DNA from: a virus
Reading direction: 5' to 3' (one strand)
Length of the DNA stretch: 64,000 bases
IMG/VR virus record: IMGVR_UViG_3300024261_000028
Location: 1-64,000 of that record
Part shown: one piece after another, positions 1 through 64,000 of the stretch
Layout of the letters: each line of letters starts with the position of its first letter
How positions within the stretch are numbered: the first letter of the stretch is position 1
Translations under genes and position numbers: made by a program
The notes under the pieces: model-generated
What the model was told of the DNA's origin: nothing
Databases searched by the model: none
Seen by the model: the letters and a program-made list of their open reading frames with translations, nothing else

Positions 1-82
1 TAACATCATCATCATAATTTAACACCATTGTGTAACCATTATCTTTATTATGATATACCATCATCATTTGTCGTTCACTCAT
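1..82 (-). CDS. hypothetical protein, N-terminal fragment (ORF runs off window start)
   Basis: Own reading: ATG at 82..80 overlaps TGA of ORF 79..300 (ATGA); reads MSERQMMMVYHNKDNGYTMVLNYDDDV to position 1 without a stop. Confidence 0.3.
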   Translation of the reverse strand, partial: MSERQMMMVYHNKDNGYTMVLNYDDDV

Positions 83-300
83 GATTCATCTCCTTTTGGC
101 ATATCTACATCATCCTGTGAAATATCAGTGTTATCCATATCCCATTTCTCTGCCTTTTCTTGACACTCTAAGATATAATCTGCTATATCCCTACTCCTTT
201 CTTCTGGTTTTATACTTATGATTAATTCATCATCTAATAGAATGTCATAATCCTCATCTATATCTTCCCAGTTGGTGAATCTATCCTTAGTTAGTTTCAT
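79..300 (-). CDS. hypothetical acidic protein (73 aa)
   Basis: ORF track; start/stop overlaps with neighbours on the same strand; no recognisable motif. Confidence 0.5.
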   Translation of the reverse strand: MKLTKDRFTNWEDIDEDYDILLDDELIISIKPEERSRDIADYILECQEKAEKWDMDNTDISQDDVDMPKGDES

Positions 301-395
301 TTACAGTCCTCACAATTTTCATCTACACATACAGGGTTATGCTTTCCATCCCTTGTAGGGTGTGTGGTGTTTCTGCGCCTAATCGTTCTTGTCAT
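297..395 (-). CDS. hypothetical mini-protein (32 aa, Cys-containing)
   Basis: Own reading: MTRTIRRRNTTHPTRDGKHNPVCVDENCEDCK; its TGA overlaps the ATG of ORF 79..300 (ATGA). Confidence 0.3.
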   Translation of the reverse strand: MTRTIRRRNTTHPTRDGKHNPVCVDENCEDCK

Positions 396-765
396 GACCA
401 ACCTCTTTTGTAATATCACTCACTTTCTTTGACAGTGTCTTTTTTGTTGATTTCTTTGCAGGTTTCTTGTATTTTTCCGGATGTGCGGCCTGATATAATG
501 CCCTCTCTTTGTTTAACTCTGCATCCAGTTTATGTTTTTTCTCCATATGCTTGGTTAATTGTGTTATCATCCTATACATCCTTTTCTCGTTCTGTTGTAT
601 CTGTCTTACCATGTAAGGTTGTTTTTCTATTAGTCTATCAGCCTCTTCTTTAAAACCATCCATTTCAAAATTCATTTTGGTTATCTCATTGGAGACAGTT
701 TCCACATCTTCTATCAATATGTCCAGTTTGTTTTCTGTTGTATTTTTTTCTATTTGATTTTCCAT
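379..765 (-). CDS. hypothetical coiled-coil protein (128 aa)
   Basis: ORF track; charged heptad-like sequence, basic C-terminus; antisense ORF 429..653 looks spurious. Confidence 0.55.
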   Translation of the reverse strand: MENQIEKNTTENKLDILIEDVETVSNEITKMNFEMDGFKEEADRLIEKQPYMVRQIQQNEKRMYRMITQLTKHMEKKHKLDAELNKERALYQAAHPEKYKKPAKKSTKKTLSKKVSDITKEVGHDKND

Positions 766-1001
766 TTTTTCTCTAAGTCTTTTACGCTAACCGGATATAT
801 AATTCTTGCTTTTTCCAACATTATACTTGTCATACAGTCTGCACAGCATCCTCCACCGGCACCAACGGCCTGGTTCCTGCAAAGCACGCACTGTATTGCC
901 CTGTCCATCTCCCTGCCTCTTTCTTCCACGACATCCCACCTGCGTTTGGGAGTGTCATTAGGTTTGCCCAAGTCATCCCTGGATTCATTCAATCCACACA
1001 T
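750..1001 (-). CDS. hypothetical Cys-rich protein (83 aa)
   Basis: ORF track; CVLCRN...CCADC; TATA-like box 1024..1031 lies 23-30 nt upstream of the ATG. Confidence 0.45.
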   Translation of the reverse strand: MCGLNESRDDLGKPNDTPKRRWDVVEERGREMDRAIQCVLCRNQAVGAGGGCCADCMTSIMLEKARIIYPVSVKDLEKKWKIK

Positions 1002-1003
1002 AG

Positions 1004-1011
1004 ATTTATAT
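1004..1011 (+). promoter_or_regulatory. TATA-like box for plus-strand operon starting at 1035
   Basis: ATTTATAT, 24-31 nt upstream of ATG 1035; same spacing as about 20 other genes in the window. Confidence 0.5.
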
Positions 1012-1023
1012 GGCTAAACAACC

Positions 1024-1031
1024 ATATATAC
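1024..1031 (-). promoter_or_regulatory. TATA-like box for minus-strand gene starting at 1001
   Basis: GTATATAT on the minus strand, 23-30 nt upstream of ATG 1001; back-to-back with box 1004..1011 inside a 33-bp intergenic gap. Confidence 0.5.
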
Positions 1032-1034
1032 ATT

Positions 1035-1253
1035 ATGTGGACAGATAAACATACAGCAGCAGCGCACCATGAAGATTTATTAAAAGTTAGAGCGAGGGTA
1101 GCGAGCGAGAAATTTCAAGAAGAGAATGCAGGTCAGATAGGCACGTCCAAACAGATGCATGAATATAGACTTAAGGTTCTTGATGACATGATAAAACAAT
1201 CCGAGTCTGAAATGACTCAGGCACCTGCCAAGCAGGGGGACGTGTACAGATAA
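1035..1253 (+). CDS. hypothetical protein (72 aa)
   Basis: ORF track; first gene of a chain of coupled small genes; promoter-like box upstream. Confidence 0.5.
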   Translation: MWTDKHTAAAHHEDLLKVRARVASEKFQEENAGQIGTSKQMHEYRLKVLDDMIKQSESEMTQAPAKQGDVYR

Positions 1254-1390
1254 TGTTAGGAAAACAACCTAAAGTAACTGTAGGTATAATTAAAGATGTA
1301 ATAGGACTTTGTCATAAATGTTTTGATTCAGGTGTCAAGTTGTTTTTAGACAAGAAAGGATTGCCCTTGTGTAGAGGTTGCAGGTTATAA
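1253..1390 (+). CDS. zinc-ribbon mini-protein (45 aa)
   Basis: Own reading: MLGKQPKVTVGIIKDVIGLCHKCFDSGVKLFLDKKGLPLCRGCRL; TAATG overlap with the upstream stop; CxxC...CxxC. Confidence 0.45.
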   Translation: MLGKQPKVTVGIIKDVIGLCHKCFDSGVKLFLDKKGLPLCRGCRL

Positions 1391-1554
1391 TGAAAATAGT
1401 TAAAGACGGATTTGAGGTCCGAAAAATTCCAAAGGAAGAACTTGATGGTGCGATAGCACCGATTTATTTGTTGGGTCTTCCCGGAGATTTGAACAAGTTA
1501 GAGATGAAAATGAAGGTCTTCATACCAGACGAAGACACGATGGTGTTCACATGA
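1390..1554 (+). CDS. hypothetical mini-protein (54 aa)
   Basis: Own reading: MKIVKDGFEVRKIPKEELDG...; TAATG overlap upstream and ATGA overlap downstream. Confidence 0.4.
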   Translation: MKIVKDGFEVRKIPKEELDGAIAPIYLLGLPGDLNKLEMKMKVFIPDEDTMVFT

Positions 1555-1673
1555 TGAATCCCGTAATGACAGAATGCATTGTATGCAAGAGTGAGATGAT
1601 AAAAACTCACAGTGATGTATGTGGAAAATGCTTCTCCAGGGATACAAGACGCGGGTTGCCCAAGGATCGATGA
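1551..1673 (+). CDS. zinc-ribbon mini-protein (40 aa)
   Basis: Own reading: MMNPVMTECIVCKSEMIKTHSDVCGKCFSRDTRRGLPKDR; ATGA overlap with the upstream ORF. Confidence 0.45.
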   Translation: MMNPVMTECIVCKSEMIKTHSDVCGKCFSRDTRRGLPKDR

Positions 1674-1676
1674 TTC

Positions 1677-1865
1677 ATGGGTGATTCAGTTATAACAAAC
1701 TGCCCAAGCTGTGGCTTTCAATCCAAAAAGACAATAAGTGGTGGCAGGTTTGCCATATGTGACAACGGAAAGTGTACTGTAAACAAATATACCGTGCAGG
1801 ATTTTGTACCTGTGGGAAAGGATGATGGGAAACATAATAAATCATATAATAATTCAGTGCGGTAA
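1677..1865 (+). CDS. zinc-ribbon protein (62 aa)
   Basis: ORF track; CPSCG...CDNGKC. Confidence 0.55.
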   Translation: MGDSVITNCPSCGFQSKKTISGGRFAICDNGKCTVNKYTVQDFVPVGKDDGKHNKSYNNSVR

Positions 1866-1905
1866 CACGGAGTATCTTTCGTCGTCATACAGGGACATCA
1901 TTCCC

Positions 1906-2124
1906 ATGTTGGACCACAAGTGTCAATACTGTGATTGCATACTTTATGAAATTAACAATGAATTATGTAGACCTTGTAAAGATTTATATGAAAAAAAAAT
2001 TATACGTCGAGATTGCGGCCATTACCGGAAAAACACAACATCCCGAAGGTCAGATATACTATACGATGAATCATTTGTTGCTCTGAATCTGAAAGACGAC
2101 CATTTCGTCGATTTGGCAACATAA
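1906..2124 (+). CDS. Cys-rich protein (72 aa from ATG 1906; track ORF starts at 1804)
   Basis: ORF track 1804..2124 overlaps the previous gene by 62 nt; first in-frame ATG after that stop is 1906 (MLDHKCQYCDC...CRPC). Confidence 0.5.
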   Translation: MLDHKCQYCDCILYEINNELCRPCKDLYEKKIIRRDCGHYRKNTTSRRSDILYDESFVALNLKDDHFVDLAT

Positions 2125-2388
2125 TTATTTCATCTCTTCAGAACAAAGTCTGCACATTATTACATCCTCTTCAACATCACCCAACACATTTCCACAGTAA
2201 CTGCACATACGATCACCCAATGTCATGGGATCTATGTCACCGTTCCTTAGGCCTTTCATGATGCTTTCAATCTCCTTTCTGTCTTCCGGGGACATTTTTT
2301 CCAGCTCCTTCTGGAACTCCTCGTTTATCTCAATATGCCAACCGTCGCCTTTCTTCGTGGCGGAGCCACGGAACTTTTTTTCCACCAT
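2125..2388 (-). CDS. zinc-ribbon protein (87 aa)
   Basis: ORF track; CSYCGN...CRLCS; start abuts the stop of 2388..2624. Confidence 0.55.
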   Translation of the reverse strand: MVEKKFRGSATKKGDGWHIEINEEFQKELEKMSPEDRKEIESIMKGLRNGDIDPMTLGDRMCSYCGNVLGDVEEDVIMCRLCSEEMK

Positions 2389-2624
2389 TATGACATTTCC
2401 TCTTCATACGATGCAATTCCCTTAAACTCACCATCTCTGATAAATGCACGACATATGTGATTTTTCATGCATTTTATACACATTACAATACAGTCAAAAT
2501 CTCCTGACATGATTGGTTTATCTTCATTAATTACAAAATTTACATTGCTTGCCCTGTCTCTGCCCATTGTCATTATATCACCACATTCCTTGCAAATGAT
2601 ACCTGGGTTCAGTTTGATCAACAT
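2388..2624 (-). CDS. zinc-ribbon protein (78 aa)
   Basis: ORF track; CKECG...CIKCMKNHIC. Confidence 0.55.
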   Translation of the reverse strand: MLIKLNPGIICKECGDIMTMGRDRASNVNFVINEDKPIMSGDFDCIVMCIKCMKNHICRAFIRDGEFKGIASYEEEMS

Positions 2625-2689
2625 GTTGCTATATATTATATACGGGGAATGTAATATATAATTGTTGGTCTTGCCTAATCTGTTTCATC

Positions 2690-3160
2690 TTATGAATCTG
2701 TTTCATCATCTGTATCACTCTCTACACCGTTGTGCCTGCCGTCACCTAGCGGGCCTTTGCTGCAGTTTAACTGATTGCTTTTCAACCGTTCGCCTACTGT
2801 TGATGTGTCCGGTGTTATCTCATCCCAATCCTCAAACTCCAAAATTTCGGCCTTTCTCTCATCTTCCATTATATTTAGAAAGATATGTCGTCCGAACTCT
2901 GCACCATGCCAGAATCCCGCTTTATGCACTTGTCTTAACAGTTTTGGGAGGCTAGGCATTTCTTCGATAGTTTCCATTGTATTGATATCCTCACCTTCCA
3001 TAACCTTTAAAATTGTCTCAAACGATAATGCCTCATTGGCCTCACCATCCATCTCAAGTTCCTTTATTATGTCCTTTAGGGTCATTGGTGCCATAACATC
3101 ACTATGTTCTGACATTATATATAGAATGGTAAAGTTGTCGTATCTATAGATATCACTCAT
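2690..3160 (-). CDS. hypothetical acidic protein (156 aa)
   Basis: ORF track; overlaps the end of 3153..3545 by 8 nt on the same strand; antisense ORFs 2662..2955 and 2775..3149 rejected. Confidence 0.55.
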   Translation of the reverse strand: MSDIYRYDNFTILYIMSEHSDVMAPMTLKDIIKELEMDGEANEALSFETILKVMEGEDINTMETIEEMPSLPKLLRQVHKAGFWHGAEFGRHIFLNIMEDERKAEILEFEDWDEITPDTSTVGERLKSNQLNCSKGPLGDGRHNGVESDTDDETDS

Positions 3161-3545
3161 ATGGACTGATCTCTTTCTCGTGTGGTATTATGACAACCTG
3201 TCGTGACACTATGCTGTACGGTGTAGTCGGGTGAAACGGGTCCAATCTTGTAATGCCATTTGACTTACCGAAGGCATTGCTTTTTTGTATAATCGTGTCA
3301 AGGTCTAATTTATAAATGTCTATCTCATATGTACCGTTATCCAATGATATGGAATCGTCAAGATTACCCTGTAGTATAAACTGTAATGTGAAGATGGAGT
3401 CGCCAGACTCCTTTTCCACGTTACACGCCTTGATTACGTGCGGGCCAGAAAGACCCCTAATCGCCAATCTAGGCATGTTTATTATTGGATTATATACTAT
3501 ATAAATGGTGTGATATTCTTCACATTGGTGTGGTATTTTCCACAT
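3153..3545 (-). CDS. hypothetical protein (130 aa)
   Basis: ORF track; no motif recognised. Confidence 0.55.
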   Translation of the reverse strand: MWKIPHQCEEYHTIYIVYNPIINMPRLAIRGLSGPHVIKACNVEKESGDSIFTLQFILQGNLDDSISLDNGTYEIDIYKLDLDTIIQKSNAFGKSNGITRLDPFHPTTPYSIVSRQVVIIPHEKEISPYE

Positions 3546-3562
3546 TGATTCATATATCTAGT

Positions 3563-3943
3563 TCAGGCGGGGGTCATGCCACTCGAAGAGTGGTCACTAA
3601 AATTATAACCATAACCCTTATCATGACTAATATTAATAGGCACACCAGTAACAGTATGCAGTGAATCCCCATCTTCCAAAAGGGGGGACTTTGGCAGTTT
3701 CCAGTTGATTGAGCAGTAGTCAGTGTACGTAGGCACGTTCATTTGGATAGACTCAGGCATGGACCTGGTTTCTGTGAAATATCTTCCCATGTGATACTTT
3801 ATGCTGTATATGTCTAGTTTCTTTAGTTTGTTCTTAATTTTTAGTTTCGTTCTCAGCCCCCTCTCAAAGAGTTGTGAACAAGGATTGCACAGTTGATTTA
3901 TTGAACCTACTTTGCATATTGCACATTCATAAGGCCATGGCAT
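3563..3943 (-). CDS. hypothetical protein with N-terminal zinc ribbon (126 aa)
   Basis: ORF track; CAICK...CNPC; first gene transcribed leftwards out of the non-coding hub. Confidence 0.55.
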   Translation of the reverse strand: MPWPYECAICKVGSINQLCNPCSQLFERGLRTKLKIKNKLKKLDIYSIKYHMGRYFTETRSMPESIQMNVPTYTDYCSINWKLPKSPLLEDGDSLHTVTGVPINISHDKGYGYNFSDHSSSGMTPA

Positions 3944-4020
3944 GGTATAATTATGTATTCTCCTAATATAAAACTATGTTTATTTAGGGATAGAAGTGTG
4001 GCCCCGATTGTTAAAGGTAA

Positions 4021-4076
4021 CCAACCACGGGACCACGGGAGTAATGCAGCACACTGCTGCACTTGGGCTTTCGCCC
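4021..4076. other. GC-rich island with tandem octamer and two short stable hairpins
   Basis: CCACGGGA repeated at 4025..4032 and 4033..4040; hairpin GCAGC-ACACT-GCTGC 4046..4060; GGGC-TTTC-GCCC 4065..4076 (GGGC-GAAA-GCCC, a GNRA-type loop, on the minus strand). Confidence 0.4.
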
Positions 4077-4375
4077 ATGTATATCCTGCCAAGGACGTAC
4101 GATACGTGTGTGGATATGAGCACTGAAATAGGACGTTACTCTATACAAGTGTGCTCGTTGAGTTCTTACGAATCTCAAATAACTTCTGACAGTTGTCCAC
4201 ATATATTATACGGCTTTGTCACATATAAATTCTGTTATATTTTTCATAATGATTTATATATCTTGTCCCTTTTTTAAATAAAAATAATTTTCCATGAGCA
4301 CTTGCGACACTATATATACCTACCTCTATACTGTGAAAATGTTTCTATGAAAGATATGTTTATATTAGGGTTTTT

Positions 4376-4414
4376 CACGCCTACCACGCCTGAGTATATA
4401 AACTCACGCCTGAG
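4376..4414 (+). repeat. three CACGCC(TGAG) direct repeats flanking a TATATAAA box
   Basis: CACGCC at 4376..4381, CACGCCTGAG at 4385..4394 and 4405..4414; GTATATAAAC lies between the last two. Confidence 0.45.
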
Positions 4415-4586
4415 AGTACGCTATAATACATAGGTTCTTATAGGGGGAGTATGTGGCAGGTGTATATGTCTATATACATGGTTCCCACAGGAACGAATCG
4501 CTATGTATCATGTACAATAAGCGTAACAATATCATCATATAGGTATAGTAGTAGGTAATAGTAACCCCCCTATATTACATAACAGT

Positions 4587-4656
4587 AACATATGGGGGCG
4601 ACAGGTTTAAAAGGGCTAGGCACAAAAGGTGGGTGTTCTCGAGCAATTCGAGTGTG
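4587..4656 (+). repeat. conserved promoter-like element, copy 1 (most divergent)
   Basis: AACATATGGGGGCGACAGG-TTTAAAAG-GGCTAGGCACAAAAGGTGGGTGTTCTCGAGCAATTCGAG; TATA-like box 4606..4613. Confidence 0.55.
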
Positions 4657-4762
4657 TCATTGTAGTAATGTATGTAGTGGTAGATGTAAGTAGGTATACT
4701 AGTAATAGTGAACCCCCGAAATAAGCAACGTGCTATATATATGAGTGTAATGATACATCAAC

Positions 4763-4830
4763 AACATATGGGGCAGGTGGATTTAAATACCTCAGGCACA
4801 AATGGTCGTTGGATTCGAAGTTCGGGTTCG
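4763..4830 (+). repeat. conserved promoter-like element, copy 2
   Basis: AACATATGGGGCAGGTGGA-TTTAAATA-CCTCAGGCACAAATGGTCGTTGGATTCGAAGTTCGGGTTCG; TATA box 4782..4789. Confidence 0.6.
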
Positions 4831-5000
4831 TTAGGTATCATAAGATATCAAAAGAGTAATTGAAAAGGTCGGCATATTGACCTAAAGAATATGTATTATA
4901 AATCCTTTAAAAGAGGATTGGAGAAACGCTATACCATATACAAGATACTTTAATGTTGAGTTGTGTGGTATAGCAAGGTTCTATTAAACTGTTATATCAA

Positions 5001-5068
5001 TAACATTAGGCGACCGAGGGGTTTAATAACCCCAAGCACAAATGGTCGTTGATTGCGAAAATCACGCC
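5001..5068 (+). repeat. conserved promoter-like element, copy 3 (precedes gene 5112)
   Basis: TAACATTAGGCGACCGAGGGG-TTTAATAA-CCCCAAGCACAAATGGTCGTTGATTGCGAAAATCACGCC; TATA-like box 5022..5029. Confidence 0.6.
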
Positions 5069-5111
5069 AATCAATCAATGTTAATTCATGGTTGAGGCGA
5101 TATGATTAGAT

Positions 5112-5492
5112 ATGATTACCTTCGCTAGTAATCTAATGGGTGATGACCTAACCATCAATATACCAACATCTGAAAAACCAACACAAGCAACTATAAAGGC
5201 AGATGTAGTCGTTGCTTCTACATATGGTGTCAAATCCACCATGAAATCCCTTCATGAGGTTTGTGAGGGAGAATCTGTTACCCTAAGACAGAAAGACAAT
5301 GGCAACATATCTTTCTTAAAGGACAGCAGATTACCAGAAGCCCTATATAAACACGTAGCACATTTGGTAAGAGCAATACCAAAAGGAAAGTATTATATTA
5401 GATACGTTCCTAAAAAGAATGTTCCAGCATTTAAACAGATTCTAACAAAATCTGGTATAAGTGTAGAGTTCGTTGGGGATATTTCCCAATGA
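5112..5492 (+). CDS. hypothetical protein (126 aa)
   Basis: ORF track; first gene of the long plus-strand block; ATGA overlap with the next gene. Confidence 0.6.
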   Translation: MITFASNLMGDDLTINIPTSEKPTQATIKADVVVASTYGVKSTMKSLHEVCEGESVTLRQKDNGNISFLKDSRLPEALYKHVAHLVRAIPKGKYYIRYVPKKNVPAFKQILTKSGISVEFVGDISQ

Positions 5493-5692
5493 AACTTACA
5501 CTCCCATTAGTGAAAGAGAACAACCTTTGTTGGTTCTGCCATAAAGATGTTAAAAATGGGTTTGTTTGTGAGGAATGGGATTACGTCATGTATCACAAAG
5601 AATGTGGGGATAAAATATCCACTACTGCCTGTGCAGTTTGTATAGGAGAGGGTTTAAAGCCTTGTTGTAGAGATGAGGGCGTAACCCAATGA
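5489..5692 (+). CDS. Cys-rich protein (67 aa)
   Basis: ORF track; CWFCHKD...CAVCIGEGLKPCC. Confidence 0.55.
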   Translation: MKLTLPLVKENNLCWFCHKDVKNGFVCEEWDYVMYHKECGDKISTTACAVCIGEGLKPCCRDEGVTQ

Positions 5693-5862
5693 CCTCTCTT
5701 ATTAGAGAGTTCTCTATTGGATATTCATCTTATGTGCTATGTACAGAATGTGATGAACAATGGATAGATACTGACTATGTTTGGGTTGGAGCTCCTAGAA
5801 ATAATAGATGTACAGATTGCTTCTCTTTTGAGGAAGAAGATTCAATGGGAGATTCCTCATGA
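5689..5862 (+). CDS. Cys-containing mini-protein (57 aa)
   Basis: Own reading: MTSLIREFSIGYSSYVLCTECDEQW...NNRCTDCFSFEEEDSMGDSS; ATGA overlaps at both ends. Confidence 0.45.
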   Translation: MTSLIREFSIGYSSYVLCTECDEQWIDTDYVWVGAPRNNRCTDCFSFEEEDSMGDSS

Positions 5863-5993
5863 CCTCTTTTAAGGATATAGAAGAATCATTCGGTGAGATT
5901 GAGGCTCTATTAGCAGATGTTTTTGTTGATAATAGAATCCCCCTTCCTGAAGAAGAAGAAAGCATGGATTATGGTGTAGGTGATTGTTCATGA
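5859..5993 (+). CDS. acidic mini-protein (44 aa)
   Basis: Own reading: MTSFKDIEESFGEIEALLADVFVDNRIPLPEEEESMDYGVGDCS; ATGACCTCT start context identical to the preceding gene. Confidence 0.4.
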   Translation: MTSFKDIEESFGEIEALLADVFVDNRIPLPEEEESMDYGVGDCS

Positions 5994-6196
5994 ATGACAC
6001 ACCACATTGGACAGATAAATCACTATCTACCATAATGCAACACATGGCTAGACAGATAGATTTATTACAATTACGTGTATCTGAACTAGAACGTGCCATG
6101 CCATGCCCACATAGAGAAACAGAAGAAGATTACTCATTTGATGGGGAATCAGAAAATAGGATAGAGGTATGTACTGCCTGTGGAGAAACACTATGA
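5990..6196 (+). CDS. hypothetical protein (68 aa from ATG 5990; track start 5984)
   Basis: ORF track; ATG 5990 overlaps the upstream TGA; C-terminal CTACGETL. Confidence 0.5.
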   Translation: MNDTPHWTDKSLSTIMQHMARQIDLLQLRVSELERAMPCPHRETEEDYSFDGESENRIEVCTACGETL

Positions 6197-6375
6197 GTAA
6201 AGGAGATATGCTAACAATAGAAAATACCTGTTGTAACGACCTAATTGCTTTTGAGCATGAAACACAATGTAGATTGTGTTTTACAACAGATTGTTGGGGT
6301 TGTACAGGAGAAAGAACGTGCCTATGTGAGTGTAATGGCAGGAATAGAGATGAGGAGTTGGATATAGGAACATGA
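6193..6375 (+). CDS. Cys-rich protein (60 aa from ATG 6193; track start 6169)
   Basis: ORF track; ATGA overlap at 6193; CCND...CRLC...CWGC...CLCEC. Confidence 0.5.
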   Translation: MSKGDMLTIENTCCNDLIAFEHETQCRLCFTTDCWGCTGERTCLCECNGRNRDEELDIGT

Positions 6376-6445
6376 TTGATATAAATGCCCTCATTTTTAT
6401 TGGTGGTTTTATAGTAATACTCGTAGCAATTAAGAGGTTCTTGCT

Positions 6446-6613
6446 ATGATTATAGCGAAATGCAATCTATGTGATGGGGAGTTGCCTGTTGATGATGTTT
6501 GGGAAAATAGGGATTCCCAGCATAGAAAATGGCACTCCCCACATAGTGTAACGGGAAGGATATATACAAATCATATAAGAGGAGAGGTTCATTATACGTT
6601 TATGTATGATTAA
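6446..6613 (+). CDS. hypothetical mini-protein (55 aa)
   Basis: Own reading: MIIAKCNLCDGELPVDDVWENRDSQHRKWHSPHSV...YTFMYD; the last codons (MYD-stop) belong to the duplicated cassette; preceded by a 25-aa hydrophobic mini-ORF at 6372..6449. Confidence 0.4.
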   Translation: MIIAKCNLCDGELPVDDVWENRDSQHRKWHSPHSVTGRIYTNHIRGEVHYTFMYD

Positions 6614-6626
6614 TATGTATATGTCA

Positions 6627-6703
6627 TTAACGTATGGGGATCGGTGGGTTTAAATACCCCCGAGGCGAATGGTCGTTGTGAATTTCGAGTTTCGATTTCG
6701 AGT
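6627..6703 (+). repeat. conserved promoter-like element, copy 4
   Basis: ATTAACGTATGGGGATCGGTGGG-TTTAAATA-CCCCCGAGGCGAATGGTCGTTGTGAATTTCGAGTTTCGATTTCGAG; TATA box 6649..6656. Confidence 0.6.
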
Positions 6704-6735
6704 TTATTTAATTGATTATTTATTTAATTGATTAT
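6704..6735 (+). repeat. perfect 16-bp tandem duplication in AT-rich tract
   Basis: TTATTTAATTGATTAT at 6704..6719 and 6720..6735, followed by a partial third copy. Confidence 0.8.
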
Positions 6736-6760
6736 TTAATTAAACAGTATTTATTTACAA

Positions 6761-6777
6761 ATACATTGAAAATGTAT
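6761..6777. promoter_or_regulatory. palindrome ATACATT-GAA-AATGTAT overlapping the first ATG
   Basis: 7-bp perfect inverted repeat with 3-nt spacer; identical copy at 8603..8619. Confidence 0.5.
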
Positions 6778-7482
6778 ATTACAATGGTTAGTTCAAACAC
6801 ACTTACCAAAAGAGTTGGTAAGTTAGAAACCATAGCTGAGTCCATATTAGCTTCTAATGAAGAAGCATTGGATCGAAGTGCAAAGAATAGTGAGTTGGTT
6901 AGTGGATTACATGAAAGTGTAAGCAAATTGACAGCATTATTTATAGAAGCACAACAGAATACCCCTGTTGAAGAAGTTGCAACAGTAAAGGCACAACAAC
7001 CGATAGTCAAGCCAGAAGCACAAATATACAACTACCAAACAAGTGCTATAACAAACACGGTAGTAGAAAAAGTAGAGGCACAACCAATAGGTTGTTTTGC
7101 TGTATTGACAGCATTAGTAAAACAACATGGTGTTGGAAAGAATGGTCTTAGTGTGTCAGCTCCACATATTAAGAAAGATGGAAGCATTGGAAAGAGTTAT
7201 ATCTTGAATATGCCACGAATTGATGAGAATTTTGATCTCGTTGATAAAAGCAAAACCATGCCTCAAAGAAAGGAACAGGCAAAGCAATTATGGAAAACAG
7301 TTGCTTTCAACACGTTTACCTTCACAGGTAAATACTTCCAAGCAGGAAAAGGTAGTGTATTCACAACCTACATCAAACAGGCTAACGAACCTGAGATGAT
7401 TCGATTCCTAGAGGGATTGAAAGTGCATATACCACAAAAAGACCACAGGTTGCAAGAGGTTAGTGAGGAGAAATCCTCTTGA
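6772..7482 (+). CDS. hypothetical protein (236 aa from ATG 6772; alternative ATG 6784)
   Basis: ORF track 6712..7482, but its first 20 codons cover the tandem AT-rich repeat; ATG 6772 and 6784 lie in the conserved 28-mer; N-terminal coiled-coil-like region. Confidence 0.6.
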   Translation: MYITMVSSNTLTKRVGKLETIAESILASNEEALDRSAKNSELVSGLHESVSKLTALFIEAQQNTPVEEVATVKAQQPIVKPEAQIYNYQTSAITNTVVEKVEAQPIGCFAVLTALVKQHGVGKNGLSVSAPHIKKDGSIGKSYILNMPRIDENFDLVDKSKTMPQRKEQAKQLWKTVAFNTFTFTGKYFQAGKGSVFTTYIKQANEPEMIRFLEGLKVHIPQKDHRLQEVSEEKSS

Positions 7483-7934
7483 CCACTTTTTATAACCATA
7501 AAATAGATGGATTAGACGAATCTAGCAGATCAACTAGATTTGGAACGCCACAACTGACAGGTTATGAGGAAAATATAATCCCTAGAGGTATGCAATCGAA
7601 TACAAGATATGAGGGTGTTCCTGATTGTCCTGTTGATATAGATACGATTGAATATGTTGAAAAGAAACATGGTAGAACTATTAAGAATCTCCCCCGAGAG
7701 ATACAAGATGTCTTGAAAGAAGATGAATTGTATGGAAAAAAGACATTAGTTACTAATAGAATGATGAAACCATATATTAGTGGCAAGGTCAATAAGGGAG
7801 AGATAACATTAGCACAAGCGAATGATAACCCAAATAATTTCATATATTGGAATACCGTTTACAAGGGTTTGAGATGGGAACGGTTGCTATATATATGTGG
7901 AAAATGGGGAGTAAAACTCGTTAAGTTAGAGTAA
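7479..7934 (+). CDS. hypothetical protein (151 aa)
   Basis: ORF track; ATGA-type overlap with the upstream gene. Confidence 0.6.
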   Translation: MTTFYNHKIDGLDESSRSTRFGTPQLTGYEENIIPRGMQSNTRYEGVPDCPVDIDTIEYVEKKHGRTIKNLPREIQDVLKEDELYGKKTLVTNRMMKPYISGKVNKGEITLAQANDNPNNFIYWNTVYKGLRWERLLYICGKWGVKLVKLE

Positions 7935-8206
7935 CTCCCCTTTATTTATTAGAAGCACAAATTACGAGAAAAGTGTCATTGGGTATTGAAAACGTGATGA
8001 GGTTTGATATTGCCGTTTGTCTATATTTTTTTATAATATAGAGACATGGCAAACAGATGTATTCTTCCTGCTTTCATAGTATCACTCATTTAAGGAATCA
8101 CGCCATGACCAATATAAATAAACATATTAAGAGGTGATAAAATGAAAATATTATTTACATTCAAGGGCAAAAAATTCAAAAGAAATGGTTGGAAACTATC
8201 TTTAAT

Positions 8207-8473
8207 ATGAAAGAAATAGACTATGATTATAACGTCAGGGTTGGCGATACACTAATAGTTGTAGAATCATATGATGATGATGTTGTTTGTCTTATAGGTA
8301 AGAGGCTAGAAGTAACTATTGTTGAAGAAGAAGAAGATGAAGAAGATGGGAGTGTAAGTATATGGTTGGCAACAATAGATACTGATAATTTTAAATATAC
8401 ATTTGAAATTGATATGCTTAAAGCTGTTGTTTATAGACCTGAATTTATATTTAATGAGAATATGTATGATTAA
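8207..8473 (+). CDS. hypothetical acidic protein (88 aa from ATG 8207; track start 8189)
   Basis: ORF track; ATG 8207 overlaps the stop of a 23-aa mini-ORF (8143..8211) that has a GAGGTGAT RBS; ends ...NMYD-stop inside cassette copy B. Confidence 0.55.
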   Translation: MKEIDYDYNVRVGDTLIVVESYDDDVVCLIGKRLEVTIVEEEEDEEDGSVSIWLATIDTDNFKYTFEIDMLKAVVYRPEFIFNENMYD

Positions 8474-8628
8474 TATATATCATTAACACATACAACCGAT
8501 CGGTTTATTAACCCCGAACACGAAAACTCGTTGTGAATTTCGAGTTTTTCGAGATTTAATTTATTTGTTTTATTTTTATAATATTAAATATTTTTTTTAA
8601 AAATACATTGAAAATGTATATTACAATG
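8461..8628 (+). repeat. duplicated intergenic cassette, copy B
   Basis: See 6601..6786; identical 28-mer at 8601..8628; palindrome at 8603..8619. Confidence 0.75.
8482..8553 (+). repeat. conserved promoter-like element, copy 5
   Basis: ATTAACACATACAACCGATCGG-TTTATTAA-CCCCGAACACGAAAACTCGTTGTGAATTTCGAGTTTTTCGAG; contains 8-bp inverted repeat AAAACTCG...CGAGTTTT. Confidence 0.55.
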
Positions 8629-8721
8629 AACATGATTGACAAAATGTCCATACAAGCAACATTACAAAGCACTATTTTTACAAGATGTGTGAGTGATGAT
8701 GTTATAGGAGTTATGAATTGA
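8614..8721 (+). CDS. hypothetical mini-protein (35 aa)
   Basis: Own reading: MYITMNMIDKMSIQATLQSTIFTRCVSDDVIGVMN; first 5 codons identical at nucleotide level to those of gene 6772. Confidence 0.35.
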   Translation: MYITMNMIDKMSIQATLQSTIFTRCVSDDVIGVMN

Positions 8722-8794
8722 AAGTAATAACTCAACTATCCGACACAGAATACAGCAGTATATTTATTGAATATGCTGATGAGGTAGATGAAGA

Positions 8795-9145
8795 ATGAAA
8801 GTGAATGACAAAATAGAAGCAAAAATAGAGGCAGGTGTAAACATGGTAAAATGGGCTAAATCAGGTAAATCCAAAGCGTTTATGTGGGAAGAATTGGGTA
8901 GAATGGGATTTAGTGAAAGAGAAAGAGTGGATATAGCCGAAACAGTTAATGGATTCATGTTACACAAAAGAGGAGATCATAGTAAATGTCCTCCTATGTG
9001 TGGTCAGGTAGAATCATTGGCAAAAGAGTTTGATGGTATGGATAGAGAACCATCAGTTCAAGAATGTGCTGACGCAATAGAAAGACGTCATAAACTACAT
9101 GACAGCAACACATTCTCAGATGACATAAAAGAGGAGTGGAAGTAA
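8795..9145 (+). CDS. hypothetical protein (116 aa)
   Basis: ORF track; antisense ORF 8764..8967 rejected. Confidence 0.6.
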   Translation: MKVNDKIEAKIEAGVNMVKWAKSGKSKAFMWEELGRMGFSERERVDIAETVNGFMLHKRGDHSKCPPMCGQVESLAKEFDGMDREPSVQECADAIERRHKLHDSNTFSDDIKEEWK

Positions 9146-9253
9146 TGGTTCATTGGCATTGTGAAAACAGGGGTTATCTAATTAATGCAGTACACCCCAA
9201 CAATCCTGCCGTTGATACATGGAAAACCGACCACCCAATACACTATATATTAA

Positions 9254-9469
9254 ATGGAGTCAAAGATGAAGATTAAAATAAATGAGAGCAAGTTAGGCAA
9301 AGTTAAGTATAAGATGTGTTCTAAATGTGATAGAGATATAACTGTCAATGTGTGTGCATTACATACATCTAGCAAGGCAACACAAGAGTGTTATCATTGT
9401 CATCTACAAGAAGCACATATGGTTGAATGGACAGAAGATAAAGGGAGTGATATTGTTGAAACTAAATGA
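9254..9469 (+). CDS. zinc-ribbon protein (71 aa; possibly starts at ATG 9266)
   Basis: ORF track; CSKCDRD...CYHC. Confidence 0.5.
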   Translation: MESKMKIKINESKLGKVKYKMCSKCDRDITVNVCALHTSSKATQECYHCHLQEAHMVEWTEDKGSDIVETK

Positions 9470-10157
9470 TAAAGAAAAAGACAACATATTAAAATGCACT
9501 AAAGAGATACAAAGTGCATTGTTTAGAGGACATGATCCTAGTGAAACATTCAAAAAACTAAGGGCTAAATATTCTGATAAAGAAATACAGGCGTCTATGG
9601 CATTGTTGGAACAATCAAGAGATAATGCCAATAGTCCTAAAAACCTGATATCAAAATGTATCAACAGATGTATGAGTCAAGTTGACAAGACTAAGATGAA
9701 TATGGCAGGTGATGGCACTATGACAGTTGATATATTCTATGAGGTTTGTGAGGAAGCCTACAAGATATTTATGAATGACGAGTTTGGCAGGGCTATGCCT
9801 ATTGTATTTGTATTTGTCGAGGGCAACAAGACATTGGGTGTGATACCTATTGAAACAGATGATGATACTCATAGCCCTATGGATTATCTTAAAGAGATAG
9901 TATATCAAGAAAAGCCTGACGCCTATTGTTTTTGTGGTGAGGGATCTATGAACGCTAATGTTGAGAAAGCTGAACACATATATGGTGATATTATTAATGA
10001 TCCCTCGTCAAAAGATATTGTTATAATGCAAGGAAATACCAAACGTGGTGATATACCTTTCCATAAGATGTTTGATATAGAGGGTGAAATGGGCAAACTT
10101 TTGTTCAAAAAGATAGATATAAGTGCAGATAACATGGAGAGTGATAAATTACCATGA
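9447..10157 (+). CDS. hypothetical protein (about 236 aa; track ORF starts at 9348)
   Basis: ORF track 9348..10157; its 5' part overlaps 9254..9469 in another frame; GTG 9447 and TTG 9453/9456 follow a GGGAG RBS-like motif. Confidence 0.55.
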   Translation: MILLKLNDKEKDNILKCTKEIQSALFRGHDPSETFKKLRAKYSDKEIQASMALLEQSRDNANSPKNLISKCINRCMSQVDKTKMNMAGDGTMTVDIFYEVCEEAYKIFMNDEFGRAMPIVFVFVEGNKTLGVIPIETDDDTHSPMDYLKEIVYQEKPDAYCFCGEGSMNANVEKAEHIYGDIINDPSSKDIVIMQGNTKRGDIPFHKMFDIEGEMGKLLFKKIDISADNMESDKLP

Positions 10158-10558
10158 TAGATGAAAGAGATATGACAGATGATGAAATAGAAGCCATGAA
10201 AAAGATAATAGAAGGCAAAGGATATGAGGCTATGATGGGATCTGTAAGTAAAATGCGTATGCAATCATATAAGACATTTTATGCTTGGTATGAGAACAAA
10301 ACAGGCATGACTAAACATCAAATAAATGAAATATTAGTAGATAAAGGCATAGATGATTATAACAACGTCATAAGACCATCTGTTAGATGTAAAACAATAC
10401 AAGATGTTCTTGAAGATTTTAAAGATGAAATAGAAATGACATTCGTTGATTGTGTGGGAGCTATGCAAGATAGAGGATTCATGGTATTAATAAAAGAGGA
10501 ATTGGGTTTGGATAATGCAGTAGATTTCTTAGATCATATGGGTGTAGACAATGATTAA
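10154..10558 (+). CDS. hypothetical protein (134 aa)
   Basis: ORF track; ATGA overlap upstream. Confidence 0.6.
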   Translation: MIDERDMTDDEIEAMKKIIEGKGYEAMMGSVSKMRMQSYKTFYAWYENKTGMTKHQINEILVDKGIDDYNNVIRPSVRCKTIQDVLEDFKDEIEMTFVDCVGAMQDRGFMVLIKEELGLDNAVDFLDHMGVDND

Positions 10559-10802
10559 ATGTCCTGTCGACAAAAAACACACGGTCAAATCAACCGATAA
10601 CAACGACAGATTTGATTCATACTACTGTGTGAGATGTGGACATTTTCTATACGAGGCTACAACCCATGACAAAGTTGTGCAACAATCCCCAGCAACGTTG
10701 CATGACAACTATGAAACCATTGAGAAATTCCAAGAGAACATATATGATGAGGAAGCGTTACAACTGATGTGTTCTGAAGCTCAACGACTCTTTAGTAGAT
10801 GA
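10551..10802 (+). CDS. hypothetical protein with zinc-ribbon-like motif (83 aa)
   Basis: ORF track; CPVDKKH...YYCVRCGH. Confidence 0.55.
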   Translation: MIKCPVDKKHTVKSTDNNDRFDSYYCVRCGHFLYEATTHDKVVQQSPATLHDNYETIEKFQENIYDEEALQLMCSEAQRLFSR

Positions 10803-10835
10803 GGAACTACTCTTAAAACCCTTGCAACACCCATT

Positions 10836-10867
10836 CCCCATGATGTTACGTGCTTGTCGTCATGGGG
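10836..10867. other. hairpin downstream of gene 10551..10802
   Basis: CCCCATGA (10836..10843) and TCATGGGG (10860..10867), 8-bp perfect inverted repeat with 16-nt loop. Confidence 0.4.
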
Positions 10868-11086
10868 AGTGGAATTATATGTCAAAGAACGTAGATACGT
10901 CATGGCATTGATAGTAAATGGTTAAACTAGATAAATGCAGTTTTAATTGTTGGTGTAAACCTAAGGTTATAATGAACGAATATAATAGAGATTACATATT
11001 TGATATGGTGTCTAATATGTCAAAAATGAAATGGAACAATGTTGATCATTTCTTTATAAAAGAATTGGAATTTATGGTGAATAATA

Positions 11087-11344
11087 GTGGATAATAATTG
11101 GGAACGAAACAAAGACAGAATACATGATCGCATAATGGAATTTAATCCTGTATGTATAAAATGTAATTATAAACTAGGTCATCTAGTAGCTCAAATTAAT
11201 GGGTTATTGTGTCCTAAATGTAAGTATAACATGGTAGATAGTGCCTGTCAGCAGATTGATTTACATTTTAAGGGATATAATGTTCCCCCTGAACTAATTA
11301 AGATGTTTAAGAAGGGCATTAGAGAAGATGCAACAAAGATGTGA
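11087..11344 (+). CDS. zinc-ribbon protein (85 aa)
   Basis: ORF track (GTG start); CIKCNYKLG...CPKCKYN. Confidence 0.55.
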   Translation: MDNNWERNKDRIHDRIMEFNPVCIKCNYKLGHLVAQINGLLCPKCKYNMVDSACQQIDLHFKGYNVPPELIKMFKKGIREDATKM

Positions 11345-11350
11345 TGATAA

Positions 11351-11545
11351 ATGGCAAGAAGAATAGACACAGAAACAGGTATGAAACTGCCTAAAAGCGA
11401 TAGCAAACGTACTTGGAGAAGATGGAAAGACGCAGGTTCTAGCAGGGAACGCAACAATCTTAGATTCCTGAAACGTTTAAGGATATTCGCAAAGAAATTC
11501 GGTTTGTCCAAAGAACAGGCAGATGAATTTAGTTACACAGGGTAG
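11351..11545 (+). CDS. hypothetical basic protein (64 aa)
   Basis: ORF track; Arg/Lys-rich. Confidence 0.5.
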   Translation: MARRIDTETGMKLPKSDSKRTWRRWKDAGSSRERNNLRFLKRLRIFAKKFGLSKEQADEFSYTG

Positions 11546-11575
11546 GGTAAAAACCCCATTCTGTACTTTTTAATT

Positions 11576-12136
11576 ATGCAAACACAAAAAGAAGGTTATA
11601 GGACATGGAAACCTGACGTAATAGTTAGGGGAAAAGGTGTAGGTTGGGGACAACCTAGCAACTGGTATAGACAGGTTGGTGATGACTATGGTAAAGTCCC
11701 ATTGATCGCCAAGTTTAGACCTAGTGGGTGGAGTAAATCTTATGAATATGAAGTCATCTTCAAAGACATAAGAAGTAGTTCTGATAAGTTTGAATTACAG
11801 TTCAATCTTAATAGAACTACTGATAGTGGTTCTGTATTGTCATCTAAAAAGATATTGTCAATGTCAACAACAGTTCAACCTAAAACTTGTCCGTTCTGTT
11901 CAAATTCGGTAATATATGACGAATCTAATAAAAGGTGGGTATGCTCACAAAAGGAAACTTGTCAGTTCAATTATTCTCCTCAAACATGTAAGTTGATGTT
12001 TGAAGAATTTAAGGATATGGGTGAAATTAATCATGAAAACTCAAGAAGTATATTCTCTAACTTTCATTCGTTAGGCAACCTAGGTATTTATGGTGATATG
12101 AATATAAAGCAGGAGATTTTTAATTATAATGAATAG
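11576..12136 (+). CDS. hypothetical protein with internal zinc ribbon (186 aa)
   Basis: ORF track; CPFCSN...CSQKETC. Confidence 0.6.
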   Translation: MQTQKEGYRTWKPDVIVRGKGVGWGQPSNWYRQVGDDYGKVPLIAKFRPSGWSKSYEYEVIFKDIRSSSDKFELQFNLNRTTDSGSVLSSKKILSMSTTVQPKTCPFCSNSVIYDESNKRWVCSQKETCQFNYSPQTCKLMFEEFKDMGEINHENSRSIFSNFHSLGNLGIYGDMNIKQEIFNYNE

Positions 12137-12202
12137 TGTAAACTGTTTTAATAGAACAGCAATTTTCAGGGGATTGTTTGTAGTTCCTCTTGGAGAATTG
12201 TT

Positions 12203-13111
12203 ATGAGTACAAAAAATATAGAAATTGGTGGACAAATACCAACAGTTCCTATTAACTATGATTTGTACAAGCCAATAAGATTTGGCAAATATGTTCCAAT
12301 GGGGAATGAGTTGGATATGCTGGAATCTGCAATAGATAACGGATTGCCGTTTCTCATGGAAGGTGAAAAAGGTATAGGTAAGACTATGGCAGTAACGGAA
12401 GTATGTGCAAAAACAGATACTTCTATGGTGTCATTCAGTTGCAGTTCAGGAACTACAATGGGAGATATATTGGGTAGAGAACATTTATACAATGGTAACT
12501 CGGTATTTCAACTAGGTGTATTGCCAATAGCTATAATGGCAGCTAATAATGCAAAAAATAAGCGTGGTATATTGTATCTTGACGAATTGAACGCATTAGA
12601 TCCTGAAATTCAGAAGATGTTGAACCCTGTTATTGATGACAGGAGATGTATAGTTGTTAATAACCAACTGTATATGTTGAAAGAGGGAGTGAAGTTCACT
12701 ATTGTTGCAACTCAGAACCCAAGTTATTATGCAGGTGTCAATCCGTTGAATGAGGATTTGAGATCAAGATTTGTTGGTAAGGTCGTAGAATACCCAACAA
12801 CAAGTCAGATTGCCTCAGTAATTGATTGGACAGATATACCTGAAGAAACAGTTGGTCAACCTTTGCTATCGTTGGCAGTTGACACGTTGTCAATGAAAAA
12901 GGAATCCAAAGTAGATTATGTGATATCTGTAAGAGATATAGCATTGTTCACAAAACTATACAGGGCTTTCCTGAAAAACCCAAAGATGTCAGATCCAGAT
13001 CAGGCATTAATAATGGCTATTGAGTGTGGCATATTGATTAAATATGCTGACGCTGAAGAAAGGGAAGTCGTGAGAGCTAGGGCTCAAGATACGTTTGGAG
13101 TCAACGTATAA
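12203..13111 (+). CDS. AAA+ ATPase, MoxR/CobS-like (AAA_5 type)
   Basis: Walker A GEKGIGKTM, Walker B ILYLDELN, sensor region VATQNP...LRSRF; followed by a VWA protein. Confidence 0.8.
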   Translation: MSTKNIEIGGQIPTVPINYDLYKPIRFGKYVPMGNELDMLESAIDNGLPFLMEGEKGIGKTMAVTEVCAKTDTSMVSFSCSSGTTMGDILGREHLYNGNSVFQLGVLPIAIMAANNAKNKRGILYLDELNALDPEIQKMLNPVIDDRRCIVVNNQLYMLKEGVKFTIVATQNPSYYAGVNPLNEDLRSRFVGKVVEYPTTSQIASVIDWTDIPEETVGQPLLSLAVDTLSMKKESKVDYVISVRDIALFTKLYRAFLKNPKMSDPDQALIMAIECGILIKYADAEEREVVRARAQDTFGVNV

Positions 13112-13133
13112 TTAGGTCGGAGGATAAATAGAA

Positions 13134-14981
13134 ATGGAAAAAGATAAGAACGTAATAGGCAAATCATTTGGTGATGAGGAAATATGGGATTATATTCCAA
13201 CTGAAACGGACTACAATGCTCACCCTGAGAAGATAGGTAGTGTGAATTGGCAGAATGGTAAGCCCGTTCTATCTTTCTCCTCTCTATGTGATAAGACCAA
13301 ATCGATATTTACTTCTGTCAAGGGAGTGCCAATAAACGTAACAGAACAAAATGGGGACAATTATATCTATAAGAGAGAAAACGAATACACGATAAACATA
13401 TCCAAAAAAGTAACAGCAGGGATAAATAGATATACAGCGTTCAACCATGAGTTAGGACACTACGCATTTGACAGTTTCAACAACCAATTCGGTTTACATA
13501 TAAACGAGGAATTGAAAGATATACCAATGGAACATCATGACAAGGCTATTGAAATATATAGAACCGTATTCAATATATTGGAAGATCAAAGAGTTGAATC
13601 GTTAATGGGAAAGATTTATCTCGGAACGGGAAAGAGATTTAAACAATCTAGGAAACGATTAGGTCAGATGAAACCAGAATCTCATAAGGCTAAAGATCCG
13701 TTAGACGCATTACATTGTGCAAGAGAATTTAGAGAGGATTCAATAACAAGAAGGTTTAAAGAAGCCGAGAATGTTATGGATAAAATTGCATTAAAAGATA
13801 GTGAAGCTAGTATAATATTGGCTAAACACTACATCAAAACAGTAGTAAATCCGTGGTTAAGAACACAGTTAAAGAACTTTGATAAGAAAGCTACTACACA
13901 ACAATCAATGAAGGAAGATCCTAACAAACCTATAACAGCAACTCCAAAATTTAACAAAGCATTTAAAAACGCATTTGTGGAAAACAGAAAATGTGATCAT
14001 AGGGAGTTATCTGATACAGATGAACTTGATTCACTTGAAGATACTAAGAAAAGAGTTGAAGCATCAAAACTAAGTATGGAAGATGTATTAAAAGCCTCAC
14101 AGAATAATGCAAAAGGAAAGATAAGTGCAATCAAAGATAAAATAGAACAAGAAGCAAGAAAGGCAAAGGTTAGTAGTGCAGTATTGAACAAAGCAGTAAG
14201 GGAATACTTTGGTAATGAGGTAAATGAATCTTTTACCAATATAAACCCAGATATGAGAGTTGCACAACAACTTAACAAGATATTTAAACTGCTTCAGGCA
14301 AACCAGAAACCAAAATTGTCTGATACGGGGGATTCATTGTCAATACCTGCCGTTATTAGAAGAATGGCAAGAGGATATGGTGATATACATGTCAAACAAT
14401 CACCTAAAGACAGTTTGTCAATTCTTGTATCAATAGACGCAAGTGGATCTATGAGTGGAAGGGAAATAACTATTGCGAGAGATATGATGTCCACACTATA
14501 CAAATCAATACATGGTATTAACAATATAGAACTCAAAGGTGTTGTTTGGAGTGGTAGTGAGTATCATACAGCAGTATGTGAAGTTAGAAACATAAAAGAA
14601 ACACAAAGAATAGTTTGTTCAGGAGTGTTTGGTGGTGGAACACCTACACCAGCAGGTGTTGAATATTCTGAGAGAAAATTGGAAGAAATGAAAGGCAAGA
14701 AAAAACTATTGATAGTCATTACTGACGGTTATCCAAACAGTTATTCAAATAGTAATTTAACACCAGAACAAATGGTAAGGAAAGAGATAAACCGTGCAAA
14801 AAAGAAAGGCATAATGACAATGGGTATAGGTGTTGGTATAAGTGGAAATGATCGTAAAAGTGATCCAATGAATGTAATGTTCGGTCATAATGGCTACATA
14901 ACTACATATGATATGCAAGATACGCAAAATGTTGTAATCAAGAAGTTCAGGGATATAATAATCAAACAGATGAGGAGATGA
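13134..14981 (+). CDS. metallopeptidase-like (HExxH) plus von Willebrand factor A domain protein, CobT/DUF2201-like
   Basis: N-terminal FNHELGHYAFD and ILEDQRVES; C-terminal MIDAS VSIDASGSMSG and LIVITDGYPN; GGAGG RBS upstream. Confidence 0.75.
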   Translation: MEKDKNVIGKSFGDEEIWDYIPTETDYNAHPEKIGSVNWQNGKPVLSFSSLCDKTKSIFTSVKGVPINVTEQNGDNYIYKRENEYTINISKKVTAGINRYTAFNHELGHYAFDSFNNQFGLHINEELKDIPMEHHDKAIEIYRTVFNILEDQRVESLMGKIYLGTGKRFKQSRKRLGQMKPESHKAKDPLDALHCAREFREDSITRRFKEAENVMDKIALKDSEASIILAKHYIKTVVNPWLRTQLKNFDKKATTQQSMKEDPNKPITATPKFNKAFKNAFVENRKCDHRELSDTDELDSLEDTKKRVEASKLSMEDVLKASQNNAKGKISAIKDKIEQEARKAKVSSAVLNKAVREYFGNEVNESFTNINPDMRVAQQLNKIFKLLQANQKPKLSDTGDSLSIPAVIRRMARGYGDIHVKQSPKDSLSILVSIDASGSMSGREITIARDMMSTLYKSIHGINNIELKGVVWSGSEYHTAVCEVRNIKETQRIVCSGVFGGGTPTPAGVEYSERKLEEMKGKKKLLIVITDGYPNSYSNSNLTPEQMVRKEINRAKKKGIMTMGIGVGISGNDRKSDPMNVMFGHNGYITTYDMQDTQNVVIKKFRDIIIKQMRR

Positions 14982-15181
14982 TAAAAATGGGAATAAAAAT
15001 GAACGAATATAAACACAGTACAAGAAACAAAATCATTAAAGACATAATGAGATTGGAAAAAGAAGTCAGATTCATTCCTATTCATAGGGAAACCTTAGAA
15101 GAATTGGATTCTTGGACAGATGACAGATTGGCAAGATATATCTGGCAACTAGTGGAATTGAGGACACGTACAGGCGAATGA
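14978..15181 (+). CDS. hypothetical protein (67 aa)
   Basis: ORF track; ATGA overlap with the VWA gene. Confidence 0.5.
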   Translation: MIKMGIKMNEYKHSTRNKIIKDIMRLEKEVRFIPIHRETLEELDSWTDDRLARYIWQLVELRTRTGE

Positions 15182-15411
15182 CATATCTTATCAAATGCAA
15201 AGGAAGATGGTCAGTACATGGAAAGCAAGATTGTGCCGACAGATTTGAGCATATTGGGAAGTATGGCGACAAGAAACTTGTAGAACACCAAGAAAAAGAG
15301 AAAACACAAGATTGTAGACAACATTGGTGGACAGGGTTTGAGAATGACGAAAAGTTTGAACTCATGAAATCTAGTAAAAAGAAAACCAAAAGGGAAGAAT
15401 CAAAAATTTAA
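15178..15411 (+). CDS. hypothetical protein (77 aa)
   Basis: ORF track; ATGA overlap upstream. Confidence 0.5.
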   Translation: MTYLIKCKGRWSVHGKQDCADRFEHIGKYGDKKLVEHQEKEKTQDCRQHWWTGFENDEKFELMKSSKKKTKREESKI

Positions 15412-15413
15412 CT

Positions 15414-15698
15414 ATGTCAAAACAAAAGAAAAACATCAGCAATATTGCTGGTCTAAAAAATGGAGTTAACAGCTTCAACAAAAAGAAAGCAGTTAAATCT
15501 GCAAAAAAGTCTAATAGAAAAGCAACTAATAGACGATACACAGCAGGAAAGCCAACACTTTCCATAGCATACAACGGTATCGGACATGAGTTTGTATTCT
15601 CATTAGACCAACACGGTAAGGTAGGAACAAAGTTCCACGTAGATACTGAACAGATACTCAGTATTATGGGAGTGCCATTATTGGTATCTTCTACCTAG
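15414..15698 (+). CDS. hypothetical protein with basic N-terminus (94 aa)
   Basis: ORF track; Lys-rich N-terminal 45 aa followed by a beta-rich C-terminal part. Confidence 0.5.
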   Translation: MSKQKKNISNIAGLKNGVNSFNKKKAVKSAKKSNRKATNRRYTAGKPTLSIAYNGIGHEFVFSLDQHGKVGTKFHVDTEQILSIMGVPLLVSST

Positions 15699-15750
15699 AC
15701 CTTTTTTAATGAACAGAATTACTAAAATTAAGAGATTGTTGTTCACTCTA

Positions 15751-15774
15751 TTTAGTCAAATTTGTTTGACTAAA
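15751..15774. promoter_or_regulatory. perfect 10-bp inverted repeat (operator or terminator hairpin)
   Basis: TTTAGTCAAA-TTTG-TTTGACTAAA in the 107-nt gap between 15698 and 15806; a T6 run lies just upstream at about 15705. Confidence 0.45.
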
Positions 15775-15805
15775 GAAAGATCCATAACATCTCAAGGAGA
15801 GAAAT

Positions 15806-16180
15806 ATGGAGTTTGATGAAGAAAGAATCAATACTCAAGAAGAAAAAGTAAAAAAACTTGAAGCAAAGATAAAACATGAAGAAGAAGAAACAGAAAAACT
15901 ATCACAACTGTATAAATTTGACAGTTATAGATCAAGTATAGATGATTTAGTTCGTTCATCTGTGACTTGTTGTCAAAAAATAAGCTTGTATCAGAGTGCA
16001 GTTAGTCTTGACAACAGAGAGGAAAAGATAATAGATAATATGGTTCTTATCGAAGATGACATACGATTCTTGGAATCATGTATAAGTAGGTATGATGGTT
16101 GGAATATGCCAAAACACGTAAAATATCTTCAAAGGGCGATAGATCGTATTATGGAGGCGAAACACGTATGGGAGAAATAG
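15806..16180 (+). CDS. hypothetical coiled-coil protein (124 aa)
   Basis: ORF track; GGAG RBS upstream. Confidence 0.55.
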   Translation: MEFDEERINTQEEKVKKLEAKIKHEEEETEKLSQLYKFDSYRSSIDDLVRSSVTCCQKISLYQSAVSLDNREEKIIDNMVLIEDDIRFLESCISRYDGWNMPKHVKYLQRAIDRIMEAKHVWEK

Positions 16181-16221
16181 GGGTAATCTTACATTCCTTA
16201 TCCATAATACTTTCCTATCCT

Positions 16222-16467
16222 CTATTGAAGGTATTCCTCAGCCCATTGTATGGCAAAAATTAGGTCGTGTTCTTGGTATGGATCTATGTCAACGTGGTTA
16301 TATCTCTCTAGAATCCAATGTATGCACTCATGAGTGATTGTACTATATATATCCTCTATTGTTTCATGTCGTTGTAGATAGATAATAATTCTTCCCCCTC
16401 CTTCAAATAGTGTAACCCCATGTTCATTGGAATCACGATCATCATATGTTTTGAACTCCATTTCCAT
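16222..16467 (-). CDS. HExxH-motif mini-protein (81 aa), putative minimal zinc metallopeptidase
   Basis: ORF track; ITHECIHWILER; the only minus-strand gene inside the plus-strand block. Confidence 0.5.
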   Translation of the reverse strand: MEMEFKTYDDRDSNEHGVTLFEGGGRIIIYLQRHETIEDIYSTITHECIHWILERYNHVDIDPYQEHDLIFAIQWAEEYLQ

Positions 16468-16479
16468 ACATTTAAATAA

Positions 16480-16755
16480 GTGAAATTACCTTTAAAGATT
16501 ATGTCCTATTGGTCACGTTTCTGGGCTTGGTATAGTGATAAGATATTAGGCAGTATTATCCTAATAGCCATTATACAGTTCATACAAATTCCCCACATGA
16601 TATGGAACGCTGACCTCATGTTAGAAGTGGGGGTTATCTCACATGTCCACCCTGTTATAGATTGGCTATTATATGGAGTGGACTTGATTGAGATAGTCAG
16701 TATAGTTAATGTAGGCATGATAATGTATAGCCTATTGAGAAAAAGATTTAAATGA
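16480..16755 (+). CDS. small membrane protein (91 aa, 2-3 predicted TM segments)
   Basis: ORF track; long hydrophobic stretches; antisense ORF 16506..16799 rejected. Confidence 0.5.
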   Translation: MKLPLKIMSYWSRFWAWYSDKILGSIILIAIIQFIQIPHMIWNADLMLEVGVISHVHPVIDWLLYGVDLIEIVSIVNVGMIMYSLLRKRFK

Positions 16756-16925
16756 AATGTATAGTATGTACTTGTTTTATACCTAACATAGAGACACATT
16801 CAACTGATGATGAATGTAGAGTGTTTAAGGATATATGTGAACCATGTACGTGTAAAATAGCGTTAATTCCAGATTATCTAAGATCTACATCATCAAGATT
16901 GAATTATGGTAGATATTATGAATAA
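16752..16925 (+). CDS. zinc-ribbon mini-protein (57 aa), paralog of 17118..17288
   Basis: Own reading: MKCIVCTCFIPNIETHSTDDECRVFKDICEPCTCK...; ATGA overlap upstream. Confidence 0.5.
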   Translation: MKCIVCTCFIPNIETHSTDDECRVFKDICEPCTCKIALIPDYLRSTSSRLNYGRYYE

Positions 16926-17115
16926 ATATAAAATACAGCTATCAATGTACGGAACAGTAGCAGAAAGAGCTGATATTGTCATTGAAGCCAATTCAGAGAA
17001 GGAAGCCATGAAAAAAGCAATAAGACTATCAGAACAAGGATTGATTGGTTTTAGTCATAATGATGAAGCTGTAGATGGTTGGGAATATCAGGTAGAAGGT
17101 ATTGAAAAAACATAA
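16918..17115 (+). CDS. hypothetical protein (65 aa from ATG 16918; track start 16906)
   Basis: ORF track. Confidence 0.5.
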   Translation: MNKYKIQLSMYGTVAERADIVIEANSEKEAMKKAIRLSEQGLIGFSHNDEAVDGWEYQVEGIEKT

Positions 17116-17117
17116 CA

Positions 17118-17288
17118 ATGGAATGTTTAATCTGTGATACATTCATACCTAACATTAAGATATTGATGTCTCCTGTTAAAAGAGGATCAGGTTTGGTTTG
17201 GAAGAATGTATGTGAACCATGTTATACCAAATCTCAGATAATGAAACGATTTAAATGGTATAATAGAATTGACAATGATGAAGTGTAA
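17118..17288 (+). CDS. zinc-ribbon mini-protein (56 aa), paralog of 16752..16925
   Basis: Own reading: MECLICDTFIPNIKILMSPVKRGSGLVWKNVCEPCYTKSQ...; shares C(I/L)(V/I)C..FIPNI and CEPC with its paralog. Confidence 0.5.
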   Translation: MECLICDTFIPNIKILMSPVKRGSGLVWKNVCEPCYTKSQIMKRFKWYNRIDNDEV

Positions 17289-17332
17289 AAGGTGTTTTTA
17301 TTATAGTAGAAAAGAGGGGCTGTATTTGACTA

Positions 17333-17503
17333 ATGGAAACAGAAAATGAGATGTGTGATTGTGGGCATTTTGGTGGAAGATCCAATGCTAAACGACAACA
17401 CGAAAACAGAATTGAAATAGGACATGGTGCATGTAAAGAATGTCATTGTCCTCAATTCACATGGATAGGGTTTTGTGATGAGCAAGGAAAACTCAACACA
17501 TAA
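17333..17503 (+). CDS. Cys/His-rich mini-protein (56 aa)
   Basis: Own reading: METENEMCDCGHFGGRSNAKRQHENRIEIGHGACKECHCPQFTWIGFCDEQGKLNT. Confidence 0.45.
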   Translation: METENEMCDCGHFGGRSNAKRQHENRIEIGHGACKECHCPQFTWIGFCDEQGKLNT

Positions 17504-17518
17504 CCATTTTTTATAATC

Positions 17519-17644
17519 ATGCCAATAAAAATATGTTTAATATGCAGAATGAAATTTAATTCTAAACCAACATATCATGCTGTATGTTTTCCATGTAATG
17601 ATAAAAAAAAAATATTAGATCAGTTTTCCAATTATGAAACGTAA
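17519..17644 (+). CDS. zinc-ribbon mini-protein (41 aa)
   Basis: Own reading: MPIKICLICRMKFNSKPTYHAVCFPCNDKKKILDQFSNYET; overlapped by a further 32-aa CxxC mini-ORF at 17634..17732. Confidence 0.4.
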   Translation: MPIKICLICRMKFNSKPTYHAVCFPCNDKKKILDQFSNYET

Positions 17645-17737
17645 AGATTGTATGAAATGTGGAGCTAATGTCGTAGAGACAAAAAGCCAAAGCAGGATAT
17701 TAATTTGTGAAATCTGTGAATATATCCAATAATAATT

Positions 17738-17974
17738 ATGAAATGTACACAAACAATACATTATTGTAAAGCCGACAAAAATACAGGAAAACCTGTTGTT
17801 GTTACAGATGTAGCAAAAGGTTCTACAAAAAATGTCAAAAAATGGTATATGGATCTGTTTGATAAAGATGGATATCCTGTGCGAATAGAAGTGGAATTTA
17901 ACAATTCCAAAGGTAAAGCCAAAAGTAGTGGTGCCACTACGGTACTAAGGGTTATGGAAAACTCATGGGTTTAG
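17738..17974 (+). CDS. hypothetical protein (78 aa)
   Basis: ORF track; followed by a 31-aa CxxC mini-ORF at 17968..18063. Confidence 0.5.
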   Translation: MKCTQTIHYCKADKNTGKPVVVTDVAKGSTKNVKKWYMDLFDKDGYPVRIEVEFNNSKGKAKSSGATTVLRVMENSWV

Positions 17975-18116
17975 AGTTCTCAACTATTGTTCGAGTTGTT
18001 TGTCCTCATTGTGACGAAGAATTTGAAACTGAAGCAGATGTAGAATACGATCCTGAACCATAGTCAATTAAAACGGATTGAGGGAACCTAACCCACCGTA
18101 GATTGATTAGGTAGAG

Positions 18117-18124
18117 TTTATATT
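18117..18124 (+). promoter_or_regulatory. TATA-like box for gene 18147
   Basis: TTTATATT, 23-30 nt upstream of ATG 18147. Confidence 0.45.
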
Positions 18125-18146
18125 ACCCTTCTACCTTTATTTATAT

Positions 18147-18410
18147 ATGGTAGAAAAAGATAAAACTGAAATTAAAGCAGAAATAGATGAGAAAGAGTTA
18201 CCATCACCTAGATTTAACTTGGTTAATACCATGTTTGATGAGGTTGACGGTATGTTGGCAAAGTATGATGAATCAGATCATTTGACCATATTTGAAATGG
18301 AAATATTGTTAATGATGTTGAGAAAAAAGGTTGATCATATAGGAATTATGGCAGCTTTACAACCATCTGGACAAGAAGTGAAAGAAGCCGACCCTAATAT
18401 GTATAAATAG
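18147..18410 (+). CDS. hypothetical protein (87 aa)
   Basis: ORF track; last plus-strand gene before the convergence point at 18411..18432. Confidence 0.55.
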   Translation: MVEKDKTEIKAEIDEKELPSPRFNLVNTMFDEVDGMLAKYDESDHLTIFEMEILLMMLRKKVDHIGIMAALQPSGQEVKEADPNMYK

Positions 18411-18432
18411 GAGCTTCGGGGAGACTACGCAC

Positions 18433-18852
18433 TCATTCTAGATAATCGCGTAAAATATTTTTTAATTCAATTTCAGCTTTCTCTTTATTTTTTTCTTTAA
18501 ATGTTTGAGGACAGTCAGATTTCCATACGTCTACAACTATAACATTAGATTCCTCTAGTTCCAATCGTTGCCTGTCATCTATAATGGTGAATCGTTTAGT
18601 TTTATGCCTATCGTCTTGTACTCTTACTGCTATTGTTTTATATTGATCAAACACCACTATGTCTATTGTTTCTTTTTCTGCTCGTTCTCCCATTTCTAGT
18701 ATAAAATCTGGTGTTAATAACTGTCTTAATGGTACTTGTTTTGCTAGTATGGATTTGGGGTATAGATCTGCTAGTATTTTTAATGCTAGACGTTCCCCCT
18801 GACCGATTATTTCATCTGCTATGACAGCCACACTCTGTATTATTTGGTCCAC
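18433..18852 (-). CDS. putative endonuclease-fold protein (Vsr/DUF559-like, tentative)
   Basis: ORF track (GTG start); IDIVVFD...IAVRVQDDRHKTKRFTIIDDRQRLELEESNVIVV loosely resembles the D...EVDGxxH...DxxR pattern of DUF559 proteins. Confidence 0.35.
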   Translation of the reverse strand: MDQIIQSVAVIADEIIGQGERLALKILADLYPKSILAKQVPLRQLLTPDFILEMGERAEKETIDIVVFDQYKTIAVRVQDDRHKTKRFTIIDDRQRLELEESNVIVVDVWKSDCPQTFKEKNKEKAEIELKNILRDYLE

Positions 18853-19085
18853 AATTCATATGGTATTTGTATTCAATCATTTTTTTACACTTATCACACA
18901 TATGTGAAAAATCAAACTCTTTTAAATATTCCATCTGGTACTTGAACCCCTTATATCGGTTTTTTTGGATTGATATCTTTCAACGACTTTCTTGAAAGAC
19001 TCTACATCTTCATATTCAGCCATATAATTTCCTATTTCTTTAGCCTTTTTTCTGCAACTGCAGCAGTTATGATCTTTTTTTGTCA

Positions 19086-19463
19086 TCATATATATTCCCT
19101 TAATAATATCTTAGGTTTTTCTCTTATTTTAGTCTTTACATTTATTGATAACGCATGTAAATGATATCTCCTGCAAAAATCTATGATAGGCTGACTAGCT
19201 GGCCATGAATTTGTCTTGAATTGTAAAAATACAAGTTCTTGATGGTTGTTGAACCCCATTCCGTCAAACAGATTCCAGTAGTCTGTTGCCCTGTAATTTT
19301 TATCCTTGTTATATACAAAGTCCTTGTGTCTGCAGTGGGTCCTTAGGGTTATATCAGTGAATCCTAACTTAGTTAAATGTTCTATTGCTAGCTTGTTAGT
19401 GGCCCTCATCTTTACCCTGTTTTGGGATTTCTTTTTTGGTGTTACTGCCTTTGCTGCTGCCAT
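19086..19463 (-). CDS. putative PD-(D/E)XK nuclease / resolvase-like protein (tentative)
   Basis: ORF track; AIEHLTKLGF...LFDGMGF...ELVFLQFKT pattern (E...D...QxK); basic N-terminus; adjacent to RadA and MCM. Confidence 0.35.
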   Translation of the reverse strand: MAAAKAVTPKKKSQNRVKMRATNKLAIEHLTKLGFTDITLRTHCRHKDFVYNKDKNYRATDYWNLFDGMGFNNHQELVFLQFKTNSWPASQPIIDFCRRYHLHALSINVKTKIREKPKILLREYI

Positions 19464-19488
19464 ATATAATAATAAGAGGTCCCCCTAT

Positions 19489-20568
19489 TTAGGGATTATC
19501 TATGCCTTTATCAGTGAGTACAAACTCACAGTCGAACACTGCTTGTTTTGGAGAGTCTATTGCTGTGGCGTATCGTTTTTTTCCTGCTTTCTTAAAGTAT
19601 AGACGATATGTACTAGCATGACCCACTATGTTTCCTCCTACTGCATATGTTGGATCTCCATAGGCTTTTGCTGGATCTGTACCTACCTGGTTTGTCATTA
19701 GTACTGCTACATTGAAGAAATATGCCGAGTTCTTTAATACTCCTAGGAATTTTGCCAAGTTCTGTTGTCTTGATGCTAGAGTTCCCCTGCCGAGATATTC
19801 CTCTCTGAACTGACCTGTTGCACCATCTACAATGATTAGTTTGATTGACTCGTCCTCTACCAATCTTGTACTGAGATTCATCACTTCTTCTACAACAGTA
19901 TCTGTGTTAGGTGTGTGTATATATGATAGATATTCATCTATATATGAGTCCAACTCATCTTCTGTCATGTCTTCTCCATATCCTCTTGCCTTTATTATTT
20001 GGTGCAATCTTTCTGGGTCAAATGTGTCTTCACAATCTATCCATATTGCTTTCCATCTATGTTTAAACATTGCCTCTACTAGGGTTGAGTAGCAGAATTG
20101 TGTCTTACCTGATGCGAATGCTCCGAATACTTCTGTTAGTGCTTCTAATTCTATTCCTCCCCCTAACATCTCATCTAGTTCTGTATTACCACTTGGTATT
20201 TTTAACATATCTTTTCTATATTTTCTAAGTTCTGATATACTTAATTTGGGTGATCGTGTTCTCTTGTTATTCTCTAACACTTTTTTACATACGTTTAATA
20301 GATTATGCAGCCTACCCTCTTCCATATCCGTATATGTTCTGATCTCGTTACTACCCCTGATTAAAACATCATAGACCGTGGTGACTCCCACAAGTTCAAG
20401 TTTCTTATATGAAAGTTCACCAAGACCTGCACCACTCCCTACATAGTCTTTCAAATATATTGATGTCGGATTGTCCTTGTCCTGCTTTACTTTTTTTGTT
20501 TTTTTTGGTTTAATTATCTCTTGTACTTCTGTTGTTATTTCTTCATCTGTCATGTATCTATTACACAT
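19489..20568 (-). CDS. radA: RadA/Rad51-family recombinase
   Basis: Walker A GAFASGKTQFC, Walker B LIIVDG, N-terminal helix-hairpin-helix-like region, 359 aa. Confidence 0.85.
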   Translation of the reverse strand: MCNRYMTDEEITTEVQEIIKPKKTKKVKQDKDNPTSIYLKDYVGSGAGLGELSYKKLELVGVTTVYDVLIRGSNEIRTYTDMEEGRLHNLLNVCKKVLENNKRTRSPKLSISELRKYRKDMLKIPSGNTELDEMLGGGIELEALTEVFGAFASGKTQFCYSTLVEAMFKHRWKAIWIDCEDTFDPERLHQIIKARGYGEDMTEDELDSYIDEYLSYIHTPNTDTVVEEVMNLSTRLVEDESIKLIIVDGATGQFREEYLGRGTLASRQQNLAKFLGVLKNSAYFFNVAVLMTNQVGTDPAKAYGDPTYAVGGNIVGHASTYRLYFKKAGKKRYATAIDSPKQAVFDCEFVLTDKGIDNP

Positions 20569-20583
20569 ATCCCACTAATAAAC

Positions 20584-22575
20584 CTATTCGCTCCAACGAT
20601 ATCTACCGTTGGCACATTTTCTAATCAATCCTGAATTATATGTCTGTGAGAATTTATTCATACTTTGTTTTCTTTCCCAGTTAAATTCTAATTCCAATAA
20701 CTCATATAGATCTTTCTCATCTACATAACCCTTGTCGTTTTCACATTTTTTCCAGGCTTTAGTCCATTGCTGTTCCTTGTTTAACTTTTCTGATTTAACC
20801 AATGTTAATTGTGACCCTGTATCCTCCAACTCTTTACCAAATGAATGATAACTCTCTTTGAACAACTCATAAACTGCTACAACATCAGATTCATCTGCTT
20901 TTGTTTTGAACAGTAACTTTGCATATGACATTGCAAGTCTTCCTAATGATTCTAATGTTCTTGGTGTAACTGGTATACTGTTTTTTTCTTTTGATATATT
21001 CCTAAGTTTCTCATATATTTTTTTCAATTTAAATTGTGCTGATACAGTTAATTCAACATCCAATGTCTGAACATAATTTAGATATGATGTTAATTGTTTA
21101 CTAGTCATATATGTTTCCTTTTCTTCTGTTCCACTTCCAAAATCCTCCAGTACCTTATCTGCTTTTTTAGCGTCCATTATATTATCAACTTTATCCTTAA
21201 TCAAGAATATCAAGTCAAATCTAGTTAGTATAGGTGTAGGTAAGTCTATATTCTCCATCAAAGTTAAAGAGTCATCATAGTTTCCAAATCGGGGGTTGGC
21301 TGCTGCCAATGTTACGGCAATAGCTGGTAGACTGACATTTTTTCCAGCAACGGAACGACTCACCTTGCCTTGTTCCATGACCTCGTGCATTATCCCCATG
21401 TCATCCTTGTTCATTTTGTCAAACTCGTCTACTATTGCTACACCACGGTGGCTAAGAGGATAGGTTCCAGCTTGCAACACACTGGTTCCATTATCTCTCT
21501 TGACCATTCCTGCTGTGAGGCCTGCAGCAGTACTTCCCTTGCCCGTGGTAAACGTGCTTTTTTGTGTAACCTTTTCAACTTCCTCTAGTAGCATTGATTT
21601 TGCCATACCTGGATCACCTACAAGTAATGCATTTACCCATCCTCTTCTTCTCTCGTGTATTCTTCCTCTTTTACTTACAATAGATAATATCAATGCAAGT
21701 TTAATATTTCTATAACCAAATATATGTGGTGCAAATGATCCTATTAAATCGTCTATTAGAGAGTCATCTTCTCTATTCATCCATTCTTGTAGATCTTCAG
21801 GTTTTGGCATGATTAATTCAACATCATCTAAATCCTTTACAGTCAATATATCCATATATATGTCCTTTTGTTTACCTTTTGTGTCATAATCAACTCTAAA
21901 TATGGCTGTTATCTTTTTCTTTTGTCCCATATATGTGTGTCCTACATCTGTATCTATCAATTTTGCATCTATATCCACTGGTTGATTCTCAACTATTTCC
22001 TCTATTGGCTCTTGTAATACTATGTCTTGTACTAGTTGTGATACTGTAGAGCCCTCCTTTAATTCCATTTTTGCTCTTTTGCATGATGGGTTTAGACATA
22101 CTAATGGTTTTAATACCCTCCGACTGTCAGCATTTCCTCTCTCTTCACTATAACATAGAGGACATACAAACGTACCTGATATAGGGTATGCCTGTCTTCT
22201 AGCAACTGCTAGTATAACTGCATTGAATGTCAATGGCTTGTTCTCATGTTCTGTTGTTATTTTATGTAATAGTATGTTGCTGTCTTGTTTTATCTTTATT
22301 TTAATATGTGCAAAATGAAATGCTGCTATTTTTTTCCCTCTATGTATGGTGTCCAATGTATTCATAAGTGCTGCTGACGCAAGTTCAATTATGTCTAGTC
22401 CAAACTTTGCATAGAATGGTGCAATATATGGATGGTCCACGTCAAGGTAATATATACTATTGTCCTTCATTTTGAGGAGTTTTTCTTCATCCTTCCATCT
22501 TAATAGGACGGCCAGGTTGTTTGCCCATAATCGATCAGGGTAAACTTCATCTAATATTGGTTTAGTAAAAGGCAT
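20584..22575 (-). CDS. mcm: MCM replicative helicase (archaeal type)
   Basis: C4 zinc finger CPLCYSE...CLNPSCKR, Walker A GDPGMAKS, Walker B IVDEFDKM, arginine-finger motif TRFDLIF, C-terminal winged-helix-sized tail; 663 aa. Confidence 0.95.
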   Translation of the reverse strand: MPFTKPILDEVYPDRLWANNLAVLLRWKDEEKLLKMKDNSIYYLDVDHPYIAPFYAKFGLDIIELASAALMNTLDTIHRGKKIAAFHFAHIKIKIKQDSNILLHKITTEHENKPLTFNAVILAVARRQAYPISGTFVCPLCYSEERGNADSRRVLKPLVCLNPSCKRAKMELKEGSTVSQLVQDIVLQEPIEEIVENQPVDIDAKLIDTDVGHTYMGQKKKITAIFRVDYDTKGKQKDIYMDILTVKDLDDVELIMPKPEDLQEWMNREDDSLIDDLIGSFAPHIFGYRNIKLALILSIVSKRGRIHERRRGWVNALLVGDPGMAKSMLLEEVEKVTQKSTFTTGKGSTAAGLTAGMVKRDNGTSVLQAGTYPLSHRGVAIVDEFDKMNKDDMGIMHEVMEQGKVSRSVAGKNVSLPAIAVTLAAANPRFGNYDDSLTLMENIDLPTPILTRFDLIFLIKDKVDNIMDAKKADKVLEDFGSGTEEKETYMTSKQLTSYLNYVQTLDVELTVSAQFKLKKIYEKLRNISKEKNSIPVTPRTLESLGRLAMSYAKLLFKTKADESDVVAVYELFKESYHSFGKELEDTGSQLTLVKSEKLNKEQQWTKAWKKCENDKGYVDEKDLYELLELEFNWERKQSMNKFSQTYNSGLIRKCANGRYRWSE

Positions 22576-22850
22576 GATAAGTATATTATGTGAATTAGTA
22601 ATATAAACGTTTGAATAAAAAAAATATGAATAGGTTAACTAACTGTTTTAAAGTGTTTTACCTAGACGCCATGTTTTGCCGGCTCTATCGAGTTCTTTAG
22701 CGAAAACTGCTGCCTTCTCAATAGGCAGTACTATTGGTTGATCAGCACCATCTATATGGATATTAACCATCATAATATTTGTCATTGTAACATATTTACG
22801 TGAAAACCATATTTAACTGTATTGCTTAAAATATATAAATCGATTTATAA

Positions 22851-23660
22851 TTAACCGTGTTGATTAATATGCTGTTTATATGCATCAAATGTTACTGTCC
22901 ATGTACCTGGTTTTGATGTTTTTAGTTTGTTTCTTCTGTCAAACCATTGATCTACGCCATCTCTGATGCCAGTTGTAAAACATCCTGAATTCACCAATAT
23001 TTGGTCTTTTGTTGCCCATTTCTTCTTTTTATTATCATAATACAAGCAATCTGTTCTGAATCCCATAGGTTGATGTAGGTGGCCCATTTGATATACGTCA
23101 GCCTCTACATTGACTGTCAGATTCTCCAATGCCTTCTTTGCATCTCCTCCACCTGCTCCATGATTCACAAACAATGTCTTCTTCATGAGGGATTTACCAT
23201 GAAACCTTATGTCAAGACCTATGAATCCCTTTGATCCTAGGAATGTAGTACCATGCTGTCTGGTCCATCGCTTCATCTCCCCTTCTTCCATTACTCTACT
23301 GTTATATTCGTGGTTACCCCATTGTTCATACCATATCTTATCTATACCAAATTTAGTTTTAAATCTTTGATGTTCTTCAAATAATTCTCCCCAGAATTCA
23401 TCAAACCTATCCATCTGTTCGGATTTTGTTTGCATTCTAACTGACTCAAACTTGAATCGTGGATCTCCTGGTAAAATTAAATCCAACTGATCACCACCAA
23501 ATGATGTGAATCTATATGGATCATCCAGTATAGCAGATCTCCTTCTTTCTGCAAGAGAGTCAACAAAATTATCATTTCCCATATGAAAATCAGAAATGTT
23601 TTCCCATTTTACAATGGTGTCTATCTTGTCTAATTCAACAATAACATTTTTACTAAACAT
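22851..23660 (-). CDS. calcineurin-like metallophosphoesterase
   Basis: Motifs DFHMGN, GGDQLD, GNHEY, NHGAGGG, GHLH in canonical order. Confidence 0.85.
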   Translation of the reverse strand: MFSKNVIVELDKIDTIVKWENISDFHMGNDNFVDSLAERRRSAILDDPYRFTSFGGDQLDLILPGDPRFKFESVRMQTKSEQMDRFDEFWGELFEEHQRFKTKFGIDKIWYEQWGNHEYNSRVMEEGEMKRWTRQHGTTFLGSKGFIGLDIRFHGKSLMKKTLFVNHGAGGGDAKKALENLTVNVEADVYQMGHLHQPMGFRTDCLYYDNKKKKWATKDQILVNSGCFTTGIRDGVDQWFDRRNKLKTSKPGTWTVTFDAYKQHINQHG

Positions 23661-23666
23661 ATACTA

Positions 23667-23909
23667 TTATAACTTCTTTCCTATATATAAATCAATAGGT
23701 ATTTTATTAAAACTTTTGCGACCTGCATAAGGTGTATGGCGTACTGGTGAATTACAACACTTACAATTCATTGATGTAATTTTTTTATATACTCCATCCA
23801 TTGAAATAAATCTTTCACAGTTGGTACATCTCTTGTTTCCTATATACATAGAAACACCTGGTGCATATCTATGTGCTCTATATAATCTTTTACAAATTCC
23901 ATTACACAT
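23667..23909 (-). CDS. zinc-ribbon protein (80 aa)
   Basis: ORF track; CNGIC...CTNC...CKCCNSP. Confidence 0.5.
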   Translation of the reverse strand: MCNGICKRLYRAHRYAPGVSMYIGNKRCTNCERFISMDGVYKKITSMNCKCCNSPVRHTPYAGRKSFNKIPIDLYIGKKL

Positions 23910-23944
23910 AGTATATTATATGTCACAACCATTTATAAATGTAT

Positions 23945-24268
23945 CTAGCAAAGTCTGTATTCCAAAACTGTTGTTGATGCATGACACACGTCACAATATT
24001 TTGGTATTTCTTTGTATGGTCCTTGATAATGCCCTTTCTTACAAAAGAATCCTGTTATATCTACATCATATGTTTCTGGAAATAATTGAGGTCCGTCTTT
24101 ATTAAACAATTTTTTACTTTTAGATGCAGTCTTTTTTGAAAACTTTTTATTTGGACAGTCATGCCATTTGTCCTCCTTGTTCTTTAACCAATTCTTACCT
24201 GTCTTGGTCTTTGTCCAATTATATCCTACAAGAAATTCCTTACATATGGGACACTGAGTAACTGCCAT
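23945..24268 (-). CDS. zinc-ribbon protein (107 aa)
   Basis: ORF track; CPICKE...HDCPNKK...CDVCH. Confidence 0.5.
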   Translation of the reverse strand: MAVTQCPICKEFLVGYNWTKTKTGKNWLKNKEDKWHDCPNKKFSKKTASKSKKLFNKDGPQLFPETYDVDITGFFCKKGHYQGPYKEIPKYCDVCHASTTVLEYRLC

Positions 24269-24468
24269 ACATTATATTATATAAAACCATATTTAATTCT
24301 TTCTAAAATAAAAAAATAATCCTACTTTCGTAGGGATTCCCAAAAGGGTGATACCGTTTGAGCATATGTGGAAACGTATGATTTCCAAGATTCATAAGCA
24401 GAATCACATAGTTCAAGGTATGTTTTTGTTGTTGTTGCTATTGTCATATATTTAATATGTAAAAAGGA

Positions 24469-24663
24469 CTATTTAATCCTTTCTGTCTTTAATAATTTGA
24501 TTTCTTCCTCATATGTAAGGCCTTTTACTGTGCAATCACACCAGTCACCATTTCCTTCCATACAGTAACCTATACCATCTACACAGCCATGTAACATCAT
24601 ACCATGGTTACATTTTTTACATACATCCATTATCCACTCCCTATTATATTGTGACAGGCACAA
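24469..24663 (-). CDS. Cys-rich protein (64 aa)
   Basis: ORF track; CKKCNHGMMLHGC...CMEGNGDWCDC. Confidence 0.45.
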   Translation of the reverse strand: MCLSQYNREWIMDVCKKCNHGMMLHGCVDGIGYCMEGNGDWCDCTVKGLTYEEEIKLLKTERIK

Positions 24664-25275
24664 CTACATTTAATCAGTCCTCCATATAATATAGGGCAAC
24701 TTCCATGTGAGTTGTTTTTACATGCTGGATATATCATCTTGAACCTTTCACAAAGGCAACTATTGCACCTATTACCATTGCAACAACCAAGAATGGTATT
24801 GCTTGCATTAATTCATTCATACTTATATTAAGTGTTCATATAATATATATCTATTGGCAAAATATCATAAGTCCGTATACTGTACATACTTCCAGGGCCT
24901 TACTATTCATGTAGTCTAGGCGAATAATAGCCTCCTCCAGTAGTCGTGCTGCTATCTTGGCTGCTTCGAGTGGGTCCAACCATGTCATTAGTGAAAATAT
25001 CATCTCATATCCTCACTACAACGTGGGCATTTCAATACACCTTTATGATATCCACACACACATTTAAGATTGTATCTAAACACGTCATCCTTGTTTATTT
25101 TTATGTATGCATATATCAATACAGAAACTACCGTACCTAGTACAAGTGTCAAAAGAAAACTCATGACATGACACCGTCACTACAATCTATAACCGCACCA
25201 CAGTTGGGACATATCTGATGACAGACAGTCATCTTGTTCATTGTAAATTGACATCTGTCACAGTCCATAATACTG

Positions 25276-25641
25276 TTACGTGATATTTTTATTTAAGTTT
25301 GTCCTCTCTGATGAGTGTTCGAAACCTGACTTTAGTTTTCTGTTATGTTTTGTTTTCATTCTTGGTAGAAAGTTACAACATGGACATCTGAGATTTGCCT
25401 TCATTGATTCCTTCTTCATCCATACACCATGACCTGTACCACATTTGCTACAAAATACATGTGTTTCATATCTTCTTCCTCCGCCTCTTCCAAGTCCTTT
25501 AACCATTGGAAAGTCTGCAAGTGCAGAACATATTCCCTTACAATATCTTATCTGTGTGTTGAACCCGTTCATACTGCCTTTGATAGGTTTACTTCCTTTT
25601 GTGATTGGTTTATACATGATAGTATATAGTGATATACCCAA
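25276..25641 (-). CDS. double zinc-ribbon protein (121 aa)
   Basis: ORF track; CKGIC...CSKCGTGHG...CPCCN. Confidence 0.5.
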   Translation of the reverse strand: MGISLYTIMYKPITKGSKPIKGSMNGFNTQIRYCKGICSALADFPMVKGLGRGGGRRYETHVFCSKCGTGHGVWMKKESMKANLRCPCCNFLPRMKTKHNRKLKSGFEHSSERTNLNKNIT

Positions 25642-25672
25642 TATAAATGTAAAAAAAAAGATACTAGTTGTA

Positions 25673-26092
25673 TTATTTTTTACTGATTAATATCAACTGA
25701 TCTACAAATTTGCTTCGAATTTGTCCACGAGTTTGATCTCCTGCTGGAAGAGTGTATAATTCTTCTACAAGTACATCTGCTGCCTTGACATATTCTTTTA
25801 GTTTTTCTGATGCAGTGTTAATTGCTGCAGAAACTTCTACTTCGGGAACCTTCAGTGTGACGTCTGCTCTAGGTGTGAATGGTTTTTTGAATCCTGTGTT
25901 AAATCCACCACCAGATGTTCTTGGAGTGATCTTACCACCTTGTTCTCTGAAACATTCATCGTCTATACACATGACGCTAAACCCTGCGGAGTTCTTAACA
26001 TCCTTGTCCCAGCTGGCTTGATCTCCAACGGCCCAACCTTTCTTACATTCTGGACAAGTACCGGCTCGTTTAGCAACTAGTTTAGTGCCCAA
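25673..26092 (-). CDS. hypothetical protein with N-terminal zinc ribbon (139 aa)
   Basis: ORF track (TTG start); CPECKKG...CIDDEC. Confidence 0.5.
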   Translation of the reverse strand: MGTKLVAKRAGTCPECKKGWAVGDQASWDKDVKNSAGFSVMCIDDECFREQGGKITPRTSGGGFNTGFKKPFTPRADVTLKVPEVEVSAAINTASEKLKEYVKAADVLVEELYTLPAGDQTRGQIRSKFVDQLILISKK

Positions 26093-26156
26093 CTTAATCG
26101 GTTCCTCTATGTTGTTTTGTCATTAGTTTTATATAGTTGAACCGACATATAAATCT

Positions 26157-26609
26157 ATGGGAATACATTTTCACACAGAAAATTTAAACAAGAATTTATA
26201 CAGACAGATGATATTTAGCATACTTGCATACAATCATAAAAACGCTTACGATTTTATAACCTTCTGGGATGTTCATATATGGCCACTACAGTCAATGGAC
26301 CCAAAATATCTTGACGGATACAAGTCAACCGAGGGCAACAAGGTTAACTTTAAAATGGCATGGGGAATCACAGGCAAGAACAGAATAGACTTGTACCTGA
26401 ATGATACAAACAATACATTCATTGCGAGAGAAAATAGTACAGTACTGCAGCATGAAATATGTCATGCATTGTTGTTTGGTACCCCACATTTTGTTGACGG
26501 TGTACATGACAACCAGAAAAACATATACCCCATTGAGTTTTGGTATTGGAGTAAATGGAGATATCGCAAGTTTAGACTGTGGTGTATTGATATTAGAGAT
26601 TTATTATAA
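26157..26609 (+). CDS. HExxH zinc-metallopeptidase-like protein (150 aa)
   Basis: ORF track; LQHEICHALLFGTPHFVDGVHD; plus-strand island in a minus-strand region. Confidence 0.55.
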   Translation: MGIHFHTENLNKNLYRQMIFSILAYNHKNAYDFITFWDVHIWPLQSMDPKYLDGYKSTEGNKVNFKMAWGITGKNRIDLYLNDTNNTFIARENSTVLQHEICHALLFGTPHFVDGVHDNQKNIYPIEFWYWSKWRYRKFRLWCIDIRDLL

Positions 26610-26645
26610 GATAAGATTTATATATATCAGGAACATTAATAATAC

Positions 26646-26912
26646 ATGCCAAAGAAAAGAAAGGAGGGAACAGCAAATACCACAATATCAGTCAGTTGGA
26701 GTGACAAAAATAAGATGAGGCGACTGGCAAATCTTAGAAAGACAACCAAGAATGGTGATGTTTATGAGTCAGATAGTGTAATATTTAATAGAATTCTAAG
26801 ATATTATATAGATCATAACCCTGGAGAGGTAAAATCAAACACAACTATCACTTACCCTGTGAAGACCTCAAATAGGCCCGTAAAGACTCCAGATGAATCC
26901 CAGCAAAGTTAA
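26646..26912 (+). CDS. ribbon-helix-helix (CopG/Arc-like) DNA-binding protein (88 aa)
   Basis: Basic N-terminus, beta-strand TISVSWS, helices KNKMRRLANL and SDSVIFNRILRYYIDH. Confidence 0.5.
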   Translation: MPKKRKEGTANTTISVSWSDKNKMRRLANLRKTTKNGDVYESDSVIFNRILRYYIDHNPGEVKSNTTITYPVKTSNRPVKTPDESQQS

Positions 26913-27333
26913 AATTTCTTCTTACCCATACTATATCTACTCTAGGTGTTAGTTTTCTCATTGTTTTTTTATGTAATGCTATTAGGTTATCCCCGTTTAC
27001 CCTATATATACCGTTAATCTGATTTACTGCAAGCTTGCTGTCACTGTATATTATAATACTATCCCTTGGATAAAACTTTCTTGCGTACTCTATACCATAT
27101 ATTATTGCTAGATATTCCAAGTCATTATTGGTAGTGGCCCCCTTTCGTCTCTTTATTATATATTTATGACGTTGTTGGTCATACAAGCATATTACCATAC
27201 CTCGAGTGCCACCATCCACATATAATTTAATCACTGTCTTTAGTATGTTTATTAGACGTATAAATCTTACGGCATAAATTCCCGCAGTAAATTCTTTGAC
27301 GTCCTTTATATCTATCAGGCAGAGTGGTACCAC
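26848..27333 (-). CDS. rnhA: RNase H (type 1)
   Basis: LYVDGGTRG, NNDLEYLAIIYGIEYA, IIIYSDSKLAVNQI match the D-E-D core; the last acidic residue is not obvious. Confidence 0.7.
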   Translation of the reverse strand: MVPLCLIDIKDVKEFTAGIYAVRFIRLINILKTVIKLYVDGGTRGMVICLYDQQRHKYIIKRRKGATTNNDLEYLAIIYGIEYARKFYPRDSIIIYSDSKLAVNQINGIYRVNGDNLIALHKKTMRKLTPRVDIVWVRRNFNFAGIHLESLRAYLRSSQGK

Positions 27334-27406
27334 AATTAATACAATGTTTAGTTTCTGATCTTCGTCCCATTAACTGCTTTAAGTATGGCTTGATATATAA
27401 GTGTAA

Positions 27407-29365
27407 CTATTTACTCAATCTTTCTATATCTTCTTTTGAGGCCAATCTTGGGCCATATCTACTATTACTTTTGTTGATAATTGATTTCTTTTTTTCATCT
27501 TCATTGTATAATGAGTTATTAGTTCCTGGTGTACCTGTTGTAATTGATCCTCCGTTTCCTTCTTTATTCATAATACCAATGTTATTTTCTCTTTCTTGCG
27601 CATTACTTCGTTCATCACTCATTTCTTTACTACTCATGCCATCCCAACTTGGAGTTTCGTCATTTTTTATATCTTTTTTCTCTATTCTATCTTTAATATC
27701 CTCTGGTGTTTTTTGTTGATGATTATGATCAAATTCTTTACCTTGAACTTTTGGTCTTTTCTCTTCATAGTCATCTGGTGCATCGAACGGTGTGTCTGTT
27801 ACTACTCCTCCTGGTGCTCCGTGTTCTACATCTGATTGTTTAACTTCTGATAATCTATTAGCAACTGTTTGTCCTGGTTTAGCGTCATACTCTCTCTTTG
27901 CTGATCTTTCAGCACTTATGTTACGTTGTTTTCTTGGTGCAGATGCGTCTGCTTCTGCTTGTGAACCAAATGGTCCTTTACCAGAATCACTGAAAAATTT
28001 TGTTCCTCCTGGTGGTGCAACTGCAGGTTTATCTCCAGGTGATCCACCTGTACCTTCAATTTTACCAAATCCTAGACCTTTAGGTGTTGATGATTCTACT
28101 TTTATCTTAAATGAATCTTTTGAACCTAACTCTCCACCTGAATCAGTGTTATGTGAATTATGTTCATTACTTCTAGGGTTCTGTGCTTCTTTGTCATCAG
28201 GTTCTCCAAGGTGATCCCTTGGGAACTTTACTTTGTTAAGGTTATTTCTAATTCTATAAATTGCTACTGCTATATCACCATATGATTTTGATTTGTCTAA
28301 TCCTGTTGCAAATGTGACACCTTCATCTTTCTTTGGACCTGGTGCATTTGTTGATCGTGCTGCTGCTGCATCTGCAAATCTTCCTGAATCTTCACCTACT
28401 GGTTTTCTTTTAGATTCAGGTATTGGTTTTGCCTTTGGTTCAGTTTTATTTCCACCTGGTGTGAATGTTCTTGATCGACCTGTGTTTAATTTATTTCCAG
28501 TGTTTCCAATTAATATATTTCTTTCTCCAGTTGGAGTCATAGTTTGTCCTTCTGGTTTTCTTGATGCAGTACCTGGCATTTTTTCACCTGGTTCTCCTCT
28601 TGATGTTGGATTTGTCTTTTCTACATCACTTGCAAATGTGACACCTTCATCTTTTGGCTTTTTTGCAGTTAAAATATCAAGTCCTGATTGAGGCATATTT
28701 TGAATTCTCTTTAATCCTTTATCACCTTCAGTTTTTTTACCTGCATTTATAGCAGCATTCATATCACTTGGAGTTAATTTAATTTTTTTATCATTTGTTA
28801 CTTGTTTAGTCTGTTTAGGAGAATCTCGTTCTTTAATTTGTTTACGTGTTAATGGTTTTTTATCTTGTGTTGCTCCTGCTGGTGGGCTCTTTACTCCGTA
28901 TCCTACTGATACTGATCTTGGTGATAATTTTAATACATCTTTAAGGTTAAGTGGTAATTCACTCCATTTTCTGTCTACAAAATGTAATGGTTCTTGTATA
29001 TTTGACTTGTGTAATGATGCCATTCTGGTTTCATGATTCATTTGGTCCCATAATTGGGTCATGATGCCACTACTGATAGTGTCTCCTGGAGAATGGGTTT
29101 CTCCTGCATGCATTCTGTCATATGCATTTGACTCTTCATTATATATTGTAAGAAATGCACCTTCTTTTAACACAACTGTTCCTGTTCCTCTTGCATATGC
29201 CACAGTATCTCCTACTTTAGTATGTTGAATTCTTTCTAAATCGTCGCCTTTACTTGATTTCTTCTCAAATGATTCTGCTTCTTTAACTTTTTTAGGGTTA
29301 GTATTGATATTTTGTGTAGGTTCATCTTGGTTAAATGCTGTATCTAGACCTATACCTGATGTCAT
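27407..29365 (-). CDS. large low-complexity (Gly/Pro/Lys/Thr/Asp-rich) protein, 652 aa
   Basis: ORF track; internal repeat KKPKDEGVTFASDVEKT / GPKKDEGVTFATGLDKS; own TATA box; antisense ORFs rejected. Confidence 0.7.
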   Translation of the reverse strand: MTSGIGLDTAFNQDEPTQNINTNPKKVKEAESFEKKSSKGDDLERIQHTKVGDTVAYARGTGTVVLKEGAFLTIYNEESNAYDRMHAGETHSPGDTISSGIMTQLWDQMNHETRMASLHKSNIQEPLHFVDRKWSELPLNLKDVLKLSPRSVSVGYGVKSPPAGATQDKKPLTRKQIKERDSPKQTKQVTNDKKIKLTPSDMNAAINAGKKTEGDKGLKRIQNMPQSGLDILTAKKPKDEGVTFASDVEKTNPTSRGEPGEKMPGTASRKPEGQTMTPTGERNILIGNTGNKLNTGRSRTFTPGGNKTEPKAKPIPESKRKPVGEDSGRFADAAAARSTNAPGPKKDEGVTFATGLDKSKSYGDIAVAIYRIRNNLNKVKFPRDHLGEPDDKEAQNPRSNEHNSHNTDSGGELGSKDSFKIKVESSTPKGLGFGKIEGTGGSPGDKPAVAPPGGTKFFSDSGKGPFGSQAEADASAPRKQRNISAERSAKREYDAKPGQTVANRLSEVKQSDVEHGAPGGVVTDTPFDAPDDYEEKRPKVQGKEFDHNHQQKTPEDIKDRIEKKDIKNDETPSWDGMSSKEMSDERSNAQERENNIGIMNKEGNGGSITTGTPGTNNSLYNEDEKKKSIINKSNSRYGPRLASKEDIERLSK

Positions 29366-29386
29366 ACATAAATATAGACTACAGTA

Positions 29387-29394
29387 TATATAAA
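29387..29394 (-). promoter_or_regulatory. TATA box for gene starting at 29365
   Basis: TTTATATA on the minus strand, 22-29 nt upstream of the ATG. Confidence 0.5.
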
Positions 29395-29533
29395 GTTTTA
29401 TAAAAGAAGAAGAGATTATTGCGTCTAATGGTACTGCAATATATCACTTTTACCACCGATCAGAATGGCTTCCTTAGTTGTGATCTTTAGAAAAACACAC
29501 AACATATACTATATGGTGTACACCTAATATAAA

Positions 29534-30985
29534 TCACCCCATAATATTCTTCCAGCCTTCACCATGCTCCACATAATACCATCCATCACCGAATGATACT
29601 GCGTTACATGCCAGGGCTAGAGCGTCTGCATGGTCATCTTTTGTTCCTTCTTCTACTTTTACTTTTAATTTCCCCTCCTCTGTATAGGCTCTCTTTAGGT
29701 ATGACAGTTGATATAATACTCTCTTGTCATCCTGTGGTACCACTATCTTCTTGTTCTCGAATATCATTCTTATATTGCTATACATCTTGGATTTTTCTGA
29801 TAATGAGAAAGTGATCCCCCGAATAGGGTATTCTCTACGTCTTGCAAGATCTACCACACCACCACCAAGACCTGTCTCGTCTATATATATAGTCTCAAAC
29901 GGATATTTTTGCATCAACTCACCTATTCTTCCAACTATATCAACCAGGTTTGATTGTGACTCTTTTTCATACTCTACTACCCTGATCTTGTTGTCCTCAT
30001 CTACTTCTATGATCATAAATACTGTCTCATCTCTTCCACTCCTTGCAACATCAAGTCCCATAAAGTACCTGGTTGCACCTACTGGTTTCCATGTCCTGTT
30101 ATGTGCTGCCATCAACAAGTCAAATGGTATAAGTGAGTCACCTATATCGAGGAACTCTCCCTCTACCTCTTGTGTATATTCCTCTGCAGATAATGATTTA
30201 ACTTGTTCCAAGAATAATGGGTCATTTGCAATCTTTGGGTTATCTACTGATCTTACATGAAATTCTTTCCATAATCCATCTGGGTTTTTAGGACGTGACT
30301 GTTGACTTGACTCATAGAAATAACCCTGCTTTCCAAACGGTGTTGATGTAAGCCATACGTTCGCCTGGGTTGCCATACCGGATGGCAGAAATGCAACCAT
30401 TATACTTCTCTTGATGAAAGCACATTCGTCCGCAATGATAACATGTGGAGAATAACCTCTCAATGTTACACCAGTCTCACCTGTTGCTCTTACAAATATT
30501 TTAGTAATACCTCCTTTGTTTAACCACTGTATCCACATCTCAGTCTGTGTACTTCTTACAACATATTTTGACAAGAAATCACTGTTCTTGATCAGTGTTC
30601 TAATTCTGTCAAACATGATACTTGCCTGGTTTTGTGTAGGTGCAGCAATGATAACAACTGCTTCCTTCTTCTCTCTTGCATCCTTGCTCATGATAGGTGC
30701 AAAGAAACTCCAATGTATCGCCTTTACTGCAGTGGTCATAGTCTTGCCGGCCTGACGCCCTGATCTATACACTATAAATCTCTCCTTGCTGTCTGCATAG
30801 TCTGCATTATATTTGAACAGTTTGTGACCCAACATGACCTCACTAAACTTAGATGGACTCTTTGCCATGTCTGCAACCATCGTCATGAGTTTTGCACGCT
30901 TGTCTGTAATATCTTTAGGTGGTTTAGGCATCTCCCTTGAACTCCAGTTGTCTAAACAACTCTTCCAAGTCACCATTTTCGTCAA
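29534..30985 (-). CDS. terL: terminase large subunit
   Basis: Walker A SGRQAGKTM, Walker B VIIADECAF, nuclease motifs MGLDVARSGRDETV, IYIDETGLGGG, DDHADALALA; the real start may be the ATG at 30931. Confidence 0.9.
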   Translation of the reverse strand: MTKMVTWKSCLDNWSSREMPKPPKDITDKRAKLMTMVADMAKSPSKFSEVMLGHKLFKYNADYADSKERFIVYRSGRQAGKTMTTAVKAIHWSFFAPIMSKDAREKKEAVVIIAAPTQNQASIMFDRIRTLIKNSDFLSKYVVRSTQTEMWIQWLNKGGITKIFVRATGETGVTLRGYSPHVIIADECAFIKRSIMVAFLPSGMATQANVWLTSTPFGKQGYFYESSQQSRPKNPDGLWKEFHVRSVDNPKIANDPLFLEQVKSLSAEEYTQEVEGEFLDIGDSLIPFDLLMAAHNRTWKPVGATRYFMGLDVARSGRDETVFMIIEVDEDNKIRVVEYEKESQSNLVDIVGRIGELMQKYPFETIYIDETGLGGGVVDLARRREYPIRGITFSLSEKSKMYSNIRMIFENKKIVVPQDDKRVLYQLSYLKRAYTEEGKLKVKVEEGTKDDHADALALACNAVSFGDGWYYVEHGEGWKNIMG

Positions 30986-31433
30986 ATGATTTCTTTTCTG
31001 TTACTGTAATTTTGCTTCCCAGTTCCACCAATAATTTTGCAATGTTAAGGAAAGCATTCTGCTGACTGATTGAATTTCTGTCTGGTATATTGCCGTCCAT
31101 TTGGGCCTGTACCAATGCAAGGAACACGTTCTCTCCCATCTCTTTTGCCATTGTGTCCAGCAGCATCTTTAAATCTTCCGGATTCCTAGTGTTGATCTGG
31201 TCCAAAAAATTCTTGATATCCTTTCGTACGGCACAAGCGGCACCCTTCTCATACTTGGGGCACCGTCCGTTTCCTCCTTCCTCTTCAGATCTATAAATAC
31301 ATTTATCGCACTCGGCAGGTAGTTTTGCATATTTTAAATGCTTGGCACTGTTATAGGGTGATACCGTTTTATGTTTATTTATTTCTACCTTGTTGTCTTT
31401 GGTGATTCTAAGTGATCCCTCCTTCTTAACCAT
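30924..31433 (-). CDS. putative terminase small subunit (169 aa, with Cys cluster)
   Basis: Position immediately upstream of and overlapping terL; CDKCIYRS...GRCPKYEKGAAC; call by position only. Confidence 0.4.
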   Translation of the reverse strand: MVKKEGSLRITKDNKVEINKHKTVSPYNSAKHLKYAKLPAECDKCIYRSEEEGGNGRCPKYEKGAACAVRKDIKNFLDQINTRNPEDLKMLLDTMAKEMGENVFLALVQAQMDGNIPDRNSISQQNAFLNIAKLLVELGSKITVTEKKSFDENGDLEELFRQLEFKGDA

Positions 31434-31455
31434 GACAATAAATGGTTCAAAGATA

Positions 31456-31463
31456 TATATAAG
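31456..31463 (-). promoter_or_regulatory. TATA box for the packaging operon (start 31433)
   Basis: CTTATATA on the minus strand, 23-30 nt upstream of the ATG. Confidence 0.5.
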
Positions 31464-31475
31464 TTAATCGTATTT

Positions 31476-32231
31476 TTATAATTTAAAATTATCCTCATAA
31501 CATCCTAAATCATGGAACATTGGCATATAATATAGTACTAATGGTGCCAGTGTCAATGCTGAATTATCACCATCAATCAAATCCTTTGGATCAAGTCCAG
31601 CCTTGCTTAGATATATAAGGTTCTTTTGACATGCCAACTGTATATATGTCCTGTTATTCTTACCCTTCTCTCCGAATAATAACTGTTGTCCTTTCCATAC
31701 ATCTGTTTTTCTTCCCCTTACACCGCTTGTCCATGTAGTACTGTCTATACTGTCAACAATACAATTTCTATCCTTGGTCCATCTGCCTTTTGCCAATCCA
31801 TGATATGAATAAGTTTGTGGCAGTTGTCTTAACTGTGTATCCTCACTGTTTCTACTTTGTGACTTGCCTAATGCTATCCTATTCCCATTATAGTTTGGTT
31901 TGAATATTGACAGTGATTGTGCATAGTTTTGGTGTAATATAGGTATTAATTTCTTGTTATATTCTTCCCCCTCTTTCCAGTTTTTATAGTTTCTAAGTGC
32001 GTCATTTGGATCGTCATATTGTAATGCCTCGTGATCCCAATCCTGTATAAATTCATGATATTTATCTTTGTCACTGCCAAATCCTGGACCCAGTATTATA
32101 TTGTCAAATCCGTTAGACAGTTTGTTTGCTCGTTCTCCTACAAACTTATATGTTAACATTATGTTCTTTGCACCAACTCTTCTTAATGCTGATATCTGTG
32201 ACTTGTTATTGGCGTTAAAATAGAACTTCAT
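31476..32231 (-). CDS. hypothetical protein; weak resemblance to TGT/DpdA-type transglycosylases (tentative)
   Basis: ORF track; YHGLAKG...IVDSIDSTTWTSGVRGRK loosely parallels TGT-family LMGVG...GVDMFDCVxPTRxARxG; no search possible. Confidence 0.3.
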   Translation of the reverse strand: MKFYFNANNKSQISALRRVGAKNIMLTYKFVGERANKLSNGFDNIILGPGFGSDKDKYHEFIQDWDHEALQYDDPNDALRNYKNWKEGEEYNKKLIPILHQNYAQSLSIFKPNYNGNRIALGKSQSRNSEDTQLRQLPQTYSYHGLAKGRWTKDRNCIVDSIDSTTWTSGVRGRKTDVWKGQQLLFGEKGKNNRTYIQLACQKNLIYLSKAGLDPKDLIDGDNSALTLAPLVLYYMPMFHDLGCYEDNFKL

Positions 32232-32555
32232 TGTTCAATCCTCTTGAATGCCATAGTCACCATACATTTTGAACATATGGTTGAGTCTCCTCTGAAAGGA
32301 TATGTCATGCCCAATTTCCAGCACCTGTCGCACAAGTTGTCACTCATTTTTTACCTCTTCTCCACATGTCCTACAATATGACTTTGAATCCTTAAAGAAG
32401 AAGTTAGGATGTTTACAGTTATTCATCTTTAAATCCTTTTCTCTTATATTCTCTAAGGTCTGGTGGTAGTGTTAATGATCTTAGATGTTCCTCCATTTTT
32501 GATAGTAACTCGTTTGTTTGTTGTAGTTCTGCATATATTTTATTCATTATACGAA

Positions 32556-33314
32556 TCATTTTTCATCTCCAAAACACTGATTAATCCAGGGGCACATACC
32601 ATCACAAAGGAAACATCTGGTTCTTTCAGGTAGTTTTTTAGTTTTAAGTGAATCTTTTATTGCCCTAGCGTTGGTTATCATCATGTTGAGATATTCCTCT
32701 GGTTTACCAAGCTTGTATGTTATGGGGACTGGTATGTCCCTTTTCTCCTTGCTTATGCTGTTGCTGATGTAAATATTGCAGCCCCTTTTAGCATCCCTTC
32801 CGTAGCATTTGTTAAGTAATACCCTGTAGCAGTTGATCTGGGTAATATGTGATTCGCTTGCCTTTGATGTTGCCCTGCTGAAATAATCTATTGATCCTGT
32901 GGTTTTCTTGTCTATAATAACAAGTTCACCGTCTACCTCTAACAGGTCGTCTGCACTGCCATATATAATATCCAAATGTTTAGGGTCATCTGGTTTCATT
33001 TTCTTTGCCTCTTCATATGTAACATTCTTATCTTCCTCATAATTATACCCGAAAAATATTTCGTTGTCGTCTGGGTTTGTTGACAGGTTGGTAACCTTAT
33101 GTACTGCCTGACCATAAAACATTGATTTCATATCCTCTGTTGTCATCTGCTTGTACTCATGTGGTACAAACTTACCATACATTACATTTCTCATACATGG
33201 TTTGATAAGATCTGACACATGTATTACTCCTAATCTTTCCGTACCCATTGCAACCATTTGTGATTTTCTGTATGCAAAGTATGCCTCCTTGTTTACGTCA
33301 CTATTGAGAACCAA
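32556..33314 (-). CDS. Cas4/RecB-like PD-(D/E)XK exonuclease with Fe-S cysteines
   Basis: N-terminal Cys (IKPCMRNV), GQAVHK, DDLL...VIIDKKT, QINCYRVLL, C-terminal CFLCDGMCPWINQC. Confidence 0.85.
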   Translation of the reverse strand: MVLNSDVNKEAYFAYRKSQMVAMGTERLGVIHVSDLIKPCMRNVMYGKFVPHEYKQMTTEDMKSMFYGQAVHKVTNLSTNPDDNEIFFGYNYEEDKNVTYEEAKKMKPDDPKHLDIIYGSADDLLEVDGELVIIDKKTTGSIDYFSRATSKASESHITQINCYRVLLNKCYGRDAKRGCNIYISNSISKEKRDIPVPITYKLGKPEEYLNMMITNARAIKDSLKTKKLPERTRCFLCDGMCPWINQCFGDEK

Positions 33315-33490
33315 TATCTTTGTCCTCTACCACATACATACTACTACATTTATTACATTGATAAATCAGTCCGTCATCTTTTATTAGATCAGGGTCGATG
33401 AAACATCCCCAATTACATTCTTTGCATCTATAATTAAAATCCATATTAATTAATAGTTAAATGCTGTATATAAATCTATATGTAATTTTA

Positions 33491-34135
33491 TTATTTAATA
33501 CCTATCCAACAATTAACTGAAAATCGCCCTCTATTAAATTCCTTTGGGGATGTTGTTGGTAATACAGTGTGTGGTATTCTTGATCCAAATATTACTGCCA
33601 TATTGTTTTCTGGTTCTATTGTTATTAATTCCGCATTATTATCTACTGGTTTACCTTCGTATATTGGTGAATTTGTAAATTGTATTTCCCCTCCATTGTA
33701 TTTTTTTGGTTCTTCATTAAAATAATAAACCATTGTAATTAATCTTGAATCACCATTAAATGAATCTATATGGTATTTATAAAACTGACCGTCATCTCCA
33801 TATCTGCTTACCTGTGTTTCATGATAGTTTGATTTGCTGAATAGATGTATTGGATATGGTGAACTGATGAGTGTTTGTTTAAATTTATCATTTTTAAACA
33901 AAGTGTCTATGATATCAAGTAATTTAGATTTTGATCTATCATGATCATATATAATATCATAATATGATGTGTTATTATTTCTGAAACTTGATTCCTTTCC
34001 TTTACCTATAACTGAATGTTCAAATTCCTTTTTATTTTTAACTGCCTCTTCCAATATTTCCTTATTTTCTTTCTTTGTGAAAATATCTCTTATTATAATA
34101 ATAGGTACAGGGTCATATATAAATTCAAACTTCAT
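33491..34135 (-). CDS. 2OG-Fe(II) oxygenase (prolyl 4-hydroxylase-like)
   Basis: HxD (YKYHIDSF), distal His (RIPHTVLP), Arg (GRFSVNCW); ATGA overlap with the upstream gene. Confidence 0.8.
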   Translation of the reverse strand: MKFEFIYDPVPIIIIRDIFTKKENKEILEEAVKNKKEFEHSVIGKGKESSFRNNNTSYYDIIYDHDRSKSKLLDIIDTLFKNDKFKQTLISSPYPIHLFSKSNYHETQVSRYGDDGQFYKYHIDSFNGDSRLITMVYYFNEEPKKYNGGEIQFTNSPIYEGKPVDNNAELITIEPENNMAVIFGSRIPHTVLPTTSPKEFNRGRFSVNCWIGIK

Positions 34136-34866
34136 CTTAATCTATCCAATATATATTTTATATGTAATTTTATCAATCTTTTAGGTCTTCTTTTTCCATG
34201 CTCTTTCATTAATGTTGATGACAACCCGTTAGTCATGGCCTTTGCACCTGTACATTCATTCATCATCTTCTTTAATTTATCGGTTGGTTCTATATTTTCT
34301 AATGATATTGAAGAGTCTCTTCTTTGGTTTGTAAACTTTAGATATAAAATAGGATCACCTCGTTTAATTATTAGGTCCTTAGAAGTGTCATGCCACTCGA
34401 ACATCATGTTGATTGGTCTTTGCCAGTCATGTATATTGAATGAACCTCCTGCTATAATGCCTGGAATTTTATTGTATTCCAAAAAAGGTGGCATTAGATC
34501 CATTTGTATATCACTATCTGATAAAAATAACACTGGAAGAGTCATCTGTATCATAGGTCTGTCTTTATGGTTAATGTCTTCTTTTGAACTAACATGAAAA
34601 ACATCATTGAATTTGTCAGGACTTAATGTCGATTTCGGCAATACTTCTATCCAACTGTCACCATTTTGTTGAAAATTATGTCTAAGATACAAGTCAAATG
34701 GTGATCTTATCACATATACATTTTTAAAAATTTCTTTTAAAGCAGGGCAAAATCTACCGTTACCTTTGACATAATCACTCATTTTTAATTTTTCAGGTGG
34801 AAACCCGACAAGATTATACCAATCCGAATCAGGTGTTCTTGCATTAAAATATACTACTCTTTTCAA
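34132..34866 (-). CDS. hypothetical protein (244 aa), translationally coupled to the oxygenase
   Basis: ORF track (TTG start); TATA-like box 34890..34897 lies 24-31 nt upstream; no motif recognised. Confidence 0.6.
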   Translation of the reverse strand: MKRVVYFNARTPDSDWYNLVGFPPEKLKMSDYVKGNGRFCPALKEIFKNVYVIRSPFDLYLRHNFQQNGDSWIEVLPKSTLSPDKFNDVFHVSSKEDINHKDRPMIQMTLPVLFLSDSDIQMDLMPPFLEYNKIPGIIAGGSFNIHDWQRPINMMFEWHDTSKDLIIKRGDPILYLKFTNQRRDSSISLENIEPTDKLKKMMNECTGAKAMTNGLSSTLMKEHGKRRPKRLIKLHIKYILDRLR

Positions 34867-34897
34867 TAATAATTATACTGTTACATGTAATATAAAT

Positions 34898-35113
34898 CTA
34901 TATGTTATTTTCTTTTTTTGATTTTATTATATTTGTCTCTAAAAGTTTAGAAAAAGACTGTCTTTTATCATTCAAAGTTTGTTTTAAAGAACTCAAAACA
35001 ATATCAGGTATGTTGTTAGGGTTGCTTTCTTTTAGACATTTTATCTGTTTATCTAAAAATGATATTTCTGAAAAACTTTGTTCCAATTCCTTGTCTTCAA
35101 TTTCAAAAATCAT
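34898..35113 (-). CDS. hypothetical coiled-coil protein (71 aa)
   Basis: ORF track; ATGA-type overlap with the Gly-rich gene. Confidence 0.5.
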   Translation of the reverse strand: MIFEIEDKELEQSFSEISFLDKQIKCLKESNPNNIPDIVLSSLKQTLNDKRQSFSKLLETNIIKSKKENNI

Positions 35114-36696
35114 GCCGGTAATTTTATTATTAACCCAGAAGTTCCTGTAGTTCCTGTAGTTCCTAATCCGTCACCAGATCCGCCTGAACCACCATCACCA
35201 CCTGTATAATAATAATAGCCTCCTCCTCTGCCACCCTGACCGCCAGAACCTCCTGTAGTGCCTTCACTACCTCCGGTTCCACCTGCAACTGATATTGACC
35301 CATTGTTAGTAAGATTGACATAATGTAAAAATATAAATCCTCCTGCACCTCCACCACCGCCTGAACCTATTCCACCACCGCCACCGCCACCACCGCCACC
35401 GGCTAAATATCTACCTGGTATTGATGGATGTAACTGAGCACATGTACCTGGTCTTCCACCACCTGCTCCACCTGAACCTCCTGTAGATCCTGTTCCTCCG
35501 TCTGACTCTATGGAACCTGCAGCTCCTATGACTATATTATTAGCTATAATAATTAAATAACCTCCTCCATGACCTCCGGTTCCACCTGCTCCACCTGCTC
35601 CACCTGGACCACCAGGACCTTTTGCATAAATAAAATATGTTGCACCGTCACCACCTGCTCCACCTGTTCCACCTGCTACACCAGAACCTCCGCCTGCACC
35701 AATTGTGTTTGTGGGAGAACATGCAAGATGAGTCAATAAGTTATGTGTGTTTCTAGATTCAGTGTCTGCGGTTCCTCCGGTTCCACCACATCCTGAATTT
35801 GTAGTACCGCTGCTTCCACCAGAACCAACACCACCACATTGAGTACCTGAACTTCCTCCACCACCACCTCCTGCATTTATGGTTCCTGTAGTTCCTGATG
35901 CACCATTTGAAGCTCCTGCACCTCCACCTGAACCTCCGGTTCCTGTGGCATTAGCATCAGCTCCTACTCCTCCCGTATTGTTCAAATTCAAAGCAACACC
36001 ACCAGCAACTCCGGAACCTACACCTCCGTTTCCTCCTTTTCCTGACATTGATAATGTTCCATTTACTGTTAATGTTTCTTTAATGAAAATCTGTTGAGGG
36101 GAAGTACCATCCAATGTTACACATGCATTTATTGTTAAGTTTTTATAATATTTTGTTTCTGTTAAAGTTGTATTGGTTGATATGGTTACATCACCATCAA
36201 TACCGTCTCCAAACAATCCTAAGTTTTTATCAGCTAGACCGTGTGTTGTTTTTAAACCAGTTATTCCAGAAGTTAGACATGTTTCTGGTATTTGACTTAC
36301 TGCTGTAACTGTAGTTGCATTTGTTGTTGCTGTACCTAAAACAACAGAATCAGTAGGTGTTGTTCCTGTTGTATTTTTAGAAAAAATCCATCCCTGTGGC
36401 TCACATGTTGGGTCCCTACATATTGTTGCATATATGTAATTGGTTGAACATGCTGTCAAAGATGTCACTGAACATGTTGTTGAATTGTTAACATGTAACC
36501 CTTTTAACCGTAAAGTTCCTGAACTAACATCAACTGCTAATATATTAGGACATTGTGCAGATAAAGTAAATCCACATGTAATATAATCAGGGATAATATC
36601 ACTCCAATATTTTTCCCAGTCGGATGCCTCTATTATTTTTGCTGATACGTTATCAGATCTAGGAATAAGTATGCGGGTCATAACGTTAATTGCCAC
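35110..36696 (-). CDS. glycine-rich tail fibre-like protein (528 aa)
   Basis: Thr/Cys-rich N-terminal ~230 aa, then long GGxGGxG tracts interrupted by short beta-like segments (YLIIIANNIVIG, FIFLHYVNL). Confidence 0.7.
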   Translation of the reverse strand: MAINVMTRILIPRSDNVSAKIIEASDWEKYWSDIIPDYITCGFTLSAQCPNILAVDVSSGTLRLKGLHVNNSTTCSVTSLTACSTNYIYATICRDPTCEPQGWIFSKNTTGTTPTDSVVLGTATTNATTVTAVSQIPETCLTSGITGLKTTHGLADKNLGLFGDGIDGDVTISTNTTLTETKYYKNLTINACVTLDGTSPQQIFIKETLTVNGTLSMSGKGGNGGVGSGVAGGVALNLNNTGGVGADANATGTGGSGGGAGASNGASGTTGTINAGGGGGGSSGTQCGGVGSGGSSGTTNSGCGGTGGTADTESRNTHNLLTHLACSPTNTIGAGGGSGVAGGTGGAGGDGATYFIYAKGPGGPGGAGGAGGTGGHGGGYLIIIANNIVIGAAGSIESDGGTGSTGGSGGAGGGRPGTCAQLHPSIPGRYLAGGGGGGGGGGIGSGGGGGAGGFIFLHYVNLTNNGSISVAGGTGGSEGTTGGSGGQGGRGGGYYYYTGGDGGSGGSGDGLGTTGTTGTSGLIIKLPA

Positions 36697-37193
36697 TCCA
36701 CTATTGCTCGTTTAGTTGCATCTTTTACCAGTGGTGATGCGTCTATCTGTCTTGCCATTAACGATGATCCTTCAGTTGGAGAATTTCCTGGTGTTCCTTG
36801 GTCGTCACATAATCCTATTTCATTCCACGTATAATTTCCTTCTGAAAATCCGAAATCTGCCGTAACAAACAATGTTGGTCTTACATATGTCTTGTCTGCT
36901 GTTGATATGTCCTTCCATGTTTTGTTTGATGCTGCAACCAAATCTGTGTCTGTCAATGCTGCTACCTGTGTGGAATCACCTACTCCGATACCCCCTACCT
37001 CACCGAAACATGTCAGGCCTGTACCGCCTATTCTCTTTAAAATTGTATCTTTCCCTGTATTAACTATAAGATTGTCAAATGTGTCATCTTTTACTAAAAT
37101 ATCTTTACTTCTATCATCTGGAAAATCTGGATTCTTCTCCCAAGCCTTTATATGTACTTTTCCTTTTAACGCTTTTAAAATCTCACCAGCCAT
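36678..37193 (-). CDS. virion/tail-associated protein (171 aa)
   Basis: ORF track; position in the tail-fibre region; own TATA box. Confidence 0.5.
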   Translation of the reverse strand: MAGEILKALKGKVHIKAWEKNPDFPDDRSKDILVKDDTFDNLIVNTGKDTILKRIGGTGLTCFGEVGGIGVGDSTQVAALTDTDLVAASNKTWKDISTADKTYVRPTLFVTADFGFSEGNYTWNEIGLCDDQGTPGNSPTEGSSLMARQIDASPLVKDATKRAIVEWQLTL

Positions 37194-37215
37194 ATATAAA
37201 TGTACACAAAAGTCA

Positions 37216-37223
37216 TATTTAAG
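37216..37223 (-). promoter_or_regulatory. TATA box for gene starting at 37193
   Basis: CTTAAATA on the minus strand, 23-30 nt upstream of the ATG. Confidence 0.5.
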
Positions 37224-37238
37224 GATTTCTAGAATGAT

Positions 37239-38036
37239 TTAGAATCGTTGATATCCTATAATATATATAACTAATCCTGTAACTCCTGTACCTATAACGT
37301 CTAAATCAAACGTGATTATACCGTTTATATCTAAAGTATTATCTGCTATTACTGCTGGTACAACTGCAGTTCTTGATGTCTTTTCACCTGAATCTATTGT
37401 TATTGCTGTTGATAGTATATCTAGGGCATTTTGTTGTATTTGAATGCTAGGGTCCCCCGATGATGATGCTGTCGCCACTGTGGCATATACATCCGTCAAT
37501 GTAAAACAATACGGCATTTGAAACTCTTTTTGTCCGTTCCCTGTTGATATTGTGGTTGTCTCGTTTCCAAAATCTATCTTGATAAACTGCCTTACTGCCT
37601 GTGATTCATATTTTGTACATGTTAAATTATATACTAATTGGTCCCCCTTTGCGGCACCTGTACATTTTAACGTGTTTGTACTGTTAAGATCTATGGTTTT
37701 ATTGGTAAGTGTTGCTGTCGCACAATTAAACACAAACGTATCTGTTGCACCTATGGCTGGTATTGTTGCAACAGCACATGCACCCAATATTGTTGTCTTT
37801 ATCCTTATACTATTACATCCTGCATTAGGTTCCTGTATATATAATGAAGTATTACCACATACATCTGACTGAAACTCAAACACATTTCCTTCCTGTATTT
37901 CCACAGTACTACAAGCATAACATGATATATTCACATTTTGATTGTTAAATAAACGTGATATTCTTCTTAAATCTGGAGCACCAAATTTAGTGCATGTTCC
38001 TGCACAAGTATCGGTTTTTTCGGGCCAATTTGCCAT
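37239..38036 (-). CDS. Cys/Thr-rich tail fibre or baseplate-associated protein (265 aa)
   Basis: ORF track; beta-rich, many Cys; position downstream of the large tail protein. Confidence 0.5.
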   Translation of the reverse strand: MANWPEKTDTCAGTCTKFGAPDLRRISRLFNNQNVNISCYACSTVEIQEGNVFEFQSDVCGNTSLYIQEPNAGCNSIRIKTTILGACAVATIPAIGATDTFVFNCATATLTNKTIDLNSTNTLKCTGAAKGDQLVYNLTCTKYESQAVRQFIKIDFGNETTTISTGNGQKEFQMPYCFTLTDVYATVATASSSGDPSIQIQQNALDILSTAITIDSGEKTSRTAVVPAVIADNTLDINGIITFDLDVIGTGVTGLVIYIIGYQRF

Positions 38037-38075
38037 ATTTATATATCTCCTTGTATACTTAAAAAGATTGTTAGA

Positions 38076-40799
38076 TTATACTGTATCATATCCTGAACAT
38101 GTGTATCCTGTATCTGTGTATCCTCCAGATGGTGGACAAGATCCTATTATATCTCCCCCTCCATATGTGCTTACGGCATATGTTGCTGGTTGAACTACTG
38201 TTACAACTATTGAATCTGATAATGTCATTGTTTCTACAAATAATGTTCCACATAGGGCCCCCTGTATAATATTGAAATTATCTGTCATACATAATACCTC
38301 CTCTAACTGTTCTGAACATCTTATATCCTTGATCTCTGTAAGAGCAGACTCAATATCGTGCAGTTTTTCTATTATCTGCTTTTCATATTCAAGATCATCA
38401 AATTTAAACTCCCCTAACAATATATTGGTTTTCATATCAGGATATATCCATGTCAATGATTTTATAACAAATGATGAATCTATATTTTTTATATTGTTTA
38501 TAACCCTGACAACATCTCCCTCATTTATTGAATTTTTCATTACACCCAATTCTAATTTTAATGAAGACCTAATCTCTTTAAACTTGTTTAGATAACCATT
38601 GATAAATCTAATACCGTCATTCCTTGTTCTTATCCAAGGCATTATCAATCTCTTACTATGTCTTCCATATAGATCTATACTTGACTGTTTCTCACCTCTT
38701 ATTAATAATGGTATCTCATATTGATAGTCTACCTGTATTGCAGTACCGCATGAAGGTATTGAGGAAAAAACTATGGTTTTATTAATCACACATGTCTCGT
38801 AATCTTCCTCTGCTGTTTGTCTAACTCCTCCAACTAACACTGTACTAGATATAGCACCATTGGTCAATGTAACTGCATTACATGTTCCATTACCAGTAAA
38901 ACATTCCACAGTGTTATATCTCTTAGCCTCACCTAATACAACAAGATCATTGATTATTTCAGTGTCATCATTGACACATTCAAAGTTTCTTGCACATCCA
39001 CCATGAGTAAACACAAAACATGTATTATTGAATGAAGTATCGTGTAAATGAAATTGATTAAGTGCATCAGTGTGAAATGTCCTACCAATCAATTGTGTTA
39101 GATCCCTTATAATATCCACTAATTTACCATCAGCATTGAATCTGGATAGAATAATACCACTACAAGTACCGTGTATGTGAGGTATCAATTTAGTATTATT
39201 CCTAATCAAATCATCTATTATGAATTCTGGACTTCTGTCATTATATTGTTGTGCTTTTACTTCAGTTTCACCTAGGCTTTTACCAAATGACTGTATTGTT
39301 ACTTCTTTTTGTACAATCTCTTTTGTGATTTTAGTAGCATAACCTCCAAATTTCATTAATGATGTAGAAGATACCTCAGAATATATTCTTGTTGCCTGTG
39401 TTGATCCTATATTTTTATCATATAATCTTAATACATTAATATCACCGTCAAAATATGCAGTTTTATTATGATTTGTGCCTATAAATAATGCAGTATCTAC
39501 TAATGTTAAATTAGATGCAACCGTCATTGTATTCTTTTCCACATCATTGACTTCTAAATGTACTACATTACTTGAATCTCTATATACTCTAATAAAATTC
39601 CATGTGTCATCATTGTATAATACACCGCATGTCTTTATTAAATTTCCATCAATTTCTGCAACTATGTCTCCAGGTACAATCCTATTTACTGATAAAGCAA
39701 TACCATTACCAGACAATACACGTCTTGCATATAAATACTGTGTGCCTGAACTTTGCCATCTTGCCCATACAGATATATCAAACTCTCCTGTAAAATCAAA
39801 ATCTGTCGTGTATGGTATTTCCTGGAATGAATCTATACCATTGAATGTCATTGCTGTTCCAAACTTGCCTGTTGTTTCTGATATTATCCCCCTTAGATAT
39901 ATTGATCTTAATTCCTCAGTTGTTAGTAATTTGGATACCCATATGTTTCCATCATCCATTGATCCAGTATATTTAGAAGATCCATCAGCATATGCACCAT
40001 ATGTTACAGTTGAATTATTAAGTGTACATGATGTAAGATTAGCTGAATGTACTCCCTTTGTATCTTCTACATTGTTTATATATAGTTTAACTGCAGATGC
40101 ACCACATCCAGGTATGCCATTATATGTTACTGCCACATGTGTCCATATACATGTGTTTATTGCTGTATCGCCTCTTATATGTATTTCATTAGATGATGAC
40201 GTGCTTGTCATTCTAAAATCTAATTGTCCTGCACAGTTTATTCCAAACTCCCATCCTTTAGATGACGAACCGGTTGCTTTTTTAGCAATTAAAGGGACAC
40301 ATGTATCACTTGTTTTTATCCAGGCTGACAAAGATAATTGTGTTGTTTGATCTATATCATATATACATTCTTTTGTTATAGTTGTATAGTCATTAACACC
40401 ATCAAATACCATACCTTTACTGTTAACTTTACCTGGTGCAACACATGTTATACTACCAGTATCAATTGATATTGAATCCCTTATACCTTTATTTGATGTA
40501 GTTGATGTAGAATCACAATACACTAAATTTACATCTATTCGTGGATATGATATTGCACCATATGCATTATTACATCGTCCAGATTCATCCTTTGCACTAC
40601 CTTGAAACATATATGCACCTACCAAATTATCCAAATTAACTGCATCTTGAATTACATTCACTTGATTACCTATGTCTATAGAAGCACATATTGGTAATAC
40701 AATTTTTGATTGGTCTATGGCTCTTTCTCCTTCACGGGTCACAAATGTTTCTATAACTTTTACTGGACTATTACAAACTAATACTTTTACTCTTACCAT
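38076..40799 (-). CDS. large tail protein with two LamG/concanavalin-like lectin domains (907 aa)
   Basis: LSLSAWIKTSD...WTHVAVTYNG...VKLYINNV and FDISVWARWQ...WNFIRVYRD...HLEVNDV match the LamG pattern; follows the tape measure and a Dit-sized gene. Confidence 0.7.
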   Translation of the reverse strand: MVRVKVLVCNSPVKVIETFVTREGERAIDQSKIVLPICASIDIGNQVNVIQDAVNLDNLVGAYMFQGSAKDESGRCNNAYGAISYPRIDVNLVYCDSTSTTSNKGIRDSISIDTGSITCVAPGKVNSKGMVFDGVNDYTTITKECIYDIDQTTQLSLSAWIKTSDTCVPLIAKKATGSSSKGWEFGINCAGQLDFRMTSTSSSNEIHIRGDTAINTCIWTHVAVTYNGIPGCGASAVKLYINNVEDTKGVHSANLTSCTLNNSTVTYGAYADGSSKYTGSMDDGNIWVSKLLTTEELRSIYLRGIISETTGKFGTAMTFNGIDSFQEIPYTTDFDFTGEFDISVWARWQSSGTQYLYARRVLSGNGIALSVNRIVPGDIVAEIDGNLIKTCGVLYNDDTWNFIRVYRDSSNVVHLEVNDVEKNTMTVASNLTLVDTALFIGTNHNKTAYFDGDINVLRLYDKNIGSTQATRIYSEVSSTSLMKFGGYATKITKEIVQKEVTIQSFGKSLGETEVKAQQYNDRSPEFIIDDLIRNNTKLIPHIHGTCSGIILSRFNADGKLVDIIRDLTQLIGRTFHTDALNQFHLHDTSFNNTCFVFTHGGCARNFECVNDDTEIINDLVVLGEAKRYNTVECFTGNGTCNAVTLTNGAISSTVLVGGVRQTAEEDYETCVINKTIVFSSIPSCGTAIQVDYQYEIPLLIRGEKQSSIDLYGRHSKRLIMPWIRTRNDGIRFINGYLNKFKEIRSSLKLELGVMKNSINEGDVVRVINNIKNIDSSFVIKSLTWIYPDMKTNILLGEFKFDDLEYEKQIIEKLHDIESALTEIKDIRCSEQLEEVLCMTDNFNIIQGALCGTLFVETMTLSDSIVVTVVQPATYAVSTYGGGDIIGSCPPSGGYTDTGYTCSGYDTV

Positions 40800-41362
40800 T
40801 AAGATTCACCAGCAACAGCATATCCTGATACAAATTGTATACGAACATCATATAAAACTGGGGACTGTGCTTGTTTTGATATTGACATACTTTTAACTGT
40901 TCCAGCTCTAGTAATACCATCAACAGTTAAAAGAAATCCATCTTCCATACTGTTAGGCTGGAATGTATTAATCCAGAAGTCTAATTGTTGTTGAACAGTT
41001 GTTATTGACTGTGACGCATGTACTCCTCCTGGTGTGAATATTGATGTAGATCCCTCATCTTTCATAGTAAATGATAACGTTATACTTAGAGAGTTGCCTT
41101 CTGCTTTTACCAAAATATTACACGTATCTCTTAATTCCGGAATAGGAAAATCTCCAACAGGTGTTTTCATTTCAAAATCTAAACTAGAGAAATTTGTTAT
41201 TGTGATGTAGTCATCAGTTCTGAACAAGTAAGTCTGCTCCCATGTGAAATATGTGTTTGCTGGTGGTGTTACACCTGATGTTTGTGATGGAAAATGCATT
41301 CGTTGTAATGAACAGTCTGTAGTAGAATCCCCCGTAACCTTTTTAATTACTATATCTCCCAT
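40799..41362 (-). CDS. putative distal tail protein (187 aa)
   Basis: Position immediately downstream of the tape measure gene, with start/stop overlaps on both sides. Confidence 0.4.
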   Translation of the reverse strand: MGDIVIKKVTGDSTTDCSLQRMHFPSQTSGVTPPANTYFTWEQTYLFRTDDYITITNFSSLDFEMKTPVGDFPIPELRDTCNILVKAEGNSLSITLSFTMKDEGSTSIFTPGGVHASQSITTVQQQLDFWINTFQPNSMEDGFLLTVDGITRAGTVKSMSISKQAQSPVLYDVRIQFVSGYAVAGES

Positions 41363-44148
41363 TATACTATACCTGCCCTTGATGTTGACTCTTTAAGCAT
41401 TTTTAGAATAGCTGGTTTAAGTTGCCTCTCTATGTCTCCTATTCCTGATGCGTTAATAGTTATATTGAATATTGGTGATGTTCCTACTGGACTTGTACCT
41501 GCACCTGGTGTTACTGTTTCAGGTCCTTTTTCTCCCATAAGATATCCCTTTCCTGTATTTTGACCTATACCGAATATTGGTTCGTTTATTATTCCTCCCT
41601 TTGCCATTTTTATAATTGACATTATCTGTTTTCCTTGGTATGCCTTACCTTTTGATCTCATTTCATTGAGTGCGTTATATGATCTTTGATCAAGTCCTTG
41701 TGTTTTTGATGAACCATCTCCAAATGATATTTGGTATCTTGCACTCCTATCTGAATTATCAGGTTTATGAACCACACCATTACCAAATTCTGATAGAGTT
41801 GTTCGTGCTATTCTTGCAGAAGGTAACTCTTTTCCTGAAGGTGTTCTATAACCTGCTATTTGACTCAAACTTGATTGTATCCATCTATCAGCACCTTCAA
41901 ATGTATTAACTATTCCAGTTGCGGCAGTTTCAAAACATGACATTCTATTATTAGCATTATTTGCATGTTTCAATATATTATCAAACTGACCACTAGTATA
42001 TACTGCATAAGCATTTGATTTGGTTGCTTGTATTAACATGTTTTGATATTGATCAGCAGTTAATACTGAACTATCTGATGCCTCGATTGTTTTTTCTTCT
42101 ATAGCTTTAAACTGATCTTCAGTGGCACTCATAGCATTATTAGTTAGATATGCGGCTGCTCTCATCTTATTATATTCTGCCAATACAGATTCTCCACTTA
42201 TTGCTGCTTCCTCTATAGCTGCCGTATATATTTCCATTTCTTCTCTGGTTGTTGCAGCAAAATTTTGATATTCTTTTATCTCTTCTGCATGTGCACCCTT
42301 TTGATAAAACTCACCAGTACCAGCCATGGACTGTTTGTCATCACACCATGCCCTTTTCTCAGTTCTCACTCCACCTACCATTTTAAATTTACCAGTTCCT
42401 ACCCATTCTCCCATATCTTCAGTAGACATAGGATTATAGTTTCCATATACTCCTCCTGCCTGGGCTTGTGCTCCTTTGCTTCTGCCAAGTTTATATTCTT
42501 CAGCTGCTGCCAATATCTTTCGTGCAGTATCACTAAGAAGGGTTTTGTCTATTTTCCCCTGTCTATCCATTTTTTTCTTTTCATTTCTTGCATCTATTGC
42601 TGCTTGTTCTTTGTCTTTTCCTGCTTCTTCTATCATAGAACCTGTAATAATATCTACCCCTGTTTTTATTCCTATACCTTTCTTAGCAACTTCCATAATT
42701 GCATCTTGTGCAATATTTGCTTCTTTTTGTTGTTGTATTGATGCTGCTGCCTGTGCAGCAATAATTGCTTCCGCAAGATCTTCTGGTAATGTTTCTACAT
42801 TGTCAGCTATGCTTTTTGTATCTTCAGCCATACCACCAATACCACCCATACCTGGAATATCTGTTGTATCAGGGGTTTTAATAGATGTTTCAGCACCCTC
42901 CATCATCTGTTGGATTTGATTCATATCTCCAAATCCAGGGTATTTTTCATCTATGGCATCAGATTGAGTTTTGAATTTTTCTTCATTTTCCGCGTATAAT
43001 GCCTTCTTATCTTCATCTTTTAACCAAAATGATAAAAAAACTCCTAGGTTAGCTAATGAAGTCATCATTGAAGCCCAACCTTTTTCTAAACTTCCTTTTA
43101 ATGGATTCACTATTGCTTTAGCCATGAACTCCGCAGGGTTTGTAAATAATGTCAATAATACTTTCCCTGCTTTTGTACCCCATTCTTTTGCTAATTTAGA
43201 TCCTGATCTATATGCAGGAATTGCTACCTTTTTAACAAATTCTAATAATAATGGTCTTAACATGAATCCTATAAAGTCACCTATAGGTCTTAATATAAGC
43301 ATTACACCTACATTCAATAATTTTAACATTGCTTTTAACATTGGTGACGAGTCTATTACCATTTTTGCTAAACCTGCACCACCTGCCAATGCTGCACCTA
43401 TACCTGCAAGTTTAACTGCTTGTGGTATTTTTTTCCCCATACCAGCCATTACCCCACCGGCTTTACCTGCTGCTTTACCACCTTTAGTCTTTGCAAATTT
43501 TTGTTTGTTCTTTCCAAGTATTTTACCAGCTTTTGTTTTGCCAAATCTCTTACCAACTTTACCAGTTGCTTCACCAAGTTTTTCTTTTGCAGATCCCATA
43601 AAGTCAGCAAATTGATTAAATGAGTCATCTTCAGTTCCGGGTGCTTCTCCTCCATGTTCTTTTCTCCATTTTCTTTGTTGTTTTTCAGGCATTTTATCAT
43701 ATGCACCTCGTGTAGCCTTTGATGCTTTACGTTGTTTTTGCTTAACTTTAAACCAAGTTGTTGCCTGATCAATACCTTGTCCTGCTGCTCCTCCCATTGA
43801 ACCGCCTAATAATTGACCTATCATTCTAAATGTTCTTTGTGATTGTACACCTGCCTTTTCTAACATAATATTATGTGCTCTTAATGCTGCCTTTTCTCTG
43901 ACATATTCCATTTTCAAATCATGTTCATATTTCCTTCTAGTTTTAAGTGTATTATTCTGAGATTTAGTTATCTCTTTGTTTATTTTGAGCACTTTTTTAT
44001 AACTACTATCATTGGTATTAGAACCTCCTGTACCTCCAGAACTTCCTCCTGTTCCACCTAATCTACCAAATACTTTCTTAGCTGCTGCCTCTAGTTTTTT
44101 CTCTAATAATGCAGCGTCTATGTCAAGCTTTAGTTTATAATCTGCCAT
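41362..44148 (-). CDS. tail tape measure protein (928 aa)
   Basis: Length, coiled-coil/Ala-Lys-rich composition, central hydrophobic segments (AVKLAGIGAALAGGAGLAKMVI...), position after the tail tube and chaperone-sized genes. Confidence 0.8.
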   Translation of the reverse strand: MADYKLKLDIDAALLEKKLEAAAKKVFGRLGGTGGSSGGTGGSNTNDSSYKKVLKINKEITKSQNNTLKTRRKYEHDLKMEYVREKAALRAHNIMLEKAGVQSQRTFRMIGQLLGGSMGGAAGQGIDQATTWFKVKQKQRKASKATRGAYDKMPEKQQRKWRKEHGGEAPGTEDDSFNQFADFMGSAKEKLGEATGKVGKRFGKTKAGKILGKNKQKFAKTKGGKAAGKAGGVMAGMGKKIPQAVKLAGIGAALAGGAGLAKMVIDSSPMLKAMLKLLNVGVMLILRPIGDFIGFMLRPLLLEFVKKVAIPAYRSGSKLAKEWGTKAGKVLLTLFTNPAEFMAKAIVNPLKGSLEKGWASMMTSLANLGVFLSFWLKDEDKKALYAENEEKFKTQSDAIDEKYPGFGDMNQIQQMMEGAETSIKTPDTTDIPGMGGIGGMAEDTKSIADNVETLPEDLAEAIIAAQAAASIQQQKEANIAQDAIMEVAKKGIGIKTGVDIITGSMIEEAGKDKEQAAIDARNEKKKMDRQGKIDKTLLSDTARKILAAAEEYKLGRSKGAQAQAGGVYGNYNPMSTEDMGEWVGTGKFKMVGGVRTEKRAWCDDKQSMAGTGEFYQKGAHAEEIKEYQNFAATTREEMEIYTAAIEEAAISGESVLAEYNKMRAAAYLTNNAMSATEDQFKAIEEKTIEASDSSVLTADQYQNMLIQATKSNAYAVYTSGQFDNILKHANNANNRMSCFETAATGIVNTFEGADRWIQSSLSQIAGYRTPSGKELPSARIARTTLSEFGNGVVHKPDNSDRSARYQISFGDGSSKTQGLDQRSYNALNEMRSKGKAYQGKQIMSIIKMAKGGIINEPIFGIGQNTGKGYLMGEKGPETVTPGAGTSPVGTSPIFNITINASGIGDIERQLKPAILKMLKESTSRAGIV

Positions 44149-44171
44149 GATATATAAATGGTACTAATGGG

Positions 44172-44178
44172 ATTTAAA
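44172..44178 (-). promoter_or_regulatory. TATA box for the tape measure gene
   Basis: TTTAAAT on the minus strand, 24-30 nt upstream of ATG 44148. Confidence 0.5.
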
Positions 44179-44224
44179 GATTACTTGAATTGTATAGCGT
44201 CTTTCATATGCTCATTGACGTATG

Positions 44225-44659
44225 CTATAATTTTTTTGAGGAAGAGTGCTCCGTGTTCGTCTGTTTCTCTTTTGGTCCATCCGAATTTGGTTGCACAGAA
44301 GGAGTAGACTCCGATTGTGGCTCTTTCTCCACCTCTGAGCCCATGAAACTCGTCATCCAATCCCCTAAAAAATTGACTAGTGGATAATCCTCCATAATAT
44401 GGTCTAATATATCATTAATTGTTTTATTAGATACGGCATTAATTGATGCTTCTGCTTTATATGGGAATGGGGCTTTTCTTAAAGTCTTCATTAATATCTG
44501 TTTACGGAATATTCCTATTCTTACTTTTGGTTTTTGTATATCTGATAGGTCTAATGATTGATTGATAATAGATTCTGTCTCCCCGAATGTTAACTCAGTC
44601 TCATATTCAACTTCTTCTTTACTTCCTTTATAATCTACCTGGAAAGACTTTAACACCAT
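44225..44659 (-). CDS. putative tail assembly chaperone (144 aa)
   Basis: Position between the tail tube and tape measure genes; no slippery-site frameshift product seen. Confidence 0.4.
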   Translation of the reverse strand: MVLKSFQVDYKGSKEEVEYETELTFGETESIINQSLDLSDIQKPKVRIGIFRKQILMKTLRKAPFPYKAEASINAVSNKTINDILDHIMEDYPLVNFLGDWMTSFMGSEVEKEPQSESTPSVQPNSDGPKEKQTNTEHSSSKKL

Positions 44660-44681
44660 GTATCATATAACAATAAAGATG

Positions 44682-44689
44682 TATATAAG
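44682..44689 (-). promoter_or_regulatory. TATA box for gene starting at 44659
   Basis: CTTATATA on the minus strand, 23-30 nt upstream of the ATG. Confidence 0.45.
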
Positions 44690-44695
44690 GGTTAT

Positions 44696-45709
44696 CTAAC
44701 TTGCTGCTGGTATTGTTGATGTATTGTTAGTTGCCACAACGGTTGCTCCTCTTGCTTGGAAACTTATTTCTTCGAAAATTGGTTCGTTTGGCTCAATGGA
44801 TAGGTTGTGATCATCCAATGCAATTCCTGTCAAGTTAAATTCAATTATTCTTGAATCTGTACTTGATGCACCATTGTCAAACTTGAGTGTTAATGTTGGT
44901 TGTTCTGCTGCAAGTGTCTGTGCTCCTGCTGAGTCATTACATAATGTGTTATTTTGTTGAGCATATAATTTTATTAATTGTGCCTTGTCTACATGTGAAA
45001 ATTTCATCTTTCCTGTAACTTCTGTCAATCTTCTGATTGCTGAATTTGCTGTACTATTTCCAATACCCCATATATGATCTGCATTTTGTGTTATTGTTAT
45101 ATCCACACATTGTACTTCACCTATTGTGGTACAATCTGGAAATTCTAAGGTTCCATGTGCGAATGTAAATGGTATGTGATCAGAAACACATAATCCTGCT
45201 GGTGTTGAGTCTAATGATGCTGTTAATGATTCATTCTTGTAATTTGTATCTAATGTAACTCTTGCTAATTCTCCTATTGATGTTGATATTGATGCACTAT
45301 TGACTATTCCACCTGTTAATGTTCTTACTATATCTGTTCCTCCCTGACATTGACCTACCTGTGTTGTGAATGAGTCTATTTTCTGTGCACATGTTGTCAA
45401 GTCCCAGGTATGTACATATGGACCAGCACCTGTTGTTCCAGCGTCTTTAAATCCTACTAATCCTAAGAACCACGGACTTGATAATACAAAGTCTAGTGAT
45501 ATTGATCCTCTAGTTTGACCATATGCATATGTTTTAACTCTAACATCGTTTAATTGTGAAAGTGCTATTTTATTATTAGTAAATGACCATCCGGTGATTT
45601 TTTGTTCAAAGCCAAATTGTTCCCCACCTGATTGAATTGCTGTTGCTTCGGTACCAAATGTTGCTTCTCTAACCCATTGCAGATATGTATACGCACCAGT
45701 AAATACCAT
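44696..45709 (-). CDS. putative major tail (tube) protein (337 aa)
   Basis: Position after the head-completion genes and before chaperone/TMP; beta-rich; no sheath-sized gene present, hence siphovirus-like. Confidence 0.55.
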   Translation of the reverse strand: MVFTGAYTYLQWVREATFGTEATAIQSGGEQFGFEQKITGWSFTNNKIALSQLNDVRVKTYAYGQTRGSISLDFVLSSPWFLGLVGFKDAGTTGAGPYVHTWDLTTCAQKIDSFTTQVGQCQGGTDIVRTLTGGIVNSASISTSIGELARVTLDTNYKNESLTASLDSTPAGLCVSDHIPFTFAHGTLEFPDCTTIGEVQCVDITITQNADHIWGIGNSTANSAIRRLTEVTGKMKFSHVDKAQLIKLYAQQNNTLCNDSAGAQTLAAEQPTLTLKFDNGASSTDSRIIEFNLTGIALDDHNLSIEPNEPIFEEISFQARGATVVATNNTSTIPAAS

Positions 45710-45730
45710 GATTACATTAGCAATAAATTG

Positions 45731-45738
45731 TATATAAA
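45731..45738 (-). promoter_or_regulatory. TATA box for the major tail gene
   Basis: TTTATATA on the minus strand, 22-29 nt upstream of ATG 45709. Confidence 0.5.
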
Positions 45739-45755
45739 GATTTATACTGTGGTAT

Positions 45756-46205
45756 CTATACGAAGGTATGTGTGTTTACATCACTATATTTTAGGTCAAT
45801 TAAGTGTCTAAACATGTTCCTATAGTCCTGGTTTCTTGTCTCAGATTTGGTTAAAACTACCTGTAGGAATCCTTGTGTGTTTCTTCTTATTATATTCTGT
45901 ATGATACGGGTGACCTCTTTTACTATTATATTTTGCCTGGTAGTGCCTCCCGATTTATATGACCTAATGTCTATTTTTACCAATAAATCATGCCAGTATG
46001 CGTCTCCGTGTAGTGCAAATGGTCTAATAGGTTCTGTTAATGGTTCTATTATTACCCTTTCTGTAGAGTCTCCGTCGAATCCTACAACCTTTTTGTCCCA
46101 TACCAGGTCAATGGCTGGTTTTACTCCTCCTGCACATGTTGCATCCCATTGAGCACATAATGCAGTTTTTAGATCATCTATTGCATCATATGTGATTATG
46201 GTCAT
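45756..46205 (-). CDS. putative tail completion / terminator protein (149 aa)
   Basis: Position; ATGA overlap with the upstream gene. Confidence 0.4.
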   Translation of the reverse strand: MTIITYDAIDDLKTALCAQWDATCAGGVKPAIDLVWDKKVVGFDGDSTERVIIEPLTEPIRPFALHGDAYWHDLLVKIDIRSYKSGGTTRQNIIVKEVTRIIQNIIRRNTQGFLQVVLTKSETRNQDYRNMFRHLIDLKYSDVNTHTFV

Positions 46206-46639
46206 TCTATACCACTCCCTGTTGCACCTGCTTGATGTGTGAAATCTGCCAAGTATCTGTCAACCCACCAATGTGAATCTATACCATCTTGATATATTTT
46301 CTTTCTTATACCTGCTGCGGCTGCTCTTTGTTCCCATGGTTTTGTAAGTCCTGAATGTTTTACAACCCATTCCAATATTTTGTTAAATGGTGGTGGTTTA
46401 CTCCATTTCCATTCTGAACCTGTATCTGATGCGGCTACGGCCCATTTCTCACTGCCTACAATTTTTGCAGTACTGTCATACACTATGCTGTCCTTTTTAT
46501 CACTATCTGAATAATAATATGATGGTAGATGTTCAAACTCGAACTTCATTTCATCCCTTGTCCTGTTGCCTACATCATCAGTTAAATTTCTTCTTAACTG
46601 ACCAAGTGATCTATTATTAATTTTGAATAATCCGGTCAA
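46202..46639 (-). CDS. putative head closure protein (145 aa)
   Basis: Position; start/stop overlaps with both neighbours. Confidence 0.4.
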   Translation of the reverse strand: MTGLFKINNRSLGQLRRNLTDDVGNRTRDEMKFEFEHLPSYYYSDSDKKDSIVYDSTAKIVGSEKWAVAASDTGSEWKWSKPPPFNKILEWVVKHSGLTKPWEQRAAAAGIRKKIYQDGIDSHWWVDRYLADFTHQAGATGSGIE

Positions 46640-47274
46640 GGTACGACGTACACCTCTGCACGATCATGAATTATGTTGTCCACCTCATCTTTCCATTCTG
46701 ACATGGCCTGCTCTTTTTTAATAGCGCCACCAAACTCAAGATCATCCATTTTGATTGAGGATCTAATCAAGTCTATACATGTTAGTTTAAGACAGGCATC
46801 TTCTATATCATCTGGTACTGCTGCACTTCCATACCTGTATGTTACCTTTACCCTGTTGTTTCTTAATATTGAAAATATAAATCCCCTTAGATATAGTTCA
46901 CCTTTTATTTTTTCTACATCGTATGATCCAGGTGTATTTGTATAATCTGTCCATGTTGCGTTAGATCCGTTCCATATCTCTATTTTGTCTCCGGCACTTG
47001 TACAGAGACATGTTTCTCCTGCACCTACGGTAGTTACTTCTCTATGTTTTAATGATATAAATGTCCCCCAACCAAACGTATATAATAGTGGTAATGAGAA
47101 TATTTCCTGAGTTGATTTAGTCCTTCCATATGTGTGACCAGTTCTACGGTCTATTTTCTCCTCTGCTCTTTTGATTAATTTCTCTACCTGGGCAATACTG
47201 GGACTGGTAGAACATGTTATGGATATTCTAAGGAAATCTGCCACATCTGATGTTGAGATATAACAAGTTGCCAT
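46636..47274 (-). CDS. putative head-tail connector (gp6-like adaptor, 212 aa)
   Basis: N-terminus YISTSDVADFLRI...IAQVEKLIKRAEEKIDRRTG resembles gp6-type connector N-termini; position; own TATA box. Confidence 0.55.
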   Translation of the reverse strand: MATCYISTSDVADFLRISITCSTSPSIAQVEKLIKRAEEKIDRRTGHTYGRTKSTQEIFSLPLLYTFGWGTFISLKHREVTTVGAGETCLCTSAGDKIEIWNGSNATWTDYTNTPGSYDVEKIKGELYLRGFIFSILRNNRVKVTYRYGSAAVPDDIEDACLKLTCIDLIRSSIKMDDLEFGGAIKKEQAMSEWKDEVDNIIHDRAEVYVVP

Positions 47275-47296
47275 GATATATAAGTGGTGTTATAGA

Positions 47297-47303
47297 ATTT
47301 AAA
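47297..47303 (-). promoter_or_regulatory. TATA box for the connector gene
   Basis: TTTAAAT on the minus strand, 23-29 nt upstream of ATG 47274; flanks nearly identical to the TMP promoter (ATCTTTAAAT...TTATATATCATGGC). Confidence 0.55.
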
Positions 47304-47306
47304 GAT

Positions 47307-48857
47307 TTAGTACTCTGAATATATGTCATTTCTTAAATATTCATACAGTGTTGGACTGTATTTCACTATATCATTCCATTCTTTCTTACGGTCATCCAAC
47401 TGTTTTATAGGTAATAAAAACGGTGTATAATCAAATTCTTCCATCTTATTACCATATCTTAGAGTGTTGTCACTAAGAGGAAAATATCCATACCCTGTAC
47501 TTATACAACCTATACCACCTTCCTCATTAAATCTGAATCTATACATTTTATCTATAATATGATCTCTAAACCCATGATGTTGTGTAGGTGATAATTCATG
47601 AATCTTTTTATCATAATTTCTATTGAGATTATCTCTCCAGTATTTTGTATCATCTCTTTCACCAAGTGCATAATGCATACTCACAAATTCTGCCCAATTA
47701 TGGAAAATATTTCTGCATGCATAATTATATGCATCTCTATCCCATTGTGATATGTTATCTCGTTCAAACGATCTGATTAGAAATGACAAAAATTCATGTA
47801 CCGTGTATAATCCGTTTGATTCTAATGGTTCAATGAATCCTGCCGACAGTCCTATTGCCACTACATTCTTCACAAATAGTTTATTATGAATTCCCACTCT
47901 CATTGATATATTGGTAAATTTATTCTTGGTTATATCGAATTTTTGTTTCTTTAAATGTTTTTTGAACTCTGTCAATGCCTTTTCATCTGTTGTATATTTG
48001 TCAGAGTAAACATATCCTGTTCCTATTTTACTCCATAAAGGGATATTCCATACCCATCCGTTCTTTAATGCGGTTGCATTTGTTACTCCCTCAAGTTGTT
48101 TTTCCTTGTCTGTATAATTTACATGTGTTGCCCATGCCTTATTGTTAGGTAATATGTCATTATATGGTATAAATTCCTCATTCATTGCCTCTCCAAGCAG
48201 TAGAGATTTAAACCCTGTACAGTCTATGAATAAATCTCCTGTTATTTTATCACCATTGTTTAATAATAAATATTTTATACCTTCATTATCAATTTTAATA
48301 TCTTTCACATTTGATTTTATATGGGTTATGCTTGGCAGACAAATATTATCCCTCAGCCATAGGGCAAACTTGGTTGCATCAAAGTGAAATGCCGTATCTT
48401 TATCGAATCTAAAATTGCCTAACTCCTTTCCCTTGTACACCTTGTTGTTGTTGACCAAAGGCATTATTGGATAGTATGAGTCGGCATAATCCGTATTTGG
48501 TGTTTTTGGGTGTAACATTTTTTTAAAGTACCACAGATTGAGCCTGTTATCGTCTATTGGCTCTGGTATGCTAAACGGATATTCAACTCTACCACTATTA
48601 ATTTTATTAAAGTTTGTAAATCTTATAGTAAACTTGTAAGAGGCATCACAATGCTTCATAAAGTCCTTATCTTTAATTCCAACTAAATATAACCATTGTC
48701 TGAATTGAACTATTGTTGATTCTCCTACTCCTACCGTCTTGATGTCAGGAGATTCTATTAAGGTAATTTTCTTTTTAGGGAATAATCTAACAAAGGTTGT
48801 TGCTGTCATCCATCCTGCCGTACCACCACCTACTATTACAATATTATTTGCTTTCAT
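47307..48857 (-). CDS. flavin-dependent halogenase (tryptophan halogenase family)
   Basis: IVIVGGGTAGWMTA (FAD GxGxxG), ITLIESPDIKTVGVGEST, catalytic-Lys context DASYKFTIRF, FHFDATKFALWLR, LFIDCTGF, WxWxIP motif GWVWNIPL, GTGYVYS, catalytic-Glu context GFIEPLESNG. Confidence 0.9.
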   Translation of the reverse strand: MKANNIVIVGGGTAGWMTATTFVRLFPKKKITLIESPDIKTVGVGESTIVQFRQWLYLVGIKDKDFMKHCDASYKFTIRFTNFNKINSGRVEYPFSIPEPIDDNRLNLWYFKKMLHPKTPNTDYADSYYPIMPLVNNNKVYKGKELGNFRFDKDTAFHFDATKFALWLRDNICLPSITHIKSNVKDIKIDNEGIKYLLLNNGDKITGDLFIDCTGFKSLLLGEAMNEEFIPYNDILPNNKAWATHVNYTDKEKQLEGVTNATALKNGWVWNIPLWSKIGTGYVYSDKYTTDEKALTEFKKHLKKQKFDITKNKFTNISMRVGIHNKLFVKNVVAIGLSAGFIEPLESNGLYTVHEFLSFLIRSFERDNISQWDRDAYNYACRNIFHNWAEFVSMHYALGERDDTKYWRDNLNRNYDKKIHELSPTQHHGFRDHIIDKMYRFRFNEEGGIGCISTGYGYFPLSDNTLRYGNKMEEFDYTPFLLPIKQLDDRKKEWNDIVKYSPTLYEYLRNDIYSEY

Positions 48858-48899
48858 ACCTACTCCACAATTATATTTGTGTTAAGCGATTAATAAATG

Positions 48900-49904
48900 T
48901 TATGTTGTATGTCTAATCACAATAATACCTGAACCGCCTAATCCTCCTCCTCCGTTCCAAGTTGCTCCACCTCCGCCACTACCAGTGTTTGCTCCTGCCG
49001 CACCTCCAGCTTGATTTGAACCTTGTCCACCATTTGAACCATTGTTTCTGCCACCTGTTCCGCCAAAACCTCGTGCCCATGATACTACATTTGCAGCTGC
49101 ACCGCCTCCGCCACCGCCTTGACCGCCATCTCCACCTTGAAGAAAATTATGTGAACCTCCTCCTCCTCCACCGCCATAATAATAATTTGTTGATTCAAAA
49201 TTGGTTATCTGTATACCAGCTCCTCCATTTCCTCCAACTCCTCCATTTGAAGCTTGTCCACTTGGACTAGCACCATTAGCTGAAGCTCCTCCTCCACCGC
49301 CTTGAGCATGATTAACTCCTCCACCGCTACCTGAATACCCACCATATCCTGTTCCTATATATGGTGAATGTGTAGGTGTATTTCCTGTTCCACCTGAACC
49401 TCCACCATTAGCACCATCTGTTTTTGCTGAATAATCACTACTAGAATGTCCGCCTGCACCTCCTCCACCTGTGGCTGTAATTGTTGTAAATCCTGTGCCA
49501 GTTATTGTTGAAGCATCACCACTTGTGGCTGAACCTTTACCAGCACCAACTGTTGTTGTCATTGTTGTTGCAGGTAAAACCACTTCTGATAATTTAAGTA
49601 CGGCACCGCCTCCACCGCCACCTCCAATACCATATCCTCCACCGCCTCCACCGCCAACAATTAAAACATCAACAATACCTGTGGTAGTGATTCCCATAGT
49701 TCCAGATGAAAGGTATGTATAACTTTTATATGTCACACCATCGATAGTATAATTTGAATCTGAACTTCCACCTGAATGACTTGCCACAACAGGTGGGTCA
49801 GTTATAGCTACTCCACCAGCAGCTCCAACAAAACCAACATTCATAATATCCATTGGTTTCTTTAATTCCTTATTCTTTTTAATTGGACTGTCTCTGTGAG
49901 ACAT
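48900..49904 (-). CDS. glycine-rich virion (fibre/decoration-like) protein (334 aa)
   Basis: VDVLIVGGGGGGGYGIGGGGGGGAV followed by repeated GGGG(A/S)GG tracts; ends GGSGIIVIRHTT. Confidence 0.7.
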   Translation of the reverse strand: MSHRDSPIKKNKELKKPMDIMNVGFVGAAGGVAITDPPVVASHSGGSSDSNYTIDGVTYKSYTYLSSGTMGITTTGIVDVLIVGGGGGGGYGIGGGGGGGAVLKLSEVVLPATTMTTTVGAGKGSATSGDASTITGTGFTTITATGGGGAGGHSSSDYSAKTDGANGGGSGGTGNTPTHSPYIGTGYGGYSGSGGGVNHAQGGGGGASANGASPSGQASNGGVGGNGGAGIQITNFESTNYYYGGGGGGGSHNFLQGGDGGQGGGGGGAAANVVSWARGFGGTGGRNNGSNGGQGSNQAGGAAGANTGSGGGGATWNGGGGLGGSGIIVIRHTT

Positions 49905-49907
49905 TTA

Positions 49908-50741
49908 TTACTCCTCTACTGCGTATGCTGCCACGATATCTGTATCTGCTGTACCAAATGATGTAATAGTTAGAATACCTATCTTACTGGCTGCTTGGTC
50001 TGCTGGTTTTGCTCCTACAAATTTCCATGCTGGGAATGTTAAGGTTCTAAGTGTTCCATCTGTGGTTATTTTAATTGTTTTAGACTTACCTATTGCTCTA
50101 TTTGATGTTGTAAATGTAGTAGCAGCACTAATTGAAATTGTTTGTAATTGATCCCCGTCAAAATCCAATGCAGTTGTTGTTGTTGAAGTATCATGAATTA
50201 AGTTTTGAATATTGTCTATATTGTTACCTGCAACATCTAACAATGATGTTGTTGTAGTTCCCGTGAATGTTGGACTAGCTAAAGGAGATTTTAAAGCAAC
50301 TGCTGTAGCATTAGTTGCTATTCCATCTAGGGTAGACTCTACATCTGCATAGTTTGGTATTGCTACTGTGCCTGTAAATGTTGGAGAGGCTAGTGGTGAT
50401 CTTGCTGCTAAATCTGTAGATAGACATGTTACTGTACTTTGTGCTTGAGTACCTGAATGATTTGCTCTACAAAATGGATCTGCTGATAGGTTGTTTTCTA
50501 CTGTAATCCAATGTGATAATGTATTAGGGTTATCTTGTTGTGCTATTATAGAATCCCCGGCTTGTATTGCTTCAGTGAAGAATGTACCTGATACTGATAT
50601 TACATATTGATCTCCTTTTTTAATTGAACATGCTGTTGGTGAGCAATCTAAATCAGGTGAATTTGTTGATGCATTATAATTACCTTTTAGTAAAATATTT
50701 CCTGTTACTCCTATATCTAATGAACCTGAGTTCAAGCTCAT
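49908..50741 (-). CDS. fibre protein with phage tail-fibre repeats (277 aa)
   Basis: PLASPTFTGT occurs twice (SPxFTG tail-fibre repeat pattern). Confidence 0.6.
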   Translation of the reverse strand: MSLNSGSLDIGVTGNILLKGNYNASTNSPDLDCSPTACSIKKGDQYVISVSGTFFTEAIQAGDSIIAQQDNPNTLSHWITVENNLSADPFCRANHSGTQAQSTVTCLSTDLAARSPLASPTFTGTVAIPNYADVESTLDGIATNATAVALKSPLASPTFTGTTTTSLLDVAGNNIDNIQNLIHDTSTTTTALDFDGDQLQTISISAATTFTTSNRAIGKSKTIKITTDGTLRTLTFPAWKFVGAKPADQAASKIGILTITSFGTADTDIVAAYAVEE

Positions 50742-50743
50742 TT

Positions 50744-51181
50744 TTAATTATCTCCTCTATGCCATATCCTTACAACACCGGCATTACCGGCTGATGTCGA
50801 TTTTACCCTTACAACCACTTTTGTGTAAGAATTGCTTAATGTTTCAACTGCCGGTGCAACACTTGCTGCCTGAGATGTTGAGGATTTCAGTTCAACCCAT
50901 CCATTATCATAATCTGTATCTGCCGTACCTGTAAATGCTGTCACAGGATTACTGTCCACATTTCCCCATATGTCATAATCTATACTGTTTGTTGCATGTG
51001 TGTTGAAAATTGAAAATGTTGATGTTCTTGTTCCTCTGGAATCTACCTCTAATACTGCAGAAAAGCAGTTTGTTGTGGTGACATCTATATTTTTATTATA
51101 ACTTCCTATAAGTGACCCATTTGATGCGTCTATTCTCTCTCTAGTTAAATCAACTTGAGCCATATACATTATAGTCACCAT
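50744..51181 (-). CDS. virion-associated beta-rich protein (145 aa)
   Basis: ORF track; position in the head-proximal cluster. Confidence 0.45.
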   Translation of the reverse strand: MVTIMYMAQVDLTRERIDASNGSLIGSYNKNIDVTTTNCFSAVLEVDSRGTRTSTFSIFNTHATNSIDYDIWGNVDSNPVTAFTGTADTDYDNGWVELKSSTSQAASVAPAVETLSNSYTKVVVRVKSTSAGNAGVVRIWHRGDN

Positions 51182-51227
51182 TTAATATATAAGGTTTGTG
51201 AATAAAAAAAGTAAAGTAAAGGTTTAC

Positions 51228-51629
51228 CTAAAAACCTACTACTCGAATTTTGATTGCTAATGAGTTAACAATAGCTGATGAGTTTGCCAATTCAGAAAAG
51301 GCCTCTGGGGTAGCATTAACACCTGCTGCATCGTCATTAATATATCCAAAAGCCTTGATCTTACCTGTGGCTGCTGCTCCTGCTGCTGCTGGAACATATT
51401 CAAGTAGAAGTCCTTTGTCGTTTGATATAATTGATGCTTCAATTATGGTACTAATTCTACCGCCCAATGAAAGGTCAACTGTTACACCACACGTTGAATA
51501 TGTGTCAGCTCCTGCAAAAGTAACATCTACTACTGTTGTTTTTAGTTTTGATGTTAGTTCTGATTGGACTGAAAGAGTTTTCCCTGTTAGATTTTCCCAA
51601 TCTGAATTCACTGCGACTGTATTTGCCAT
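51228..51629 (-). CDS. putative head decoration protein (133 aa)
   Basis: Position directly after the MCP gene; small, Ala/Thr-rich, beta-type; own TATA box; overlapping ORFs 51250..51657 and 51257..51442 rejected. Confidence 0.4.
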   Translation of the reverse strand: MANTVAVNSDWENLTGKTLSVQSELTSKLKTTVVDVTFAGADTYSTCGVTVDLSLGGRISTIIEASIISNDKGLLLEYVPAAAGAAATGKIKAFGYINDDAAGVNATPEAFSELANSSAIVNSLAIKIRVVGF

Positions 51630-51649
51630 ATATAAATGTAGTTTTGGTT

Positions 51650-51657
51650 ATATATAA
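51650..51657 (-). promoter_or_regulatory. TATA box for gene starting at 51629
   Basis: TTATATAT on the minus strand, 21-28 nt upstream of the ATG. Confidence 0.45.
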
Positions 51658-51746
51658 GGATATTGTAGAGGTCCCTGCTTGAGATAATAAGAATAAAAAA
51701 TATACCTAATCTTTCGACTAGAGTATGTGATTCGAATGTGGTTTGA

Positions 51747-52982
51747 CTAAAGTTTAATATCTCTAATCTTACCTTGAGCGATGAAACTTCTACATACGGT
51801 TTCACCCATAGTTCTGAATACACCTTTCTCAACAAAAGCATTGTTGATGAATGGGTAACCTGGACTTCTACGGGTTGCTTCGTAATATTCTGTTGGGATT
51901 GACACCATGATTCCTAATCTTGGGTAACCATATCCTTCTGCATCAGAAGTATCTAATGCAAATAGTCTTCCTACTTCGTCAGAGTCACAAGTATTGCTTG
52001 GAGCATCTTTGGTTGGAATGAATGGAACTCCATAGATAGAGTCTACATGTATACCTACACCAGTACCTTTGAAAGTTTGGATACCGTTTACATCGACTTG
52101 GACTAATGCTTCACCGTATGGATTTGCAATACGGACAGAAGGCATAAACAAGCCTTGTATTTCGGAATAAACTTCGTGGGAACCGAGGAATACGTTTGGA
52201 TCTTTACCAGCTTTCTTACGGATTGATCTAAGGAATGTTCTTAGTACGTCATCTGTCATGATTCCATTAGTACCTAAAGTACCAGATGGGGATGAGACAG
52301 TTGAATCGAATGTACTTGAACTATCTCTGTCAATTACAGCACCAGAACTTCCTTTCCAAGGATCGTAGTTGTCTGTACTACATGCTCCTTGTAAGTTTCC
52401 TTCTGCTTGGCTTGAAATAATTCTGTCTAAAGATTCCCAGTTAAGTGAACCAGTATGGACAGCACAAGCTGCTGCTGCTCCTGCTTCTACATCAGTTAAT
52501 AACATTCTGTTTAACAGTTCTTTGTGTTGAACTGCCATGAATAGTCTAAGTGAACCTAGACCACCCCAAATGTCGTCTTTACTGTGTGTTGCAAGCCATT
52601 CCATTACCTCTGAGGCACTGAATGGTAGTTGAGCAGTTTTTGGTCTTACATCAATTTCTGCAAGTGTTGGTTTGATGGTATCGGCAATTAAGCCACCTTC
52701 AGTTGTACCACCTAATGCTGTATTGTTACAGGTACCTGCGTCTGCAAGTGAGTCTGCTTTAGCGGTGATAACCCTCCAACCAGATTTGTCCCAAGGATAC
52801 TTTGGTAAGATACCAAATGCATTGGCTTCAAGGTTTAATTGAGCCCATGCGTATGCTCCGAACACTGCGTTGAAAGAACCAGTTGAACTGGTTGTTACTG
52901 GGGCGTCTGCCTTTCTCAAAGAATTACGGTTGTAACCATAGTATAGGGCTTCTAGCTCATCAATTGTTTGAATTTTTACCAT
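51747..52982 (-). CDS. putative major capsid protein (HK97-fold expected, 411 aa)
   Basis: Order portal-protease-scaffold-this gene; size; overlaps the scaffold gene stop by 7 nt. Confidence 0.65.
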   Translation of the reverse strand: MVKIQTIDELEALYYGYNRNSLRKADAPVTTSSTGSFNAVFGAYAWAQLNLEANAFGILPKYPWDKSGWRVITAKADSLADAGTCNNTALGGTTEGGLIADTIKPTLAEIDVRPKTAQLPFSASEVMEWLATHSKDDIWGGLGSLRLFMAVQHKELLNRMLLTDVEAGAAAACAVHTGSLNWESLDRIISSQAEGNLQGACSTDNYDPWKGSSGAVIDRDSSSTFDSTVSSPSGTLGTNGIMTDDVLRTFLRSIRKKAGKDPNVFLGSHEVYSEIQGLFMPSVRIANPYGEALVQVDVNGIQTFKGTGVGIHVDSIYGVPFIPTKDAPSNTCDSDEVGRLFALDTSDAEGYGYPRLGIMVSIPTEYYEATRRSPGYPFINNAFVEKGVFRTMGETVCRSFIAQGKIRDIKL

Positions 52983-53554
52983 TGCTGTTCACCTTGTTCT
53001 GGACTACCGAACTCTCCTTTCAGAATACGTCTACCGACTGATCCAAGATCTTCATGTCCTACTTCACGAGCTGCTTTGAGCACCTCGTTTATTTGAATAC
53101 CAGCAGATTTCTCTACGGTTTCAAGTGCAGCACCTGGTCTTGGAGTTTGTGTAGAGAAGACTTGTTCTGATTGACTAAAGCTTTTCTCTTGCATAGAAAG
53201 ACCGTTTTTGTCAGTCTCTTTTGCATTTTCCTCGTCGGAATCTTTGACTCCGGCTTGGTTTGAATTGCTTTGATAATCGTCTGGAACCTTGACTTTTGCA
53301 CCAATATCGTCTTCTGCTGAAGTTTTAGGCTTTAGCGGTAAGTCGGTTGGTTCTTCCATGGCTTTAATTCTGGAATCAAAACTATCGACTTTTGCACCGA
53401 TACCTTTAATTTCGTCTTTAAGACCACTGATGTCAAATCCTTTGATTGTCTCTGTCAATGCTTGTAAAGATGAGTCAAATGCAGATTTCTCTACTTTTTT
53501 CTCTTCTTCTTCGTCTTCTTGTTTCTCGTCTTTATATTCTTTTTCGTCAGTCAT
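52976..53554 (-). CDS. putative scaffolding protein (192 aa, acidic, helical)
   Basis: Glu/Asp/Lys-rich; position between the protease and MCP genes. Confidence 0.55.
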   Translation of the reverse strand: MTDEKEYKDEKQEDEEEEKKVEKSAFDSSLQALTETIKGFDISGLKDEIKGIGAKVDSFDSRIKAMEEPTDLPLKPKTSAEDDIGAKVKVPDDYQSNSNQAGVKDSDEENAKETDKNGLSMQEKSFSQSEQVFSTQTPRPGAALETVEKSAGIQINEVLKAAREVGHEDLGSVGRRILKGEFGSPEQGEQQW

Positions 53555-53599
53555 GTTGTTACTTTATATACTGGAAAAGTAATATATAAGGATTGTCTA

Positions 53600-56500
53600 C
53601 TATGTCTGTTTTTTAATATCTGCTAGTAATTCTAACATTTTCACTGTTGCTTTATTATAATTCTCTGTTGATGCACCAGATACTGTGTCATCTTCTCCTG
53701 AGTATTTTGGATTTAGGTTTCCCCTGTCTTCTTCGCCTGTATAATTCTCTTCTTTTACCTCTCTTGGGTTGTCCTTTTGTCCTGTATCCTGTTGTGAGTT
53801 GTCATATGATGCCCCGGTTCTAATTCCTCCTGCACCGCTTCCTGGGTCCATTATAGCCGTATCTTTTCTTAGGCTTTCACCTGGGTTAATCTCTGCGTCT
53901 ATATTCTTACCTTCCACCTCTATTGAACAGTTACCATAATCTCCAGTTTGTACTTTCTTTTCTACTTCTAGAGCCTCTGCTGGGGGGTCGTTATCCAATC
54001 TCATCTTTCCATTAATACCGTCCTCAGCATTGTTTGCCGTCATGGCCCTGTCATTCTTTCCTAGTTTATTCATACCATCTTTTAATTCGTTCATTAATTC
54101 AATTGCTTTTATTGTATTTCCATCATTTGGATGGTTAGATGAATCATCATTCCAACATACTGCATCATAATAACGGTTTTTACAATTACCAACTACAATT
54201 TTTGGTTTGTTTAATTTATCTTTTTGTGGATCATTTTTCAAAGCCTCTGCATCCTCGTCCTCATACGGTCTGTTTACGTGTTTAGGCTGATTTACGTTGT
54301 GAATTGATGTTGACTCGTTATGATCACATGTCTCTCCCGGTTCTCTTCCTGCAAATCCACCCCTTCCTGGCTCTGTATATGGTGAATCTCCCGATGCCTT
54401 ACTCAATGCATTTTGTTTTGATCCTCCACCATGTTGATTTGATATCTTTCCTGTTTCTTCCCCTTCATTGCTTAATATCTTGGAATCCTTAAACTCTCCT
54501 AGATCTCCCAGTTTATCCCATTTATTACCGCTTCTCTTGTTACCTGTATCTTGATTAAACCTTGCACCTGTTGACTGTCTTCCAAATCTTTGTGAATTTG
54601 ACATGTTATTGGTATTTTTTCCCTCTTTTGGTATTGTCTCTATCCATCTGTTTGTCAATGCATCTTTTAACTCATCCATTAGTTTGATTGTTTCTGTTTT
54701 CTTTGAGTCTGTAGCTTTATCAGTTAGTATATTATCAGTCATATTATTATGGTTTCCTTTTGGAAATATTTTACTATGATGTGTATGTGAATCTCCTGTT
54801 TCTCCAGGACCTTTATCGTGGTAGTTGTCAAATATCACTTTTCTTTCATCTATTTTATTATCTCTCATATGATTTCGTATGGTTTTTTCTTGATGAGACG
54901 TCATTGGTCTATGTGTATGAACTGAAAATTCATTATTTTTATCATTATGTGTTACTCTTGCAGCACCTGTTTCTTTTAAAAATGATGATAAATTCTTATG
55001 TCCTATACGTCTTACCTGTTCTTCATGTGATGCCATTCCATCATGATTTGATATTTTACCATTAGTTGTAACAAAATGTCTTCCGTGAATGAAATTAGAT
55101 GTACCATTTCTAGCATGTAGTTTTTGTTCTGTCTTTAATATATTGTTTATGTCATTGATTATATCAAGTGCTTTTTTTTTGGAATCTTCGTCTTTAGATC
55201 CATCATCAGATTCGTCATCTTTATACTCCCTTACCACCTCACATGTATTGTAATCAGTTTTTAAAAAATATGGATTTTTTAGTTTGTCTGCATCTTTATT
55301 TGCAATTTTTTCCAATTCGTCTGCTTTTATAGCAAATAATACCTTTAATACGTCTAATGTTTTAGTAAAGTTGTTAATATATGTCTCTGTTGGTATTGTT
55401 AATGTTCCTTGTGATCCTCTTCTTGAAGTAGAACTATCTATTGTCGTTGTGCCTGTTTTATGGTCATGTGTTACGGTTGCACTAGGTTTAATTTTTTTGC
55501 CGCCTACCTTTGGTGGGGCTGTTGATGGCTTGTTCCAGTTACCTTCTTGTCTTCTTTTTAATTGGTCTGGAGTCATAGAACGGTTAGGTGTTACTGATTC
55601 TGGTTGTACAGTACTGTATCTTGATCCAGGTTTGTCTTGTCCTGTATCCACATCTGATGGTTTTGTATGCATGAATTTTGGCATTTTTTTGCCATATTTA
55701 TCCTTGCCATCCTCCGTGTATTGTGGTTCTATGCCGTCTGCCTTACAAAGGTCTTCACATGTCATATCGCATGATGAACCACATGATTCAGGACCTGGTG
55801 CTAATTCTTCAGCTGCACCTCTTGCTGCACCTCTTGCTGCACCGGCTGCACCTCTTGCTGCACCGGCTGCTGCACCACCTATTCTAGATGCGGCCATTCC
55901 TATTAATGGTAATATCTTTTCTACTTCTTCCAAGTCTGCTTCTTCTAGCATCTCGTCATCATCTTTTGGTTTAATTGCTTTATCATCTTTAACTTGAATC
56001 TGTTTACTTGCTCTTAATGCATTTGCTTCTATCTTTTTTGGATCTGTTTCTGTAGGATCAGGATCTCTATATGTTTTATCTGTTCCATGATAGGTAGCCC
56101 CGTTTTCCTGTGGCTCTCCCCTGTTGTTTTCCAGGGCCTCTGCATCATCATCCTTGTTTGGTGAATTTGGACCATTTACATCTGCATAAGTGTCATCTCC
56201 TTTCTCGGAATATCCTTTATCTATATAACATTTAAACTTGTCACATCTGATACACATTGTACCGTCACCTCTATCTTTGACATTACCTGCCATTGCCTTT
56301 GCTATCTCATTATGTTGAGTTATTAGTGCCAATGGTACTGCTGGTTCCTCACATACGGCTACTTCATACTGTTCCAAATCTTTTAGGGAGTATGCTACTG
56401 ATCCGTCTTTTTGCATTATTGGTGTTCTATTGGATTTAGTTGCTCCTCCGAATGAAAGTCCCTTATATTTTCCCGACTTTATGGCTTTCCAGATTTCATC

Positions 56501-56812
56501 GTCAAGTTCATAATCTCTAAAGATTTCACCCTGTATTGTTATTGCAGGATATGACTTCCCTTTCTCGTCTGTTACGGTTGTTGAACCGAAATTTATGCCT
56601 TGACCTACAACTCTGTTGGAGTGTGTGTCTGTTATAGGGCCTCCCCTTGCTATCCAAATAGGTAAAACTTTCAATAACTCGTCACGTACGGTGATTTCGC
56701 CTTGTCTGTCTTTCATTTCAACTGTTAGCACCCCTTCAAATAATCTTCTAGAGCTTGTAATAGCTGTTAAATTTTTGGTGACCAGTTTGGAAAAAAACAA
56801 TCGTTCTACCAT
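53600..56812 (-). CDS. prohead (capsid maturation) protease fused to a long repetitive extension (1070 aa)
   Basis: N-terminal ~190 aa: FEGVLTVEMKDRQGE...PITDTHSNRVVGQ...YKGLSFGG (His and Ser contexts of HK97-type S78 proteases); the remainder is low-complexity with repeated motifs. Confidence 0.7.
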   Translation of the reverse strand: MVERLFFSKLVTKNLTAITSSRRLFEGVLTVEMKDRQGEITVRDELLKVLPIWIARGGPITDTHSNRVVGQGINFGSTTVTDEKGKSYPAITIQGEIFRDYELDDEIWKAIKSGKYKGLSFGGATKSNRTPIMQKDGSVAYSLKDLEQYEVAVCEEPAVPLALITQHNEIAKAMAGNVKDRGDGTMCIRCDKFKCYIDKGYSEKGDDTYADVNGPNSPNKDDDAEALENNRGEPQENGATYHGTDKTYRDPDPTETDPKKIEANALRASKQIQVKDDKAIKPKDDDEMLEEADLEEVEKILPLIGMAASRIGGAAAGAARGAAGAARGAARGAAEELAPGPESCGSSCDMTCEDLCKADGIEPQYTEDGKDKYGKKMPKFMHTKPSDVDTGQDKPGSRYSTVQPESVTPNRSMTPDQLKRRQEGNWNKPSTAPPKVGGKKIKPSATVTHDHKTGTTTIDSSTSRRGSQGTLTIPTETYINNFTKTLDVLKVLFAIKADELEKIANKDADKLKNPYFLKTDYNTCEVVREYKDDESDDGSKDEDSKKKALDIINDINNILKTEQKLHARNGTSNFIHGRHFVTTNGKISNHDGMASHEEQVRRIGHKNLSSFLKETGAARVTHNDKNNEFSVHTHRPMTSHQEKTIRNHMRDNKIDERKVIFDNYHDKGPGETGDSHTHHSKIFPKGNHNNMTDNILTDKATDSKKTETIKLMDELKDALTNRWIETIPKEGKNTNNMSNSQRFGRQSTGARFNQDTGNKRSGNKWDKLGDLGEFKDSKILSNEGEETGKISNQHGGGSKQNALSKASGDSPYTEPGRGGFAGREPGETCDHNESTSIHNVNQPKHVNRPYEDEDAEALKNDPQKDKLNKPKIVVGNCKNRYYDAVCWNDDSSNHPNDGNTIKAIELMNELKDGMNKLGKNDRAMTANNAEDGINGKMRLDNDPPAEALEVEKKVQTGDYGNCSIEVEGKNIDAEINPGESLRKDTAIMDPGSGAGGIRTGASYDNSQQDTGQKDNPREVKEENYTGEEDRGNLNPKYSGEDDTVSGASTENYNKATVKMLELLADIKKQT

Positions 56813-56832
56813 GACTAATTATATCGCTCATC

Positions 56833-56840
56833 ATATATAA
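56833..56840 (-). promoter_or_regulatory. TATA box for the protease-fusion gene
   Basis: TTATATAT on the minus strand, 21-28 nt upstream of ATG 56812. Confidence 0.45.
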
Positions 56841-56890
56841 TAATATCTATAAAAATGTAGAGTGGTTATACTTAGATTTGTCAAAAACGT

Positions 56891-57088
56891 CTAAGATGTA
56901 ACTACTGTGTTTCTGTTTTTTGCAACGTCGGCTGCTAGAACTAATGCTAATGGTGCTAGGATTGCTGCCAAGCCCTGTATGTCTGTTATTGGCAGTTTAT
57001 CCAATAAGAAGGCAGGTGCAACTATAGCGGTGTATGCCCATAAAGCATGATATCTAAGTCGACCAGCTAGTTCGAATACCATACTCAC
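56891..57088 (-). CDS. small membrane protein (65 aa, two hydrophobic segments)
   Basis: ORF track. Confidence 0.45.
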   Translation of the reverse strand: MSMVFELAGRLRYHALWAYTAIVAPAFLLDKLPITDIQGLAAILAPLALVLAADVAKNRNTVVTS

Positions 57089-57115
57089 TTCACGTTAATA
57101 CCCTATATAAACTTT

Positions 57116-57424
57116 TTAGTAGTCGTCAGTAAGTATATCCTTTGTGACTTCCTCAAATGCCGTATCTATATCTGGGTGTATTTCCTTGTTTTTCTTGTCC
57201 AGTCTCTTTGACAGTATCACTATTGCCTTTCTCATTAATGCAGCGTCATACTTGCATCTTCTGTTCAATTCTTCAACCTTTTCACATAACTTATCTATCT
57301 CCAGTTGATTTTTTTCAATTTCCTGTTTCTTGTCCTTAAAATACTTGAATATATACGCTGACAGTCCTGTTACTATGAATAATATTGCCCCTGCAATTAC
57401 ATCGCCTAGAAAATTAAATTCCAT
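57116..57424 (-). CDS. N-terminally anchored coiled-coil protein (102 aa)
   Basis: ORF track; one N-terminal TM segment followed by a charged helix. Confidence 0.5.
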   Translation of the reverse strand: MEFNFLGDVIAGAILFIVTGLSAYIFKYFKDKKQEIEKNQLEIDKLCEKVEELNRRCKYDAALMRKAIVILSKRLDKKNKEIHPDIDTAFEEVTKDILTDDY

Positions 57425-57449
57425 ATATCTTTATATAGTTACAACTTAT

Positions 57450-57674
57450 TTAAAGAATCGGCTTCAATAGTTTGTCTTCTATCAATTCAATTATTATTGT
57501 TTGATCTCTCATTATTAAGTTTGTAAACTCATCTACTATATTTGGATATACTGTAAAATAACCGCATCCCCAGCACAGTTTAAACTGATAATTTTTTACT
57601 ATTCCGTTTGATTCCCTATCAATGGTATATCTGGATATTATACATTTGCATTTTTTACAATCGTTATATCCCAT
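57450..57674 (-). CDS. zinc-ribbon protein (74 aa)
   Basis: ORF track; CKKCKC...CWGCG. Confidence 0.45.
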   Translation of the reverse strand: MGYNDCKKCKCIISRYTIDRESNGIVKNYQFKLCWGCGYFTVYPNIVDEFTNLIMRDQTIIIELIEDKLLKPIL

Positions 57675-57677
57675 GCA

Positions 57678-57685
57678 TTTATATA
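57678..57685 (+). promoter_or_regulatory. TATA box for plus-strand gene 57709
   Basis: TTTATATA, 24-31 nt upstream of ATG 57709. Confidence 0.5.
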
Positions 57686-57708
57686 AGTGTCACTCATATA
57701 TAATAATA

Positions 57709-58143
57709 ATGACAAACGCATCAGTATATGTGTATGACACACTGGAAGAATATATGTTGTTTTATCCTCAAGGACAAGACGAGATAGCTGAAACTCATCT
57801 TTCCTCATTATGGCTTAATGATAAAAGTATAGTTCTTGTCAGTGACATACGTTCAGGTACGGCAGGTTACAAGCCAGACTTTTCCAAGTCTCTTGTTTAT
57901 TTTGATCTAGGTGAAAAAGAATTTAAAAAATATGAGGACAAGTTCGAACCTATAGTCGAAATTGAAATTGAACCTAAACACAACAGAGTTGTATTTTCTG
58001 GCATGGAAATACAACATACATTGGCAATCGCACGTAGAGTAAAATCAGGTAGTATGAATAATAAAAAAAGACATATAAAGGGTTATGTTCTATATGACGA
58101 TACCAGACCAAGAGTGAACCTAATCATAAAACCGGTTCATTAA
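57709..58143 (+). CDS. hypothetical protein (144 aa from ATG 57709; track start 57622), opposite-strand insert in the head module
   Basis: ORF track; upstream part overlaps minus gene 57450..57674; ATG 57709 has the canonical TATA spacing. Confidence 0.5.
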   Translation: MTNASVYVYDTLEEYMLFYPQGQDEIAETHLSSLWLNDKSIVLVSDIRSGTAGYKPDFSKSLVYFDLGEKEFKKYEDKFEPIVEIEIEPKHNRVVFSGMEIQHTLAIARRVKSGSMNNKKRHIKGYVLYDDTRPRVNLIIKPVH

Positions 58144-58158
58144 TTTTTGATTAAAGTT

Positions 58159-58644
58159 TTATTTTCTATAATGCCTGGTAAATCCATCTTGAAACAAAAA
58201 GTCTTTTCCAAGATTACGTCTCATGGATTTCCAGAATGGGTCCACTTTAGTAGTTCCTCCTGCACGTCTAAAATCCCTTAATGTCTCTCTAACTTTATAG
58301 TGACAGTTGTAACACAGTCTTGCATTCATCTGTTTTATACTCCAATCATATCTTCCACAAAACATACACATATCCCATCCCTTGTCTGCTACCGTTACCA
58401 ATGTAAACTCATGTCCTCTGTTTCGTCTGCAATGTTCACACACATTAAAAAGTGTTGCCGATACCGCTTTCTTTTTTTCACATCTCCAACAAAATCCTTC
58501 TTTGTGATTGTTCACTCTTTTTTGTTCATCTTTCTGATGCATATCCCAAATCTTGTTACCTGCGGCTGTTCCACCAGTATTTACATTTAGTTTATCAGCC
58601 AAGATTGTCTCCATTTTTATCTTTCCATGCGTCAAATGCACCAC
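58159..58644 (-). CDS. multi-zinc-ribbon protein (161 aa)
   Basis: ORF track; CWRCEKK, CEHCRRN, CMFCGR, CYNCHYK. Confidence 0.55.
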   Translation of the reverse strand: MVHLTHGKIKMETILADKLNVNTGGTAAGNKIWDMHQKDEQKRVNNHKEGFCWRCEKKKAVSATLFNVCEHCRRNRGHEFTLVTVADKGWDMCMFCGRYDWSIKQMNARLCYNCHYKVRETLRDFRRAGGTTKVDPFWKSMRRNLGKDFLFQDGFTRHYRK

Positions 58645-58852
58645 CTATCTCCTTACTTACTATTGCCTCTATTGCTTCTACTGGTATATCTGTTAATTTT
58701 TGTATGTTTTTTACTATTGTTGTTGGATCATTGGAATGGAGCCCCTGCATTAAGCATTGTCTGACCATGTCATAATTTTCAGGTGTGACGTATTCGTATG
58801 GATCTTTTTTTCTGTTAAACATTTTAGTTATTAAACCCCCTATATGCGTCAT
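58595..58852 (-). CDS. hypothetical protein (85 aa)
   Basis: ORF track. Confidence 0.45.
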   Translation of the reverse strand: MTHIGGLITKMFNRKKDPYEYVTPENYDMVRQCLMQGLHSNDPTTIVKNIQKLTDIPVEAIEAIVSKEIGGAFDAWKDKNGDNLG

Positions 58853-59005
58853 CTATTTCACACTGCAAACATGTATGCATATAACTGTCTTTACCACATA
58901 GATTACATTTGTATAGTTTTCTAATGTATGTTTTACCATCGAATGATTTTTTTATGCCTTTAATGAATTTATCAAACATATATATCATCTATGATTGATT
59001 GTAAT

Positions 59006-59881
59006 TTAAACTTTACCTTTAATCATTGTTAGTTGTGAATCTGTTTTTATTGTTATCACATCACCTCTTAATATAAGTCCTGATACTTTTGGTCTGTTTG
59101 GATCAGACACTATATGTCCTTTGAATTTGGCATCTGATTTGAGTTGGCTACTTATCATAGGTTCACCTAAAACTTTACCTTGACTGTCAATCATCTCAGT
59201 ATACCATATGTTTTTTCTGATATCAAATCGAAGTCTAAACAGTATGCATTCATCAGGTATTACCACGTTTCCTTTTATTTCTCCAAGTCTACCTTTGCCG
59301 TTTCCATTGATAAGAATATGTCCCTTATCCAATTCCACAACATCCTTGATATTGTCTTTTGCGAGTGTGAATCTTCCGTGATGAATTCCGTCGAACCATG
59401 ACCTTGTACCTATTGGTGCTGTGGATGTAATCATCTGTGTATATTCAGACATAATGCTGTCAAATTCACCCATTTTTTTTCCTGTTTTTAACGATTCCAG
59501 CCACCATTTGTGGTTGTTTGGATCTCTTTGATTGGAATAAACAAATCCCAACTGTGCTATATCCCAATCTACTTCCATTGGAAGCAGTGATCTGCCTTTG
59601 ATAGTTTTTTCAATATCTGCCTGTTTCATGGCATTTCCTCTTGGTCTGACGCCTTTCAAGTTCCATACAAGTGAAGATTGAAATTTTGGTGTTCCGTTTT
59701 CTGCCGTTTCATATGGGTTTACTCTTATTTGTGGGTTGATTTCAAATACCATATCATAACCAACCTCAGTTCTAACGATAAGGGTTTTAATATCTGATTT
59801 AAATCGTATGGATCTATATACATCATTTTTTGGGTCTGATTCATTCTTTGTTATTGTAGATTTAATTTTCTTTTTACCCAT
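59006..59881 (-). CDS. hypothetical protein (291 aa), possibly a minor head protein
   Basis: ORF track; directly downstream of the portal gene; own TATA box. Confidence 0.55.
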   Translation of the reverse strand: MGKKKIKSTITKNESDPKNDVYRSIRFKSDIKTLIVRTEVGYDMVFEINPQIRVNPYETAENGTPKFQSSLVWNLKGVRPRGNAMKQADIEKTIKGRSLLPMEVDWDIAQLGFVYSNQRDPNNHKWWLESLKTGKKMGEFDSIMSEYTQMITSTAPIGTRSWFDGIHHGRFTLAKDNIKDVVELDKGHILINGNGKGRLGEIKGNVVIPDECILFRLRFDIRKNIWYTEMIDSQGKVLGEPMISSQLKSDAKFKGHIVSDPNRPKVSGLILRGDVITIKTDSQLTMIKGKV

Positions 59882-59904
59882 GTAGTATTATATATCTTAA
59901 ACCG

Positions 59905-59912
59905 TATATAAA
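59905..59912 (-). promoter_or_regulatory. TATA box for gene starting at 59881
   Basis: TTTATATA on the minus strand, 24-31 nt upstream of the ATG. Confidence 0.45.
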
Positions 59913-59919
59913 TGTTATT

Positions 59920-62046
59920 TTATTCGTCTTCTTTCTGTATGTCAGGCATTCCTTCTTTTCTTATTGTATATGTTGGGTTGCCTCTTGATTTTTTTCTTCT
60001 TACAGTTTCTGCCAATCCAGGTAATGTTTCTTCTTCTTCATCTGTTATTGTTGGGAAGTATATTGTCCCCGATTTTTTGTGTTGGAATTCCCATGTCTTG
60101 ATCATGTTTCTAGCATCATCTTCCGATACCGACCCGTCTTTTGTTATCTTTCTGATCCAGAAATCTTCAGTATGCCCAATTGAACTTTCTGATTTTTGTG
60201 ACGAATTAAATGCACCTGATCTCTGTTTGCCTCCAGCAGTTGGACTACCTTGACCGGCACCACCTGGGTCACTTGGCCTGTTGTTCATAGGACCTCCCTG
60301 TTTTGATCCTGCAGTACGTTCACCATTACCTGTTGTAGATGCACCCCTTCCTTGTTTCTGTCCTTCTGGGTCTGCTTCTTGCATGGCCATACCAAGTTCT
60401 GCCTGTTGTTCCATGGCAGCCATATCTGGCAGCATGACCTGTTCGAATGTTGGCTCCTTTCCGACAACCCAGTCTCCAGTATGTGTTCTCTTGACATCAA
60501 ATCCCATTTGTTGCAGGGTTGCGTTGTTCTGGATCTCCTGTGCCTTTATTTCGAGATCTCTGAGTTCATCGGCTTCTTCACCTTCTCTAAGTCGCAAAGT
60601 CCAATCATTAACCATTAGTTCTTTTGCCAATCTGTCGAAAATATGTGTCTTTAAAAAGTCTTGTGACCACTTTACATGTCTGTTTGTGATTGTAACCTGC
60701 ATTCCTTCATTTGCCCATCCTGATGGAAGTTCTCCAAAGTAAAGAGGTAATACTCCGTATGCTGCTCCTATAATCTGTCTTAGTTCTCTTCTTATATCTA
60801 TAAATTGTAATTCTTTTAGGGACCCCGTGAAATCAATCCATTGTGCTGCCTGACCTGTTCCTCCCTTGTCAGATTCTACCAATAATGGGTGTATCATGTA
60901 AGGATCTTCTGTTGCTCTTTGCTCCAACGTGTTCCATGACTTTCTAAAAGTCTCATAGTTTCTTGATGCAATAACCAAAAGACCTCTTGGTGGACGCATC
61001 TTGTCAAAGTATTTTCTAATATATTCATCCATATGTGATAATGACATTATCTTGCTCCATAAGGCATAAATTGGTGAAAAACCATAAATTAATCCTGGTT
61101 TGTATTTTCCTGCTACCCAAATAACTTCTCCTTGTGCATAAATTACTCTTTTTGGTTGTGGTATACCTACTGAATATACAGATGATACCTCTAATAATGC
61201 TTTTAATGCTTCCGCACCACATCTATCACAATGTGGTTTGGTGAGCCTTTTATCTCTATGTTCAAATCTTGGACAAACATATACAGCATTTCTTTTGTCG
61301 TCAAATCCAACCCTTCCGTCTGAATCTGCTATTATTGCCACTTGTGGAGGGTCTATTCTTATCAATTCTTTTATCTTTGTCTTCTTTTTATCAATCTTAC
61401 CAGTAACATCATTAACATAATAATTCTTTAACAGTAATAGATAGCAGTTATCAGCAACTTCCAAGTCTCTTTCTAACATTCTACCTACATCTTCCATTGT
61501 TTGGTCGTTATTATTGACGAAACATGTGAATAATTGTTGTAAAATTTTACGATTTTCAGGTTTTGGTCTAGCAATATCTCCTGAACCACAGTCATCACAT
61601 TCTGCTGGTGTGTCTTCTTCCTTTAAACTTGGCATTCCGGCCTTGTTTAGTATCTTGTTTGCATGTGTAAGTTTTTTTGCCGGTGCTTTATCCAAGTCAG
61701 CATCCTCTGGTGGACCTTCTTTTCTGTCAAAAGAGTCATTTTTGGATGGTTTGCCGTCAAATTCCTTTCCACAGTTGTTACACTTGTATTTGTACTTTTC
61801 AACTACCTCAAATCCGTTCTTAAACATCTCTCTATTGATAGTTTCAATGGAAATTCTTAGAGCGTCAACATTATCTGACAACTCATAGATCATTATAAGT
61901 GGAAATGGAAAAATTGGGAGTTTAGCACCTGTATCAGTTGCCATATATGGCTGCATAATGGCTGGTCTGGATGTAGTTTCAGTATAACCTTTATCGACTG
62001 ACGTTAAAGCCTTATAAGCACTTGTAAACCTGTCCTTAAATCCCAT
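59920..62046 (-). CDS. portal protein with zinc-ribbon insertions and a disordered C-terminal tail (708 aa)
   Basis: Portal-like core (RISIETINREMFKNGFEV..., GFSPIYALWSKIMSL..., IRRELRQIIGAAYGVLPLYFG); CxxC pairs YKCNNCGKEF/ECDDCGSG and CPRFEH/HCDRCGAE; Gly/Pro-rich region near the C-terminus. Confidence 0.8.
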   Translation of the reverse strand: MGFKDRFTSAYKALTSVDKGYTETTSRPAIMQPYMATDTGAKLPIFPFPLIMIYELSDNVDALRISIETINREMFKNGFEVVEKYKYKCNNCGKEFDGKPSKNDSFDRKEGPPEDADLDKAPAKKLTHANKILNKAGMPSLKEEDTPAECDDCGSGDIARPKPENRKILQQLFTCFVNNNDQTMEDVGRMLERDLEVADNCYLLLLKNYYVNDVTGKIDKKKTKIKELIRIDPPQVAIIADSDGRVGFDDKRNAVYVCPRFEHRDKRLTKPHCDRCGAEALKALLEVSSVYSVGIPQPKRVIYAQGEVIWVAGKYKPGLIYGFSPIYALWSKIMSLSHMDEYIRKYFDKMRPPRGLLVIASRNYETFRKSWNTLEQRATEDPYMIHPLLVESDKGGTGQAAQWIDFTGSLKELQFIDIRRELRQIIGAAYGVLPLYFGELPSGWANEGMQVTITNRHVKWSQDFLKTHIFDRLAKELMVNDWTLRLREGEEADELRDLEIKAQEIQNNATLQQMGFDVKRTHTGDWVVGKEPTFEQVMLPDMAAMEQQAELGMAMQEADPEGQKQGRGASTTGNGERTAGSKQGGPMNNRPSDPGGAGQGSPTAGGKQRSGAFNSSQKSESSIGHTEDFWIRKITKDGSVSEDDARNMIKTWEFQHKKSGTIYFPTITDEEEETLPGLAETVRRKKSRGNPTYTIRKEGMPDIQKEDE

Positions 62047-62067
62047 ATTAACTATTATGTTCCTCTG

Positions 62068-62075
62068 TATATAAA
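62068..62075 (-). promoter_or_regulatory. TATA box for the portal gene
   Basis: TTTATATA on the minus strand, 22-29 nt upstream of ATG 62046. Confidence 0.5.
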
Positions 62076-62307
62076 GTTATTTGAAAATTTTCTGAAAAAG
62101 TGAAAATAAATTTATTTATTGAAAAATTTTTGTAATTAAATGAATATTTTCAGTGGTTAGATGACGTCTCTAACGCTCTTTCTAACCTGAGTAATCACTG
62201 AATGGTTTAAGAAGGCTACCGTATAAGGGTAATCCTTGACAACCAATATATATATACGTCGTTGACTAATATAAACTTACCTGTATTTAACTCTATCTTA
62301 AATTACA

Positions 62308-62397
62308 TTAACAGTTGCATTTAACACATTCACAGTCAGTACACTTACAAACACCGTGGTCTTCACAATCACATTTTGGACATTCACATGCACTCAT
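62308..62397 (-). CDS. metallothionein-like CxC-rich mini-protein (29 aa)
   Basis: Own reading: MSACECPKCDCEDHGVCKCTDCECVKCNC (10 Cys in 29 aa); TATA box 62420..62427 lies 23-30 nt upstream of the ATG. Confidence 0.5.
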   Translation of the reverse strand: MSACECPKCDCEDHGVCKCTDCECVKCNC

Positions 62398-62419
62398 GTA
62401 TAGATAAACGTGAAAATGA

Positions 62420-62427
62420 TATATAAA
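62420..62427 (-). promoter_or_regulatory. TATA box for the CxC-rich mini-ORF
   Basis: TTTATATA on the minus strand with the canonical spacing. Confidence 0.5.
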
Positions 62428-62429
62428 GA

Positions 62430-62810
62430 TTAGTAATGTGACAGTCTTTGTCTGTTTTGTCTTTTAACACTCTCTCTATATTGTTGTGGATTATTTTCCC
62501 TCCATTTTCTTTGTCGTTCGGCATTTGTCATCGGTGGTTGTTTGTTTTCACCACCATATGGTTTTCCTCTTTTTCCACGAAGCATTCTCATTCCTATCCT
62601 TGATGCCCATTTTCTTTTTTCTTTCAGGATCATCTCGTCAAAACAGAATGTCATAAGTGTGTACAGTCTGTTGACCGATTTTATCTCCTCCAACTTAATG
62701 ACAATTAGAGCTCTTGTATGAAAATTCCTAAGTTCCAACGTTCTCATGTTTTCAGGTATGTTGTTATATGCCTTTACAACCTGTGTTGCTTTTTCTATCT
62801 CTTGATTCAT
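62430..62810 (-). CDS. putative DNA-binding protein with basic C-terminal region (126 aa)
   Basis: ORF track; C-terminus TNAERQRKWRENNPQQYRESVKRQNRQR; adjacent to an array of TTCGTTATAG sites. Confidence 0.45.
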   Translation of the reverse strand: MNQEIEKATQVVKAYNNIPENMRTLELRNFHTRALIVIKLEEIKSVNRLYTLMTFCFDEMILKEKRKWASRIGMRMLRGKRGKPYGGENKQPPMTNAERQRKWRENNPQQYRESVKRQNRQRLSHY

Positions 62811-62832
62811 GTATAATATATGATGATTTCCT

Positions 62833-62840
62833 AATATAAG
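62833..62840 (-). promoter_or_regulatory. TATA-like box for gene starting at 62810
   Basis: CTTATATT on the minus strand, 23-30 nt upstream of the ATG. Confidence 0.45.
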
Positions 62841-62850
62841 TGTAACATGA

Positions 62851-63010
62851 TTCGTTATAGGTATAATGTATATACTGGAGTTTTTAGTTAGTTAACAGTT
62901 ATTGTTATATTCGTTATAGCTATTGTAGGAGTATTATTTACTGTAACGAGCTGTAGCTATTTGTGTTAAGAGGTGTTTTTTATCTTTACTTAAAATTTAA
63001 CTATAACGAA
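62851..63010. promoter_or_regulatory. array of four 10-bp sites (TTCGTTATAG type), two direct and two inverted
   Basis: TTCGTTATAG at 62851..62860 and 62910..62919; inverted CTGTAACGAG at 62941..62950 and CTATAACGAA at 63001..63010; spacing 59-60 bp within each pair. Confidence 0.5.
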
Positions 63011-63087
63011 CGTGTTAATATATATGACTAGTAGTGTGAATTTGCACGCCAGCTCCTAAGCTCTGGAAGTCCGGAGTAATGACCCGG

Positions 63088-63189
63088 CTAGTCAGTTTTA
63101 TCTTCTTCCGGTTCCAAAATTTTCTTTTTTGATTTTTTTATGAATAGTCCATTTGGACCCAATTCGCAAGCAGTTCCACAACAACCCAT
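63088..63189 (-). CDS. hypothetical mini-protein (33 aa)
   Basis: Own reading: MGCCGTACELGPNGLFIKKSKKKILEPEEDKTD; ATTTAAAT box 63213..63220 lies 24-31 nt upstream. Confidence 0.3.
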   Translation of the reverse strand: MGCCGTACELGPNGLFIKKSKKKILEPEEDKTD

Positions 63190-63235
63190 AGTATTTATAG
63201 TATGTAAGTGTTATTTAAATATTACAGTTTATATC

Positions 63236-63997
63236 CTACCATTTACAATCATATGCAATATTTTGTAAAAAGTCACATGATTTTACAATAACTGGGTATT
63301 TTATACCATTCCATCCATACTCTCCATATAACTTACCCATCATAATTAATTCGGGGGACTTTATATCAACAACACTGCCATAGGAAATACTAAGATGAGG
63401 ATACATGACAGACACCTCTATACCTTCCATATCCCTTGGTAAGGGTGATGAATTTATATAATGAAGAAGGCCAAACGCGTGTCCAAGCTCGTGAATTATC
63501 ACTGATTGCAGTGTATAGTCATTCAATGATTCTATTGCCCAATCGGCATTTCCGTTGTTTATTATTATATGATTGTTGTCAACATAGTTCACATATGCGT
63601 TTATTACCATAAATTTATGGTTGGAGTTTGTAAAATTTATTGATGTGGTGCCAAGTGCGTCGGATCCGCTAAGACCCTCAAATACAACCATTATCGTGCA
63701 GTGTGGAAAGTCTTCCGCAGACTTGTCCTTGTGGTCTTCCCATGCTATTGGCTCATGTATTATTATTTCCCAGTTACCCTTTGGATATTCCTTGAACAGT
63801 GCCTCCGTCCACGCATCTACCGAAACCCTGGTAAGAATCTCATGAGTCCTCGCACGGTCGCTGATGTCAGGATCTATGTCGAAAATACATACTTCAGGGG
63901 TCTTGTCAAACCTGACCTTAAGCGTCTCAAGGTTGTCACCTACACCTGCAGGTATGACTCCCACACCACCAATTAACACTAAAATTAGGAATAACAC
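63236..63997 (-). CDS. secreted metzincin (matrixin-like zinc metalloprotease); 5' end may lie beyond the window
   Basis: HELGHAFGLLH (HExxHxxGxxH) followed by a Met-turn-like VSVMYP; hydrophobic N-terminal signal/anchor; track start is a GTG 3 nt from the window end. Confidence 0.75.
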   Translation of the reverse strand: MLFLILVLIGGVGVIPAGVGDNLETLKVRFDKTPEVCIFDIDPDISDRARTHEILTRVSVDAWTEALFKEYPKGNWEIIIHEPIAWEDHKDKSAEDFPHCTIMVVFEGLSGSDALGTTSINFTNSNHKFMVINAYVNYVDNNHIIINNGNADWAIESLNDYTLQSVIIHELGHAFGLLHYINSSPLPRDMEGIEVSVMYPHLSISYGSVVDIKSPELIMMGKLYGEYGWNGIKYPVIVKSCDFLQNIAYDCKW

Positions 63998-64000
63998 TAT

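Follow-up and report, generated by a model that had tools for sequence, protein, structure and literature searches.

A predicted VirX1-type halogenase gene closes a swappable fibre-tip cassette in a marine virus that is very probably archaeal

The window analysed here, a 64,000-nucleotide stretch of DNA from IMG/VR virus record IMGVR_UViG_3300024261_000028, carries a 516-residue open reading frame that almost certainly encodes an intact and functional two-component flavin-dependent halogenase of the VirX1 lineage, as predicted from its sequence and modelled fold. The gene is the last in a 3.1-kb fibre-tip cassette of a marine virus, very probably an archaeal tailed virus, and among near-identical strains the cassette is swapped as a whole. 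We weakly favour a role for the enzyme that is linked to the fibre, possibly protein halogenation, over a role on a free metabolite. Genes for phage 'tryptophan halogenases' have been on record since 2005, and VirX1 is a prized iodinating biocatalyst. On the role of phage halogenases the literature offers speculation only, invoking antibiotics or 'transient' genes. The features discussed below are collected in Table 1.

Table 1. Features of the window, in order of position
Feature	Position	Strand	Evidence or remark
RadA/Rad51 recombinase	19489..20568	(-)	E=2e-52; archaeal-type replication gene
MCM helicase	20584..22575	(-)	PF00493 E=1e-61; archaeal-type replication gene
P4H-type 2OG-Fe(II) oxygenase	33491..34135	(-)	PF13640; in late block
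Head-tail adaptor-like protein	46636..47274	(-)	phrog_17057 E=4e-23, phrog_442 E=4e-6; downstream of halogenase
CTTATATA TATA-like motif	47277..47284	(-)	just downstream of halogenase, upstream of adaptor gene
VirX1-type two-component flavin-dependent halogenase (predicted)	47307..48857	(-)	516 aa; profile, motif and model evidence
Swappable cassette: fibre C-terminus, Gly-rich gene, halogenase	47312..50414	(-)	3,103 bp; blastn breakpoints
GGAG Shine-Dalgarno-like element	48863..48866	(-)	5 nt upstream of halogenase ATG
Glycine-rich protein, PF21722 Gly_rich_2	48900..49904	(-)	334 aa, 32% Gly; Pfam
Fibre-like modular virion protein o49908	49908..50741	(-)	277 aa; two SPLASPTFTGT repeats
o50744, first gene of putative unit o50744-fibre-Gly-halogenase	50744..51181	(-)	TATA-like motif scan; start of L054 orthologue
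CTTATATA TATA-like motif	51186..51193	(-)	last one upstream of cassette, coding strand
Major capsid protein	51747..52982	(-)	relatives in phage collection: haloarchaeal tailed viruses only

A sequence-only reading of the window had called the open reading frame a complete flavin-dependent halogenase and had suggested a profile search against PF04820 (Trp_halogenase) as a check; this search matched residues 5-421 with 336.2 bits, far over the cut-off of 21 (Pfam, E=4.1e-100), and PHROG 2928 'tryptophan halogenase' matched with E=1e-144. All five motifs quoted in that reading were found: the FAD motif IVIVGGGTAGWM (residues 6-17, with GxGxxG as GGGTAG at residues 10-15), ASYKFTIRF (residues 72-80, containing Lys75), GWVWNIPL (residues 267-274, including at 268-273 the WxWxIP motif, WVWNIP, which prevents monooxygenation), GTGYVYS (residues 279-285) and FIEPLES (residues 341-347, extending to FIEPLESNG at 341-349, with Glu346). 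HMMER alignments pair Lys75 with the YK lysine found in VirX1, AbeH and Th-Hal; the counterpart of FIEPLESNG is FIEPLESTG in VirX1 and F(V)EPLESTG in the other two. We take Lys75 and Glu346 to be the equivalents of PrnA K79 and E346. Across 55 homologues of 50-100% identity, residues G10-12, G15, K75, W268, W270 and P273 are invariant, as are F341, E343, P344, E346, S347 and G349, and the gene is under purifying selection (dN/dS = 0.08-0.12). An AF2 model of the protein (pLDDT 94.4) matched flavin-dependent halogenases in 50/50 of the PDB matches listed, these being VirX1 and bacterial tryptophan halogenases. Superposition on both, also proposed earlier, gave a TM score of 0.94 for VirX1 (0.93-0.94 across VirX1 entries, rmsd 2.1 Å, 37-38% identity) and of 0.80-0.86 for the bacterial enzymes. 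That the protein is instead an FAD monooxygenase without halogenating activity, or an inactive remnant that merely resembles a halogenase, is extremely improbable. The FAD-binding fold is common to monooxygenases, and weak sub-threshold NCBIfam matches to QhpG, LodB and geranylgeranyl reductase were obtained because of the shared flavin domain; however, Lys75, WxWxIP, the Fx.Px.Sx.G tunnel motif (as defined in PMC8407142) and Glu346 are all there and invariant, the closest structural match is to an enzyme whose halogenase activity is demonstrated, and a dN/dS of about 0.1 does not fit a relic.

Comparison with the sibling strain L060 by blastn delimits the cassette. Between flanks that are 96.8% and 98.4% identical, L060 has 544 bp in place of the 3,103 bp and is without both the Gly-rich gene and the halogenase. 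The breakpoints fall at window positions 50414/50415 and 47311/47312, the latter 2 nt past 47309, the final base of the halogenase stop codon; the halogenase is the last gene, at the 3' end of the module. The fibre-like gene o49908 is itself split, its N-terminal ~109 aa being backbone-specific and its C-terminal ~168 aa belonging to the cassette. The same trio of genes is present in L001/L006, L002, L003, L039-41 and L044/45, and among different viral backbones it occupies three different positions: the head-neck junction, the tail-fibre module and the region behind TerL. L044/45 have the gene order of L051/L056 with two halogenases inserted directly behind the Gly-rich gene, and L051/52, L054, L055 and L056 have the fibre and Gly-rich pair with no halogenase. 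On these observations we are highly confident that the halogenase belongs to a mobile fibre-tip cassette. The sequence-only reading had placed the gene in the virion late operon: it does lie within a unidirectional late block of >30 kb, but as a member of an accessory, swappable cassette and not as a fixed part of the block.

The neighbours of the gene are those described in that reading, a Gly-rich protein on one side and a head-tail adaptor on the other, and the same is true of its GGAG ribosome-binding site and the lack of a TATA box of its own, the 42-nt spacer before the halogenase being without a YTTATATA motif. A GGAG precedes each of the three cassette genes, and the coding strand is free of YTTATATA between 51186 and 47284. 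Because of these GGAG sites and the lack of a TATA-like motif of their own, the three cassette genes are probably co-transcribed from a promoter before o50744, the true start of which is probably Met7, where its L054 orthologue starts. The scan for sigma-70 promoters and intrinsic terminators was uninformative, with counts at or under chance. A Pfam scan of 50 ORFs of the window revealed no flavin reductase, in line with the earlier reading, and there is none among the recurrent neighbours of halogenases in 107 loci.

The virus is very probably an archaeal tailed virus, as the first reading had it, judging from the relatives of its replication and virion genes. The named cellular relatives of the MCM helicase among the matches listed are all Nitrososphaeria, with 30-35% identity, and these MCMs together with the gene content suggest that the host is probably thaumarchaeal. 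The major capsid protein matches the HCTV-1/HCTV-5/HVTV-1 group of haloarchaeal tailed viruses only (8 records at 25% identity, with E values as low as 8e-24), and the best match of TerL is the haloarchaeal virus HGTV-1 (E=7e-38). The TATA-like motif YTTATATA was found 37 times versus 16 +/- 4.6 expected, mostly just upstream of genes, whereas sigma-70-like sites were not enriched (33 found versus 36.9 expected). It is improbable that the window derives from a bacteriophage, a host island or an assembly chimera, which would make an 'archaeal virus halogenase' a misattribution. MCM-like genes are present in some Bacillus phages, the halogenase clade nests in halogenases of bacterial viruses, and the host is read from sequence, no tRNA having been found in the window; nevertheless, MCM, RadA, the major capsid protein and TerL are all nearest to archaea or archaeal viruses, and it is the archaeal type of promoter motif that is enriched. 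A further point against misattribution is that the window contains a continuous virion block (portal, major capsid protein, adaptor, tube, TMP and TerL). The synteny that the earlier reading had proposed to look for in related contigs was recovered: 17 contigs show the identical gene order and, as the 8 places listed are 8 different samples, at least 8 samples are represented; the arrangement is thus not an assembly chimera.

A chimera or a host island is rejected also for lack of a close cellular homologue: a scan of genome contigs with this halogenase as the sole query returned no close cellular copy, the best being in alphaproteobacterial MAGs at 31-34% identity. The phylogeny suggested in the sequence-only reading, built as a neighbour-joining tree without bootstrap, nests the query clade within viral halogenases, on which ground a host-derived gene is rejected, and places it nearer to uncultured marine viral halogenases and the first Syn9/Syn10 tandem copy than to VirX1. 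Marine metagenomes hold dozens of relatives that are 60-100% identical to the halogenase, which is not a one-off. In agreement with the first reading, which knew of no halogenase described in an archaeal virus, none was found in the literature or deposited genomes searched, where absence is no proof; BFVD has just 2 halogenase-like viral models and is therefore a weak test of novelty.

A Gly-rich gene followed by a halogenase is an arrangement met with repeatedly across the VirX1 family. In Syn10 the tandem halogenases come shortly after two PF21722 genes; in 20/20 cyanophage records that contain this Gly-rich homologue, VirX1's own genome among them, it is followed on the same strand by a halogenase at a distance of 0.5-2.1 kb. 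For 80 independent metagenome loci the count of same-strand Gly-rich genes is 34 upstream of the halogenase (within 4 kb) and 0 downstream of it; by evaluable loci the counts are 19/42 upstream versus 0/27 downstream (Fisher p=1e-5, with the kinship of loci ignored). The pairing persists where the halogenase is <40% identical, across unrelated backbones and host domains. The commonest other neighbours of VirX1-like halogenases, at 107 loci, are P4H-type (most often) and JmjC-type oxygenases, protein hydroxylases being among the members of these families. The adjacency may also be read in another way, with the halogenase as an auxiliary metabolic gene that acts late in infection on a free small molecule (indole, phenol or nucleobase-like), for example to yield a toxin, signal or protectant, and that hitch-hikes beside the fibre gene in a recombination-prone region; we regard this as quite possible, if short of an even chance. 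Fibre regions are hot spots for accessory gene insertion, so the adjacency could be positional, and some halogenases lie away from fibre genes, as in S-B64 (among recombination genes) and HTVC008M (beside TerL). Hitch-hiking does not readily account for the strict polarity of the pair, for its survival through divergence and through moves between backbones and host domains, or for the joint exchange of halogenase and fibre tip in one piece, but it fits the existence of fibre and Gly-rich pairs without a halogenase and of sibling strains that form virions without the cassette. Most characterised flavin-dependent halogenases act on small molecules, as do all in vitro substrates of VirX1 (PMC8407142), and the cyanophage literature counts prnA as an auxiliary gene; no further biosynthetic genes for a metabolite pathway, however, accompany the halogenase in the window.

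The partner proteins have been examined for their likeness to known fibres and for a mark of halogenation. The Gly-rich protein was modelled with a pLDDT of 87.8 from an alignment produced by a word-index search that was swamped by glycine runs (the query itself was not returned). Its N-terminus, MSHRDSPIKKNKELKKPMDIMNVGF, is conserved and of low confidence in the model, and is probably disordered. In its predicted fold the protein is similar to tail-tip and fibre proteins of phages, with Foldseek matches to the Bxb1 tail tip (9D93 chain Q, E=5e-5), the Pam3 cyanophage fibre (7YPX, E=2e-3) and the ALK glycine-rich domain (E=3e-2); the TM scores are low (0.23-0.44), and what is shared is thus just local architecture. 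We know of no halogenation of any of these three proteins. A gp38-type polyglycine adhesin, also considered as a match, is absent among the Foldseek matches listed. The Syn10 homologues of the Gly-rich protein match 'tail fiber' PHROGs. The family of o49908 gave nothing significant in Pfam, PHROGs, NCBIfam or PDB sequences, with chance-level LRR matches only, and for this reason 'fibre' is used here as a putative label. Halogenase-linked and halogenase-free Gly-rich proteins do not differ consistently in their aromatic residues, and no aromatic position is conserved in all of them, which favours the small-molecule reading.

The mechanism established for the family would also apply to this VirX1-type enzyme, which would take free FADH2 from a host flavin reductase. 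FADH2, O2 and halide would give hypohalous acid at the flavin, and the tunnel F341..S347..G349 would guide the acid to Lys75 and Glu346, where an aromatic carbon of the substrate would be halogenated. In the role that we favour, the enzyme would be tied to the fibre or adsorption apparatus, most likely in that aromatic residues (Tyr, Trp or His) of the co-encoded Gly-rich or fibre proteins would be halogenated in the cytoplasm before assembly. Whether the function of the halogenase is linked to the fibre proteins we judge to be an even bet from the sequence comparisons, and that these proteins are its direct substrate is doubtful. The explanation as a whole, with a VirX1-type enzyme, a cassette and a fibre-linked role, is the best that we can offer and stands about evenly poised. 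It is very improbable that the halogenase is itself a component of the virion or fibre, such as a trimer attached to the fibre, that acts at the host surface during adsorption. Fibres are generally trimeric, and the gene, inside the virion block, is the one that ends the fibre cassette. VirX1 likewise crystallises as a trimer (PMC8407142), but flavin-dependent halogenases need diffusible FADH2, which is lacking outside cells, and the protein has no docking domain or extension relative to VirX1.

The strain variants and the cross-family synteny tie the halogenase to a Gly-rich fibre-tip gene in a polar, mobile unit, through which the role of viral halogenases becomes experimentally testable. 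The locus extends the VirX1 family to a virus that is very probably archaeal, with a probably thaumarchaeal host, and its clade provides dozens of diverged VirX1-like sequences for biocatalysis. A broader proposal, and in our judgement a rather unlikely one, is that VirX1-family halogenases are virion-maturation enzymes that halogenate aromatic residues of Gly-rich fibre tips, perhaps in concert with the P4H- and JmjC-type oxygenases often found beside them, and that the cassette is exchanged between viruses of bacteria and of archaea. If true, this would mean that enzymatically halogenated adsorption organelles exist, and that a fibre tip with its modifying enzyme forms a host-range cassette.

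The closest relative of the protein is VirX1 of cyanophage Syn10 (PDB 6QGM), on residues 3-528 of which residues 2-514 of the query align (E=4.7e-104). The two have the same catalytic Lys/Glu pair, WxWxIP and Fx.Px.Sx.G motifs, both are viral and without a reductase partner, and both genes lie downstream of PF21722 Gly-rich genes, the 'tail fibre' genes in Syn10. The viruses differ, Syn10 being a T4-like cyanomyovirus with a tandem halogenase pair and the query virus being siphovirus-like, very probably archaeal, with a single copy. VirX1 shows a preference for iodide, a very broad substrate range, trimeric crystals and a large open active site, and partner reductases are interchangeable within the flavin-dependent halogenase family (PMC8407142). 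The bacterial tryptophan halogenases PrnA, RebH, PyrH, Thal, AbeH and Th-Hal have the same Pfam domain, FAD module and catalytic Lys/Glu (E=1e-61 to 2e-78); unlike theirs, the query gene lies outside any natural-product gene cluster. The alignments printed stop at about residue 413-434 of 516 (413-416 for AbeH and Th-Hal), so that the C-terminal substrate module is probably not common to these enzymes and the query; in the alignments it matches well to VirX1 only. The signatures of true tryptophan halogenases, ATFS[DT][IV] and HPFE[QR] (PMC8269204), are absent from the query, which has STIVQF (residues 47-52) and YPFSI (residues 93-97) in their place, as VirX1 has STLGHF and YPFGP, a common non-Trp type with S-T-x-x-x-F and YPF. 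The earlier label 'tryptophan-type' is thus sound as a family name, but the protein is VirX1-like and the specific signatures are missing.

A protein substrate is plausible for an enzyme of this kind, given that SrpI, MibH and ChlH are flavin-dependent halogenases acting on peptidyl or protein Trp (PMC10286304, PMC10858898, bioRxiv 10.1101/2025.01.12.632611), that the VirX1 site is large and open, and that P4H- and JmjC-type oxygenases are neighbours. MibH is classed together with VirX1 as a non-Trp 'indole' halogenase (PMC8269204). SrpI, MibH and ChlH belong to RiPP clusters with a precursor peptide (for SrpI, with a leader), whereas the candidate substrate here would be a 334-aa virion protein. 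The prnA-type genes of cyanomyoviruses (Syn9, S-RIM44, P-RSM6, S-WAM1, Sf-CH11 and others) are 30-47% identical to the query and often occur in tandem, within regions of virion or fibre genes and with 2OG-Fe(II) oxygenases beside them; unlike the query virus, these viruses have bacterial hosts and T4-like backbones.

All five halogenase motifs quoted in the sequence-only reading are present in the ORF, whose existence was confirmed (residues 6–17, 72–80, 267–274, 279–285, and 341–347). The protein scores 336 bits with the Pfam profile PF04820 (Trp_halogenase; cut-off 21, E = 4e-100) and matches PHROG 2928 with E = 1e-144. Its closest solved relative is VirX1, the flavin-dependent halogenase (FDH) of cyanophage Syn10 (PDB ID 6QGM; E = 5e-104, query residues 2–514 aligned); the bacterial tryptophan halogenases rank behind it (E 1e-61 to 2e-78), and those of their alignments that were listed stop near query residue 413–416. 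The AlphaFold2 model (pLDDT 94.4, pTM 0.92) superposes on VirX1 with a TM of 0.94 and an rmsd of 2.1 Å, and on bacterial tryptophan halogenases with a TM of 0.80–0.86. In an alignment of 55 homologues (50–100% identical), no variation is seen at the glycines of the FAD motif, at Lys75, at W268/W270/P273, or at the tunnel-motif residues F341/E343/P344/E346/S347/G349, and pairwise dN/dS with five relatives is 0.08–0.12. Together, the motifs, profile, VirX1 homology, model, invariant residues, and low dN/dS identify the predicted product as an intact, selected FDH of the VirX1 type. The earlier label "tryptophan-type" holds at the family level (PF04820) and fails in the strict sense, as the Trp-specific signatures ATFS[DT][IV] and HPFE[QR] (PMC8269204) are absent; the stretches at these sites, STIVQF and YPFSI, follow the pattern of VirX1, STLGHF and YPFGP (PMC8269204). 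Judging by family membership, FADH2, O2, and halide would yield hypohalous acid, which would be channelled to Lys75 and Glu346 and there take part in an electrophilic substitution on an aromatic ring. The Pfam scan of 50 window ORFs bore out the absence of a partner flavin reductase, and none recurs among the neighbors in 107 halogenase loci; any cellular flavin reductase can serve enzymes of this family (PMC8407142).

The gene content of the window (portal, MCP, head-tail adaptor, tail tube, tape measure, and TerL) is that of a tailed-virus genome, and the halogenase lies, as first read, in the virion late block, a single minus-strand block of >30 kb. An MCM helicase (E = 1e-61) has, among the matches listed, named cellular relatives that are all Nitrososphaeria (30–35% identity), and a Rad51/RadA recombinase is also encoded (E = 2e-52). 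In a collection of 50,697 phage records, all matches of the MCP are tailed viruses of haloarchaea, and the best TerL match is haloarchaeal HGTV-1 (E = 7e-38). The TATA-like motif YTTATATA occurs 37 times in the window against 16 ± 4.6 expected, and lies upstream of most late genes; sigma-70-like sites are not enriched, and G+C is ~35%. The assignment to an archaeal tailed virus is thus well supported by replication genes, MCP, TerL, and the motif, and a thaumarchaeal host can reasonably be inferred. The exact gene order of the halogenase region recurs in 17 contigs, the eight listed places coming from eight different samples, so that an assembly chimera is excluded by repetition across 17 contigs and at least 8 samples. 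GC and AT skew flip sign near 18 kb, where plus-strand genes (about 5–17 kb) give way to the long minus-strand block (18–64 kb). A CobS-like AAA_5 ATPase gene is followed by one for a VWA/CobT-like protein; the cyanophage literature names both cobS and prnA among the conserved cyanophage genes that did not originate in the host. A 1070-aa ORF, 80–94% identical in relatives, resembles the S78 prohead protease only weakly, at its N-terminus (E = 0.004), and may encode a protease-scaffold fusion.

Coordinates of features in the window and in compared IMG/VR loci
Feature	Locus	Positions	Strand	Remark
Halogenase ORF	window	47307-48857	minus	516 aa
Gly-rich protein (PF21722)	window	48900-49904	minus	334 aa
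Fibre-like protein (o49908)	window	49908-50741	minus	277 aa
o50744	window	50744-51181	minus	first gene of putative unit ending in halogenase
Adaptor	window	46636-47274	minus	
Cassette	window	47312-50414	minus	fibre C-terminus, Gly-rich protein, halogenase
Breakpoint 1	window	50414/50415		within fibre gene
Breakpoint 2	window	47311/47312		2 nt past last base of halogenase stop codon (47309)
YTTATATA	window	51186-51193	minus	nearest coding-strand copy, in front of o50744
YTTATATA	window	47277-47284	minus	nearest coding-strand copy, in front of adaptor gene
YTTATATA, other examples	window	62068-62075, 59905-59912, 53583-53590, 51651-51658, 45731-45738, 44682-44689, 44151-44158	minus	
CobS-like AAA_5 ATPase	window	12203-13111	plus	
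VWA/CobT-like protein	window	13134-14981	plus	
P4H-type 2OG-Fe(II) oxygenase	window	33491-34135	minus	late block
1070-aa ORF	window	53600-56812	minus	between portal region and MCP
M10/M66-like metallopeptidase	window	63236-63997	minus	
M10/M66-like metallopeptidase	L039	20025-20666		
Tandem halogenases	L044	8437-11551		
Tandem halogenases	L045	4405-7519		
Repeat protein	L051	6491-8296		
Repeat protein	L056	8626-10233		
Repeat protein	L044	11726-16441		
Repeat protein	L003	16767-19451		

The fibre-like and Gly-rich genes are 3 nt apart and the Gly-rich and halogenase genes 42 nt; each of the three carries GGAG 5–8 nt ahead of its ATG, and none is preceded by YTTATATA. The Shine-Dalgarno-type start without a TATA box proposed for the halogenase was therefore recovered, and the spacings, GGAG sites, and motif placement support the proposed co-expression with structural genes, which we likewise infer. 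YTTATATA falls into two spacing classes, about 17–35 nt upstream of the ATG (portal, o59006, o52976, tube, and chaperone) or abutting the annotated ATG (o50744, adaptor, and TMP), and o51228 has both, one copy abutting and another about 21 nt upstream. The abutting copies point either to mis-assigned start codons or to a second function of the motif; for o50744 the true start is probably Met7.

Searches were started from the halogenase and, in the other direction, from the fibre-like protein encoded upstream of it; each gave the same trio in several viruses: an o49908-like protein, a PF21722 Gly-rich protein, and the halogenase. In four sibling strains (L058, L059, L060, and L063; identity to the window 99% for MCP and adaptor, 99.7% for tube) the slot lacks the Gly-rich and halogenase genes, and its sole occupant is a 232-aa protein with the N-terminal ~108 residues in common with o49908. 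These strains carry another fibre C-terminus between flanks 97–98% identical to the window and are a ready-made natural "knock-out" series. Against L060, blastn places 544 bp in the position of 3,103 bp of the window, with flanks 96.8% and 98.4% identical. Such precise breakpoints and the strains without the cassette indicate that fibre C-terminus, Gly-rich protein, and halogenase are exchanged as a single unit and that the virus is viable without them. The cassette occupies the head-neck junction in the window, the tail-fibre module in more distant relatives (L002, L003, and L044/45; tail, nuclease, and TerL genes 28–62% identical), and the position directly after TerL in abundant 40-kb viruses (L039-41) that have only the cassette in common with the window. 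M10/M66-like metallopeptidase genes occur in the window and in L039-41, with no sequence similarity detected between the two. The L044/45 gene order is that of halogenase-free L051 and L056 (fibre, Gly-rich, FQ-repeat protein, and BppU_N-like protein) except for two halogenases inserted directly after the Gly-rich gene; the unit behaves as an optional add-on. The two tandem copies, with 79% and 63% identity to the query, parallel the pair in cyanophages Syn9 and Syn10, which suggests repeated duplication or paired function. In tail modules, the fibre and Gly-rich pair is followed by large repeat proteins (535–1571 aa), for which no family assignment was obtained; those of L051, L056, and L044 open with reiterated VFQDNVFQ, the first two starting MAKIA.VFQDNVFQDN.

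The Gly-rich model (pLDDT 87.8) is mostly without DSSP-assigned secondary structure; its best matches, each with a low TM, are the tail tip of mycobacteriophage Bxb1 (E = 5e-5), the fibre of cyanophage Pam3 (E = 2e-3), and the glycine-rich domain of ALK (E = 3e-2). Phrog_2295 is matched by this protein and by one of two Syn10 homologues, and with moderate confidence it is a virion fibre or tail-tip protein. No family match was found for o49908 in Pfam, PHROGs, NCBIfam, or PDB; it is called putatively a fibre because of two SPLASPTFTGT repeats, modular exchange of its N- and C-terminal parts, and homologues located in tail modules. Conservation peaks in the C-terminal ~110–190 residues of the fibre protein and the low-confidence N-terminal ~30 residues of the Gly-rich protein, suggesting that the two dock on each other.

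The pairing of Gly-rich and halogenase genes is not peculiar to the window virus. In Syn10, the genes ahead of the tandem halogenases are one for a large tail fibre and two of family PF21722, and one of its Gly-rich proteins retrieved 20 phage records by tblastn (genomes 177–200 kb), all 20 with a halogenase 0.5–2.1 kb downstream on the same strand. Custom Gly-rich HMMs, applied to 80 independent metagenome loci (halogenase 32–83% identical to the query; 201 kb evaluated upstream and 137 kb downstream), found 34 same-strand genes within 4 kb upstream of the halogenase and 0 downstream. Pairing was present in 19 of 42 loci with ≥2.5 kb upstream, whereas none of the 27 loci evaluable downstream showed it (Fisher p = 1e-5, kinship of loci ignored). 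The commonest other neighbors recurring across 107 loci are 2OG-Fe(II) oxygenases and JmjC proteins, with a PF13759 oxygenase in 37 and P4H-type PF13640 clusters of 31 and 23 loci; the window late block also encodes a P4H-type oxygenase. Two ~163-aa families without assigned function lie nearly always upstream of the halogenase (21/22 and 14/14 loci).

A halogenase role tied to fibres is the reading we favor, at about an even chance, because the polar linkage endures over deep divergence, the gene moves together with the fibre tip, the VirX1 active site is open (PMC8407142), the flanking oxygenases belong to families including protein hydroxylases, and peptide- or protein-modifying FDHs exist, namely SrpI, MibH, and ChlH (PMC10286304, PMC10858898, bioRxiv 10.1101/2025.01.12.632611). 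In its simplest form, Tyr, Trp, or His of the co-encoded Gly-rich or fibre proteins would be halogenated before assembly; that fibre proteins are themselves the substrate is less likely than not. Action on a free metabolite is a less probable but serious alternative, since most FDHs have small-molecule substrates, accessory genes are drawn to fibre regions, and no aromatic signature was found that sets halogenase-linked Gly-rich proteins apart. The linkage is also incomplete: the S-B64 halogenase sits among recombination genes, that of HTVC008M adjoins TerL, and some fibre and Gly-rich pairs lack any halogenase.

In a neighbor-joining tree without bootstrap, the window clade is monophyletic and nested inside uncultured marine viral halogenases; the copies from cyanophages come next, and paralogues from bacterial MAGs form the outgroup. 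The closest cellular homologues (31–34% identity) are from alphaproteobacterial MAGs (Parvularculaceae and Marinicaulis), where they form divergently oriented paralogue pairs, and a single scan by sequence pattern across 185,579 species genomes gave none closer. From this nesting and the lack of a close cellular copy, the gene looks transmitted from virus to virus and not host-derived. The belief that no archaeal-virus halogenase had been described agrees with our searches: no published account was found in the literature, BFVD has no such entry, and in the phage collection archaeal viruses account for 0 of the 40 halogenase records listed and for none of the named organism groups of all 64. 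In the papers found on cyanophage tail fibre and tryptophan halogenase, the halogenase passages leave the Gly-rich linkage unmentioned. The value of the locus is a newly recognized, testable genomic context. Viral halogenases were already known, with cyanophage prnA since 2005, entered as an auxiliary gene in virome surveys, and VirX1 since 2019; the enzyme is thus a known kind of halogenase in a new host domain.
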